Source: Macrostomum lignano (taxonomy: Eukaryota). Taken from it: 64,000 nt of DNA. The stretch spans positions 62,001 through 126,000 of the forward strand of contig NIVC01002935.1 in NCBI GenBank assembly GCA_002269645.1. The letters run 5' to 3'. The translations under genes were made by a program, and so were the position numbers. The notes under the pieces are model-generated. The model did not search any database. It was not told where the DNA came from and saw only the letters and a list, made by a program, of their open reading frames with translations. This document shows, in pieces, positions 1 to 64,000 of the stretch (its first letter is position 1; each line of letters opens with the position of its first letter).

Positions 1-198
1 GAGGCATCTATATGTATGTATTTCTCACTAAGCCAAATTTTCACTCCCCCTACGACACAACTTACAATCTCCCTAACCTAAATGAACATTCTACCCCGTA
101 AAATCATTGTACATACTCCATAATCTCACTCTCCCCCCTTGGCCAGATATGCAACTGCCGCATAATCTACGTCCTGAAGACTTCGGCCCGCTACCCAG

Positions 199-770
199 GA
201 CCCGCCGTGCAGGGTGGCTCAGCGGCCATGGAGCTGCGGGGACTTCGCGGCGGCGGCGGCGGCGGCGGCGGAGGGCGCAGCACCGCGGACAAGTCGAGAT
301 CCCGCACAGCCGCCGGCCCGCCGCCCAGCAGCCAGGCGGGCTTCAACCGGAACTTCCGCCAGGTGACGGTGACCCTGCTGTCTGTGTCGGGCCTGTTCCT
401 GACCACCGCTCTGCCCATCACGGCGTTGAAGGTGGCCACTTCGCTGGGCAATTTCGTCACGGTGGACTACACGGACCCGCTGTTCCACAGCCGCTACCTG
501 CTGGTGCAGGCGTGCACGGAGCTGCTGATGTACACCAACCACGCCTCCAACTTCTTCCTCTACTGCCTGTGCGGCAAGAAGTTCCGTCGAGAGCTGGCGG
601 CGAAGCTGGCGGCGCTGCTGACCGCCCTGGGCCGGCGGCCGAGGACCAACAACAACAACACGCTGATTGGCACGAATCACAGCGCCGCGAATTTGCAGTC
701 GACTCGCGTCAATCAGCGCTGCGCAGTCCAAGTCCAGGTGAGTCACGTGACGGAGAGGGAGATCGAGTAG
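199..770 (+). CDS. Terminal exon of a rhodopsin-family (class A) peptide GPCR, FMRFamide-receptor-like (ICL3, TM6, TM7, C-tail)
   Basis: Frame of ORF 207-770 gives FRQVTVTLLSVSGLFLTTALP (TM6) and YTNHASNFFLYCLCGKKFRREL (TM7 NxxxY variant plus helix 8), typical of invertebrate peptide GPCRs. Candidate acceptor ccag|GA at 198/199. Earlier exons are outside the window. Confidence 0.85.
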
Positions 771-1167
771 CGGTGGAACCGCATGAAAAACCGCATCTCG
801 AGTGATTCAGACTGGAGGTTGCGGGTTCAGTTATGTTGTCTTGGAGCACCGAGTTGACATTCGCTCAGCCCTGAGCCTTGTCAGCTAGTGTTTGTCAGGG
901 CAGCAAGGGGGCTCTAAGCATTGGCACTGCCGCAAATCAAGGCGCTGGCAGACCTACAACAAGGGAGAAGGCAATCAGGCCGCTGACTCCTGAGCGCCCG
1001 AACTCAAACCGGGTTTGGGTTAGGATGTCATCTAAAGGTTCATCTTGATATTGGTAAAGTATTGACTTCTAGACACCTGGGAATTTCCGCGATAGGTGTA
1101 CTATAGCATTTTGCAGCCCGTTTGGGGCTTGAAAGCATTGATTTTAATCCAAGATTCGATTGCCAAT

Positions 1168-1281
1168 GCAACGCAGCTTTTGTCTATGGTAGCAAGGCTG
1201 GCACAGCGGCATCCACGCTTGGATCGATCGCTTGCATCGACGCTGTGCCAACCTTGCTACCATAGACAAAAGCTGCGTTGC
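1168..1281. repeat. Hairpin/cruciform: 41 bp stem (1 mismatch), 32 nt loop
   Basis: GCAACGCAGCTTTTGTCTATGGTAGCAAGGCTGGCACAGCG (1168-1208) pairs with CGCTGTGCCAACCTTGCTACCATAGACAAAAGCTGCGTTGC (1241-1281). Confidence 0.95.
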
Positions 1282-1590
1282 TTAGCAATTTGACGGTCAT
1301 TATTCGCATTTTTTATGCAGAAAAATACATTACTACAAACAATGCATTGTTGTCCCATGATTTTGCGGGCCGCACGGCCCACGGAATCGTCAATGTGCGC
1401 CCGCGATTTTAGTCTATGGCATTTATTATTAAGCGTAGAAAAAGATAAACTTATCGAAGTAACAGTACATGCTAGCCAGCATAACAAAAGTACATTTATA
1501 AACAATACGTCAATAGCAGAATAGTTCATCAATGCTTCATCAAAAGCCATGCAGCTTTAAAGATAGAAGCTGAGTCTTACACCGTCTTTC

Positions 1591-1833
1591 TCAAGCACTG
1601 TTTGTCTCCTTTACAAATCGATGGATACTAGCCCGAAAGCCACGAATCGTATCCGGTGCATAGGTCTTCGTTCCAAGCGCAGGATTAGCTCGCAGACTTA
1701 CGTACCAGAGGCGCAGATAGCCGTCTAAGTAGCTTTCAATGTCATCAGGCAGGTTTTTCTCTCGAAGAAATTTCTTGAACCGATTAATTTGATTCTTAGT
1801 GGTTGCTAAGGTGGATGCCGACTTTGACGGCAA
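1591..1833 (-). pseudogene. Fragment resembling the N-terminal core-binding domain of Crypton/DUF3504-associated tyrosine recombinases (KCTD1/ZMYM/QRICH1-related)
   Basis: STLATTKNQINRFKKFLREK...DIESYLDGYLRLWYVSLR...YAPDTIRGFRASIHRFVKE follows the recalled pattern NT+K+T..A+..F..+L......LD..L..FY..+R...G..Y...SL...RA+I.R++KE. No catalytic R-H-R-Y half found downstream. Confidence 0.55.
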
Positions 1834-2351
1834 AGCTTAGCAGAGAAGCTAGCGTACACTTACAAGCTCTTTCACTTTCAAATAAACTGTTATTTGACCA
1901 CACACCGTCTCAGAGTCTATGCTCCTTAAGATTTTTAAAGCAAAAGATTGTCTATGGCAGCTGTGTATGGCAAAGCTTGGCAGAAAAGCTAGCGTACACT
2001 TCTGTGCTCAATAACTCGCCTCTGGAGCAATTTTTCGCAACCAAATGTTTGTGGGAAAAACTTACAAATGTTTACTGTGGACCTGTTAAATTACTGTGCT
2101 ATAGGCCTAACTGCTCACTCACAGTGAGCGCACAAAGTGTTACCCTTTTTTTGGGACACCCGTTATATTCTCTCTTTTCTTCAGGATTCTATCAGCTGTT
2201 GCAAAAATACAGTTTAAAAAGCCTGAGTATTACCACAGACTAAAGTGGCGGGCAGGAAAGATTTTGAACGCGGGCAGGAATGAATTCTGTGCCCGCTAGT
2301 TTCGTCTATGGTTAATGCTTAGTGGCGCCCTCGAAATGATGAGACAACACA

Positions 2352-2459
2352 GTTCTGTCTATGGATTGAGGGCAGGAACGAGCGAAATCCGAGGCTGATA
2401 CTGATCCGAAGCAGACCTCGGATTTCGCTCGTTCCTGCCCTCAAATCCATAGACAGAAC
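2352..2459. repeat. Hairpin/cruciform: ~43 bp stem (one bulged base), ~21 nt loop
   Basis: GTTCTGTCTATGGATTGAGGGCAGGAACGAGCGAAATCCGAGG (2352-2394) pairs with CCTCGGATTTCGCTCGTTCCTGCCCTCAAATCCATAGACAGAAC (2416-2459). Confidence 0.95.
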
Positions 2460-3090
2460 CATTAGTTTTTAGGACCGTCGAACAGAAAAAACAATGCAAA
2501 GAATCAGCGGTCGCAGCACGTGACAACGATTTGTGTATGGCTCGCGCCGGTATTTATCCATTGCATTGGCAATCGTATCTTGGATTTAATTCAATGCGCA
2601 TAAGCCCAAATGGGCTGCAAAAAGCTATATTACATGTAGGTGTAAATAGGGATTTCAACCATGAACTGCGCATGTCAGCCAGTGACAATACACCATTGCA
2701 TAAATTCTGAATTGCATGTGTCAACAAATGTTATATTTAAGCAATCATAAATAGGAATTATTGCCTCCAAAAATATTATTTTTGTCCTGGCTCCGCTGCG
2801 AATCTGTCACAGTCGAAAAAACATAAAAATTCAACCATTTGATCAATAACTATACGAGCCAATGAGCGATTTTTGCGACGTAAATTGTTGTAACTGTTAT
2901 GTCTGAACTGTCAAACCTGCCATATAGCTCTCAAAAATTGTTTTAACAAAATTAATTACCATATTGTTGCTGCTCCTACCGCGTAAAAGTTTTTGTGAGT
3001 GCAAAAATATATTGTGATTTTAATTGACGTAATTGACGTCAGTTGTCTCTTATCGCTTGACTTAAACTAAAATTTGTCACTGTTGCCTTG

Positions 3091-4035
3091 AGACAGAGTG
3101 ACAGAGATCGATACAGAGTGAGAGACTGATTTAGAGTGACAGAGATCGATACAGAGTGAGAGACTGATTTAGAGTGACAGAGATCGATACAGAGTGAGAG
3201 ACTGATTTAGAGTGACAGAGATCGATACAGAGTGACAGAGATCGATACAGAGTGAGAGACTGATTTAGAGTGACAGAGATCGATACAGAGTGACAGAGAT
3301 TGATACAGAGTGACAGAGATTGATACAGAGTGACAGAGATCGATACAGAGTGAGAGACTGATTTAGAGTGACAGAGATCGATACAGAGTGAGAGACTGAT
3401 TTAGAGTGACAGAGATCGATACAGAGTGAGAGACTGATTTAGAGTGACAGAGATCGATACAGAGTGACAGAGATTGATACAGAGTGACAGAGATTGATAC
3501 AGAGTGACAGAGATCGATACAGAGTGAGAGACTGATTTAGAGTGACAGAGATCGATACAGAGTGAGAGACTGATTTAGAGTGACAGAGATCGATACAGAG
3601 TGAGAGACTGATTTAGAGTGACAGAGATCGATACAGAGTGACAGAGATCGATACAGAGTGAGAGACTGATTTAGAGTGACAGAGATCGATACAGAGTGAG
3701 AGACTGATTTAGAGTGACAGAGATCGATACAGAGTGACAGAGATTGATACAGAGTGACAGAGATTGATACAGAGTGACAGAGATTGATACAGAGTGACAG
3801 AGATTGATACAGAGTGACAGAGACTGATACAGAGTGACAGAGACTGATACAGAGTGACAGAGACTGATACAGAGTGACAGAGACTGATACAGAGTGCCAG
3901 AAACTGATACAGAGTGACAGAGACTGATACAGAGTGACAGAGACTGATACAGAGTGACAGAGACTGATACAGAGTGACAGAGATCGATACAGAGTGAGAC
4001 TGATTTAGAGTGACAGAAACTGATACAGAGTGAGA
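3091..4035. repeat. Minisatellite, 20 bp unit (GATACAGAGTGACAGAGAYY) with an 18+20 bp higher-order variant
   Basis: Tandem units read directly from the sequence. Confidence 0.95.
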
Positions 4036-4440
4036 GTTACGGAGGCCTTACGAGTCAGATAAAAAATACTAGCAAAGAAGAACTTCTTGTCTCGATGGGA
4101 TATAAAAAATTAATTTACTGCCTGGCAGCCAGAAGAGCATGATGCATGGCATGGAGAGCGCAATCCCTCACGTCCGAGTCTTCTCAACTGCTACTTGAAC
4201 GGTCACGGAGAGTCTTGAGAAGCGGGTGCAGATCTCCGATCAAGACAGAAAACCTGAGTAGAGTCCGTTTCCTGATTTTCATAGCACTGGGGGCAGTGAT
4301 TATCTCCAGTCTCCTGTCTTTCGTCTTGTCAGTGCTGTCATTTCAATTTTGTTTTAAGCCAACTATTGAAGTTGGCCAGGCTATTTGGTTTTGTCTTTTC
4401 TTGTATCTTTAACCCAGTTTTACTGTCCGTCACCTGCCTT

Positions 4441-4680
4441 CAGTTTCTCCATGCTTTCACCTGTCTTTTCCCATGCCTTTTACCTGTCACTTTGATGCCT
4501 TTCACCTGTCACTTTGATGCCTTTCACCTGTCCCTTTGATGTCTTTCACCTGTCACTTTGATGCCTTTCACCTGTCACTTTGATGCCTTTCACCTGTCCT
4601 TCGATGTCTTTCACCTGTCCTTCGATGTCTTTCACCTGTCCTTCGATGTCTTTCACCTGTCCTTCGATGTCTTTCACTAG
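4441..4680. repeat. Minisatellite, 21-22 bp unit TTTCACCTGTCACTTTGATGCC
   Basis: About 10 tandem units. Confidence 0.9.
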
Positions 4681-5899
4681 TTTTTCCGATGTCTTTTAGC
4701 TGTCTGTTTCAAGGCCTTTCCTATATGCCATTCACCTGCATATCCTGAGCTTCATTCACTCAACCTCTCAATTCGAGACCGTCACGTGACAATTCTGCTA
4801 AGAAATTAATTTTACTCCCCATTGCCCATCCTCTCGTCTCTGTTCGGAAATATTCATTTTTTATCTAAAATCTCAGCAGGGGGTAGCTCAACCCCCTTCA
4901 TCGGTCCGATCCGCTCCACCGCTGAAAGTTTGGAGAATTTTTTCGATTTCCCGAGCAAATCTGATGATGCTGAGTCTGCGACTCACGGGAATTGGGGGGC
5001 TCAGCTGCTTATACTTTCAGATGCCCAAAGACCGCTGCAAGAACGCCAGCTTCAATCGGATGCATAATTAAATGCCGAGAAAGTAGAATGCACGAGGGGG
5101 CTTTTGGGACAATTTTTTAGCGTCCTCCATAATCCCATTAAATCCATCCATATTATCCCCGACACTTGCAGCAGAGTGAACTGCAGCTCAGCTGCAACAG
5201 TGCTGAGACTGTGCTGGCAGCAGAGTGAACTGCAGTGCCTTTCAGTGCCTACATACTGTCTGACCTTCGCAATGTGTGCAGATTATGCGAGCAGCCGAGT
5301 AACTTCAACTTCTCGATTTCGACAACCTTCAAGTTCGAGCTTGCGAGCTACAATACAGGAGCGACAGACTCGCGAGTTTGTGAGGCTTTAAAGAGAGAGT
5401 TTGCGCTCCAGTTTCCTGCTCAAGGTCTCATATAGCAGCAGCAGCAGCAGCCTCTTATAATGCAGACCTTCGGCCGCCCCAATTATAGGCCGGCATGAAA
5501 TACCCCAGCGGCCAGGAAAGCCGCTCCTTCCCTCATCCATCTTATCTTCCGCCTTTATCCGCTGCATCAAGAGACAGCTAGCGGGGAGGAACTTGAAAAT
5601 AAAGCTGATTAACTGCGCAAGTGTAGTGCTAATGCGAGCCAGAGTAAGCCGGTATGTCAGGTAGGAAGGAGCTGATTAAACAGCACACACTGCAGACCCG
5701 AAATTAGCTGGAATAAATTATACAGCAGAGACCCAGCTACTCAAGAGCCCAAGCTGCTCAGTTTCCGCCCAAGTCTCAAGCCTGTGCAATCCAATTTTAA
5801 ATTGAAAGCACATAGCGCGCAGTTTGATTAAACAGCCAGAACTCGGAATCAGGAAAGTTGGGGAAAGTTGCCAGTTAATTTGGATCGCTCTAAGGGTGG

Positions 5900-6140
5900 G
5901 CTGAGGGATGTGACAAGTAGGCTGAGAGATGTGACAAGTAGGCTGTGGGATGCGACAAGTAGGCTGTGGGATGTGACAAGTAGGCTGTGGGATGTGACAA
6001 GTAGGCTGTGGGATGTGACAAGTGGGCTGAGGGATGTGACAAGTAGGCTGTGGGATGTGACAAGTAGGCTGTGGGATGTGTCCAAGAGTGGGTTGAGACA
6101 TGTGTCACGAGTGGGCTGAGGGATGTGATAAGAGTGGGCT
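5900..6140. repeat. Minisatellite, 21 bp unit GGGATGTGACAAGTAGGCTGT
   Basis: Tandem units that grade into the adjacent 33-mer array. Confidence 0.9.
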
Positions 6141-7262
6141 AAGGGATGTGTACAAGGGTTGGCTGTGGGCAGAGTGGGTGTGTACAAGGGTGGGCTGTGG
6201 GATAGAGTGGGTGTGTACAAGGGTGGGCTGTGGGATAGAGTGGGTGTGTACAAGGGTTGTCTGTGGGCAGAGTGGGTGTGTACAAGGGTTGGCTGTGGGA
6301 CAGAGTGGGTGTGTACAAGGGTGGGCTGTGGGCAGAGTGGGTGTGTACAAGGGTGGGCTGTGGGATAGAGTGGGTGTGTACAAGGGTGGGCTGTGGGACA
6401 GAGTGGGTGTGTACAAGGGTGGGCTGTGGGATAGAGTGGGTGTGTACAAGGGTGGGCTGTGGGATAGAGTGGGTGTGTACAAGGGTTGTCTGTGGGCAGA
6501 GTGGGTGTGTACAAGGGTTGGCTGTGGGACAGAGTGGGTGTGTACAAGGGTGGGCTGTGGGCAGAGTGGGTGTGTACAAGGGTGGGCTGTGGGATAGAGT
6601 GGGTGTGTACAAGGGTGGGCTGTGGGATAGAGTGGGTGTGTACAAGGGTTGTCTGTGGGCAGAGTGGGTGTGTACAAGGGTTGGCTGTGGGACAGAGTGG
6701 GTGTGTACAAGGGTGGGCTGTGGGCAGAGTGGGTGTGTACAAGGGTGGGCTGTGGGATAGAGTGGGTGTGTACAAGGGTGGGCTGTGGGACAGAGTGGGT
6801 GTGTACAAGGGTGGGCTGTGGGATAGAGTGGGTGTGTACAAGGGTGGGCTGTGGGATAGAGTGGGTGTGTACAAGGGTTGTCTGTGGGCAGAGTGGGTGT
6901 GTACAAGGGTTGGCTGTGGGACAGAGTGGGTGTGTACAAGGGTGGGCTGTGGGCAGTGGGTGTGTACAAGGGTGGGCTGTGGGCAGAGTGGGTGTGTACA
7001 AGGGTGGGCTGTGGGATAGAGTGGGTGTGTACAAGGGTGGGCTGTGGGCAGAGTGGGTGTGTACAAGGGTGGGCTGTGGGATAGAGTGGGTGTGTACAAG
7101 GGTGGGCTGTGGGACAGAGTGGGTGTGTACAAGGGTGGGCTGTGGGCAGAGTGGGTGTGTACAATGGAGGGCTGTGGACAGAGTGGGTGTGTACAATGGA
7201 GGGCTGTGGACAGAGTGGGTGTGTACAATGGAGGGCTGTGGGCAGAGTGTGTGTGTACAATG
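6141..7262. repeat. G-rich minisatellite, 33 bp unit GTGTACAAGGGTGGGCTGTGGGATAGAGTGGGT
   Basis: About 33 tandem units. The long ORFs reported here are artefacts of a stop-free unit. Confidence 0.95.
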
Positions 7263-7824
7263 GTGGGCCCCGTGACCAATAGTTATCATGTGAACATAAA
7301 AAACTCACTAAACAGCTGTGAGCACACCGAGTTGCACTGTGTGAAAGCTAAATTATTGCATAAACAAATATGATGGCTTTGAACACTAAGAAAACCATTC
7401 AGTTTGCAAAAGCAATTCATATTTATTTAGCGGCGGATTGTACATATAATAATAACATGCATCATATTATAATCGAAGCGGTTGAATCTAAAAGTCTACC
7501 AGAATTTACATACAAGTGTCAATCAATCAATCAGTTCTCGGTGTATCAATTTTGAACATTTTTAACAACTTTAATTTACGACAAAGAGGATCCGTGACTT
7601 CATGAAGGGAAAAGTAGGCAATTAGAGCTCATCAGGTCATGTTGTTAATAAAAGCAAATCAGAGGCCAGGCTCAAGCTTTATGAACATGAGAGCAGGTCG
7701 CTGCCAGCATCAGCGACGGTGTCGGAGGCAGATTAAACAAAAAATCCAAGTCAAAGAGGCCAAAAACTCCGTTAGTCTGTCTGCTTAGAGGTGAGGCCCG
7801 TTTAAATTTTGCAGGGAAAAAGTA

Positions 7825-8105
7825 GGGGAGAGGAGGAGAGGGGAGAGAGGAGACGGGAGAGGAGAGGGGAGAGAAGAGAGAGGGGAGAGAGGAGAGGGGA
7901 GAGAGGAGAGGGGAGAGAGGAGAGGGGAGATGGGAGAGGGGAGATGGGAGAGAAGAGAGAGGAGAGGAGAGGGGGAGAGTAGAGGGGAGAGAGAAGAGAG
8001 GGGAGAGGGAGAGAGGGAGAGAGAGAGAGAGAGAGAGGAGAGGGGAGAGGGGAGAGAGGAGAGAAGAGAGGGGAGAGAGGGAGAGAGGGAGACGAGGGGG
8101 AGAGG
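7825..8105. repeat. Polypurine (GA-rich) low-complexity tract
   Basis: Almost only G and A. Confidence 0.9.
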
Positions 8106-8885
8106 GGGCGCAGCAGAGATAGGAGGGCATCCAGCTTGACATTCAACAGCAGGCCGCACCCCATAGCAGTCGTCAAGCAGCAGTTCGCCGCAGCAGCAGC
8201 AAAAGCAGAAGAGAGTTCCGAGACGCAGAGCCGAGCACAGAGAGACTCAAGCCCGAACCAAACTGAACTAAAAGCAGAGAAGACACTGTAAGCACACCAA
8301 CAAAAGTGGAAACAGACTGAAGCGAAACAAAGCAAAACAAAGCTACATGCAGCAGCAGCGGGAGGACAAGCAATGGGACGGGCAGAGACTGCATAGCAAC
8401 CGGCCTGACCAGGTGCGAAGCAGAAAAAGCAGCAATAAAAAAAGCAGCGCCAAGAGTTGCTGAGGGACAGAGGGGGGACGGAGGTGAAGATAACAGCAAG
8501 ACAGCTTATTCTCCCACTTTGTACCTGCTGTATGGCTGTTCAGTCGAACCGAAACTATTTTTTACCTGGAAGCGAACTGCATTCAGGCGGGTGCGGGCAG
8601 CAATACTGAAAGACGGCAGGTTAATTTAGTGATTCGAAAGAAGAAGAAAACCGAAACAGAAATACAAATAAAAATTCCACGCTTACTTTACTCTACTGTG
8701 CTTCGTACTCGTATAAAAAGCGGGAGTTGATACTACTGCAAGTAGCTGATCGGTGCTGGAAGGGTGAATTATAACTGATTGCCATTTTTTTACAGTAGAA
8801 TAAAAATATTAAATACATTTACGAGGCGATTAACTAAATTAGTAGTCAAAAAGTAGTATATGACGGGAGAACTACGATTTATATA

Positions 8886-8891
8886 TTTATT
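8886..8891 (-). promoter_or_regulatory. Candidate polyadenylation signal (AATAAA) of the FAM13-like gene
   Basis: TTTATT on + strand, ~150 nt downstream of the stop at 9041. Position only; no transcript support. Confidence 0.3.
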
Positions 8892-9040
8892 CTATATATA
8901 AATTCAGATTGCGATTTATAAAAAAACGTGGGGGATGAAATTTGAGTCCGATAGTACTAGGTAAAAAATTAATACTTTAAGAAAGTCAATGATGCAGAGA
9001 AACAAGGGGTCACAGGCTCTCAGGGGAGGGAGGGGTTAAT

Positions 9041-9156
9041 CTACAGAGTGGCCTGGCTCAGCTGCTGCTCGAGGCGTTTCAATTTGGACTTCAGATTTTT
9101 GTATCGATTGTACTCGGCTTGCATTGGCAGGCGGTCCACTTTGGCCATCTTGTGAC
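9041..9156 (-). CDS. FAM13: FAM13-like RhoGAP gene, last coding exon (missed by the ORF track)
   Basis: cag|GT CAC AAG... translates (G)HKMAKVDRLPMQAEYNRYKNLKSKLKRLEQQLSQATL*, matching the FAM13 C-terminal pattern DR.PM..EY..YK..K.KL+.LE. Phase 1 fits the donor at 11669. Confidence 0.88.
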
Positions 9157-9199
9157 CTGCGGAGTAGAGAGACATGTGTCATTTCAGTGGTTTCACGAG

Positions 9200-9500
9200 C
9201 TAAAAGCCGATATGTATCGAAAAATACAAAACTAGAGAAAAAAGCCGATATGTATCGAAAAATATAAAACTAGAGAAATTAAGCCGATATGTATCGAAAA
9301 ACACAAAACTAGAGAAATAAAGCCGATATGTATAGAAGAATATAAAACTAGAGAAATTAAGCCGATATGTATCGAAAAACACAAAAGAGAAATAAAGCCG
9401 ATATGTATCGAAAAACACAAAACTAGAGAAATAAAGCAGCCGATCCGATATGTATCGAAAACATAAAAAAACTTGAGAAATAAAGCCGATATGTATAGAA
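9200..9500. repeat. Minisatellite, ~39 bp unit AAAGCCGATATGTATCGAAAAACACAAAACTAGAGAAAT
   Basis: About 8 degenerate units in the last FAM13 intron. Confidence 0.9.
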
Positions 9501-10119
9501 AGAATACAGAAAACCCTGCGCTAGTTTCTAAATAGACCAGTGGATTTTTTAGCATGAAATCGCTCACTTAATGAAGCCCTCTAATATTTGAATAACAAAA
9601 AATGTCACTTAAGCAACGAATTAACTTCAATGGGAACAAAAGCTAAGCTTGTCAGAACCTGACTGACCCCCTAGTGCCTCAGCAGAGCGATTTCCACCTG
9701 AGCTTAGAGCTTTATTAATTAGCCACAACATGAAAGTTTGCAGAACGGACAGGTAAGATTACTCGCAAGAACTGCATTAGGGGGGGGCTTGAATTCCTGC
9801 ATCCATTTAATCCAGTTCCGCCCACGGAATCCTCCCATGCCCAGAAATCCCCATGGGAATGTCCCTGCAGTCATTATCAAAGCACTAATGGACTGCGGAT
9901 TTAGCAGGGAAAATATAAAATCCGAATATTACCGGGGAAGACCGGGCGTCAAAAAAAGCACTGCTTTGGCCCAACTTTTCCTGCCAGCTCTATTACTGTC
10001 AGGCCATAAATCATAAGGGTCTCTGGCTTACTTTTGCTTTAGTTACTACAATGTCCAGGCAGCAGGCGCGGACAGCAGCAGCACATTCGAAACGATAGCA
10101 TTAGCATCAGCACCAAAAA

Positions 10120-10830
10120 TGGCAATTAGAAATCCCACACTAAAAAATGGCACACCATAAATCCCACACTCAAAAATGGCACATCATAAATCCCACACTC
10201 AAAACTGGCACATCAGAAATCCCACACTCAAAACTGGCACATCAGAAATCCCACACTCAAAAGTGGCACATCAGAAATCCCACACTCAAAAATGGCACAT
10301 CAGAAATCCCACACTCAAAAGTGGCACATCAGAAATCCCACACTCAAAACTGGCACATCAGAAATCCCACACTCAAAACTGGCACATCATAAATCCCACA
10401 CTCAAAAATGGCACATCAGAAATCCCACACTCAAAAGTGGCACATCAGAAATCCCACACTCAAAACTGGCACATCAGAAATCCCACACTCAAAACTGGCA
10501 CATCAGAAATCCCACACTCAAAACTGGCACATCATAAATCCCACACTCAAAAATGGCACATCATAAATCCCACACTCAAAAATGGCACATCAGAAATCCC
10601 ACACTCAAAATTGGCACATCAGAAATCCCACACTCAAAACTGGCACATCAGAAATCCCACACTCAAAAATGGCACATCATAAATCCCACACTCAAAAATG
10701 GCACATCAGAAATCCCACACTCAAAATTGGCACATCAGAAATCCCACACTCAAAACTGGCACATCAGAAATCCCACACTCAAAAGTGGCACATCAGAAAT
10801 CCCACACCCAAAACTGGCACATCAGAAATC
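10120..10830. repeat. Minisatellite, 29 bp unit TGGCACATCAGAAATCCCACACTCAAAAN
   Basis: About 24 units. Confidence 0.95.
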
Positions 10831-11229
10831 CTATCAGCAAGACCTTGAAATCCCACATTACAAATCCCATGCCAGCTAAAAACTGCATTCGAATTCCGAC
10901 ATACGGAATGACCCAGACAAGAGTGCCGAAGCATAAGTGCAAATAAGGTGACAAATTGCAGCAAGGCGCCCGCAGCTGGTAAATAGCAAACAATTTTTAC
11001 AATTCGAAAGCCGGAGCTAAAGCTCTTAAACTACATGGGGCACTTTGGTGGGCCTCGATGCTGACATTGAAACGCTTTTAAGTCTGATGGCTATATGATT
11101 CAGAGACTTATAACTGCTAATTTAAGCCTGCATCTGAATCTTGAGGCTATGGAAATGGGGTTCAAAATACTGGCAGAGTGAGCAGCTGCCTGAGTGCCAG
11201 ATTCCTTTCTGCCACTACGCCGTAGTTTC

Positions 11230-11393
11230 TGCCTGCCTGTCTGTCTGCCTGCCTGCCTGTCTGCCTGCCCGCCTGTCTGTCTGTCTGTCTGTCTGTCTGT
11301 CTGCCTGTCTGTCTGTCTGTCTGTCTGCCTGTCTGCCTGTCTGTCTGCCTGTCTGTCTGTCCGTCTGCCTGTCTGTCTGTCTTCGTGTCTGCC

Positions 11394-11448
<55 letters not shown>

Positions 11449-11477
11449 CTGTCTGTCTGTCTTCGTGTCTGCCTGCC

Positions 11478-11561
<84 letters not shown>

Positions 11562-11563
11562 GC

Positions 11564-11599
<36 letters not shown>

Positions 11600-11625
11600 A
11601 TGTATGTCTGACTGTCGGTCTGTCT
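11230..11625. repeat. (CTGT)n microsatellite
   Basis: Read directly from the sequence. Confidence 0.95.
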
Positions 11626-11668
11626 GTCTTTCAGTGTCATTCTCACCCAAAAGCAGGCGCACACTCAC

Positions 11669-11952
11669 CAGTCTGGCTCTCAAAGTCGTGCTCAAACGTC
11701 TTGAGCAGTTTCTGCAGTTTGTACTTCTCCTCCTTGGTCAGGCGGATCTCCTCAGTTAGCAGCGCCAGGTTGTTGGTGGCGGCAGCGGAGGCCGCTGAAG
11801 CGCCAGAGGAAGGAGTCTGTCTTGAGGCTGCCGGCGCTAACGGAGGCCCGGCAGCGGGCGCAGCGGCGGTCTGGCGCAGCAGGCTGAAGTCCTGCGTCAC
11901 CAGGAAGTCGCTGCTGCCGGCCCGGCTGGGTCTGGCGGCGCCGCCAGCGGCT
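11669..11952 (-). CDS. FAM13: FAM13-like gene, coding exon 5
   Basis: LTEEIRLTKEEKYKLQKLLKTFEHDFESQTG resembles the FAM13 EKK.+RK.L+.FE..F....G repeat. Acceptor ttccag|AG; donor CTG|gtgagt. 284 nt, phases 2 and 1. Confidence 0.85.
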
Positions 11953-11984
11953 CTGGAATTTTTAGAAAATTGTGCTTGAGAGAG

Positions 11985-12545
11985 ACTGAAGGGGAGGATT
12001 CAAGTGGATTCGAGGGGGTTCGAGGGGATTCGAGGGGAGCCTGAAGGACTGAGGGGATCTGAGAGCCTGAAGGACTGAGGGATCTGCCAGGGAGCCTGAA
12101 TGACTGAGGGGATCTGCAGGAGAGCCTGAAGGACTGAGGGGATCTGCAGGCGATCCTGAAGATGTGAGGGATCTGGGGGGGAGCCTGAAGGACTGAGGGG
12201 ATCTGCAGGAGATCCTGAAGGACTGAGGGGATCTGAGATCCTGAAAGACTGAGGGGATCTGCAGGCGATCCTGAAGATCTGAGGGATCTGCAGGGGAGCC
12301 TGAATGACTGAGGGGATCTGAGAGCCTGAAGGACTGAGGGGATCTGTAGGAGATCCTGAAGGACTAAGGGGATTTGAGATCCTGAAGGACTGAGGGGATC
12401 TGTAGGAGATCCTGAAGGACTGAGGGGATCTGTAGGAGATCCTGAAGGACTGAGGGGATTTGAGATCCTGAAGGACTGAGGGGATCTGTAGGAGATCCTG
12501 AAGGACTGAGGGGATTTGAGATCCTGAAGGACTGAGGGGATCTGC
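11985..12545. repeat. Minisatellite, 26-30 bp unit GATCCTGAAGGACTGAGGGGATCTGYAGGA
   Basis: Fills almost all of intron 11953-12567. Confidence 0.9.
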
Positions 12546-12567
12546 AGTCGAACTGATCGTGGCTCAC

Positions 12568-13010
12568 CTCGCCCCATCGCCAGCGGACCAGTCGTAGCCG
12601 CCAGACGGAATACTAATAGTAGCATAGTTATTCGTACTGCCCAGTCCGCCACCGCCCCCCACCGCGCCCTCGTCGGCGCCGTCCCCATCGCCAGCGCCGC
12701 CGTCGGCTCTGGCCAGCAGCTTCTTGACCTGCCTGTAGCGATCGTACAGCGGCCTGATCAGCTCCTTGTCCCGTTTGGTGCTGGGCCGGCCGTGCAGATT
12801 CTCGTACAGCAGCAGCGCCTTCTGCAGCGCCAGCTTCTCGTCGGCGATCTGCCGCGAGTCCATGCGGTCCAGCGCCTCTGGACGGTTGGCCTGGCGTCGC
12901 TTCTCCTCCAGGCGGCTGATGAGAGTGTAGTATGTGTCCTCTGTGGCTGAGGGCGCCGCTTGCTGCTGCTGCTGCTGCGGCTGCTGATGCTGATGATGAT
13001 CGGAGTGATG
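12568..13010 (-). CDS. FAM13: FAM13-like gene, coding exon 4
   Basis: EKLALQKALLLYENLHGRPSTKRDKELIRPLYDRYRQVKKLL matches the FAM13 signature EK.ALQKALL.+E..HGRP.....+..++PLYDRYR.+K..L. Acceptor ctccag|CAT; donor GAG|gtgagc. Confidence 0.92.
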
Positions 13011-13094
13011 CTGGAGCGGGGTTTGGGGGGGGGTTGGGAAAAGCACATCTCAATGCACGCTGATGAAGCTGCACTTTTGAGAATGGATTCGAAA

Positions 13095-13690
13095 TTCTAG
13101 TGCCCCTTTAGGACACATTCTAGTGCCCCTTTAGGACACATTCTAGTGCCCCTTTAGGACACATTCTAGTGCCCCTTTAGGACACATTCTAGTGCCCCTT
13201 TAGGACACATTCTAGTGCCCCTTTAGGACACATTCTAGTGCCCCTTTAGGACACATTCTAGTGCCCCTTTAGGACACATTCTAGTGCCCCTTTAGGACAC
13301 ATTCTAGTGCCCCTTTAGGACACATTCTAGTGCCCCATTAGGACACATTCTAGTGCCTCATTAGGACACATTCTAGTGCTCCTTTAGGACACATTCTAGT
13401 GCCCCTTTAGGACACATTCTAGTGCCCCTTTAGGACACATTCTAGTGCCCCTTTAGGACACATTCTAGTGCCCCATTAGGACACATTCTAGTGCCCCTTT
13501 AGGACACATTCTAGTGCCCCATTAGGACACATTCTAGTGTTCCTTTAGGACACATTCTAGTGTTCCTTTAGGACACATTCTAGTGTTCCTTTAGGACACA
13601 TTCTAGTGTCCCATTAGGACACATTCTAGTGCCCCATTAGGAAACATTCTAGTGCCCCATTAGGACACATTCTAGATCCCCATTAGGACA
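13095..13690. repeat. Minisatellite, 23 bp unit TTCTAGTGCCCCTTTAGGACACA
   Basis: About 25 units. Confidence 0.95.
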
Positions 13691-13983
13691 AAATCATTGT
13701 GTCTCATTAGGACAAATTAATGCACTAATAAGTATAGCATCATTAGTAAACATTCAAAGCCAGTTGAAGTCAGACAAGACACAAAGAGCAGACAAGGACA
13801 CACTACTTACATTACTGGCACTGCCCGAGGCTGCCGCACTTGATCTTCTAACCCGGTTGCTGTCCTGCAATGTTACACAAACCGCATTTTCAGTTGAGTA
13901 GTACCACATGATCACACATCTCAGAGGCTATTAGGAACAATCCCTTGAAATTTGAGGTCACATTTTCTAAGAAATCAACGCAC

Positions 13984-14682
13984 CGGCTGGTCGGATCTGA
14001 GCGCCGTGACGGCGGTGTTGGCGGTGGACGGAGGCGTGTAGTCGGTGACGCTGTGGGCGGACAGCGGCGTGTGCGCGGTCGGCAGACTGGCCGACTGCGG
14101 AGTCTCGGACGTCGGCGAAGCGGCCGTAGCGGCGGTCCAGTCGTCGGCAGTCGTCAGCGAGGTGACTGCGGCAGACGCCGACGCTGAAGCCGACGCCGAC
14201 GCCGACGCCGACACTGACGCCGCCTTGGCCGCTTTCAGCTGCCGTTTGGCGGCCTGCAGCCGGGCGTGGGCGTCGCCCAGCTCGGGGTCCCGGGCTCGAT
14301 CCTCGCGGTCGGGCCGGCGGCCGCGCTCGGCCAGGAAGCGGCTCTCCAGGTCGTTAAGTCGGCGGGTCAACGACTGGACGGTGCGCTGAAGCTGGCGGAC
14401 CGACGGCTGCTGCTGCTGTTGCTGCTGAAGGTCGTCGGCAACTGAGGCAGAAGCCTGAGCAGCCGGCATTGGCAGCTGCTGCTGCTCAGAAGCCGAAGCT
14501 GAGCCAGAATGATGGCGGGAGTTGTGATTCTGGTGGTGCTGATGCTGGTGCAGATGGTGATGGTGATGATGGTGATGGTGTCCGGTTGTGGACGAAGTCG
14601 ATGTGGACGAAGTGTTCTCGGACACTTTGGCCAAGGTGGACTGGCCGGCCGATGTCTGCTGCTGCTGCTCGTGCGACGAATG
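13984..14682 (-). CDS. FAM13: FAM13-like gene, coding exon 3 (His/Gln/Ala-rich, coiled coil)
   Basis: 699 nt open frame between tttag|CAT and CCG|gtgcgt, phase 0 at both ends. Contains VRQLQRTVQSLTRRLNDLESRFLAERGRRP, an internal FAM13-type repeat. Confidence 0.8.
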
Positions 14683-14819
14683 CTAAAGTGAAAATGGAGT
14701 GTAAGATGCGTTTATGTTACTTAGAAAGTGGATAGTATAATAGGAATATCGGATCACTTTGTACATAAATGACTGACAAGAATAAAATTAACTGATAAGT
14801 GCGGTTCTTAAACCATTCG

Positions 14820-17010
14820 GAGGGCGATTCTAAACAGTCACTGATGGCGATTCTAAACAGTCACTGATGGCGATTCTAAACAGTCACTCATGGCGATTCT
14901 AAACAGTCACTCATGGCGATTCTAAACAGTCACTCATGGCGATTCTAAAGAGTCACTCATGGCGATTCTAAAGTCACTAATGGCGATTCTAAAGAGTCAC
15001 TGATGGCGATTCTAAAGAGTCACTGATGGCGATTCTAAAGACTCACTCATTGCGATTCTAAAGAGTCACTGAGGGCGATTCTAAAGTCACTGAGAGCAAT
15101 TCTAAAGTCACTCATGGCGATTCTGAAGTCACTGATGGCGATTCTAAAGTCACTGATGGCGATTCTAAAGAGTCACTGATGGCGATTCTAAAGACTCACT
15201 CATGGCGATTCTAAAGAGTCACTGAGGGCGATTCTAAAGTCACTGAGAGCAATTCTAAAGTCACTCATGGCGATTCTAAAGTCACTGATGGCGATTCTAA
15301 AGAGTCACTCATGGCGATTCTAAAGTCACTCATGGCGATTCTAAAGTCACTGATGGCGATTCTAAAGTCACTGATGGCGATTCTAAAGAGTCACTCATGG
15401 CGATTCTAAAGTCACTCATGGCGATTCTAAAGTCACTGATGGCGATTCTAAAGAGTCACTGATGGCGATTCTAAAGAGTCACTCATGGCGATTCTAAAGT
15501 CACTCATGGCGATTCTAAAGTCACTGATGGCGATTCTAAAGAGTCACTGATGGCGATTCTAAAGACTCACTCATGGCGATTCTAAAGAGTCACTGAGGGC
15601 GATTCTAAAGTCACTGAGAGCAATTCTAAAGTCACTCATGGCGATTCTAAAGTCACTGATGGCGATTCTAAAGAGTCACTCATGGCGATTCTAAAGTCAC
15701 TCATGGCGATTCTAAAGTCACTGATGGCGATTCTAAAGTCACTGATGGCGATTCTAAAGAGTCACTCATGGCGATTCTAAAGTCACTGAGGGCGATTCTA
15801 AACAGTCACTGATGGCGATTCTAAAGAGTCACTCATGGCGATTCTAAAGTCACTGAGGCGATTCTAAACAGTCACTGATGGCGATTCTAAAGTCACTCAT
15901 GGCGATTCTAAAGTCACTCATGGCGATTCTAAAGTCACTGATGGCGATTCTAAAGAGTCACTGATGGCGATTCTAAAGTCACTCATGGCGATTCTAAAGT
16001 CACTGATGGCGATTCTAAAGAGTCACTGATGGCGATTCTAAAGAGTCACTCATGGCGATTCTAAAGTCACTCATGGCGATTCTAAAGTCACTGATGGCGA
16101 TTCTAAAGAGTCACTGATGGCGATTCTAAAGACTCACTCATGGCGATTCTAAAGTCACTGATGGCGATTCTAAAGAGTCACTCATGGCGATTCTAAAGTC
16201 ACTGATGGCGATTCTAAAGTCACTGATGGCGATTCTAAAGAGTCACTCATGGCGATTCTAAAGTCACTGAGGGCGATTCTAAACAGTCACTGATGGCGAT
16301 TCTAAAGAGTCACTCATGGCGATTCTAAAGTCACTGAGGGCGATTCTAAACAGTCACTGATGGCGATTCTAAAGTCACTCATGGCGATTCTAAAGAGTCA
16401 CTGATGGCGATTCTAAAGACTCACTCATGGCGATTCTAAAGAGTCACTGAGGGCGATTCTAAAGTCACTGATGGCGATTCTAAAGAGTCACTCATGGCGA
16501 TTCTAAAGTCACTGATGGCGATTCTAAAGTCACTGATGGCGATTCTAAAGAGTCACTCATGGCGATTCTAAAGTCACTGAGGGCGATTCTAAACAGTCAC
16601 TGATGGCGATTCTAAAGAGTCACTCATGGCGATTCTAAAGTCACTGAGGGCGATTCTAAACAGTCACTGATGGCGATTCTAAAGAGTCACTGATGGCGAT
16701 TCTAAACAGTCACTGATGGCGATTCTAAAGTCACTGAGGGCGATTCTAAACAGTCACTGATGGCGATTCTAAAGTCACTCATGGCGATTCTAAAGTCACT
16801 GATGGCGATTCTAAAGTCACTGATGGCGATTCTAAAGAGTCACTGAGGGCGATTCTAAAGAGTCACTGAGGGCGATTCTAAAGTCACTGATGGCGATTCT
16901 AAAGTCATTGATGGCGATTCTAAAGTCACTGATGGCGATTCTAAAGTCATTGATTCTAAAGGCGATTCTAAAGTCACTGATGGCGATTCTAAAGTCACTG
17001 ATGGCGATTC
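14820..17010. repeat. Satellite array, 21/23 bp unit GTCACTGATGGCGATTCTAAA(GA) with higher-order blocks
   Basis: About 100 units; the variant unit GTCACTGAGAGCAATTCTAAA recurs near 15080, 15240 and 15610. Confidence 0.95.
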
Positions 17011-17071
17011 TGGCTCTAAAATGTCTTCAAGAGCACGAGCGGCTTGATATAAAAAACAAAGACCCGATTAC

Positions 17072-17977
17072 CCAGGCACTCTTCCCAGCACTTGCCGGTC
17101 TCTGCAGGCTGCCAACATTATCGTAGACTGACCGCCTGGCCTCCACCGATGTCGAACCCGAAGCTCCGGGCGCGCCAGCGGAAGACGCGGACGCCCCAGT
17201 CCCAGTCGCCGCCGCCGCCGGCCCGCCCGCAGTCAGCTGGCTGAGGTCCAACCGCGGCACAGCCGGGCTGGGTGTCGCCTTTGGCGTCAGCGTCCGCTCC
17301 GACTCCTCCTCCTCATCTGGGCCGCCGCCGCCGCCGCTGCTACCGCCGTCCCGCGGCAACTCCTCGACGTCGTCATCATCCTCGTCTCCATCGTCGTCGG
17401 CGTCCTCGTCGGCAGCGGCGCCAAACAGATGGCTGGCCACGGCCGCTCGAATGGCGCGGCTCAGGCTGCCGCCGGGCTGCTGCAGCAAGCCCAACTGCTG
17501 CTGCTGCTGGGCCGCCAGCTGCTGCTGCTGTTGTTGCTGGGGAAACCGGGGCGACTCGCTGTAGGAAGACGGCTCGTCGTCCACCAGAGACACCCTCGAT
17601 GACGACACCATGGAGGCGCCGCCGGCGGCACCGGCCGAGGCGGAGGCCGGAGTCGACGCCGACAGGGTTGGCTGCAGCGAGTTCCTAGGTTTCGGCTGGG
17701 GACCGCCTGACCTGAGCGCGACCGCCGCCGACTCTGATGAGCTGCTGTGGCTGCTGTTGTTGTTCGTCATGGAGTGACCGCCGCCGCCGCCGCCGCCAGT
17801 GCTGCCGGCGGAGAGTCGGCGCAGGCTCGGACTGTTTCCAGCGCCGCCGCTGCCTGAGCACTCCTTCACGGTGACCATGCGGGGCAGCTTGGCCTGCGGC
17901 GCTGGCTCGAACACGTCAGAGTAGTGCGCGATCAAATCCGACATGATCTTGTTGGCCATGCTCTGCACCTTCAGGCT
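17072..17977 (-). CDS. FAM13: FAM13-like gene, coding exon 2 (end of RhoGAP domain plus low-complexity linker)
   Basis: aaacag|AGC CTG AAG gives SLKVQSMANKIMSDLIAHYSDVFE, the last RhoGAP helix. Donor taken as TGG|gtaatc at 17072; an alternative in-phase donor ~40 nt upstream is possible. Confidence 0.8.
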
Positions 17978-18349
17978 CTGTTTAATGATTGACATAAATA
18001 GGGGAAAAACTCCGTTATAAACTACTGAATTCAAATTGAGTAGTAAGTCGCAATTAGACACAAAATAAGCCTAAAATACTGCGCTGGCTGACATGCGATG
18101 CTCATACAGTGCTCACTCTGCGTATCTCCGGCATGCTGGTTCAACATCTACTACAAGTAGTGTAAAAATATGGACTATATTGATATTCATTTTTAATATT
18201 GCGCCATTATTTACCACCTCACCGGTTTTATAAAATGATTTTATTGCGACTTTCAAATTCCCTGGAAATAAAGCGAAAGTTTTGCACTGTTCGAAGACTA
18301 TTTGTGATTTTCAAAGCTTTCTTAATGCTAGTCTCTTGATAAATTGGTG

Positions 18350-18554
18350 ACAGACAGACAGACAGACGACAGAGATGGGCAGACAGACACAGACAGACAC
18401 ACAGACAGACACACAGACACACAGACAGAAAGACAGACAGACACACAGACACACAGACAGAAAGACAGACAGACAGACAGACAGCAGACAGACAGACAGA
18501 CAGACTGACAGACAGAAAGACAGACAGACAGACAGACAGACAGACACACAGATG

Positions 18555-18594
<40 letters not shown>

Positions 18595-18596
18595 GC

Positions 18597-18649
<53 letters not shown>

Positions 18650-18728
18650 CACAGATGGACAGACAGACAGACAGACAGACAGACAGCAGACAGACAGACA
18701 CACAGACAGACAGACAGACACACAGATG

Positions 18729-18768
<40 letters not shown>

Positions 18769-18800
18769 GCAGACAGACACAGATGGGCAGACAGACACAC
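18350..18800. repeat. (GACA)n microsatellite (second copy ~26508-26955)
   Basis: Read directly from the sequence. Confidence 0.95.
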
Positions 18801-19734
18801 AATGAAAGCACACTCAATAGCAGCTGATAGATGGACACAGAGCGGCAAGGATGGCCAGACTGACAAGCGCATCCAATAGTGTAAACAAAACGCAGGCCAT
18901 CAGTGCGCAGCCAGCTGCAGATAAGCAGGAAGTTTCCCGACTGCTGTTTACAAGGCAGGTTACAAACTGGAAGCCGCAGCAGAATATTTATTTATGCATT
19001 CGCTGACGCCAGCACACACAATTCGGGACTACTAAAAGTAGGGCAAGTGGAGGCCCAGAGCAGCGCTGGAACTTGGCCGTTAAAAGTGCGCCACTGCGGC
19101 TCCAGCCAGGCCCATTTTTGGAATAAATTTATCCGCACAGGGTTCGCTCCTTGTAGAGGACTAGCGATGTTCAATCCGCTAGCGAAAACGCAAGAGTGCA
19201 GCAACAACTGACAGGAAACCTCCCTCTCTGCATTTGCAAGAAGACTCTGCAATAACCAAGGCAGGCAAAGTCTGCAGCCGACGAAGGCCTTCATGGACTG
19301 GACCGGTTTCTCTCCGGCTCTCAGTGGCAGCCAATCTCAACCACCCTCCCGCCCAGCGTACGCGCACAGGACTGGCGGGCAGCGGCCGGGCCGGGACAGG
19401 GCGAAACTACAGGCACGGGGATCGGCGAAGGCGGGCTTTGGGGTTTTTGCCCGCTTTTGGAAGCCATCATCCCGAGCGCCGCGGCCCAAGCAACTTATTA
19501 TTCGGCGGAAACAAGCAAAAAGAGGTCGCAAATAAAACTTTTTCTATAGCAAAATTTACGCAGCATAAATATAGTGTGGGATATATATTTGTAGACAGTT
19601 GACACGCATGGCCAGGTGGAAATCTTAATACATCACCGATTGATGCATCACCCACTTGCCTACTAATTCAGCTGCATATCTACCCACGCAGCTACCTGCC
19701 TATTAGCCTACTAATCTACCAGCCTACTACGAAT

Positions 19735-20630
<896 letters not shown>

Positions 20631-21329
20631 CCCAGCCCATGACCCCAGCTGTCCGCAGTGAGTCACCGCAGGAGGGCAGCTCCCTCAGGACAGCTTTTGC
20701 AACATTTATAGCGCCACCTGGAAATCCTTTACCCTGGTAGCCGAGGCAATCTGCGGCCAAGAGGGGAAGGGGAATCGGGGACAGAAGCGGAACAATTCGG
20801 TATCGCTCGACCCGATCGAGGTTGGGCTCGGGAAATTGGGAGAATTGGGGAGAATCTTGCGTTCGTTGGGCAAGCACACGGGGGATTTCTGCAACACAAG
20901 CCAGATCTGCTTGCCCCGCCGGAATATACGAGTCGTAGATAAGGAAATAGTGACATTTTAAAAGGGCATCAGCTTTTACCAACTCTGCTGAGCCTGTCAC
21001 ATTCGCTGGCGCTAAATGGAGGCACAACACTGGCGCTAGTAACTGTTATTATAGCAAACATTCGCGTAAGCCTAATGCTAAAATATGGGCACATGAAGAC
21101 TGCTACGAAAACAGGGAGTGATGCAACACTCACATCGAATATTTCACTGCTTTTAAATAGTTTATGGGGATTAAATAAACGATAGCCATTTTGAACAACG
21201 ATAAGTCAGCAGTGCTAGCCGTAAGCCGCGGGACTTAACTTGGACTGCTGCCAGGCATATCCCACTCTCCATGGCCATGATGGAGAACAGGTAAATTTGA
21301 TAACTAATACCAGTTACAGGCTGGTTATC

Positions 21330-21705
21330 ATTGTGATGATGGTGATAGTGATGATGATGGTGATGATGGCGATGATGATGCTGCTGATGATGGTGATGGC
21401 AATGATTATGGTGATGATGATCGTGATGATGATGATGATGGTGATGATGACGGTGTCGGTGATGATGGTGATGATGGTGATGATGATGATGGTGATGACG
21501 ATGACGGTGTCAATGATGATGGTGATGGTGATGATGATGATGGTGGTGATGATGATGGTGATGATGATGGTGATGATGATGATGATGATGATGGTGATGA
21601 TGGTGATGATGATGACGGTGTCGGTGATGATGATGATTGTGGTGATGGTAGAAATGATTATGATGAAGATGGTGATTATGGTGCTGATGGTGGTGATTAT
21701 TGTGA
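21330..21705. repeat. (GAT/GGT)n trinucleotide tract (second copy ~29436-29810)
   Basis: Read directly from the sequence; source of spurious poly-Met and poly-Ile ORFs. Confidence 0.95.
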
Positions 21706-22519
21706 TGTGTTGAACTACAAGCACAAAACCCTAGCAGAGGTGAATTCCCCTAGGAGACAGTGATAAAAAGGTGCATTGCAACGCAGCCAATGACTGCAAC
21801 TAACACAGGTGCCAATTCAATGACAGTGCAAGGTAATATAATAGGTGTATGAATTGTGTCACGTGCAAGCTAAAGTTATTAATTATATTATAAGTCAATA
21901 TTTGTAACTATATAATAATTTCTCTGTTAAACTGTGTGCACAATATTATTATTTTCACTGTTGCCATAGCAACGCAGACGATTAAAAAATTCGAACACTA
22001 TGCATTGCTGCTCACTGTGGTAAGCGGGATTATAAAAAGTAAATTAAGAAATGCGGTAGCATAGAGACTACAATGACTGCATCGCTCAGATTTACAAACC
22101 TGCATATGCAGAGGCAGATGCTGATAGCAGGGCAGCTGGCCAGGCTAGAGGAACAGTTTATTCAGAAAGCACTGTGAGTTTAGCATCAAATTAAAGACTG
22201 AAAAACACATGAAAATCATATCTAGACAGTGACAGGCGGGTGGCCAGATAGGTAACCAAAGGTGTGCTCAAGAGATCTGTGCCATCAGCAGAGCTTAAGT
22301 ACAAGCAAAACTGTGCTGGAAGATGTAGGCAAATGCATAGAGTGAAAAAATATCCAAAAATTGACTGAAGAAGCTGCATCCGTATGGGGGTTGAGGACCA
22401 ACGCACTGCGCACTGCAAACACGGTAACTACCGGCTAGCACTCCTTAGACTAACACAATTTGGGCAGCTCTATGCTGGCTCAGACTGTAGAGTGCAAGAG
22501 TAGGGTGTAGAAAGGGAGA

Positions 22520-23070
22520 ACAGGATGTAAAGAGGGAGAGTAGAATGGAGGGAGAGTAGAATGGAGGGAGAGTAGAGTGGGTGGAGAGTAGAGTGGATGG
22601 AGAGAAGAGTGGAGGGAGAGTAGAGTGGGTGGAGAGTAGAGTGGATGGAGAGTAGAGTGGAGGGAGAGTAGAGTGGGTGGAGAGTAGAGTGGAGGGAGAG
22701 TAGAGTGGAAGGAGAGTAGAGTGGAAGGAGAGTAGAGTGGAAGGAGAGTAGAGTGGATGGAGAGTAGAGTGGATGGAGAGTAGAGTGGAGGGAGAGTAGA
22801 GAGGAGGGAGAGTAGAGTGGAGGGAGAGTAGAGTGGAGGGAGAGTAGAGTGGATGGAGAGTAGAGTGGAGGGAGAGTAGAGTGGAGGGAGAGTAGAGTGG
22901 ATGGAGAGTAGAGTGGAGGGAGAGTAGAGAGGAGGGAGAGTAGAGCGGAGGGAGAGTAGAGTGGAGGGAGAGTAGAGTGGAGGGAGAGTAGAGGAGGGAG
23001 AGTAGAGCGGAGGGAGAGTAGAGAGGAGGGAGAGTAGAGCGGAGGGAGAGTAGAGGAGAGAGTAGAGACA
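22520..23070. repeat. Purine-rich 15 bp minisatellite GGAGAGTAGAGTGGA (second copy ~30625-31170)
   Basis: Read directly from the sequence. Confidence 0.9.
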
Positions 23071-23216
23071 GTAAAGTATGAGAGAAGCAGAGAAGCAGAA
23101 TTCAGAAGGCTGAGAGTAGAGCCCATGGACTGAGACAGGACAAGCCATATAGAGATGAGAGATGAGAGCATGCAAAAACCAATTAGCAAGCACAGCTGCA
23201 ACTCAAGAGGCCTCAC

Positions 23217-23810
23217 CTGCACGGTGTCGCCGCAGCGGAACACATTGGGCCCAAAGCAGATGCCCAGATTAAGGGGCGACATTTTATTCTCGGCGTCCCT
23301 GTCGGCAACTCGGCGCAGAAACTCGGTCAGGTACTTCAGCAGCTTCCTGTTGGGCTCCGGCAGCCGGTCGATCAGTTCGGCGTAATCCCGGCACAGCCGG
23401 TTGGGGTCGCCGGCCGCGGCCTCGGCAGCCTGCACGAACTGCAGCGTGGCCTCGCTGTCCACGATGCCGTCCGGCAGCTCGCGGATGTACTGCTTCAGCA
23501 CGCTGGCGATCGAGTGCACGTCGTGAATGTCGGAGAAGTCCACCACAGAGTGCTCGTCGAACAGGCGGCGAATCTGGTTAGCCATCCGGTTGTTGCCGTT
23601 GACGCGGAACAGGCCCTCGGTTGCCAGGCCGGCCTTGCTCAGGTGCTCGCAGATCTGCCGGACAATGTCCGGAACTTCCGCCGGCTGCTGCTGCTGGCTG
23701 CTGCCCCGGCGCCTGATGGCGACATCCAGCGGGGCGCCGAAAATGCTGCTGGCGCCGTTGGTGGCGCCGGCGCCGCTGCTGTCGGAGCGGCCGCGCCTGC
23801 TCGGCCACAT
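23217..23810 (-). CDS. FAM13: FAM13-like gene, coding exon 1 (RhoGAP domain)
   Basis: IFGAPL...VPDIVRQICEHLSKAGLATEGLFRVNG (Arg finger)...IASVLKQYIRELP...NKMSPLNLGICFGPNVF. Donor CAG|gtgagg. Acceptor aatcag|G at 23832 implies an upstream, probably 5' UTR, exon. The six exons join to 3042 nt, 1013 aa. Confidence 0.92.
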
Positions 23811-25230
23811 GGAGGGAGTCCGAGGGGGCCACCTGATTTTCAATTAGAGCGATATTATAATTGTTTGAGCAACTGGGATTTGAGTAACTGCAGGCTGAGA
23901 CTGAGCTCACGTGCCGCCCATTCTCAATTGGAAGGCTCTGTTTTTCTCGATTCCTCCTATCTGGGAGATTGTTGAGTTGCTGCAACTGGGGAAGGCTGGA
24001 ATGAAAGTGTATGCACATATTAATATTAATACAGAATATCAGTTTTTGTTAATAGGTGCCAAATTAACAATGGGATTACAGTGAGTGCAGCCAGGTATGA
24101 ATGAATAAAATTTGCACTATTAAAGTAAAAAATTGCTTTTGTGGATTCTAGAATGAACCTTGGTTTTTTCTTAGCTAGCCCATAATTTAATAATGTTGAC
24201 AATCAAAAATAATTACTTTATGGTATAATATAAACACATGGATAGTTTGATTTCTTATTTGAAATATACATTATTATGAATATTTTTACCTAAATTCAAT
24301 TTGATTTAAATAGTAAGTAAGTTTGCTAAAATACACTAGCCATAGCCTAGCTTTTTTAACTTTATATACAAGCAGTATTTTAAAAATTGCGAGATTTTTT
24401 TTAAACTTTTATCTGAAGTACCTAGAAGTAAATTGAAATTTTTACCCAACAATTCTAAATATATAGAAAACTAACAACTATAATTTAAACTTTACATAAT
24501 TACACTGTGTAATCTTAAATAAAAGTCTATGCTTCAAGATAGAAAATTACAATATTTGTCAATAGCAAAAGTAACCAAGTTTAAATGTGTTCATCAAGTA
24601 AAAAATCTGCACCCTCATTTATTTCTTCAGTGGTTTTAGCACGCTCTAAAAAGCTGCCATTTTGTCATAGCAATGCATGCAAATTTTGAACACTCCATAG
24701 CCTTAATTAGAAGAAATATTCAACCAAATCATTTAGAAATTGAAACTTTAACCAATAATGCCATGCAGCTCAAAACAATGAAATTATTCCCAGGCAACTT
24801 TGCCTATAAAGAGCAGAAAGGCTTTTATCAGAAGTAGCCAAATTTAGCAGCAGAATTTAAAAAGCTTTCAAGTTCTGGACTTTTTAGTCTTTTTTTAGAC
24901 AATTTTTTATGTCAACAGTCACTGATGGCGATTCTAAAGTCACTCATGGCGATTCTAAAGTCACTGATGGCGATTCTAAAGTCACTGATGGCGATTCTAA
25001 AGAGTCACTGAGGGCGATTCTAAAGAGTCACTGAGGGCGATTCTAAAGTCACTGATGGCGATTCTAAAGTCATTGATGGCGATTCTAAAGTCACTGATGG
25101 CGATTCTAAAGTCATTGATGGCGATTCTAAAGTCACTGATGGCGATTCTAAAGTCACTGATGGCGATTCTGGCTCTAAAATGTCTTCAAGAGCACGAGCG
25201 GCTTGATATAAAAAACAAAGACCCGATTAC

Positions 25231-26136
25231 CCAGGCACTCTTCCCAGCACTTGCCGGTCTCTGCAGGCTGCCAACATTATCGTAGACTGACCGCCTGGCC
25301 TCCACCGATGTCGAACCCGAAGCTCCGGGCGCGCCAGCGGAAGACGCGGACGCCCCAGTCCCAGTCGCCGCCGCCGCCGGCCCGCCCGCAGTCAGCTGGC
25401 TGAGGTCCAACCGCGGCACAGCCGGGCTGGGTGTCGCCTTTGGCGTCAGCGTCCGCTCCGACTCCTCCTCCTCATCTGGGCCGCCGCCGCCGCCGCTGCT
25501 ACCGCCGTCCCGCGGCAACTCCTCGACGTCGTCATCATCCTCGTCTCCATCGTCGTCGGCGTCCTCGTCGGCAGCGGCGCCAAACAGATGGCTGGCCACG
25601 GCCGCTCGAATGGCGCGGCTCAGGCTGCCGCCGGGCTGCTGCAGCAAGCCCAACTGCTGCTGCTGCTGGGCCGCCAGCTGCTGCTGCTGTTGTTGCTGGG
25701 GAAACCGGGGCGACTCGCTGTAGGAAGACGGCTCGTCGTCCACCAGAGACACCCTCGATGACGACACCATGGAGGCGCCGCCGGCGGCACCGGCCGAGGC
25801 GGAGGCCGGAGTCGACGCCGACAGGGTTGGCTGCAGCGAGTTCCTAGGTTTCGGCTGGGGACCGCCTGACCTGAGCGCGACCGCCGCCGACTCTGATGAG
25901 CTGCTGTGGCTGCTGTTGTTGTTCGTCATGGAGTGACCGCCGCCGCCGCCGCCGCCAGTGCTGCCGGCGGAGAGTCGGCGCAGGCTCGGACTGTTTCCAG
26001 CGCCGCCGCTGCCTGAGCACTCCTTCACGGTGACCATGCGGGGCAGCTTGGCCTGCGGCGCTGGCTCGAACACGTCAGAGTAGTGCGCGATCAAATCCGA
26101 CATGATCTTGTTGGCCATGCTCTGCACCTTCAGGCT
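25231..26136 (-). CDS. FAM13: Duplicated copy of FAM13-like exon 2
   Basis: Translation identical to 17072-17977; splice sites retained. Confidence 0.7.
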
Positions 26137-26712
26137 CTGTTTAATGATTGACATAAATAGGGGAAAAACTCCGTTATAAACTACTGAATTCAAATTGAGT
26201 AGTAAGTCGCAATTAGACACAAAATAAGCCTAAAATACTGCGCTGGCTGACATGCGATGCTCATACAGTGCTCACTCTGCGTATCTCCGGCATGCTGGTT
26301 CAACATCTACTACAAGTAGTGTAAAAATATGGACTATATTGATATTCATTTTTAATATTGCGCCATTATTTACCACCTCACCGGTTTTATAAAATGATTT
26401 TATTGCGACTTTCAAATTCCCTGGAAATAAAGCGAAAGTTTGCACTGTTCGAAGACTATTTGTGATTTTCAAAGCTTTCTTAATGCTAGTCTCTTGATAA
26501 ATTGGTGACAGACAGACAGACAGACGACAGAGATGGGCAGACAGACACAGACAGACACACAGACAGACACACAGACACACAGACAGAAAGACAGACAGAC
26601 ACACAGACACACAGACAGAAAGACAGACAGACAGACAGACAGCAGACAGACAGACAGACAGACTGACAGACAGAAAGACAGACAGACAGACAGACAGACA
26701 GACACACAGATG

Positions 26713-26752
<40 letters not shown>

Positions 26753-26754
26753 GC

Positions 26755-26803
<49 letters not shown>

Positions 26804-26882
26804 CACAGATGGACAGACAGACAGACAGACAGACAGACAGCAGACAGACAGACACACAGACAGACAGACAGACACACAGATG

Positions 26883-26922
<40 letters not shown>

Positions 26923-27903
26923 GCAGACAGACACAGATGGGCAGACAGACACACAATGAAAGCACACTCAATAGCAGCTGATAGATGGACACAGAGCGGC
27001 AAGGATGGCCAGACTGACAAGCGCATCCAATAGTGTAAACAAAACGCAGGCCATCAGTGCGCAGCCAGCTGCAGATAAGCAGGAAGTTTCCCGACTGCTG
27101 TTTACAAGGCAGGTTACAAACTGGAAGCCGCAGCAGAATATTTATTTATGCATTCGCTGACGCCAGCACACACAATTCGGGACTACTAAAAGTAGGGCAA
27201 GTGGAGGCCCAGAGCAGCGCTGGAACTTGGCCGTTAAAAGTGCGCCACTGCGGCTCCAGCCAGGCCCATTTTTGGAATAAATTTATCCGCACAGGGTTCG
27301 CTCCTTGTAGAGGACTAGCGATGTTCAATCCGCTAGCGAAAACGCAAGAGTGCAGCAACAACTGACAGGAAACCTCCCTCTCTGCATTTGCAAGAAGACT
27401 CTGCAATAACCAAGGCAGGCAAAGTCTGCAGCCGACGAAGGCCTTCATGGACTGGACCGGTTTCTCTCCGGCTCTCAGTGGCAGCCAATCTCAACCACCC
27501 TCCCGCCCAGCGTACGCGCACAGGACTGGCGGGCAGCGGCCGGGCCGGGACAGGGCGAAACTACAGGCACGGGGATCGGCGAAGGCGGGCTTTGGGGTTT
27601 TTGCCCGCTTTTGGAAGCCATCATCCCGAGCGCCGCGGCCCAAGCAACTTATTATTCGGCGGAAACAAGCAAAAAGAGGTCGCAAATAAAACTTTTTCTA
27701 TAGCAAAATTTACGCAGCATAAATATAGTGTGGGATATATATTTGTAGACAGTTGACACGCATGGCCAGGTGGAAATCTTAATACATCACCGATTGATGC
27801 ATCACCCACTTGCCTACTAATTCAGCTGCATATCTACCCACGCAGCTACCTGCCTATTAGCCTACTAATCTACCAGCCTACTACGAATCCGTCTGTCTGT
27901 CTG

Positions 27904-27987
<84 letters not shown>

Positions 27988-28022
27988 CATCTATCCATCC
28001 ATCCATTTATCCATCCATCCAT

Positions 28023-28099
<77 letters not shown>

Positions 28100-28186
28100 C
28101 ATCTATCCATCCATCCATTTATCCATCCATCCATTTATCTATCTATCTATCTATCTATCCATCCATCCATTTATCCATCCATCCAT

Positions 28187-28277
<91 letters not shown>

Positions 28278-28278
28278 A

Positions 28279-28417
<139 letters not shown>

Positions 28418-28418
28418 A

Positions 28419-28475
<57 letters not shown>

Positions 28476-28484
28476 GATCGATCG

Positions 28485-28626
<142 letters not shown>

Positions 28627-28627
28627 A

Positions 28628-28682
<55 letters not shown>

Positions 28683-28683
28683 A

Positions 28684-28716
<33 letters not shown>

Positions 28717-31321
28717 GTTATCTGTCTATCTATCTACCCAGCCCATGACCCCAGCTGTCCGCAGTGAGTCACCGCAGGAGGGCAGCTCCCTCAGGACAGC
28801 TTTTGCAACATTTATAGCGCCACCTGGAAATCCTTTACCCTGGTAGCCGAGGCAATCTGCGGCCAAGAGGGGAAGGGGAATCGGGGACAGAAGCGGAACA
28901 ATTCGGTATCGCTCGACCCGATCGAGGTTGGGCTCGGGAAATTGGGAGAATTGGGGAGAATCTTGCGTTCGTTGGGCAAGCACACGGGGGATTTCTGCAA
29001 CACAAGCCAGATCTGCTTGCCCCGCCGGAATATACGAGTCGTAGATAAGGAAATAGTGACATTTTAAAAGGGCATCAGCTTTTACCAACTCTGCTGAGCC
29101 TGTCACATTCGCTGGCGCTAAATGGAGGCACAACACTGGCGCTAGTAACTGTTATTATAGCAAACATTCGCGTAAGCCTAATGCTAAAATATGGGCACAT
29201 GAAGACTGCTACGAAAACAGGGAGTGATGCAACACTCACATCGAATATTTCACTGCTTTTAAATAGTTTATGGGGATTAAATAAACGATAGCCATTTTGA
29301 ACAACGATAAGTCAGCAGTGCTAGCCGTAAGCCGCGGGACTTAACTTGGACTGCTGCCAGGCATATCCCACTCTCCATGGCCATGATGGAGAACAGGTAA
29401 ATTTGATAACTAATACCAGTTACAGGCTGGTTATCATTGTGATGATGGTGATAGTGATGATGATGGTGATGATGGCGATGATGATGCTGCTGATGATGGT
29501 GATGGCAATGATTATGGTGATGATGATCGTGATGATGATGATGATGGTGATGATGACGGTGTCGGTGATGATGGTGATGATGGTGATGATGATGATGGTG
29601 ATGACGATGACGGTGTCAATGATGATGGTGATGGTGATGATGATGATGGTGGTGATGATGATGGTGATGATGATGGTGATGATGATGATGATGATGATGG
29701 TGATGATGGTGATGATGATGACGGTGTCGGTGATGATGATGATTGTGGTGATGGTAGAAATGATTATGATGAAGATGGTGATTATGGTGCTGATGGTGGT
29801 GATTATTGTGATGTGTTGAACTACAAGCACAAAACCCTAGCAGAGGTGAATTCCCCTAGGAGACAGTGATAAAAAGGTGCATTGCAACGCAGCCAATGAC
29901 TGCAACTAACACAGGTGCCAATTCAATGACAGTGCAAGGTAATATAATAGGTGTATGAATTGTGTCACGTGCAAGCTAAAGTTATTAATTATATTATAAG
30001 TCAATATTTGTAACTATATAATAATTTCTCTGTTAAACTGTGTGCACAATATTATTATTTTCACTGTTGCCATAGCAACGCAGACGATTAAAAAATTCGA
30101 ACACTATGCATTGCTGCTCACTGTGGTAAGCGGGATTATAAAAAGTAAATTAAGAAATGCGGTAGCATAGAGACTACAATGACTGCATCGCTCAGATTTA
30201 CAAACCTGCATATGCAGAGGCAGATGCTGATAGCAGGGCAGCTGGCCAGGCTAGAGGAACAGTTTATTCAGAAAGCACTGTGAGTTTAGCATCAAATTAA
30301 AGACTGAAAAACACATGAAAATCATATCTAGACAGTGACAGGCGGGTGGCCAGATAGGTAACCAAAGGTGTGCTCAAGAGATCTGTGCCATCAGCAGAGC
30401 TTAAGTACAAGCAAAACTGTGCTGGAAGATGTAGGCAAATGCATAGAGTGAAAAAATATCCAAAAATTGACTGAAGAAGCTGCATCCGTATGGGGGTTGA
30501 GGACCAACGCACTGCGCACTGCAAACACGGTAACTACCGGCTAGCACTCCTTAGACTAACACAATTTGGGCAGCTCTATGCTGGCTCAGACTGTAGAGTG
30601 CAAGAGTAGGGTGTAGAAAGGGAGAACAGGATGTAAAGAGGGAGAGTAGAATGGAGGGAGAGTAGAATGGAGGGAGAGTAGAGTGGGTGGAGAGTAGAGT
30701 GGATGGAGAGTAGAGTGGAGGGAGAGTAGAGTGGGTGGAGAGTAGAGTGGATGGAGAGTAGAGTGGAGGGAGAGTAGAGTGGGTGGAGAGTAGAGTGGAG
30801 GGAGAGTAGAGTGGAAGGAGAGTAGAGTGGAAGGAGAGTAGAGTGGAAGGAGAGTAGAGTGGATGGAGAGTAGAGTGGATGGAGAGTAGAGTGGAGGGAG
30901 AGTAGAGAGGAGGGAGAGTAGAGTGGAGGGAGAGTAGAGTGGAGGGAGAGTAGAGTGGATGGAGAGTAGAGTGGAGGGAGAGTAGAGTGGAGGGAGAGTA
31001 GAGTGGATGGAGAGTAGAGTGGAGGGAGAGTAGAGAGGAGGGAGAGTAGAGCGGAGGAGAGTAGAGTGGAGGGAGAGTAGAGTGGAGGGAGAGTAGAGGA
31101 GGGAGAGTAGAGCGGAGGGAGAGTAGAGAGGAGGGAGAGTAGAGCGGAGGGAGAGTAGAGGAGAGAGTAGAGACAGTAAAGTATGAGAGAAGCAGAGAAG
31201 CAGAATTCAGAAGGCTGAGAGTAGAGCCCATGGACTGAGACAGGACAAGCCATATAGAGATGAGAGATGAGAGCATGCAAAAACCAATTAGCAAGCACAG
31301 CTGCAACTCAAGAGGCCTCAC

Positions 31322-31915
31322 CTGCACGGTGTCGCCGCAGCGGAACACATTGGGCCCAAAGCAGATGCCCAGATTAAGGGGCGACATTTTATTCTCGGCG
31401 TCCCTGTCGGCAACTCGGCGCAGAAACTCGGTCAGGTACTTCAGCAGCTTCCTGTTGGGCTCCGGCAGCCGGTCGATCAGTTCGGCGTAATCCCGGCACA
31501 GCCGGTTGGGGTCGCCGGCCGCGGCCTCGGCAGCCTGCACGAACTGCAGCGTGGCCTCGCTGTCCACGATGCCGTCCGGCAGCTCGCGGATGTACTGCTT
31601 CAGCACGCTGGCGATCGAGTGCACGTCGTGAATGTCGGAGAAGTCCACCACAGAGTGCTCGTCGAACAGGCGGCGAATCTGGTTAGCCATCCGGTTGTTG
31701 CCGTTGACGCGGAACAGGCCCTCGGTTGCCAGGCCGGCCTTGCTCAGGTGCTCGCAGATCTGCCGGACAATGTCCGGAACTTCCGCCGGCTGCTGCTGCT
31801 GGCTGCTGCCCCGGCGCCTGATGGCGACATCCAGCGGGGCGCCGAAAATGCTGCTGGCGCCGTTGGTGGCGCCGGCGCCGCTGCTGTCGGAGCGGCCGCG
31901 CCTGCTCGGCCACAT
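31322..31915 (-). CDS. FAM13: Duplicated copy of FAM13-like exon 1 (RhoGAP)
   Basis: Translation identical to 23217-23810; donor CAG|gtgagg retained. Confidence 0.75.
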
Positions 31916-34900
31916 GGAGGGAGTCCGAGGGGGGCCACCTGATTTTCAATTAGAGCGATATTATAATTGTTTGAGCAACTGGGATTTGAGTAACTGCAGG
32001 CTGAGACTGAGCTCACGTGCCGCCCATTCTCAATTGGAAGGCTCTGTTTTTCTCGATTCCTCCTATCTGGGAGATTGTTGAGTTGCTGCAACTGGGGAAG
32101 GCTGGAATGAAAGTGTATGCACATATTAATATTAATACAGAATATCAGTTTTTGTTAATAGGTGCCAAATTAACAATGGGATTACAGTGAGTGCAGCCAG
32201 GTATGAATGAATAAAATTTGCACTATTAAAGTAAAAAATTGCTTTTGTGGATTCTAGAATGAACCTTGGTTTTTTCTTAGCTAGCCCATAATTTAATAAT
32301 GTTGACAATCAAAAATAATTACTTTATGGTATAATATAAACACATGGATAGTTTGATTTCTTATTTGAAATATACATTATTATGAATATTTTTACCTAAA
32401 TTCAATTTGATTTAAATAGTAAGTAAGTTTGCTAAAATACACTAGCCATAGCCTAGCTTTTTTAACTTTATATACAAGCAGTATTTTAAAAATTGCGAGA
32501 TTTTTTTTAAACTTTTATCTGAAGTACCTAGAAGTAAATTGAAATTTTTACCCAACAATTCTAAATATATAGAAAACTAACAACTATAATTTAAACTTTA
32601 CATAATTACACTGTGTAATCTTAAATAAAAGTCTATGCTTCAAGATAGAAAATTACAATATTTGTCAATAGCAAAAGTAACCAAGTTTAAATGTGTTCAT
32701 CAAGTAAAAAATCTGCACCCTCATTTATTTCTTCAGTGGTTTTAGCACGCTCTAAAAAGCTGCCATTTTGTCATAGCAATGCATGCAAATTTTGAACACT
32801 CCATAGCCTTAATTAGAAGAAATATTCAACCAAATCATTTAGAAATTGAAACTTTAACCAATAATGCCATGCAGCTCAAAACAATGAAATTATTCCCAGG
32901 CAACTTTGCCTATAAAGAGCAGAAAGGCTTTTATCAGAAGTAGCCAAATTTAGCAGCAGAATTTAAAAAGCTTTCAAGTTCTGGACTTTTTAGTCTTTTT
33001 TTAGACAATTTTTTATGTCAAGGTATAGAATTTAAATAACAATAATTAACAAGTATGTGGTTATATAGAGTAAGATAAAGCTGTTAGTTTTTTATATGTA
33101 CTTGTAAAAAATTATTGCATAAAAATTAATAAGTTTATATGTTTATTCAGTCAAAAGTTATAACAAAATTCTTGTTACTTTTGTATTGTAACCCTTTGTA
33201 GATAATATAGTTCTAGTTTAAATAGTTTATTATAATCTATAATATATTTTTATTATCACACTTATACTAGAATTCATTAGTTTCATTTTTTTCTTAAATC
33301 AACCCTGGCATAAATGCCTAGTATGAGAACAAATAGAAAAATTAACTGGCATACATTCTTGGCTTTTGATATAAATTGCAGGATTTTGATAGTGGTATAT
33401 CTTCTAATTTCAATTAGTTCCATGTAGACATGCTAAATTTGGGAAATAGATACATAAAAAAACAATGTTTTTTAGTAAATTTAATAAAATGTATATAGAA
33501 AAAAAGTTAAATCTTGCCACAGCTTTTGTATAAAAACATTTTTATTATATTTTTGTTCAAGAAAATTTTAATATAGAAAAGAATGCATTGAACTAGTTTT
33601 TAAACAAAAACTCTTAGTCTTTATGATGACATAGTCTATTAGCCACATTTATTGATGCCTACCACCCCTCTATCCAGGAGGGTGTACCAGGCATATAATA
33701 AATCTAGTATAAAAGATGAAAGTTTGTCATTTTTTAGTATAATTCCAAGCATAAAATTGACTATAAATCATAATTTAGTCTCCCAAAAGGTTTTTGAAAA
33801 TGCTGATATCAAATTAAAGCTTTATTTCTATATATAGATTAAAACAAACCAAAAGCCAAATATGGCATAGGGAATAAAGGGCTTTTAGGATAAGGAGATT
33901 ATTGATAAAAAAAAAATAAGATTTTAGTAGACACAGAGCTCTATTAAAGTATAAGTATATTAGTATATTTTTCAACCATAGAGACTACCTATCCAAAAGT
34001 TTATAAAACCCTAAAATGAAACATAGAATATACAAGGTATATCCAGAAAGTTCTGACACTTTTAATCCCAGAGCAAAAAACAGTAGCAGTTGCAAGCACA
34101 ACTTTAATATCATGTACATGCATGCAATCTTCATTAAAAATATACATAGGTCAAAAAATTATATTTTGTTATTCAAATATTATTGTTATTATTATTAAAA
34201 ATACTCTAGGCCTATTGTTAGGATTTTGTACTAATGTAAGCCAGAATAAAATTTTCCCTAGCTTATGTATGCCAATGGACTTATAAGTATATTACATACA
34301 AAAATATGCCAAGAAAAAAAGAAAAATGACAACTTAAATTATAAACTTGCAAAGTTCAAATTGTTGAAAAAAATTTAATAAAAATGGATCCAATATTTTT
34401 ACATCATAAAGAACCAATTTTTTCTTATTGTTTTTGTTTTATCTTCAATTTTTTTATTCAAGTGAAGTTGAATAAAAAAAATTTTTCTATCATTTTTGAG
34501 ATCTAGCTACTTTTGATATTTTTATTATCAAAATTTGATAAAAATTTAGCTATTCTATCTATGCATATAAAGAATATGCCAAACTTGAACTTGGTAATTT
34601 TTTGTATGCCATCTATAATGTATAATGCACATTGATTAAGACTCATAACTTTGTCTTACTTGCTGTCCTAACAATTTTTATATGCCAAGCTATATACCAT
34701 AGGGTATGCTAGGCCCCTTTATATGCCAATTTGTAATGCCAAAATTTAATGATATATACTATACACCTGGCATATGCCAGATGCCAGATTCTGGCATATA
34801 TGTATTATGTTTCAAGTTTGAAAAAGCAATCTATAGCTATAGCCTATGGCAATAGACCAACTTTAAACATAAATTGTGATTTTATAATCACATGGATGGG

Positions 34901-35739
34901 CAAATAATACTAATATTAAATATATATATGCATTTTATATATATACTCTAGCCCTAGGCTTATACAAAAAACAAAAATTCAAAAGCCTATGACTACCTAA
35001 TCATTGTAATTTTTCTAAAATACTAGGGCCCAAATGCTAGCCTATGTATATAAAAAAGTTCATATGGAATTAGGACAGTCTTAGACCTAGTCCTATTCCT
35101 AAGTCACTTAGAAAAAATAAAAAAGGCAACAAATCAAAAGGGCAAATCAATAGGATGACAATCAAAAGGGTGACAATCAAAAGTTTAAGCTCAAATGTAT
35201 TAGACTTGTATTTGTCAAAATATACATGTATATGTTTGTTAAAAATGAATTTGTTAAAGTGTATAAATAGTTATAATATACTATATATTAGATTTCTATT
35301 GGCATTTAATATACATACATTAATGCACTAAGGACTATACTTTAGTATTTAGGGGTAAAAAACTAAAAAAAAATTTACAAAGCACATTTTTGAAAAAAAT
35401 ATACTATAAAGATATAGATTTTCAGTACAAAAATATTATTGCTTTTAATATAGGAGTCAAACTCAATTTTCATCTTTTGATATGTTTTGCCTTTTTTTAT
35501 AGCTTTGTTGATATTCATAAAGCTTTTCAATAGTCAGCTATGAATCATAGAATAGATTGTACATTCTAATCTTTATTGCTACTTATACATTTTAACAAAT
35601 TTAACAAATGCGCTTGCAAAAGGCTAGGCCTAATTTTAATTACTTGTTAATTTTTTAAAAATATATTTTAACACAAAAGTTTAATACATGTGAACTTGTA
35701 ATTCCAAAAATTTGGCATTCTTTCATTTTACGATCTCTT

Positions 35740-36240
35740 TTCTATCTCTCCTTTCATCTCTTTTCTATTTTTCCCATCTCCTGTCCTCTCTATTCTCTTC
35801 TCTTCTCTCTCATCTTGCTTATCTCTATTCTTTTTTCTACTCTTTCCTGTATCCCTTCTAGGATTTCTCATTTTTCGTCTCATCTCTCCCCTCTTCTTTT
35901 CTCTTTCCTTTGCTATTCCCTCTATCTCCTCTCTTCTCTCTTCTTTTAACTCTCTCCCCTATTATCTCTCCTCTCTCATCTTTATCTTATCTTTCTCCTC
36001 TCTCTTCCCTCCTCTCTTTTCTTTTATATCTTTTTTCTTATCTCATCTCTCCTCTCTCTTCTTGTCTCTCTTATTTGCCTCTTCCCATCTATTGTCCTTG
36101 CACTCCTCTTCCCTTATCCCTCTTCTTCTATCCACTGTCTCCTATTATATTTTATTTATTCTCTTATCCCTTCTCTCACTTCTCCTTTTTCTTATTGTCT
36201 ATTCATTCTTCTTTCCACTCTCATCTGCCCCTGTAGCCAT
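35740..36240. repeat. Pyrimidine-rich (CT) low-complexity tract
   Basis: Read directly from the sequence. Confidence 0.85.
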
Positions 36241-39200
36241 TAGCTAGATTCTTTATCTGGCCTTTGAGGTAAAAATCTGCTAATCCCTACTTTAAAAGCC
36301 AGTCATACTCATGTACTCTCCCAGTTGTACTCTCAAGGGATATAGTACTCTCATGGTTATTTTATTCTGTGGCCTATTTGTTGACTACTTTGATCACATT
36401 ATCTTTCTAGGCAATTTACAGTCCCTAGAAGAACTTGTATATTTCTAGCTCCATATTTCCACATATCTGATATTGTGGCTAACCTAGGGTTGATGCTTTA
36501 AAGTTTGTTCAATTATTAACTAATCATATATACAAACCTTTGTTGAGTCTTACAAACTATTCTACATAACTTTGCCTAGGAAAATAGTCTTCTTAAAATG
36601 ATTATTTATAAGGACCCTAAAGTAACAATACATTAAGTACAAATGCTAGGAGCTTAAGTGGCTACCTTAGTGTGCGGGTGCGCGGGTACCTTATAGAGAC
36701 TAAAATTATTTGTTTTGTTTAATTTAAACATTGATTTTATTGACAATTTCTTATCATTTCAATATACAATCGTTCAAGTCTAATACAATTCTACTATTGG
36801 TGCAATTGTAATTCTAAACCTATAAGCTCTTTCAGTTTTATCTTGCAATCACCTACATATAATTTCATCATTTAAATGATTATAAATGATCATATAATGA
36901 AATATTTGATACTATACTACAATAAAAATATGCTTTTAAAGAAGTAGTCTTATTTTGAAGTTTGATTTTAAGAGTAATTTTAACTTAACTTTTTTATATT
37001 CTATTGGAGGATTATAGGCCTATAACAAAAGTCCTGACTCTTATAAGGATAATGCTATGTGATTATAAAACAAAAGAATACCATTAATTTATTAGGACTA
37101 TTACCCAGACCCTTTTGACAACTATTGCTTTTTTTACCTATAATTGGTCATCTAGGGCCTTTGCTATTTAAGAATTTTATTTTAGTGGCCTTTCTTTTTT
37201 ATTTTCACTTTCAGTAGTAGAAGTCAATTAGATCAAAACAAAATATTTTTTGCATCAAACTTTTTTGTTTTGCTAAACAGTAGAGCAATTTTTCACTAGA
37301 ACAAGAACTAGAACTTCTTAGAAGCAACATAAAAATGCTCCTTTTTTATAAATTTTGGCATCGATTATATTACCCCTTCCAGTTTTACCTGAAAAATGCT
37401 ACTAATTGTTGAAATATCTTGATCATAAATAAAATAAAACCATATATGAAGGCACAGTCACAGACAAAACTTATACACTCATCCCCTTGTGTAGGACTAT
37501 TTGTCCAAAACCATGTTTTTATAATTGAATTACTGAATTTACTGTCTACGAATTTGACTGCTAGCTATTTGATAATTGTAAAATATCGTCCATTTGACTT
37601 GAAACAAACAGGTTGACGCTGCATATTCTAAACTTATCCTAATCCATAACCTTACCCTAATAACGAAATAACCTAACGCGCTTAGGCCTAAACTAAGCTA
37701 TTCAGGTCCTTATCTCAGATCCTTATCAGATCCATATCCTAACCTTATCTTAGTCCTAACATTAACCTAAATAACTAAATTATTCAGGTTAACTATTTCG
37801 TACCCATTCTAGCGTTCAAAAAATCTGTCTGTTTGGGGTAAACCCTAACGCCTGTTTGCAAAAGAAAATGAATCATTGTTTTTTATTCAAATATGTCACA
37901 TTTCTTTTCTTTTCCAAATTTGACTATTTTCTAATACCTAATACTAAAAAATTTAAGAAATAAATTTAGTGTTTGTCATTAGTTTTTAGTGGAAAAACAA
38001 AATAACAACGGCTTTGTACAATATCCATAAGAATTCTTTGTTTTAATGTGTACTTTTTACGTACTGTACATGTCGGGAAATTTATAAAGTAAAATATTTT
38101 TTCTGAGTAAAGTACAGATAAAGCAAGGGGCCAAGGGAATCCAAATGTAAGCGCACAATAATGAATATGCATGTTATTAATTTTCGTGCGTGATCCGAGG
38201 TTGTGATGAGCAGCATGAGTGCAAGGACTTAGCTTGTTTTATGTCGATTTTATGTCACCATGGTTCTTATGTATCTTTGAATAGTATAGAGAGACCGTCT
38301 CTGAATATTGTATCTATTTTTATAGCAGCTAGACGAGCCTCGCGGCTCACCAGATCGCCTCAGGATCAGAATTTCGGAGTGTGATGGCAAGACATTCAGC
38401 AGGTATACCGATCATGTCCCCCACATGTAATTTTCGTGGCACATCGTTATACTCCTCATCTTTAATTCACATTAAGACCTGCTCAAGGCTTATCCAGGCC
38501 TGTACGTGTACATGTAAAAAGGAGTTTCAGCACTGATGCGATGGCACATGAGCTTGCTTCCTTTATGTTACATGTAGCTCGTACACTTGCTGTACTATAC
38601 TACTGATCGCCTCCCTTCAGTAGTATAATTCTTCTCCCCTTCTACTTCTACACAATCTTGCCCAATTCTTTTCTTCCCTCTCTTTACAGTGCAAGTACAC
38701 GCATGTATCTTCTCTTTATCTTTTATCTGAACCGCGACACCGCGGCTGTATAAAGTTCGATGAGGATCATGCAAATTTCAGCATGTTTGCGTCATCTGCA
38801 GAATTGGGACCATCCGGGTCATCTGCACGCTTCTGAGTCAATGTCATCAAGTGATGATAGTGACAGTGACAGTATTATCAATAACAATGACATCATGATG
38901 ACACAATAATGTCATCACTGTCATATTGTCTCACTGTCACTGTCAATGACTCACTGTCATTGTCTATGACAATTAATACCATATCCATATGCACAAGCAC
39001 ATGAATTGTCTCATGAATGTATTTTAGTAGCCTTAAATAATGATTTCGAAGCGTTGAATAATGAGCGTACAGCCAAGAACATCTCAAATAGAAGGACGGT
39101 ACACTCAGCTTTCGTATAAATTTTTTGACGGCTGATTTTCACCGTAAAATTCATTGGCGAGGTAGGAAATTTTCACGTTTTTCATCCTTAATTAACTGCT

Positions 39201-40942
39201 ATGCTTGATTGCGGCCTTGCTTTAAAAAATCCCCCCAATATGTGAACACAAATATCATATTGTATTACTTTTTAATTCGACTGGGTCTATGCCATTTGTA
39301 TTTAGGCTCTTTTTATGACTTTTTCTTCAGTAAAAATTAATAAGAAAAGTTTACCCTTTTTTCCTTTTTATAATGTCAATCGTCAGTCTCCGCTAGAGCC
39401 TCCCGTGTCAAGCCAGTGGCCATCGGATGCGTGTATCTTTGTTCTTTAATCACTTTATGCCTTAGATGTAGCTAGCTACTACATGTTTATACGCTCCTAG
39501 TAACTAAAATCAGATAGCGTGCTTCAACTATAAATTTAGCTTTTATAAATAATAAGGTACATGTACTTTACTGTACTTGGCAATTCCGCCCTCGTACAGA
39601 TACAACCGTAAATGTAGCATTATTTTAAAGAGGAATAAATTCTGAACAAATCAGCGAAAGAACTAGCCCTCTACCATGCAAATAATTAAATAGTTACAGC
39701 ACTTGAAACAATCGGCCGCCAAAAAAAATTACACGATAACTGGAGTGTAACGTCCTTCTACTTGAGAAGTTCTTGCGTACAGCGTGTGGTACGATGCGAT
39801 GTCTGTGGATTTATCTTGGCTTCCACTGCAGTAGCTTACATGTGATTTGAATTGCACACTTGTAATTGCTTTTATTGTGCTGAGATGGATCATGGGTAGA
39901 AATTTTAGCAGATATGTAGTACTAAAAGTAGTTCGCTTCGATTAGATGTGTTAAATAAAGTATCAACTGATGAGAGAAAGTAAGTTTACGCCATGAGAAT
40001 TTGATATTGATACCTTTTTCAATACTTCATGTAAATATACGAGCTTAAATAGCTGAGATTTGCTTTGCACCAGTGGATCAAATGCAATTCAACTGTACAG
40101 GCCGTATCGATCTGTATGTTTCTACATGCATATGCAGTCTAAATCGTGCGAATCAGCAGGCATCCAAAATTAGCTCGTATAGACGCATGGCTTGTTTGAT
40201 GACAATATGAACGAATCTTAAGAGCCTGCAAAGTACATTTGTAACTTGTCTATCGACGTTGTTGGCAATTGTCGTTTGATGGAACAGCTGCTTAAACGGA
40301 GCAAACCCAGAGCCTTACTTGGTTCCAAACTTCCATAAAAGTGCATGCCATTGCACTGAGTACACACAGGCATTTGAGAAATCCTCTGAAGTAGAAGTCA
40401 GCAAACAAAGCGGGAGGCAGGAGCAGAAATTGTGTAAGTTATATTAATATTATAACTCATTAAAAACTCTGGTCGAGTCTTTAATGTAGTTACTAATAAA
40501 GTTTTCTCAATGCACTCTGAGGGAATATAATGCTTAGTGTGTCAGCTGCTATATTCATACGCATTAACGATTCGATCTAATTCTGCTCCTAACTTCAACT
40601 CAGCAAATGCAAACACACCTATATATTGTTGACTTTCAATTCTCTGTGCACATAGGCTGTATTAATCTAAAATGGTCCCTACGATTAGTGAGAAATTATT
40701 TCTCAAACTTATTGACACAGCTCAAAGTTACAGACCATTAGACATATACAGTGGCTTCAGATGGTCCTTTCGGCATAGCTTCTACTGTAGAATCGCTGCT
40801 ATTTTGAACTCTGCTTTCCATAAATGCTTGATTCCCAATACAATACGCTCGCACTAACTTAGCTATTTTTCCTCGCCATTTTCAGTATTTCCGTCTGTCT
40901 TCTGTCCGCTCCTTTGTCGAACTGATGAAACGGCAGCGCGGC

Positions 40943-41610
40943 TGAATCACATACCAGCTAGATACATGCACAACTTAGCAGTCCATGAATCACATACCAG
41001 CTAGATACATGCACAACTTAGCAGTCCATGAATCACATACCAGCTAGATACATGCACAACTTAGCAGTCCATGAATCACACACGAGCTAGATATACATGC
41101 ACAACTTAGCAGTCCATGAATCACATACCAGCTAGATACATGCACAACTTAGCAGTCCATGAATCACACACGAGCTAGATATACATGCACAACTTAGCAG
41201 TCCATGAATCACATACCAGCTAGATACATGCACAACTTAGCAGTCCATGAATCACATACCAGCTAGATACATGCACAACTTAGCAGTCCATGAATCACAT
41301 ACCAGCTAGATACATGCACAACTTAGCAGTCCATGAATCACATACCAGCTAGATACATGCACAACTTAGCAGTCCATGAATCACATACCAGCTAGATACA
41401 TGCACAACTTAGCAGTCCATGAATCACATACCAGCTAGATACATGCACAACTTAGCAGTCCATGAATCACATACCAGCTAGATACATGCACAACTTAGCA
41501 GTCCATGAATCACATACCAGCTAGATACATGCACAACTTAGCAGTCCATGAATCACATACCAGCTAGATACATGCACAACTTAGCAGTCCATGAATCACA
41601 CACTTAGCAG
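40943..41610. repeat. Minisatellite, 43 bp unit ATGAATCACATACCAGCTAGATACATGCACAACTTAGCAGTCC
   Basis: About 15 nearly identical units with no unique spacers. Confidence 0.95.
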
Positions 41611-43154
41611 TCCACTCGAAAGACTTCCTTTTCAAAATTTATCCAGAGTATACCACTACGAAAAATCTAAAGAAAGTAAACAATTGGTTTCAAATTAATT
41701 CAGATTTCTTGAGAAAGTGAAAAGTCCTGGTAAAATACATCCACCAATAAATAATCATCCCATTACGTGTGCGTGTGTAATATATAAATACTATCTCATT
41801 CGTCATTGAACTGAGATTGTGACATTAAAATAAAAGAAAAATGGAATTCTGTCTTGACATAAAAATTGACTAATGATAAATAGATAACTCTAAACATAAG
41901 CGCGTGTAGATAGAAAACTAGAAATTGTATAGATAGACGCCAGTCTCCTCATGGAAGTATGATAACACGTAGCTACATGTAGAACTGCAAGGCAAAGCCA
42001 TTTGCGATCACTAAGAATGTATTAACTTTCCTCTCAGAATAATAACCAGACCGTACCAGCTACAATAGAAGGCTAAATGACTAATGGAACACATGTGCCT
42101 ACCTTTCTAAGAATTTAAATCACGGGAGCTCTCAAAAGCTCTAGAATAAAACACGTTGAAACGATGTAAGTTTTTAAGCTATTTTTCTATGAAAACTGGG
42201 ACTTTCATGAATTTTATCCGTGGAACTAACGTATGATATAAGGTAATAATAGAAAAAACAGCCGATACCTGTAAATAAGTTGCTGTAATAATAAATATGT
42301 ACACAGAAATAGCAAATCGCTAAAGTTTCAGGCTCGAGATTCTTGTAGATAATTATTTAATTAGATGTTATTAACTGATTTACCCGGATAACATATCAAA
42401 TTAGGCTGATGGCGGTTCATAGGCGCGATTGTCGTACGGATACCTGGTCGCACCCGGCTGCTTGCCTGGGTCGGTGTCCGGCTCCACTCGGCCAGGTACG
42501 CTGCACTCCTGGTTGCTTAGTGTGGGTGGCGCTGCAGAAGTGCGTAGGGAGTACGAGGAACGTGGATTGTTTTTTCAGACAATCAGACTACTCAAGTAGT
42601 GCAAAAGAGTACGTGCAACTACCGAGAAATCTAATTTTCGTAACCGCTCCGGTGCAGGTCCTGGCTATAGATAGTAGACGTAAAATAATAATGAAGAGAA
42701 AACTGCCAGATGGAGAGAAAGTGCATGGCTTGCGAGTGCAGTATCGCCTAGACCACGAGTGCGCGTAGAGTGTCCATGGCATCGATGCACTAGCAAGCCG
42801 TACATTTTATCACATTGTCAACTAAGCTAGCTAGACAACTGTGGGATTTTTCCATAGACAATTCAAACCGTCAGCGTAGAATAATGCCCATCGTCTATGA
42901 CAAAAAGCATATTCAAAGCACATTGTTGCACGAATGTACGATTTCGAATTGTGGAATAATGAATGCACAGCGTGGGACACTGACGGCAAACTTGTTAAAA
43001 ATGAACACTAAAAATCGTGATATATGAATCACGAATACGTCATTTTGAATTTTCGACGAGCGCCAGCAGGCCGACGTTGCGTATCACAGAGATGAATAAA
43101 TGGGCAAAACACTGCAATCCGCCATTGTACCAAATAACAGAGCCTACTTAAGTA

Positions 43155-43211
43155 ACTTACTCTAAAATAATATTGAACGCGAATGTTACCGCAGCCTTGC
43201 TCCTCAGTCAC
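43155..43211 (-). pseudogene. Arrestin_C terminal-strand fragment (GCGNIRVQYYFR)
   Basis: Matches the C..I.V.Y.L.V pattern of ARRDCs and ends at AGA|gtaagt. The link to the previous exon is unclear. Confidence 0.55.
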
Positions 43212-43271
43212 TCAGGACACCAATCAGCCTTTAAGCAAACCAGGCGGTATAGGCAATATGTAACTTGGTAC

Positions 43272-43685
43272 CTGATAAATCTCCAGCTTAACACTCTGCA
43301 AGGCGGTCTTGCTAAAATTGGAAATCTCCCCAGTAACATGCACGTGCTCCCCTGGCACGAAGGCCTTTTTAGGCAGCTCGACGCGGACTAGAACTTCGCC
43401 GTAGCAACTGCTGCAATTAAAACAGATACAGGCATTACAGGTGACATTAAACTCTCCGGTAGCGTTGTATGGTCCGATTTCTTCCGGCCGACAGAAATTC
43501 AAATCGAAATCGCGGATAACAGTAAAAAAACTTCTTGGCCATATTGCTCTTATTCCACGACCGGTCCATTCTCGCCTGGATGTAGTAACGGATGTTCCCT
43601 ATGCTGCTTTCGAAGGATGCCGGAGCCGTTGGCGGCAATTGAAAGGAAACTGGATAGATAAATTCGCCAGCCGGGTGATGGTTGT
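43272..43685 (-). pseudogene. Arrestin-domain (ARRDC/alpha-arrestin-like) exon with a frameshift
   Basis: HPAGEFIYPVSFQLPPTAPASFESSIGNIRYYIQARMDRSW (Arrestin_N end), then TVIRDFDLN...CYGEVLVRVELPKKAFVPGEHVHVTGEISN (Arrestin_C). The frames join if the A7 run at 43524-43530 is A6. Donor CAG|gtacca. Confidence 0.85.
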
Positions 43686-44200
43686 CTGTGGGGGCTGTGA
43701 AAGTTTATTGTGAACAGCGACGGAATCATTGAAAAACTCAAACTGGACAGAAATTTTGGCTATTTCGGAAATGGCTCAAAAAAGCTTTAGATGAAAACTG
43801 TAAATGGGAAACTAATTGTTATTGAATTCTAAGCTGCAATGCAGTATTGTGCTATGCTGCCAGAAGCCATTGAACTATTGTGCTATGACGTAATTTAGGT
43901 CGGAGTCATTTATGATGTATGATCGGACGGTGCAAGTTTCATAAGAATCGGTTGAGCCAATTCTTCTAAAATAAGTCACATAGCTACCTAGAAATAACTC
44001 ATTAAGTATACACCATTTTACCCTCAAATACCCTCCTCGCCTTTGAACAAAATCCGTTTCACTTTAGACAGTCGGAACTTCAGTTTAGACACTTTTAGTA
44101 GACTGGAGCCCCGAATCTACATTCACTATCGACAAACTCCGTTTCAGTATCGACAGCTAAGCTTTGTGGTGCTACAATTCTATCTATTTACATAGGCAAG

Positions 44201-44403
44201 TGTTATAAGTTTAGCATTTCGAGTGACCGAGACTTAATAACGCAGGAGCTGCTAAAAAGATGCGGCATGCAGGCGCGTGTATTTTTCTTGATCCATTATA
44301 ACGCGCGGACCTTGGCTCTTCTTTGCCCAGAGCTGAACTGAACAGTGTTAATGTCCATAGACATAAAATAACATTTTCGAATATCATGCACTTATACACA
44401 ACA
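44201..44403 (-). repeat. 3' LTR
   Basis: TGTTATAAG...TACACAACA; no difference from 48383-48585 seen by eye. Confidence 0.95.
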
Positions 44404-44476
44404 CCCCGACCAAAGATTCCAAACAATGAAGTTAGTTTTACTGGGTCAATCTGTTCACAAGATACGCTTGTAGCAG

Positions 44477-47400
44477 TCAGTAGTAAGTCAGTCTGTCGGG
44501 TGTTTTGCGTAGACGAGTACTCTGTCGAAAAACCCGTGGATTGGCTGTTGCATGAGAATTTGGCAAATCGGGTACGATTGGTACTGAAGCACCGGAGGAA
44601 GGAACAGGAGACTCATCAGACTCCGGGGTAGTTTGAACCGGTGGTCCCTCATCCGCCGTGGCCGTCCTCGCATTGATGTCAGATTGATGCACCATTCTGT
44701 TTCGGCTATCAGTAGATGTATTTGAACCGAACTTGGAAGTGATCTTCTCCCCAGCCTTGCTAGATTTAGTCTCGATGCGGATGTAGACTGGTTTGGAAGA
44801 GTCTTCCGCTGGCTGATGCAGTTCTGTGCACGTAGCTGATAGACGGGTACGTGGAATTTTTATAAAACTTGACTGGCAGGAATCGCACCGATTGAAGAAG
44901 GTGTGGTGTTTTGTCTTAAGCAGAAAGAAGCAACTGAGTGTTCCACATCGACTTCACCAGATGAACACTTGAGAGCCATCTTAAAAACTTGAATAATGCG
45001 CTCAACGAGACCGTTGGACTGGTGGTGCCCAGGTGGCGTGAGGATTTGTTGAATTTTGTTTGATTTCAGAAATGATTGAAACTCCTCAGATCGAAAGTTG
45101 GTCCCGTTGTCGGTCACCAGAAACTTGGGCAACCCAACGTATTTGAAAGTCTTTCGACACACACTGATAACCGAAGAAGACGTGATGGATCCAAGTGTCT
45201 GAATGTCGATCCAGCGCGAAAAAGCGTCAACCAGCACCAGGAACTTGTAGTCCTTGTAGAAAGCGATGTCCAGGTGAACGCGCTCGAAAAACTCTCCAGC
45301 ATCAGACCAGCTAGCCAGATTTGCATTGGGCTTTTTCCTGGCGTTTAGCTGGCAAATCGGGCACCTCTGGACAAAACTGTTGATGCTCAGGTCGATTGAA
45401 GGCCACCAGAAATATTGGCGCGCAACTCGGATCATCCTCACGATTCCTGGATGTCCTTCATGAAGCAGGTTCAGGATTTCGCGCCTCAGTTGAGATGGTG
45501 GTACAATCCGAATGCCTCTGAAGACAATTCCGTTCTGTATTGTGTACTCGGATCGATCCTTGCTGTATGGAAGCATGTGTTTGGGAGGGTATTCTGGCCA
45601 GCCTTGTGTTATGAACTTTTTCAGCAGAACTATTTCAGAATCTTTTGAATGGGAAATACGTTTGAGAAGTTCTTCGGAATTTCTGAATTCTTCGAGGTTG
45701 TTTATCTCCAGTAGATTCACTGAATTTACGATAGGACATTTTCCAGTACTTGGGATTCTCGACAAGGTATCAGCTGCAAACATTGTCTCCCCCTTTGAAT
45801 AGATGACTTGGTAGTTGTAGGCGCTCAAAGTCAATGCCCAGCGCTGCAATCTGGCTGATACGCGCTCTGAGATCTTGCCAGGATTGAAAATAAACATTAG
45901 TGGGCGATGATCGGAAATTATCTTAAAGTGTCGACCTGCTAGGAACTGGTGATAATATTTAACACCTTCGACAATGGCAAGTGCTTCGCGTTCGATATTC
46001 GAGTAATTCGACTCAGCGGATGTTAGTATTCGGCTTGCGAGCCAGACGACTTGCTGCTGATTTTCATCGTGGGAAAGCACATAACCAATTCCGTCTTTAG
46101 AGGCATCGCACGTCAAAAACAGAGGTTGGGTGATGTCATAAGATACGATTTTGCCTTGAGGTATACTGGATTTTAACTTCTGATAAGCATCTGTGTGAAG
46201 GTCGGTCCAATTCCATGGTACATGCTTTTTTAGAAGATGGTAAAGTGGTTTTGCGATGAGTGAGAAATTCGGGCAGAACAATCCGTAGTGACGCAAGGTA
46301 GACACCGCACTCCTTAGTTGATCTTTGTCTCTTGGTTCTGCCAACTCATTTAGTGCCTTGACCCTTGCAGGATCTGGTTGCAGTTGACCATTAGTGAGTA
46401 CGAAGCCCAAGAACTTGACGCGATCCTTGAACTCCTGAGACTTGTGGACATTAATTTTAAACCCATGTTGAGCAAGTCTGCCCTTTACCAGTGAAAGAAC
46501 TCTGTGATGCTCACTAGCGCTTGGAGTCCCGATTACGATGTCATTTTGGTAAGAAGCTACGTATGGTATACCTCTCAGCAGTTTATCCATCACCTCTTGA
46601 AATATTAACGGAGCGGCGGATATTCCGAACTGCATCTTTCGGAATGCAAAATGGCCCACATGAGTGGAAATACAAGTCAATCGTTGGCTGTCCTCCGATA
46701 ATTCAATCTGCAAGTACGCGTCTTCTAAATCGATCACAGAATAGTGCTTTGCATTTGGAATAGCTGCTAGAATCTCCTCAAGCTTAGGAAGTTTGTACTG
46801 ATCAGGATCGATGAGCCTGTTCAGCGTCACCGAGTAATCTCCACAGATTCGGATGGGTCTGGCCGACCCTTCGGGCTTGAGAACGGGTACTATTGGACAC
46901 GAAACGGTAGGGTTTTCCACAGGGTAGATTATACCAGCAGAAAGCAGTCTGCTCAATTCGGCCTCCACCATAACTTTCATGGAAAATGGCAGAGAACGAG
47001 CACGGTAACACATTCCTTCGAATGAGGCGTTGTTTTTAAGTCGAAAGCTAGCGGTAAACTCATCAGAATTGTTGCAGGTAACTGGACTGCACTTCAGATC
47101 GATCTCCGGGATGAGAGAAAATGCTTTGATGAAGTTCATTCCCAGAATGCACTGTGTGCCGGGCTGTCCGACTAGGATATCGCCAACGGCGCTGTTACCG
47201 CTGCTGTCCGTGACGGTCGCATTTCTCAGTACGCCTAACGCGGTTGTACTCAGGCCACCGTAAACCTTCAAAGCTAATGTGGAATCTTTCTGAATTTCGA
47301 AACCGGTTTTGATGGCTAGGTCCTTTGGTAAAGCTGTGATTTGGCTGCCCGTGTCGATACACATTCTTGCTCTAAGATAGCCGATCTGAAAGTCCTTGTG

Positions 47401-48282
47401 CCACAAAAGACTGCTGCTAGCTGCAATTCCGATGGATAGCGTTTGAGCAAAATCGTCAGCCTCTGTGCCTTTTGTCAGCTCAGTGCAATTTATCTTTTTG
47501 TCACCAGAACGACAAACTGGCGCGATGTGACCCTGCTTTCCGCACTTGTTGCAGGAGGAATTTCTGAATTTGCAGGTTGACCTCAAGTGCCCAGGTTTGC
47601 CGCATGAAAAACAAACTCCTTTCGGACGTTCCATTGCGATTGGTCGAAGCTTCTGGGCAAGACCAGGTTTCGGCGCGAATTTGTTGAGGCCGTCACTGGT
47701 CCTTTGGCTTGAGTTTTTCTTCTTGTGCGGAATTTTTACACTGGCGATTGTATTGTGAGCCTTGGTAGCTACATGAACCGACTCTGACAGAAGCGCATCA
47801 CGCAAGGCATCTTCAAGAGAGAGCTCGTCCTTTGTCAGCAGTTTTTGACGTAGGGACTGGTTGGAGAGTCCGAAGATGAACTGAGATAAAATGAGATCAT
47901 TGGCCAGGTCACCAAACTCACACTTAATAGCCTGATTTTTTAAACGCTCGACGTAAGTCGCTATAGGTTCTCCGGCCTTCTGAGTCATGGCGTGTAAAAC
48001 ATGGCGCTCGAAATGCAGTAGGCGCCGTGGTTTTAAGTGATCCAGGATGGCCTTCTTGATCTGCTCGAAGGTGCACGCACGATTAGTGACTTCTTTTGGT
48101 TGCATTAGTGTTTCCGCTAAGGTGAATGCTGAAGTGCCGCAGGTAGCTAGAAATACCGCCTTCGCATGATCATCGGTCCGTCCGGTAGCAGTGAGGAAGA
48201 ATTCGAACCGTTTGAAGTACTGCTCCACCTCAGGGTACTGCATTGGCATGTCGCCAAGCTTAAACTCGAGAGACGCGGCCAT
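44477..48282 (-). CDS. Gag-Pol polyprotein (two CCHC knuckles, protease, RT, RNase H, integrase)
   Basis: CFSCGKPGHLRSTC and CNKCGKQGHIAPVC; IDTGS protease; RT with YQND; LTCDASKDGIG RNase H; HHCC and D,D(35)E-type integrase. Stated ORF stops at 44860, but a +1 T in the run at 44864-44867 reads through IPRTRL...RQSTRLRKTPDRLTYY* to 44477. Confidence 0.9.
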
Positions 48283-48370
48283 TTCCGAAATTACAGGTGT
48301 TGCAGGATTTGAGTCCGGGATATAGACTCCTATTTCAATCAGAGCGGTCAGCTTGAAGAATTAGTGCCGA

Positions 48371-48382
48371 TCCTCGTCGCCA
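48371..48382 (-). promoter_or_regulatory. Primer binding site TGGCGACGAGGA
   Basis: Immediately follows the 5' LTR and starts with TGG, complementary to a tRNA 3' CCA end. Confidence 0.85.
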
Positions 48383-48585
48383 TGTTATAAGTTTAGCATT
48401 TCGAGTGACCGAGACTTAATAACGCAGGAGCTGCTAAAAAGATGCGGCATGCAGGCGCGTGTATTTTTCTTGATCCATTATAACGCGCGGACCTTGGCTC
48501 TTCTTTGCCCAGAGCTGAACTGAACAGTGTTAATGTCCATAGACATAAAATAACATTTTCGAATATCATGCACTTATACACAACA
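48383..48585 (-). repeat. 5' LTR
   Basis: Identical to 44201-44403. Confidence 0.95.
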
Positions 48586-48970
48586 GCAAGTAAGGAAACG
48601 CACATCCAGATCTAGGCGAAACTCCCTTTCACTTTCGACAAACGCCACTTCTCCTTAAACACTTTATGGTCTAAGCTGCTGAAACTCCGTTTCACTTTAG
48701 TCAACCAACATTCAAGATAGACAAGATACATTCACTTTAGACAGATTCTTAGATGCGTCATTTGTTTACGCCTAGTGTTGGCTGAAAGAGGGGTTTTGAC
48801 CATAGATACCTTTTAAGACACCCTTTTCGCCCCTTTAAACAGTGTGGGGCGGCAGGGTCGCCGGCCAAACCTTCCGAACTTCCGAACCAAAGTCTCAGCC
48901 TACTCTCCCTTCGCTCCAAACACTGAAGCTTATTCGCTAAAGATATTCGCTAAAGCAAGCCCTGAAAAAG

Positions 48971-50106
48971 ATGGAGGACAGTGAAGATTCGTACCTAAAA
49001 GAGGAGCCTGGTTACGAAGACGAAAGTGAAAGCGACTTTGAAGAGCAGGCTCCAGCGCAACAGCAACAGCCAGTGAGCAACCATGACAGGCAGCGACAAT
49101 TCTCTCCGCTTACCAGAAGGGCGAAGATTTTATCCTACTGGCCTCTCAAATTTGCATCAAGAGAACGACCGCATATTCCATTGTGAGGAGTGGACGAGTG
49201 GAGAAGCTTTCGTGCGGCGGAGCCAAGAACGTGAAGTGGGATGGTGAGATGCAAGAATATTTGTGCGCAATCGTGGAGCAGAATCCATTGCTGACTCTGA
49301 AAGAGATGAACACCATGCTCGGACAAGCTTTTCCTGAGAAGCAACATGTCTCAGAAAAGACACTCAGGAGCATAAAACTCGACGGTGCACTGTTCACAAC
49401 GAAGCTGGCACGAGATCTTCCAGCTGAGCGCAACTCGCCAAGGGTTGTAGCCGCTCGTGAGCAATTTGCTCAATTGATTTGCAATTGATCAGATCAGATC
49501 TTTATTGACGAGTTTGGCTTCAACACATGGATTCGGCGATCCTATGGACGATCTCTTCGTGGACAGCGCGTGTACCGACAGGTTTCTGGACAGAAGGGAC
49601 AGCGTATCACCGTCTGCCTGGCAGTAAGCCCGGCTGCTGGAATCGTGCACTTCCAGTCATACGACAGCGGCATGACAAAGGAGAGATTCGGCGAGTTTCT
49701 CACAATCACAATCACCAACTTCCACAGCGTGTTTCCGGACAGCAGCATCAGTGTTGTCATAGACAACGTCAGCAGCCACAATGACGCCGAAAGCTACGAG
49801 GTCGAAGACGCTGTGGAAGTGAGACGACTGCCACCCTACAGTCCATTTCTCACCCCAGTTGAGAACGCGATATCATGCTGGAAGGCGGCTCTGAAGCGTC
49901 GACTGTCGGCGATCCAAGATTCCTTCATCAGGCCGACCGAGCAGCAGCTTGCTGGTCGCAGCCAGGCGGCGTACCGCCGAGACATTCTACTCTGTGAGGT
50001 GGACGGCACCGCCAACTGCATCACTCCAGAGAAAGTGGCACGGTGGCTCAGCCATTGCTTCAGGTATCTGCCACGGTGCTTGACGTCTCAGCCAATTGAT
50101 GGCTAA
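48971..50106 (+). pseudogene. IS630-like DDE_3 transposase, DD32E spacing, one frameshift and one stop
   Basis: HTH ILSAYQKGEDFILLASQICIKRTTAYSIVR; FIDEFGFN (D 49507); VVIDNVSSH (D 49762); LPPYSPFLTPVE (E 49861). Frameshift near 49097; TGA at 49486-49488. Confidence 0.88.
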
Positions 50107-50912
50107 TGGAAATCAGAACCCATCGCTGAACTATCGCTGCGCATCTGCTGGCTTTGCCGTTTTAATCACGACGCTGTTAAAAAAACATTTTTCGGAAGTC
50201 CTGCATTCTCAAATGCCTTTTAAATTAGGCCACCAAACTAACTGTTTATTGATAAAAAATCCTCGATGTAGGCCATCTTCCGTTACAATGAAAGTTTTTA
50301 TCCTTGGAAATTTCCATGAACATGCTTAATAAACCTTTGCACACCTCCCGTGTGAGTTCATGTCTAAAGTGAATGTATCTTGTCTATCTTGAATGTTGGT
50401 TGACTAAAGTGAAACGGAGTTTCAGCAGCTTAGACCATAGACTGTCTAAGGAGAAGTGGCGTTTGTCGAAAGTGAAAGGGAGTTTCGCCTAGGATGTGCG
50501 ATGTGCGTTTCCTTACTTGCCTATGTAAATAGATAGAATTGTAGCACCACAAAGCTTAGCTGTCGATACTGAAACGGAGTTTGTCGATAGTGAATGTAGA
50601 TTCGGGGGCTCCAGTCTACTAAAAGTGTCTAAACTGAAGTTCCGACTGTCTAAAACTACACTGTAAAATGGTGTAGTGGTGGTAGAGGATGAGTGGATAT
50701 AAAAACGAAAGGCACTTATGAGAGTCCATAAAAGCGATATGTGTGATTTTCGCACAAAAGCCGAAGCCTTAATTTATGCCTCGAAACTGTGGGATTTTTC
50801 ATAAAAATAAACATACAATTTAACGAGTCACGTGACATGACACATATATGCAATATAATGAAAATACATCATATTGGGCAGGTGATGGCTCAAAACAGCA
50901 AAATCCACTTAC

Positions 50913-51047
50913 TGTAAATGTACACCGTCTCATCGATGTACTTTTCTTGTCAGCTGTAGTGCACGGTCTCACTTGAATCATCGCCTCCTGACTGCACCTG
51001 CTCAGTCCAGTGCACACTTGAGTCACCAAACAGCCTAACGTACACAG
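50913..51047 (-). pseudogene. Upstream Arrestin_N exon of the same gene with an in-frame stop (missed by the ORF track)
   Basis: ttacag|CT GTG TAC... gives VYVRLFGDSSVHWTEQVQSGGDDSSETVHYS*QEKYIDETVYIY; TGA at 50950-50952. Donor A|gtaagt is phase 1, matching the exon at 43685. Confidence 0.8.
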
Positions 51048-54000
51048 CTGTAAGATTTAGGCAGATAAGCAAAACAAACAATTAATTAAGTTGCTCCTAG
51101 GGTAAAAATGCAAAAATACAATATAAAATATACTAAAGATAAAAGACGTAACGCTATTTTGCTGTTGTCCAAATTGTCGTTGTTAATAGCGTTTACTTTA
51201 GAGCTACATGTATACTCAGCAACCTCGAAAAGTCGCAAACATAGAAGATTCCGTCTGTGGTCGCCACTTTTGAGAGTGCAGGTAAAGTCTCTCAATCTTA
51301 GCGAGTGACGCAACTTAGCTGAGGAATGGAGGGTTCAACGGAAGTCAGAGTTTAAGGCAATGAAGTGGGGGGAGCGGTGTGCGAGGCTTGGACGGATTAA
51401 AGCTACCCCGATCAGCTTTCTCGTATCTTTTATTTCAGAATAGTCCAAGAGAAATTGCTCACTGGCGCATAGAGTGGCCACTTTTCAATGTTGCAGAGTA
51501 TAGATACCGAATTTCAGCAACTTTAATACAAGTAATAATTGTGATTAAGCAGATTTTCCATCATAAACTCATTTCTGTCGTGCATGTATATTATTTCTAT
51601 TATAAAACCTAGCTATAGCTTATGAGATCCGCTTTGTAAAAGCGCCTCCTACTTATATAAACCTTACTAGGCAAGGAGGACTGAGCAGTAAGGAGTGTGA
51701 GGGAAGAGATGAAGAGTATTCAGGGTGTCCACCGGGTCTCAAGTTTTGCTTCATACTAAACATGCATGCATCGTAACTGAACTGCTTTCGCCAACCATTG
51801 TGGACATTTACTTTCTACACTTGAGGAGTTGCTGTCAAGGATGGGGTTTCTTCCTTATCCATCATACATTTTATTTTCTAGATAGTTTACCGGTATTTGA
51901 TTTGCAAAAAAGTATGCATAAACAAGCAAGAAAATATTGCTGGTCAAGATTAGTTTACATTCAGAGTCAAAGTATGTCCCAATTTTTTGTTAAATCAGAC
52001 ACTCTTGCAGTATAATTGCACCCCGTTCTCCAGGTTTGCTGATTAAGTCACCCCAATGCGTCTCGTTCCTGTTTTTTTATGCTTACTTGAATCACCCCTG
52101 CATGCGTGCGAGATATGCCTTAGCTGGTTGGTTTGAGATCTGTTTTTGTGTTGTTGAACCCTCCCTTAATTGTCACCTTGCTTGTTGTGCGATGATTGGC
52201 TTACTTTTCTCTTATTTTGCGCAGTGATTGGCTGGTGGGGGTTGGGCTCTAAGCCTGCTTTTCCTATGGTTGCTGTGGTTTACTTATTTAAGCACGGTGT
52301 CGCTTGCCCATTCTCTCGCTCGCGTGAGCTTAATTTTTTTCAACTAGCTAACTATATCTATAAGAAATTTCTAACACATCGGTTGAGTCGGCAGGCCGGG
52401 TTTCGAGGACTAGATCCAGCTCATCATTGCCTTCTTTTATTCGACTGTCACAGGAAGTTGAAAGGTCCGTATGGTCCTGATGCTTGTAGTGCTCAAGCGA
52501 TAATCCAATATATATGTACATCAACCTTGCGTACAGTGCATACTGGTGGTTCAGTGACCTAGAAGAAATGCTCATCACTATTACTACATAGAAAAAATTT
52601 ATTAAATTTATCGAAAAAGCTTACCTTTACACTTGGTTGGCTCCAGGAGGTTTAGGTGAATGGCAAACTTGATAAACTGGCCAGGTCGATAGACAGCATT
52701 TAGATTCACATCTGCATCATCAAATATGATATCAAAGACCTGTACTTTCATTTTTAGCTGTCCTCTAGATGCTTAAATGAATGAGTTTTGTAGTTATTTA
52801 TTCGGAGAGCTTATCAACTATTTTTTTAGTTTAAAAGGATAGGAAAAATATACTAAAAAACAATTGAATACAGACACCAATAACATCTATTTTTGAATAA
52901 AATGCTTCAAAATAGTACTTATACTGCTATAGTTTGTAGTATATTGTGTATATACTAGTAGCATTCATTAATCTTGAATATCCTAAATTCATCAAGTTCA
53001 TGTTTTATAGTTTTTATATATATTATATATAGTATTATACTACTTGCTTAGCTCTTAATCATGATTGGCTTTAAATATAAATTAAAATATGTCAAGCATA
53101 TTTAGGGTGCTTAACTCTATCAATAAATTAACAAAAATATTCTAAAAGGCATAATTGCTATTACACAGACATTTTATATTTGACAAAAATTATCTTTAGT
53201 TACCTAGTTTAAACAAATAAAATATAATTGTATTCTTATAACACTAAATGAACTATTTTACTATGATAAAAACAAATTTATCTTGTTAGCTCATATATTT
53301 AGGAGCAAATTCACCTGAATTCATTTATATAGTTCACTTTTATACTGGATAAAAAGTAAAAACATTAAATACTGTCAGAAATTTTACACAATACACTACA
53401 AAGTGTAAGTATACTATAGTCTAGAAATAATAATTACTATCTAATGTATACAACACCATAATATGTATATCTAGGTCTATGCTATGTTATAAGTAAAGTA
53501 AAAGTTATATTATTAAATGAAAAATGGATGATTTAGCCTTTCAAAAAGTGTTCTTATATTTACCATGATTAATATTATTATTAATATATAATATGTAAAA
53601 ACTACAATTACTAAGTACTAGTTAAGCAGCTAAAACTGTCCAGTGTCCTAGTGCATACCAAAATAAATATAACTTGTCATCATAAATACAAAAAAAATAT
53701 AATTATATGCTTTTTGAGTGATTTTAGCATAAGTTTTGCTCTAAATCTAAAATTCGCTGGGGAAACTACCACTAACCCTTCTCAATCAAAGAAACGCTTC
53801 GCCGCCACAGCCCATGGATCAAACAGCCTTGTTCAACAGCTGACTCATGCGAATAAGATTTAAAAGGGAATAAACAGTTTTTTTCGAGGGGTGAGAGAGC
53901 TCAACTAAAAATTAAAATCTATTCAAACTATAAATCATAATGATACTTTTTAGCGTTTGTACAAATATAACATATATGAAGTCACCATGCTAAAATTAGC

Positions 54001-54861
54001 CTTAATTTTTGTTTAAATGTAGACATTTCAAAATTTTAGTACGGTTCATGGGATCTACTCTGTATTCTACAAACAGTAGTTAACATATTCTTGATTCTGA
54101 TTCTAGAACAAGAACCACTATGCAAAATATAAATTTGTTTTTGCTACTAGAACTAGAGTATAAGGTACGTACAGGGTACAGCGTATGGACGTTAAATTTT
54201 GGATATTAATTTCAAGCATTCCGTTGTGACGAATTTAATCTGGCAGTCCTTGGCAGAACAAGACCGAACAAGACCGAAGAAAAATGAAAGTATAGCGCAG
54301 TCCAATATTCAATTGAATTGATATATTTTGCTTGCTTAGTTGGCCAAGTTTTTTTTATTTGTTTTTGAGTAGCGACGAAAAACGAACAGTTAATATAAAA
54401 CGATAGATGATACAGCGAATTGTAATTGGCTGAGTGTTACGATGGGCGCTGGGCAAATTATTGATTTGTTAAAAATTCATCACTTGCTGACATATAAAAG
54501 CCGATTCAATGAATGTACTCGTACACAGAATTCATACAAAATATGATACACTTACGTAGTAGTCTACTGATAGTAAAAATGATAGTAAAACAATGAAGTT
54601 TTCCACAAGTCCCCCGTCACACCGTCATCACCCCGACGTCGAGAGAGTTAATAGCTGAGAACTTCTAATAGTTGAGGTTTGTTCTTTGTTGAAGTTTGTT
54701 CAGCCGACATAAAATTCGCCTCATGGTGTCCATTAGTCGCATCTGGGGCCACCTGTTGGACGTCCGGATCCGGGAAGCTCCCGCCTGGGTGAAAGACAAG
54801 TGACCAATAAAGTCAGATCGATCGAGCTGATCGAGGCATGCGGTCGCGATACGCTAGCGCT

Positions 54862-55055
54862 CAGTGGCGCAGCCAGGAAATTATTTCGGGAGGGCCCATT
54901 CAGCACCCGGAGGAGGGGTTATAGGGGGCGGGGATTTTTCTCTGGAACTAATTCAGGAAGAGGAGTAATTTTTCTCCGGAATTTTTTTGGGGGAGGGGGG
55001 TAAATAATTGCGAGGGGCAGGCTCCCCGGCTCCTCCCTCCCTGGCTGCGCTACTG
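54862..55055. mobile_element. hAT-type MITE (194 bp)
   Basis: TIR CAGTGGCGCAGCCAGG / CCTGGCTGCGCTACTG (1 mismatch); 8 bp TSD CTAGCGCT / CTAGCACT. Confidence 0.85.
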
Positions 55056-55299
55056 CTAGCACTAAAGGGAGTTTAGCCAGTGTTCTTAAATTTTGTGTGT
55101 ATTGTCACATATGTCACTTCGATCGTTTCAGTGCGGCAAAGAAATCCGTTATCTTGAGTGTTTGACGGCCGCGGAAAAATGGCTCAGTTATTCGACCTAT
55201 TGTTAAAAGCCATGCTGAGATACAAAAAAATTTGCAATTATTTTTATTTGCCATTTGCCATCGAGCACTTCGAATACGTCGGCAATTTTAGAAATGTTG

Positions 55300-58190
55300 A
55301 CTTAGCTTGACTTAGCTGCAACCGGGCTCCGTGCGTCCGGAAACAGCGAGGAGGCGTTGCCGCGCATTTCGCTAACCCCTGGAGACCACGGGCAGCTATA
55401 GTGCTGCGGTGTCATGCAGGGAGTTCCGGTGGTGCCGGTGTCCACAGCTCGGTCCCCCTCCGGAGAGTCCAGGAGGTGGATTGTCGCTCGCCTGTAGCCC
55501 TTAGGTAGCGCAAGAGCTGGCAGAGATTCTCGGGCCTGAAAACGTCGGAGAGGTCCGGGTTTGGGCCGAGGTAGGTGAGCCTGTCCTGAGTAAAGGCGGG
55601 GCATTCACAGATAAAGTGCTCCGCATTCTCGACACTGGAGAGGGAGAATGGGCATTCCTCACTGCGATTTTTTCCCTGGAGGTGACGATGCCTGGCAAAA
55701 CAGCCATGACCCGAGAGGGCCATGGTCACCGTGAGGTCCCTGCGGTTGAGTCCAAGCAGGGCCCTGCGCAGGGCGGAGGAAGGACAGGGGACAGCCGCGC
55801 GGGATTGCCGGCAGTCGGGGGCGTTAGCCCACCTCTCCCTGTGCTTAGAAGCCAGGGAGTTGGCCAGGCAATCGGCCAAAACTCGTTGCCGGGGTGGCCC
55901 GAATGCCCAGGGATCCACCTTAGGGACACCTTGTTAGAGGCGCCTAAGCGGTTGAGCTGCCCGATGCAGTCGAGGACTGTACGCGAGCAGGTGGTGGTGC
56001 GCTCAAGGGCGTGAATCGCCGCTTGACTGTCCGAGTGGAGGGTAATCTCCTTCCCCCAGATGCGTTGATTGTACAGCTCCATGGTGCAGGAGCTAATGGC
56101 GAGAATTTCGTTCTGGAAGACGGTGAAGCAGGTGCCGGTGTGTTGGGAGAAGGTCGCCACAGTTCTCCCTCCAGACACGATGCCGTAGCCGTAGCCAGAG
56201 GCGGAGTTGATTTGGGACCCGTCAGTGAAGCAGTGGATTTCATGGGGTTTCCAGTTGTCTCTTTCTGGAATGGACGTGGTGGAATGCTGGTTTTGAATTT
56301 GAGCGGAGGGCATGCGCAGAGCGTGGACGGGATTCCGTCCGAGAGGGTCAGCAGGCCTCTCGCTGCTTCCAGGTCTCGCAGGCTGAGGTCGCCATGCGGC
56401 CGGAGGTTCCGCTTTCTGAAGGTGAACTGCTTCTGGATATCCGCGTCAAGCAGACGGCGGGTGGTTTTCATTGCCTCCCCTCTAACAAAGAGGTCGAGGG
56501 GGGGAATGTCCAAGAAGGAGTTCATGCCAGCGAAGGGCGTAGAGGGAGCCGCGCTCATGATAGCTCGACAAGTGCGGCCTTGCACCCTATTTAGAACCTC
56601 AAAAACCCCTTTCACCTCTAGGGCACTGTTCCAAATGAAGCCGGAGAAGGAGATGGCCGGTCTAACAATGGCAGTGTAAATCCACCAGAGGCGGCGGGGG
56701 TGAGGCCCCAGGTAGCGCCGAAAGCTCTGCGGATCAGCGCGAGAGTCGCGAGAGCTTTGCGGGCTTTGGTTTGGACGTGCGGGGTTCAGCTCAACCTGAC
56801 CTGTGGTCGAGGGTGACGCCCAGACATCTGGTTTGTTTCTCCATGGCAACGGGTTTGTCATTGAGGGAGAGCGGTTCAATCCTCCAGTTTCGGCGGCTGG
56901 TGAACATGATTGCCACGGTTTTAGACTCAGAGAACCTGAGACTGCAGCTATGTGCGCGGTGGATGAAGGCTTGAAGGAGGTCCCTGAGGACCGCGGGTGA
57001 TGGTCCAGCCACAGTGGCAGTAACATCGTCCGCATAGCCGACCTTCATAACAGGGTCCGGATGCGGGCTGCAAAGCAGCTCGTCCATGACTAAATTCCAG
57101 AGAATCAGGCTGAGGACTCCACCTTGCGGTCCGCCTTTCTGGACTTCCACGGAGCGTGAGTCTCCCAAGGAGGTGCGAGGTGGCAGTACGATGGGAGACC
57201 ATGTACATGATCCAGCGGGTAAGGTGCTCATGCGTGCCCTGGGATTCCAGGGCCCGCTTAAAGGCTTCAAAGAGCACATTATTGAACACACCATCAAAGT
57301 CGAGGAAAAGCGACAGCGCGTATCCACTGCCAAGCACGGCGCGCTCCAGCTTGTCGACAATGGCGTGAAGCGCACTTTCGATGGAACGTCCAGGACGAAA
57401 GGCGTGCTGATTAGGGGAGAGCGGGGAGTTCCTCAGCTCTACGAGGAGGCGCCAGAGCACCAGCTGTTTCATCAGTTTGAAAAAGAAAGACGTCTCAGAC
57501 TGATAGGGCGGTAAGCTTTGGCGGAGTGATAGTCTCCCTTCCCTGGCTTGGGTATGAAGACTACCGTGGCCTCTTGCCAGGCTTTTGGCACGTACCCGAG
57601 GGTAATGCTGGCCTTGAAGAGGTTGCAGAGGAGGCCATTTTTAACTGCCTCATGAAGGAAGGCAGGATAAATCTTGTCAGGTCCCGTTTACTTGAAAGGA
57701 GAGAATGATTTTGCGGAGCGAGCCGTCCTCTCTCTAGTAATGATGGTCGAAGCCAGGATCTGTCCGCCCGGAGAGTGGTCCAGTGGGCCTAGCTGCGGTG
57801 CGGCACGTGGGAAAGAGCTGGTGAGAGCATGATGTCCAGCCGAAGGCTTTCAGCAGCTCGAGGAGCTGTTGCCTAGACTGGCTGTCGGCGGGCTGGATAT
57901 GAAGGGCTTGGTCCTCGAATTTCGTCTTTTGGACTTGAATAGCGGTACCGCTCAAGGCCATCTTGACCAGGTGGGAGTCCAACCTGCGCCAGATAAGGTT
58001 GAGCTGTTCGGCCGTAAGAGGCGTCTCCCGGCCTTGGATGATCAGGGCCGGCTGCCTCTTGGCCATAGCCGCATAAGTGCGCTTTGGTGGTTTGGCCAGC
58101 ACTCCCCCCCCCTGCTTTGGATCCCTCCATGGCCGTGAGAGCTTCCACACGAGCAGAGGTCCGCACCAGCAGCTTTGGCAGCACCAATTG
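55300..58190 (-). mobile_element. Degraded non-LTR retrotransposon with RNase H (LOA/R1-like, I group), 5'-truncated and lacking the endonuclease
   Basis: RT motifs across frameshifts (AYRPISLTS, NQHAFRPGRS, LFLDF, GGPQGGVLS, GYADD, LGVTLD); RNase H ([24 protein letters not shown]); C-terminal GHG...EHFICECP. 11 bp TSD TAGAAATGTTG at 55289-55299 and 58191-58201. 3' tail is a short tandem of TAAGTCAAGC. Confidence 0.88.
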
Positions 58191-60481
58191 TAGAAATGTT
58201 GCAAAGGGTGCATGTACGGACGTACTAGCTAGTACACGTACTGTAAGACAGCCCACTGGGCGCTTCTATAGTTCTGGCGCCTCTGATGCTTTGGTGCGTG
58301 TCAGTGAAATTGCGCCTTAAAAGGCGTGGTCCTCCGACCCAATAAAAAGTATTTGGTTACAGCTAATTTACAGCCAGCAACCAGGCGTTCAGTATACGCG
58401 GGCTACACGTACATGTATATATATATACATGTACTTAAATAAAAATGTTGAAACTATAAAAACAAATTGCTTAAATGCGGGCCACCGAACCCAGGCATAC
58501 AGCGTGTATACCGAAACAGCTTCGGAAGTTATGTTTTTTCTTCGAGTTATACAATTAAGTGTATGCATGTAAATGTGTTGAGTCTCAATGAACTCAGATT
58601 TATTAGATTTATGTAGCGAGAATAGGCACGTGAAGAGCAGGTGAACTTATAAATTAGTGTACATACATGTACATGTAGCTCACAGTTTGAAAAGCCCGAT
58701 ATTACGTTATGAATCTGCGCGTCAGACAGCTCGAATGCTATATAGACAATCAAATACTTGGAGTCAATGTACAACCGCGCATTGAAAAGCCATATTCACA
58801 ATGTCTATATGTACATATTCTACATATTCATGTAAATGGGATTTTGTTTTTTGACTCATGTCTCATCTATAAACGTTATAAAAATTATACCGATGTATAC
58901 AGTATATTAATGAATGCAAATTTTAGAGGCAATATCATGTACATGGATGTAGACTGTCCAAAAAAGGTCATAAAAATTCAAGATATATAGTGTCACACCA
59001 TAACCTGTAAAAGGTTCAGTGTTAAACTGCTTAACTATGTATACTACGCAAAACGAGGTGAGGTTATTTGAAAAAAATTCAAGAGAAGACGATTAAATTT
59101 CTTGGGGTAGAAAACAATGATGACAGCTGCTAAGCCGCATGACTTGAGAAGAAAACGAGCTTTGTAGCTATGGCTTCCAAAATGTGTATTGAATTTTGGG
59201 GGTACCGGTAATTAGTTCAGTTGAATGCCACAATAAATAAATGAGCTGAGAGAATAAGTCCTAGAATTCCAATGTGATAATGATTAGGGCTTATACTCGT
59301 ACAATCGTATTTAGCGAATTTGAGCGAGCGCATTACTGATGCAGGCCTATAATGCTCGGCGTATTAATCAGTTTAAGCAATTGCAAAATCAAATATAATG
59401 ACGCTCTGAACATTCAAAGCTACGCGCATTTTAATTCTACATATAATACGCAGCATACTACTCGTATTGATATTCAATTGTACGAGCGTATTTACCATGC
59501 GCATACCTTTTTAAAAACAGCTCATCCGGATATCGCGCAAGCAAATTAGGACTACTTCAAATTCAACCAACCAAAAAATGAAGTACTAGAAGAATGAAAT
59601 GTTCATCATCATTCACAAAACACTTGATAAGACAGCGTAAGAAACATTTTCACAGACAGGTAAAAATTGAAATTACGCTTTAATGCGTAATCACAATAAA
59701 AAAAAACAAAAAAAATTGCATACACGAAATCAAACTTTATTGCAATAACAATAATTTTAGCGCATTCAATATTTGCATGGACAGTGGATGCACTACAAAC
59801 GATAACGCATACGAGATTGCTGTATGTCTAAAAATCCATTCATAATCTATTTTCTTGTTCGCATAGATATTATTTAGAGGTCTGAGGTTAACATTAAATT
59901 TAAGGGTGTTTCAAAAAATTAACAAACTGCATTTTGGAACAAAAGCACACGCGAACAATTACATTAATTGACTGAAGTCTCTTGTTAGGAACAGAAAATT
60001 CGCTCTAACACACGTCGAACTCTGCACTTTAACTTATGCACTGTTTTAATTTTAAATTTTGTTCCTGTTGTGTAACCGTGCGTTTCATCCTCACGTGGTC
60101 ACAAGTTTGGTGGTGTGGATACAAAATCTTATTAAATTAGAACGATTAAGTGTAAGTGTAATACGAATTTAAGCGGTATATTAGGTAATTTTGAACAGAG
60201 GGCCGTAAGCATCTTAATGGCCGGTTTGACACACTTTTTACCATAGACAACTAGCAGTGAGGCTCAAAATACATGTGTTTTTGCTATCTTGCATTAAATT
60301 GCTTTCTCGTAGTCTTTACTAGCTTGCAAAATGCTATATTTGAAACAATTCGACTTCCTTAAAGGTAACGAGGGGCAAAAGCTTCATGTTTGATATGGTG
60401 GATTGATTTGAAAGCGAAAATATTTTACTACTCTTGAATGCAATAACCACTAAATTCACCAAATCCAATTATTAAATGAAT

Positions 60482-61866
60482 TCATTCGTGTTGTTCAGCT
60501 TGCAACTCAGAGCATCGCTTCTCAACCAGCTCTAACTTCGCTTTCTCCAGAGGGTGAATCGGCTTGCGAACGACTTGACACATCCTCCTGTGTGCTGCTC
60601 TCAGTGCCTTCGGATCCCGGCAGAACTCGCAAAAGGCGTACAGCTCCTCAAAGTCAGGATCAAGCTGAAGTTCAGAGAACCAGTCTGAAACTGAAAATAG
60701 GTTTGGCAGGGCAACAGCGCTCAGGCATTTCAGCAGAGCATTGAAGTTCATGTAGAAAAAAAGCTTGAAGTCGGGCATCTCGGCAGGAAAGAGTCGTCGC
60801 AGTCTGTCGGGCAGGAAGGTGAACACTGGGAGAGTCTTGGCTGCGAAAACAAAGCGCCACGCGGCATCAGTCTCTTGCAAATGCTGCCAGATCAATAACT
60901 TGGCCTCTTGGGCATCTGAACAGACAGTGAATGGCACGAAGCGAGATGCTCGATGCTCCAGTGAATCTTTTAGAACTTCCGTTACAGAGTCGTGTTTCCC
61001 AAACTTCCACAAAGCCAAAGCTGTCAGGCAAACCCTAGCACTGTATGCGTGATCCGGAATTCTAGCGATGTCTCTCAGATACTGCTCAAGCGGCAAGTCC
61101 TGTTCCACCAGCTCCATTAGCGTAACATAAATGTAGTCGTACAGCCTGTGGTACTTTGCAATGTCGTCCGGTTTGACTGTCTCTATACCAATCTCCGACA
61201 GCAAGAAAGGATGGAAGTAGAAATTATCGGAATCCAGTGGCTTTAGCACGGATCTTACATAACTTTGCAGATGCAGCTGTAAGTTCTGCCTCATCTCGAT
61301 AGCTGCTCGCCGAATCTGCTGCTTACGGTGTCCCTCTGAGTCCGCACCTTTAATAAACAACGGCCCGTCCTTCAAAAAGAAGTGTGGCATCAGTACATCC
61401 GGGCGTTCAATGGAATCGAGAAGTTCCACCAGTAAATCCATGGATTTTTCTGTCAAGTGAAACAAGTTTTCGCTAGACCAGATGGACTCGTCCTCGCGAC
61501 CAATCATAAAGAAGGTTAACGTCTTGGCGTGATAGGACTTTAGACCTGCAACTCCCAGCTTTTTTGCCATCACTTTCTTAATAAGGTACTTAAGCAGGAC
61601 AAATAGCCGTCCCTGTGTGTCGTTAAACTGGCGAATAAATCGTTTCTCGAGAAAACTGTAACTAGCCCTGTACTCATTTTTGTGTCCTGGCCGGGTAGCG
61701 ACAACCAGGTGAATTTCGGTTTCTTTGCTTAACTCGTCGCGAATATTTGGCGGCAGTCTGCCTAGGAAATCAGCTGGCTCGGGAAAGCAGCAACATGGAA
61801 ATGCGGTGCAAAAGTCTGCCGCGGGTCGCGCACCGGTAGCTCGGTCCGAATGGGCTGGCTGATTGC
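60482..61866 (-). CDS. cGAS/Mab-21-like nucleotidyltransferase (cGLR), large 3' exon of 460 codons
   Basis: The frame stays open 97 codons upstream of the listed ORF to an acceptor tttatccag|GC: ADFCTAFPC...EIHLVV...EYRASYSFLEKRFI...RLFVLLKYLIK...LKSYHAKTLTFF...W..ENL...LMPHFF. These match Mab-21 family motifs DLVPA, HLV, WR.SFS..E, LLK, SYH.KT and LPH+F. Confidence 0.85.
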
Positions 61867-62199
61867 CTGGATAAATTTTAAATGATAGTTATAAATATAT
61901 CATTCTCTTTATGCTTTCCTAGACATGTAAGTGTTGCTGTCATAGATAGTGCCTGAACTAAAATCACAATAAAGTGAAGGTATAGAGCTGTAAGAACAAG
62001 CGAAAACGAGAAATTGGCTTAAGGCGTAGACCAACTCTTGGCTGCCCAGGGCGCCAAGGCATTCACTTATATATTATCATTGTACAGCGAGCAAATGTAC
62101 ATAAGAGCTAGTGAACGTGCGCACACGCAATCAACTAAGCAAACCATCTTACAGAGCGATAGAGTCCTACAGTGACAAAGCGGTTTCTCGTCAGCCTAG

Positions 62200-64000
62200 C
62201 ATGGACTCCAGAAAGCGTTGAGTATTGTGAGCGACAGTCACCAGAATGGCCCAGAAAGGCCAAGACCAGCTCGAGCCATAGGCTGCTGAGGAAGATATCG
62301 AAAGCAAACTGAAAGCACTGTGCCTCAAGAAGCAACAGCTGCTGGCAGTGGAAGAAGAACTGTCCGTTGAGCTCGTCGAGAATGCACTCCAAGAGTAAGT
62401 GGAAAAGACGATGGAGTTCGAGTTGCTGGCTGGAGAGATGATTTCAAGTCTCGCCGAGCGACTACAGATTCTTCAGGTCGAGTGAGAAAGCCGCATGCTT
62501 TAGCGTGCTGCTTTAGCGACTCCGCTGGCCATCAGGCTGCCTATACTGCCGCCACCAGCATTCGGTGGAGATCGGACTCAATGGACTTCATTCTGGGACC
62601 GCTTCAGTTCCAGCAACCACGACAACTCGAGCCTCAGCGTTGTTGACAAGTTCAGCTACCTGCAATCGTGCCTTTCAGGAGAAGTCAAGAATTTGATCGC
62701 TGGCCTTAACATCACGGCTGAGAACTACAAGATTGCGATAACCTGCAACGACGGTTTGGATCCTGGAGTGGAGCCGTGCGCGATCATCTGGCGAAGTTTT
62801 CCCCGATGATCTACTTAGGTGCTTCGGTCCACCACCTGAGAAACTTCTACGATCAAGCCAGTGGCAATGTCTGCAGCCTGGAGAATCTCGGGGTGATGTT
62901 GCTTCATACGAGACCATCTTGCTGTTCAACTTGCTGACGAACTTGCCGGAAGTGAGATGCTTAGAACTGCCAGGATAGTTTCCATACGCTCTTCCCATGG
63001 TAGCAGTCAATAACAGGTGACAAATTGAAGCGGCCTAGTGTTGATTAAAAAATTCCTCAATGCCTTGACCTTGACCTAGAAATCCTATTTGAGGAGGAAG
63101 CTGCTCTCGGAGCGAGAGTTCAACACAGGAAAACAAAGGAATCCGCGGTATCTGCTGTGCAGCCTAAGGCTACGAAGGTCGCCAAAGTCAGAAACATGTG
63201 TCCTTACTGTGATGCTGAACATACTCCAAAAAGTTGGGATCTACTGGTGGATGTGTTCACTAAGTTTCGATTCTTAAAAGAACAAAGACACTGCTTCAGT
63301 TGCCTCAAACCAAAAGCCATGCCCCCACGACTTGTTATCAAAAGAAGTAGTGTGGCTTCTACAAGTTGAAGCATCATCCCAGTCTGCTCTACCCGAGTGG
63401 AACAGCTACAGCAACGGCCGGCAGACAAGATTCCTTGATGCATCATCGATACGGTGGGTTCAGGAAAGAAGAACCCGAACAGTCGGCCGCGCAGGGTGTC
63501 AAAATTCACGAAGTGAAGACTATGGCGATGGTTACCAAGGCCAGACAGTGATTTGTCCTACTGCTGGAGCTATGCTGATTTCACAAGGTGGCAGCAGTGA
63601 AATAGGGGTTAGAAGTCTCTTCGACTCTGTGAGTAACCGTTCGTTTATTATGTCGGGCGTAGCTGAGCGGAATTTAGTGTGATCGGCTAAGACACAATGA
63701 AAGTAATGAAATTCGGAGGCACACAGCCTAAGGTCCTATAAACGGAGGTCGAGTTCCAACTTCATAAGCTAGTCAACCGTTTCACATTACGCATTACACA
63801 GTACCATACATCTGCTCTTTTTTTTATTAGAGGCAGGGGGTTGTGTGCACCCTGGCGCACTTTAAGCGACATTGTCACACAACCGGCGAGAGGCATTACT
63901 GCCCATTCCGCCGACTCCCCTGAGCAGGCATACAAGCGCGCGGATACGTACGCAGGCACACACTCACACAGGAGTGTACAGCGGCCCTAACTTTATTTAT
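62200..64000 (+). mobile_element. Decayed BEL/Pao LTR retrotransposon (gag and protease region), continues past the window end
   Basis: LPPPAFGGDRTQWTSFWDRF...DKFSYLQSCLSGEVKNLIAGLNITAENYKIA (DUF1759 gag, ~62540-62745); CFSCLKP knuckle; RSLFDSVSNRSFI (DUF1758-type protease, ~63610). Many stops and frameshifts. Confidence 0.85.

What the first reader, a model, noticed from the sequence alone, without database searches (positions are those of the whole stretch)
60482..61866. Intact cGAS-like receptor (cGLR) exon with a long unassigned C-terminal extension
Seen: a 460-codon open exon in a neighbourhood where almost every other non-FAM13 reading frame is broken. It carries the Mab-21/cGAS C-terminal half, including a likely third catalytic Asp (ADFCTAF, aligning with VDLVPA), followed by roughly 250 further, mostly helical residues that I cannot assign. 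Known: animal cGLRs sense nucleic acids and make cyclic dinucleotides, and are characterised mainly in mammals, insects, cnidarians and molluscs. Inferred: this may be a divergent, lineage-specific innate-immune sensor with an extra C-terminal module, in an animal group (possibly flatworms) where the pathway is poorly described. The exon with the hG[S/G] and [D/E]h[D/E] motifs must lie to the right, beyond the BEL/Pao insertion.
Basis: partly seen in the sequence, partly recalled or inferred. Interest (0 to 1): 0.75.

Follow-up and report, generated by a model that had tools for sequence, protein, structure and literature searches.

The report
Flatworm cGAS-like receptor gene, last exon
This is the intact last coding exon of a cGAS-like receptor gene from the flatworm Macrostomum lignano; it belongs to a large family specific to that species that has already been catalogued, and what remains undescribed is a conserved tail domain of about 250 residues that matches nothing known.

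Summary
Window 60482-61866 (- strand) is a 460-codon open exon with an AG acceptor at 61867-61868 and a TGA stop at 60482-60484. It differs at one residue from residues 205-664 of Macrostomum lignano PAA75531.1 (BOX15_Mlig030220g1).

- **Domain:** it carries a Mab-21_C domain scoring above Pfam's cut-off, and the third catalytic Asp (D221).
- **Missing motifs:** the GS and DVD motifs sit in an upstream exon about 1.6 kb beyond the right end of the window.
- **Fold:** an AlphaFold2 model (pLDDT 92) matches cGAS, cGLR1, MAB21L1 and MB21D2 structures over its first ~330 residues.
- **Tail:** the last ~254 residues fold confidently but match nothing in Pfam, PDB or BFVD. They also do not match the tails of mollusc or annelid cGLRs. 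They are conserved in M. lignano paralogues only.
- **Family:** there are at least 64 clusters at 50% identity, mostly ankyrin repeats followed by the cGLR core and this tail. The catalytic residues are kept in 25-29 of 29 paralogues.

Li et al. 2023 already catalogued M. lignano ankyrin-cGLRs and cloned five of them; none is among their 15 active enzymes. My verdict is a new member of a known kind. Enzymatic activity, ligand and downstream receptor are unproven.

The parts
60485..61866 (-). Terminal coding exon (exon 4) of the ankyrin-cGLR gene. It encodes residues 204(part)-664 of PAA75531.1, starts in phase 1 and has 460 complete codons.
   Evidence: Open frame. tblastn of P0001 gives residues 204-664 at 99.8% identity. 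There is one nucleotide difference from the public locus L001, changing Leu to Met.
60482..60484 (-). TGA stop codon
61867..61868 (-). Splice acceptor AG (ttatccAG|GC)
   Evidence: The acceptor pairs with the GT donor at L001 11037.
61814..61816 (-). Codon of the third catalytic Asp (D221, in AADFCTAF)
   Evidence: It lies 54 residues after D162-V-D164-W and is conserved in 25 of 29 paralogues.
61247..61866 (-). C-terminal half of the cGLR catalytic core: the last strands of the nucleotidyltransferase lobe plus the helix bundle. Corresponds to model residues ~116-321.
   Evidence: AF2 model with pLDDT 92.4. The Foldseek top 50 hits are all cGAS, cGLR1, MAB21L1 or MB21D2, at probability 1.0.
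61349..61603 (-). Mab-21_C (PF20266) HhH/H2TH-like domain, exon residues 88-172
   Evidence: 27.3 bits against a cut-off of 24.1. It is hit in 22 of 24 family members. The family profile aligns this stretch with cGAS at E = 3e-7.
60485..61246 (-). Family-specific C-terminal domain of ~254 residues (P0001 411-664). It is mostly helical, with a few short strands.
   Evidence: AF2 on this region alone gives pLDDT 91.4 and pTM 0.90. No Pfam hit in 24 members, and no PDB profile hit. Foldseek best E is 0.087 against PDB and 0.25 against BFVD. hhalign against mollusc and annelid cGLR tails gives probability 0.4%.
61869..64000 (-). The 3' part of intron 3. The whole intron is 3.7 kb; its remainder and exons 1-3 lie beyond the right end of the window.
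   Evidence: Exon mapping on L001. No upstream exon is found in the window.
62561..62743 (+). Degraded BEL/Pao-type gag fragment (DUF1759) inside the intron, on the opposite strand
   Evidence: PF03564 at 61.6 bits, E = 1e-16. The translation was verified.

Best explanation
The feature is the last and largest coding exon of a Macrostomum lignano gene. The protein has three parts: N-terminal ankyrin repeats, a cGAS-like receptor (cGLR) nucleotidyltransferase core, and a ~254-residue helical C-terminal domain found only in this family.

**Shown**
- The exon is intact.
- It belongs to an RNA-seq-derived gene model.
- The protein keeps the full GS / DxD / D catalytic set with the correct spacing.
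- It is confidently predicted to adopt the cGAS/cGLR fold.
- It is one of at least 64 diverged paralogue clusters in this species that keep those catalytic residues.

**Inferred**
- Like characterised cGLRs, the protein is held inactive until a ligand binds away from the active site. It then condenses two NTPs into a cyclic dinucleotide-type second messenger that switches on a downstream receptor.
- The ankyrin repeats and the C-terminal domain are the ligand- or partner-binding and regulatory parts. In the model the C-terminal domain forms one compact body with the catalytic core (pTM 0.92).
- The large species-specific expansion points to a role in immunity rather than development.
For: - **Exon and junction:** intact 460-codon exon with an exact splice junction.
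- **Identity:** matches PAA75531.1 apart from one residue, and the surrounding 11.4 kb is 99.8% identical to NIVC01000876.1.
- **Expression:** GenBank models of this assembly derive from RNA-seq transcript assemblies (PMC5730564).
- **Domain:** Mab-21_C scores above its cut-off and is hit in 22 of 24 family members.
- **Catalytic residues:** G140-S141, D162/D164 and D221 have spacings of 20 and 54 residues. Among 29 paralogues they are conserved 29, 28, 27 and 25 times.
- **Fold:** AF2 pLDDT 92.4 and pTM 0.92. The Foldseek top 50 hits are all cGAS, Cv-cGLR1, Sp-cGLR1, MAB21L1 or MB21D2, with E from 8e-7 to 5e-5.
- **Family size:** 250 hits, 64 of them with E below 1e-30. All 13 named clusters I looked up among ranks 2-90 are from M. 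lignano, most with N-terminal ankyrin repeats.
- **Link to published work:** the query hits the cluster containing PAA57558.1, which is cGLR #91 of Li et al., at E = 5e-42. Li et al. list M. lignano ankyrin-cGLR fusions in their domain table.
Against: - No enzymatic activity is known for any member. The five M. lignano cGLRs in Li et al.'s screen have an empty Note column, so they are not among the 15 active enzymes.
- Pfam's Mab-21 NTase model PF03281 is hit by none of 24 members. TM-scores to solved cGLRs are moderate, 0.46-0.59 when normalised by target length.
- The residue before GS is Cys (Val in most paralogues), not the Q/T of the published motif.
- In the public locus the upstream ankyrin ORF is out of frame with exon 1. 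This copy may therefore lack most of its ankyrin domain, or may be decaying.
- No STING or other receptor was looked for in this genome. [quoted passage not shown]
Confidence: 0.65

Rival explanations
1. It is a non-catalytic Mab21-fold scaffold or adaptor. The cGLR fold would serve only as a binding platform between the ankyrin and C-terminal domains, as proposed for the developmental MAB21L proteins, and no second messenger would be made.
For: MAB21L1 ranks among the best structural matches. PF03281 is not hit. No M. lignano member is listed as active in Li et al.'s screen. The position before GS departs from the published motif.
Against: All five catalytic residues are present and conserved in 25-29 of 29 paralogues that are only ~30-40% identical overall. 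According to Wu et al. 2014, MAB21L proteins have lost most of these residues. A screen using E. coli-made, truncated proteins and nucleic-acid ligands only cannot show inactivity.
Confidence: 0.17
2. It is a decaying gene copy. The exon would be a still-open remnant in a transposon-rich region, with the gene already disabled upstream.
For: There is a frame break between the ankyrin ORF and exon 1 in L001. A BEL/Pao fragment lies in the 3.7 kb intron. The neighbourhood is full of retroelements.
Against: A 460-codon frame with no stop is not expected in a dead gene. The two sequenced copies differ by one nucleotide in 1385. The gene model derives from transcripts. The frame break lies in a G run and may be an assembly error, and a Met-initiated protein still contains the whole cGLR core.
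Confidence: 0.08
3. It is an active nucleotidyltransferase with different chemistry or a different role. It might make linear 2'-5' oligonucleotides as OAS does, or transfer nucleotides to a protein or RNA substrate, rather than making a cyclic dinucleotide for STING.
For: The product cannot be read from the sequence. STING has not been shown in this species. The added ankyrin and C-terminal domains are atypical: 87% of cGLRs carry no extra domain (PMC9980059).
Against: The best structural and sequence matches are cGAS and cGLRs, with no OAS among the Foldseek top 50. The nearest relatives outside the species are mollusc and annelid proteins with Mab-21 plus Mab-21_C.
Confidence: 0.1

Closest known systems
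Macrostomum lignano ankyrin-cGLR proteins catalogued by Li et al. 2023 (e.g. PAA57558.1, PAA93208.1, PAA68676.1, PAA86972.1, PAA45980.1; screen samples 89-93)
   Same: Same species and same architecture (ankyrin repeats, cGLR core, C-terminal tail). The motifs match: GSxxEGWxN, SDIDW, RPAxD, GLKxYHAKT, MPHFF, FYFHPF. Direct sequence hits have E from 1e-42 to 1e-85.
   Different: Identity to this paralogue is only 30-42%. I could not find PAA75531.1 itself in the stored copies of their tables, which are truncated. Their text does not discuss the C-terminal domain.
Structurally characterised cGLRs: human/mouse cGAS, Sp-cGLR1 (8gjy), Cv-cGLR1 (8gjw), human MB21D2 (7lt1)
   Same: Same predicted bilobed NTase plus helix-bundle fold, the same catalytic residues and spacing, and Mab-21_C homology.
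   Different: Identity is 13-17%. There is no cGAS-type zinc thumb; instead a family-specific Cys/His-rich insert lies between DxD and the third Asp. About 350 residues of ankyrin repeats are added at the N terminus and ~254 at the C terminus. Ligand and product are unknown.
Mollusc/annelid ~700-aa cGLR-TPR proteins (e.g. Sinanodonta woodiana KAL3855470.1)
   Same: They are the nearest relatives outside Macrostomum, with E from 1e-10 to 1e-5 over the third-Asp region plus Mab-21_C. They too carry a ~350-residue helical C-terminal region.
   Different: They hit PF03281 and TPR models, which this protein does not. Their tails show no detectable similarity to this one (hhalign probability 0.4%; extension HMM finds none of them). 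They have no ankyrin repeats.
MAB21L1/MAB21L2 developmental proteins
   Same: Same fold, and among the top Foldseek hits.
   Different: According to Wu et al. 2014 they keep only one of the five catalytic residues, whereas this protein keeps all five. They are single-copy conserved genes, not a species-specific expansion.

Membership tests
cGLR (criteria of Li et al. 2023) | Active-site motif h[QT]GS X8-20 [DE]h[DE]h X50-90 h[DE]h | tested here: met
   The sequence reads M-C-G140-S141, then 20 residues, D162-V-D164-W, then 54 residues, A-D221-F. Conservation in 29 paralogues is 29, 28, 27 and 25. One deviation: Cys (Val in most paralogues) replaces Q/T before GS. GS and DVD lie in exon 3, outside the window; only D221 is in the window.
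cGLR (criteria of Li et al. 2023) | Sequence homology to the C-terminal helix bundle (Mab-21_C, PF20266) | tested here: met
   27.3 bits against a cut-off of 24.1. It is hit in 22 of 24 family members. The family profile matches cGAS at 3e-7 and Sp-cGLR1 at 6e-7.
cGLR (criteria of Li et al. 2023) | Sequence homology to the N-terminal NTase core (Mab-21, PF03281) | tested here: not met
   None of 24 members hit PF03281 at E <= 0.01. There is only indirect support: alignments to mollusc proteins that do carry PF03281 reach back to the third-Asp region.
cGLR (criteria of Li et al. 2023) | Predicted structural homology to known cGLR / CD-NTase enzymes (AlphaFold2) | tested here: met
   Model pLDDT 92.4 and pTM 0.92. 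The Foldseek top 50 are all cGAS, cGLR1, MAB21L1 or MB21D2, at probability 1.0, with 334-390 aligned columns and target-normalised TM 0.46-0.59.
cGLR (functional definition) | Ligand-stimulated synthesis of a nucleotide second messenger | not testable with these tools
   This needs biochemistry. The five paralogues screened by Li et al. are not among their 15 active enzymes.
cGLR-STING pathway | A STING or other cyclic-dinucleotide receptor encoded in the same genome | not tested
   No tool here searches one species' proteome. M. lignano is absent from the stored Table S5 of Li et al.. Older literature reports STING lost in flatworms, based on Schistosoma.
Ankyrin-cGLR fusion class (Li et al. 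Fig. 1C / Table S2) | Ankyrin repeats fused N-terminally to the cGLR core | tested here: met
   In P0001, Ank_2 scores 30.3 bits and Ank_4 30.9 bits at residues 4-63. A 346-aa ankyrin ORF lies directly upstream, and model P0017 joins it to exons 1 and 3. All of this is outside the window, and there is a frame break in L001.
MAB21L developmental proteins | Degenerate active site (most catalytic residues lost); conserved single-copy gene | tested here: not met
   All catalytic residues are present, and there are at least 64 diverged paralogue clusters.
cGLR-TPR fusion class (molluscs) | C-terminal tetratricopeptide repeats recognisable by Pfam | tested here: not met
   No TPR model is hit in 24 members. 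hhalign against 26 such tails gives probability 0.4%. The only structural echoes of TPR/PPR proteins are weak, with E >= 0.087.
OAS (2'-5' oligoadenylate synthetase) | OAS-type NTase and OAS1_C domains | tested here: not met
   No OAS Pfam hit and no OAS among the Foldseek top 50.

The most novel reading that the evidence does not exclude
The conserved ~254-residue C-terminal domain may be a new fold that acts as the ligand-sensing or autoinhibitory module of a Macrostomum-specific receptor class (ankyrin repeats, cGLR core, C-terminal domain). Such receptors would respond to something other than the standard nucleic-acid ligands, which would explain why five paralogues were not scored active in a nucleic-acid screen. 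They would signal in a phylum long described as having lost cGAS-STING, possibly through a receptor other than STING.
Probability: 0.2. Interest if true: 0.7.

Novelty: new member of a known kind. Interest (0 to 1): 0.38.

Why it matters
Flatworms are usually cited as having lost cGAS-STING (Wu et al. 2014). Li et al. 2023 state that most platyhelminths have no cGLR other than Mab21-like proteins. M. lignano is the exception. This locus shows what its expansion looks like:

- dozens of diverged genes with ankyrin repeats, a cGLR core and this tail;
- an intact catalytic set;
- a confidently folded tail domain with no known relative.

M. lignano is a tractable laboratory animal with transgenesis (PMC5730564); RNAi is also established in it, from my own knowledge. 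The family is therefore a practical place to ask what appended domains do to a cGLR and what receives its signal in a flatworm. The gene itself is not a discovery. It is annotated, and its family is in a published catalogue.

Tried and rejected
- **PF03281 (Mab-21 NTase domain):** no hit for the exon, the whole protein or 24 relatives.
- **DUF1347:** 15-16 bits against a cut-off of 26.6, in 1 of 24 members. Rejected as noise.
- **Upstream exons in the window:** tblastn finds none; they lie beyond base 64000.
- **C-terminal domain.** None of these gave an assignment:
  - Pfam on 24 members;
  - PDB profile search;
  - Foldseek against PDB, best E 0.087;
  - Foldseek against BFVD, best E 0.25;
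  - extension HMM against all 152 retrieved proteins, M. lignano-type hits only;
  - hhalign against 26 mollusc/annelid cGLR tails, probability 0.4%;
  - profile search of the 5.8-billion-protein set, a single M. lignano hit (this word-indexed search did not even return the known paralogues, so its silence means little).
- **Intron ORFs:** no Pfam hit singly. Only a six-frame scan found the DUF1759 fragment.
- **PAA75531.1 in Li et al.'s tables:** not found, but files 1, 2 and 4 are truncated as stored, so this is inconclusive.
- **STING in M. lignano:** literature searches found nothing. I did not run a sequence search, because no tool here can restrict a search to one species.

Full report
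**What is in the sequence**

On the - strand the reading frame is open from 61864 to 60485, which is 460 codons, and ends in TGA at 60482-60484. The ORF listing shows only the 363 codons after the first GTG. Immediately upstream is a polypyrimidine-poor but canonical acceptor, ttatccAG|GC, with the AG at 61868-61867. By my own estimate (stop frequency about 3/64), an open frame this long has a chance of about 2e-10 per start position.

**Whose gene it is**

A protein search returned one cluster, Macrostomum lignano PAA75531.1 (BOX15_Mlig030220g1, 664 aa). UniProt names it 'Mab-21-like HhH/H2TH-like domain-containing protein'. Residues 204-664 map onto the window at 99.8% identity.

The public locus (NIVC01000876.1, fetched as L001) is 99.8% identical to window 52557-64000 over 11.4 kb. 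Within the exon it differs by one nucleotide, giving Leu in place of Met. The window is therefore the same locus in another haplotype or assembly.

**Gene structure**

In L001 the annotated exons are 10001-10189, 10519-10596, 10694-11036 and 14765-16149, with a GT donor at 11037 and a phase-1 junction. Exon 3 carries HMCG140S141YAEGW and GS-D162-V-D164-W. None of exons 1-3 is in the window; exon 3 would start about 1.6 kb past base 64000.

The 3.7 kb intron contains a DUF1759 (BEL/Pao gag) fragment on the opposite strand, at window 62561-62743 (61.6 bits).

Directly upstream of exon 1, L001 has a 346-aa ORF of ankyrin repeats. A second public model, P0017 (UniRef A0A1I8GX36, 468 aa), joins this ORF to exons 1 and 3 and skips exon 2. 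In L001 the two are out of frame around a G run near 9945. The annotated protein, which starts at MDYSGD, is therefore probably truncated at the N terminus by an assembly error or a real frameshift.

GenBank models for this assembly come from RNA-seq-based transcript assemblies (PMC5730564). This is indirect evidence that the gene is expressed and spliced as drawn.

**Is it a cGLR?**

- **Sequence.** Mab-21_C (PF20266) scores 27.3 bits against a cut-off of 24.1 and is hit in 22 of 24 family members. A family profile matches cGAS at 3e-7 and Sp-cGLR1 at 6e-7, again over the helix-bundle part. The NTase-domain model PF03281 is hit by none.
- **Motif.** G140-S141, then 20 residues, D162-x-D164, then 54 residues, D221 fits the spacing Li et al. 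require (41 for the criterion). The exception is that Cys, not Q/T, precedes GS. In an alignment of 29 paralogous domains that are only ~30-40% identical, these positions are kept 29, 28, 27 and 25 times.
- **Fold.** An AlphaFold2 model of residues 90-664, built with 24 family sequences, has pLDDT 92.4 and pTM 0.92. All of its top 50 Foldseek hits in the PDB are cGAS, Cv-cGLR1, Sp-cGLR1, MAB21L1 or MB21D2. Probability is 1.0, E runs from 8e-7 to 5e-5, 334-390 columns align, and TM is 0.46-0.59 per target length.

I conclude that the protein has the cGLR fold and a complete catalytic set. The NTase lobe is too diverged for Pfam's model.

**The C-terminal extension**

After the last helix shared with cGAS, about 254 residues remain (P0001 411-664, window 60485-61246).

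- They are conserved across the family, with motifs FYFHPF, RLPDxAxTAR, DSAWKFCF and YVNFxAL.
- Modelled alone, they fold with pLDDT 91.4 and pTM 0.90 into about eleven helices plus a few short strands.
- The whole-protein pTM of 0.92 suggests the tail packs against the core rather than dangling.

Nothing identifies this domain. There is no Pfam hit in 24 members and no PDB profile hit. The best Foldseek E is 0.087 against the PDB, where only weak TPR/PPR-like solenoid echoes appear, and 0.25 against BFVD.

It is also not the 'ordinary' long tail of mollusc cGLRs. An HMM of the extension finds only Macrostomum-type proteins among the 152 retrieved. A profile-profile comparison with 26 mollusc/annelid cGLR tails gives probability 0.4%.

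**The family**

An exhaustive HMMER search gave 250 hits, with 91 below 1e-10 and 64 below 1e-30. Each hit represents one cluster at 50% identity.

- All 13 named clusters I looked up among ranks 2-90 are from M. lignano.
- Most are 900-1400 aa, with many ankyrin repeats in front of the cGLR core and tail.
- One protein, P0002, holds two complete cGLR-plus-tail units.
- No paralogue cluster is more than 42% identical to this protein.
- The next tier, at E from 1e-10 to 1e-5, consists of ~700-aa proteins with Mab-21, Mab-21_C and TPR from a bivalve (Sinanodonta) and an annelid (Lamellibrachia), plus unnamed assemblies.

**What is already known**

Li et al. [quoted passage not shown] Their tables nevertheless list M. 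lignano proteins with Ank_2 domains, and their screen included five M. lignano cGLRs, samples 89-93, whose sequences plainly share this architecture, tail included. One of them, PAA57558.1, sits in a cluster that my query hits at 5e-42. Their 'Note' column, which names the 15 active enzymes, is empty for all five.

Ankyrin-cGLR fusion is one of their named architecture classes. Their main text discusses neither Macrostomum nor this tail. I could not tell whether PAA75531.1 itself is in their Table S1, because the stored copy is truncated.

**How it most likely works**

The shown facts are an intact, transcript-supported gene, the cGLR fold, and a complete and conserved catalytic set.

From the established behaviour of cGAS and other cGLRs I infer the following. 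A ligand binds away from the active site and reshapes it, and two NTPs are then joined into a cyclic dinucleotide-type messenger that a receptor reads. The appended ankyrin repeats and the tail are the likeliest ligand- or partner-binding and regulatory parts. The species-specific expansion, with conserved catalysis and diverging surfaces, fits an immune receptor family.

My probabilities are:

| Claim | Probability |
|---|---|
| Membership of the M. lignano cGLR clade | about 0.95 |
| Catalytic competence | about 0.6 |
| An immune role | about 0.5 |

The rivals are a non-catalytic scaffold, a decaying copy, and different NTase chemistry. They are listed with their evidence in the Rival explanations section.

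**Verdict**

The novelty is modest, because this is a further member of a catalogued family. The part worth attention is the orphan C-terminal domain, together with the open questions of ligand, product and receptor in a phylum usually described as lacking this pathway (PMC4117786).

Noticed in passing
window 44860-48282 (-): An intact 1140-aa gag-pol ORF of a Ty3/gypsy-type LTR retrotransposon. Pfam finds gag, zinc knuckle, aspartyl protease, RVT_1, RNase H, integrase zinc-binding domain and rve, all in one frame.
   Followed up: partly
window 55412-57472 (-): Several overlapping 168-363-aa ORFs whose sequences look like reverse-transcriptase and RNase H pieces of a degraded non-LTR retroelement (judged by eye, with no Pfam run). 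GC content here is 0.57.
   Followed up: no
window 49570-50106 (+): A 178-aa ORF that looks like the C-terminal half of a DDE (Tc1/mariner-type) transposase, judged by eye only.
   Followed up: no
window 5896-7268 and 14820-17011: Two long tandem-repeat arrays, self-matching at about 90% identity at many offsets. The first lies in a block with a very strong GC skew of 0.61.
   Followed up: no
L001 9900-10000 (outside the window, about 2.6 kb beyond its right end): The 346-aa ankyrin-repeat ORF upstream of exon 1 is out of frame with exon 1, around a run of G. One public gene model bridges the break with a mini-intron, and the other starts at the next Met. This could be an assembly error or a real frameshift.
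   Followed up: partly
P0001 residues 176-256 (exon 3 plus window 61709-61792): A family-conserved Cys/His cluster: H176, C181, C183, H197, C229 and H256, each kept in 24-27 of 29 paralogues. It lies in an insert between the DxD motif and the third Asp.
   Followed up: partly
protein P0002 (M. lignano, UniRef A0A1I8GXZ3, 1346 aa): It contains two complete tandem cGLR-plus-tail units (residues 17-602 and 767-1339), a multi-cGLR fusion comparable to OAS2/OAS3.
   Followed up: no
L001 7473-8050 (outside the window): A long microsatellite that reads as (SIYL)n in two frames, about 2 kb upstream of the ankyrin ORF.
   Followed up: no
window 52557 / L001 24088-24472: The window lacks about 380 bp present in the public locus. 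Identity drops from 99.8% to 96.9% to the left of that point, which suggests a haplotype or duplicate-copy boundary.
   Followed up: no
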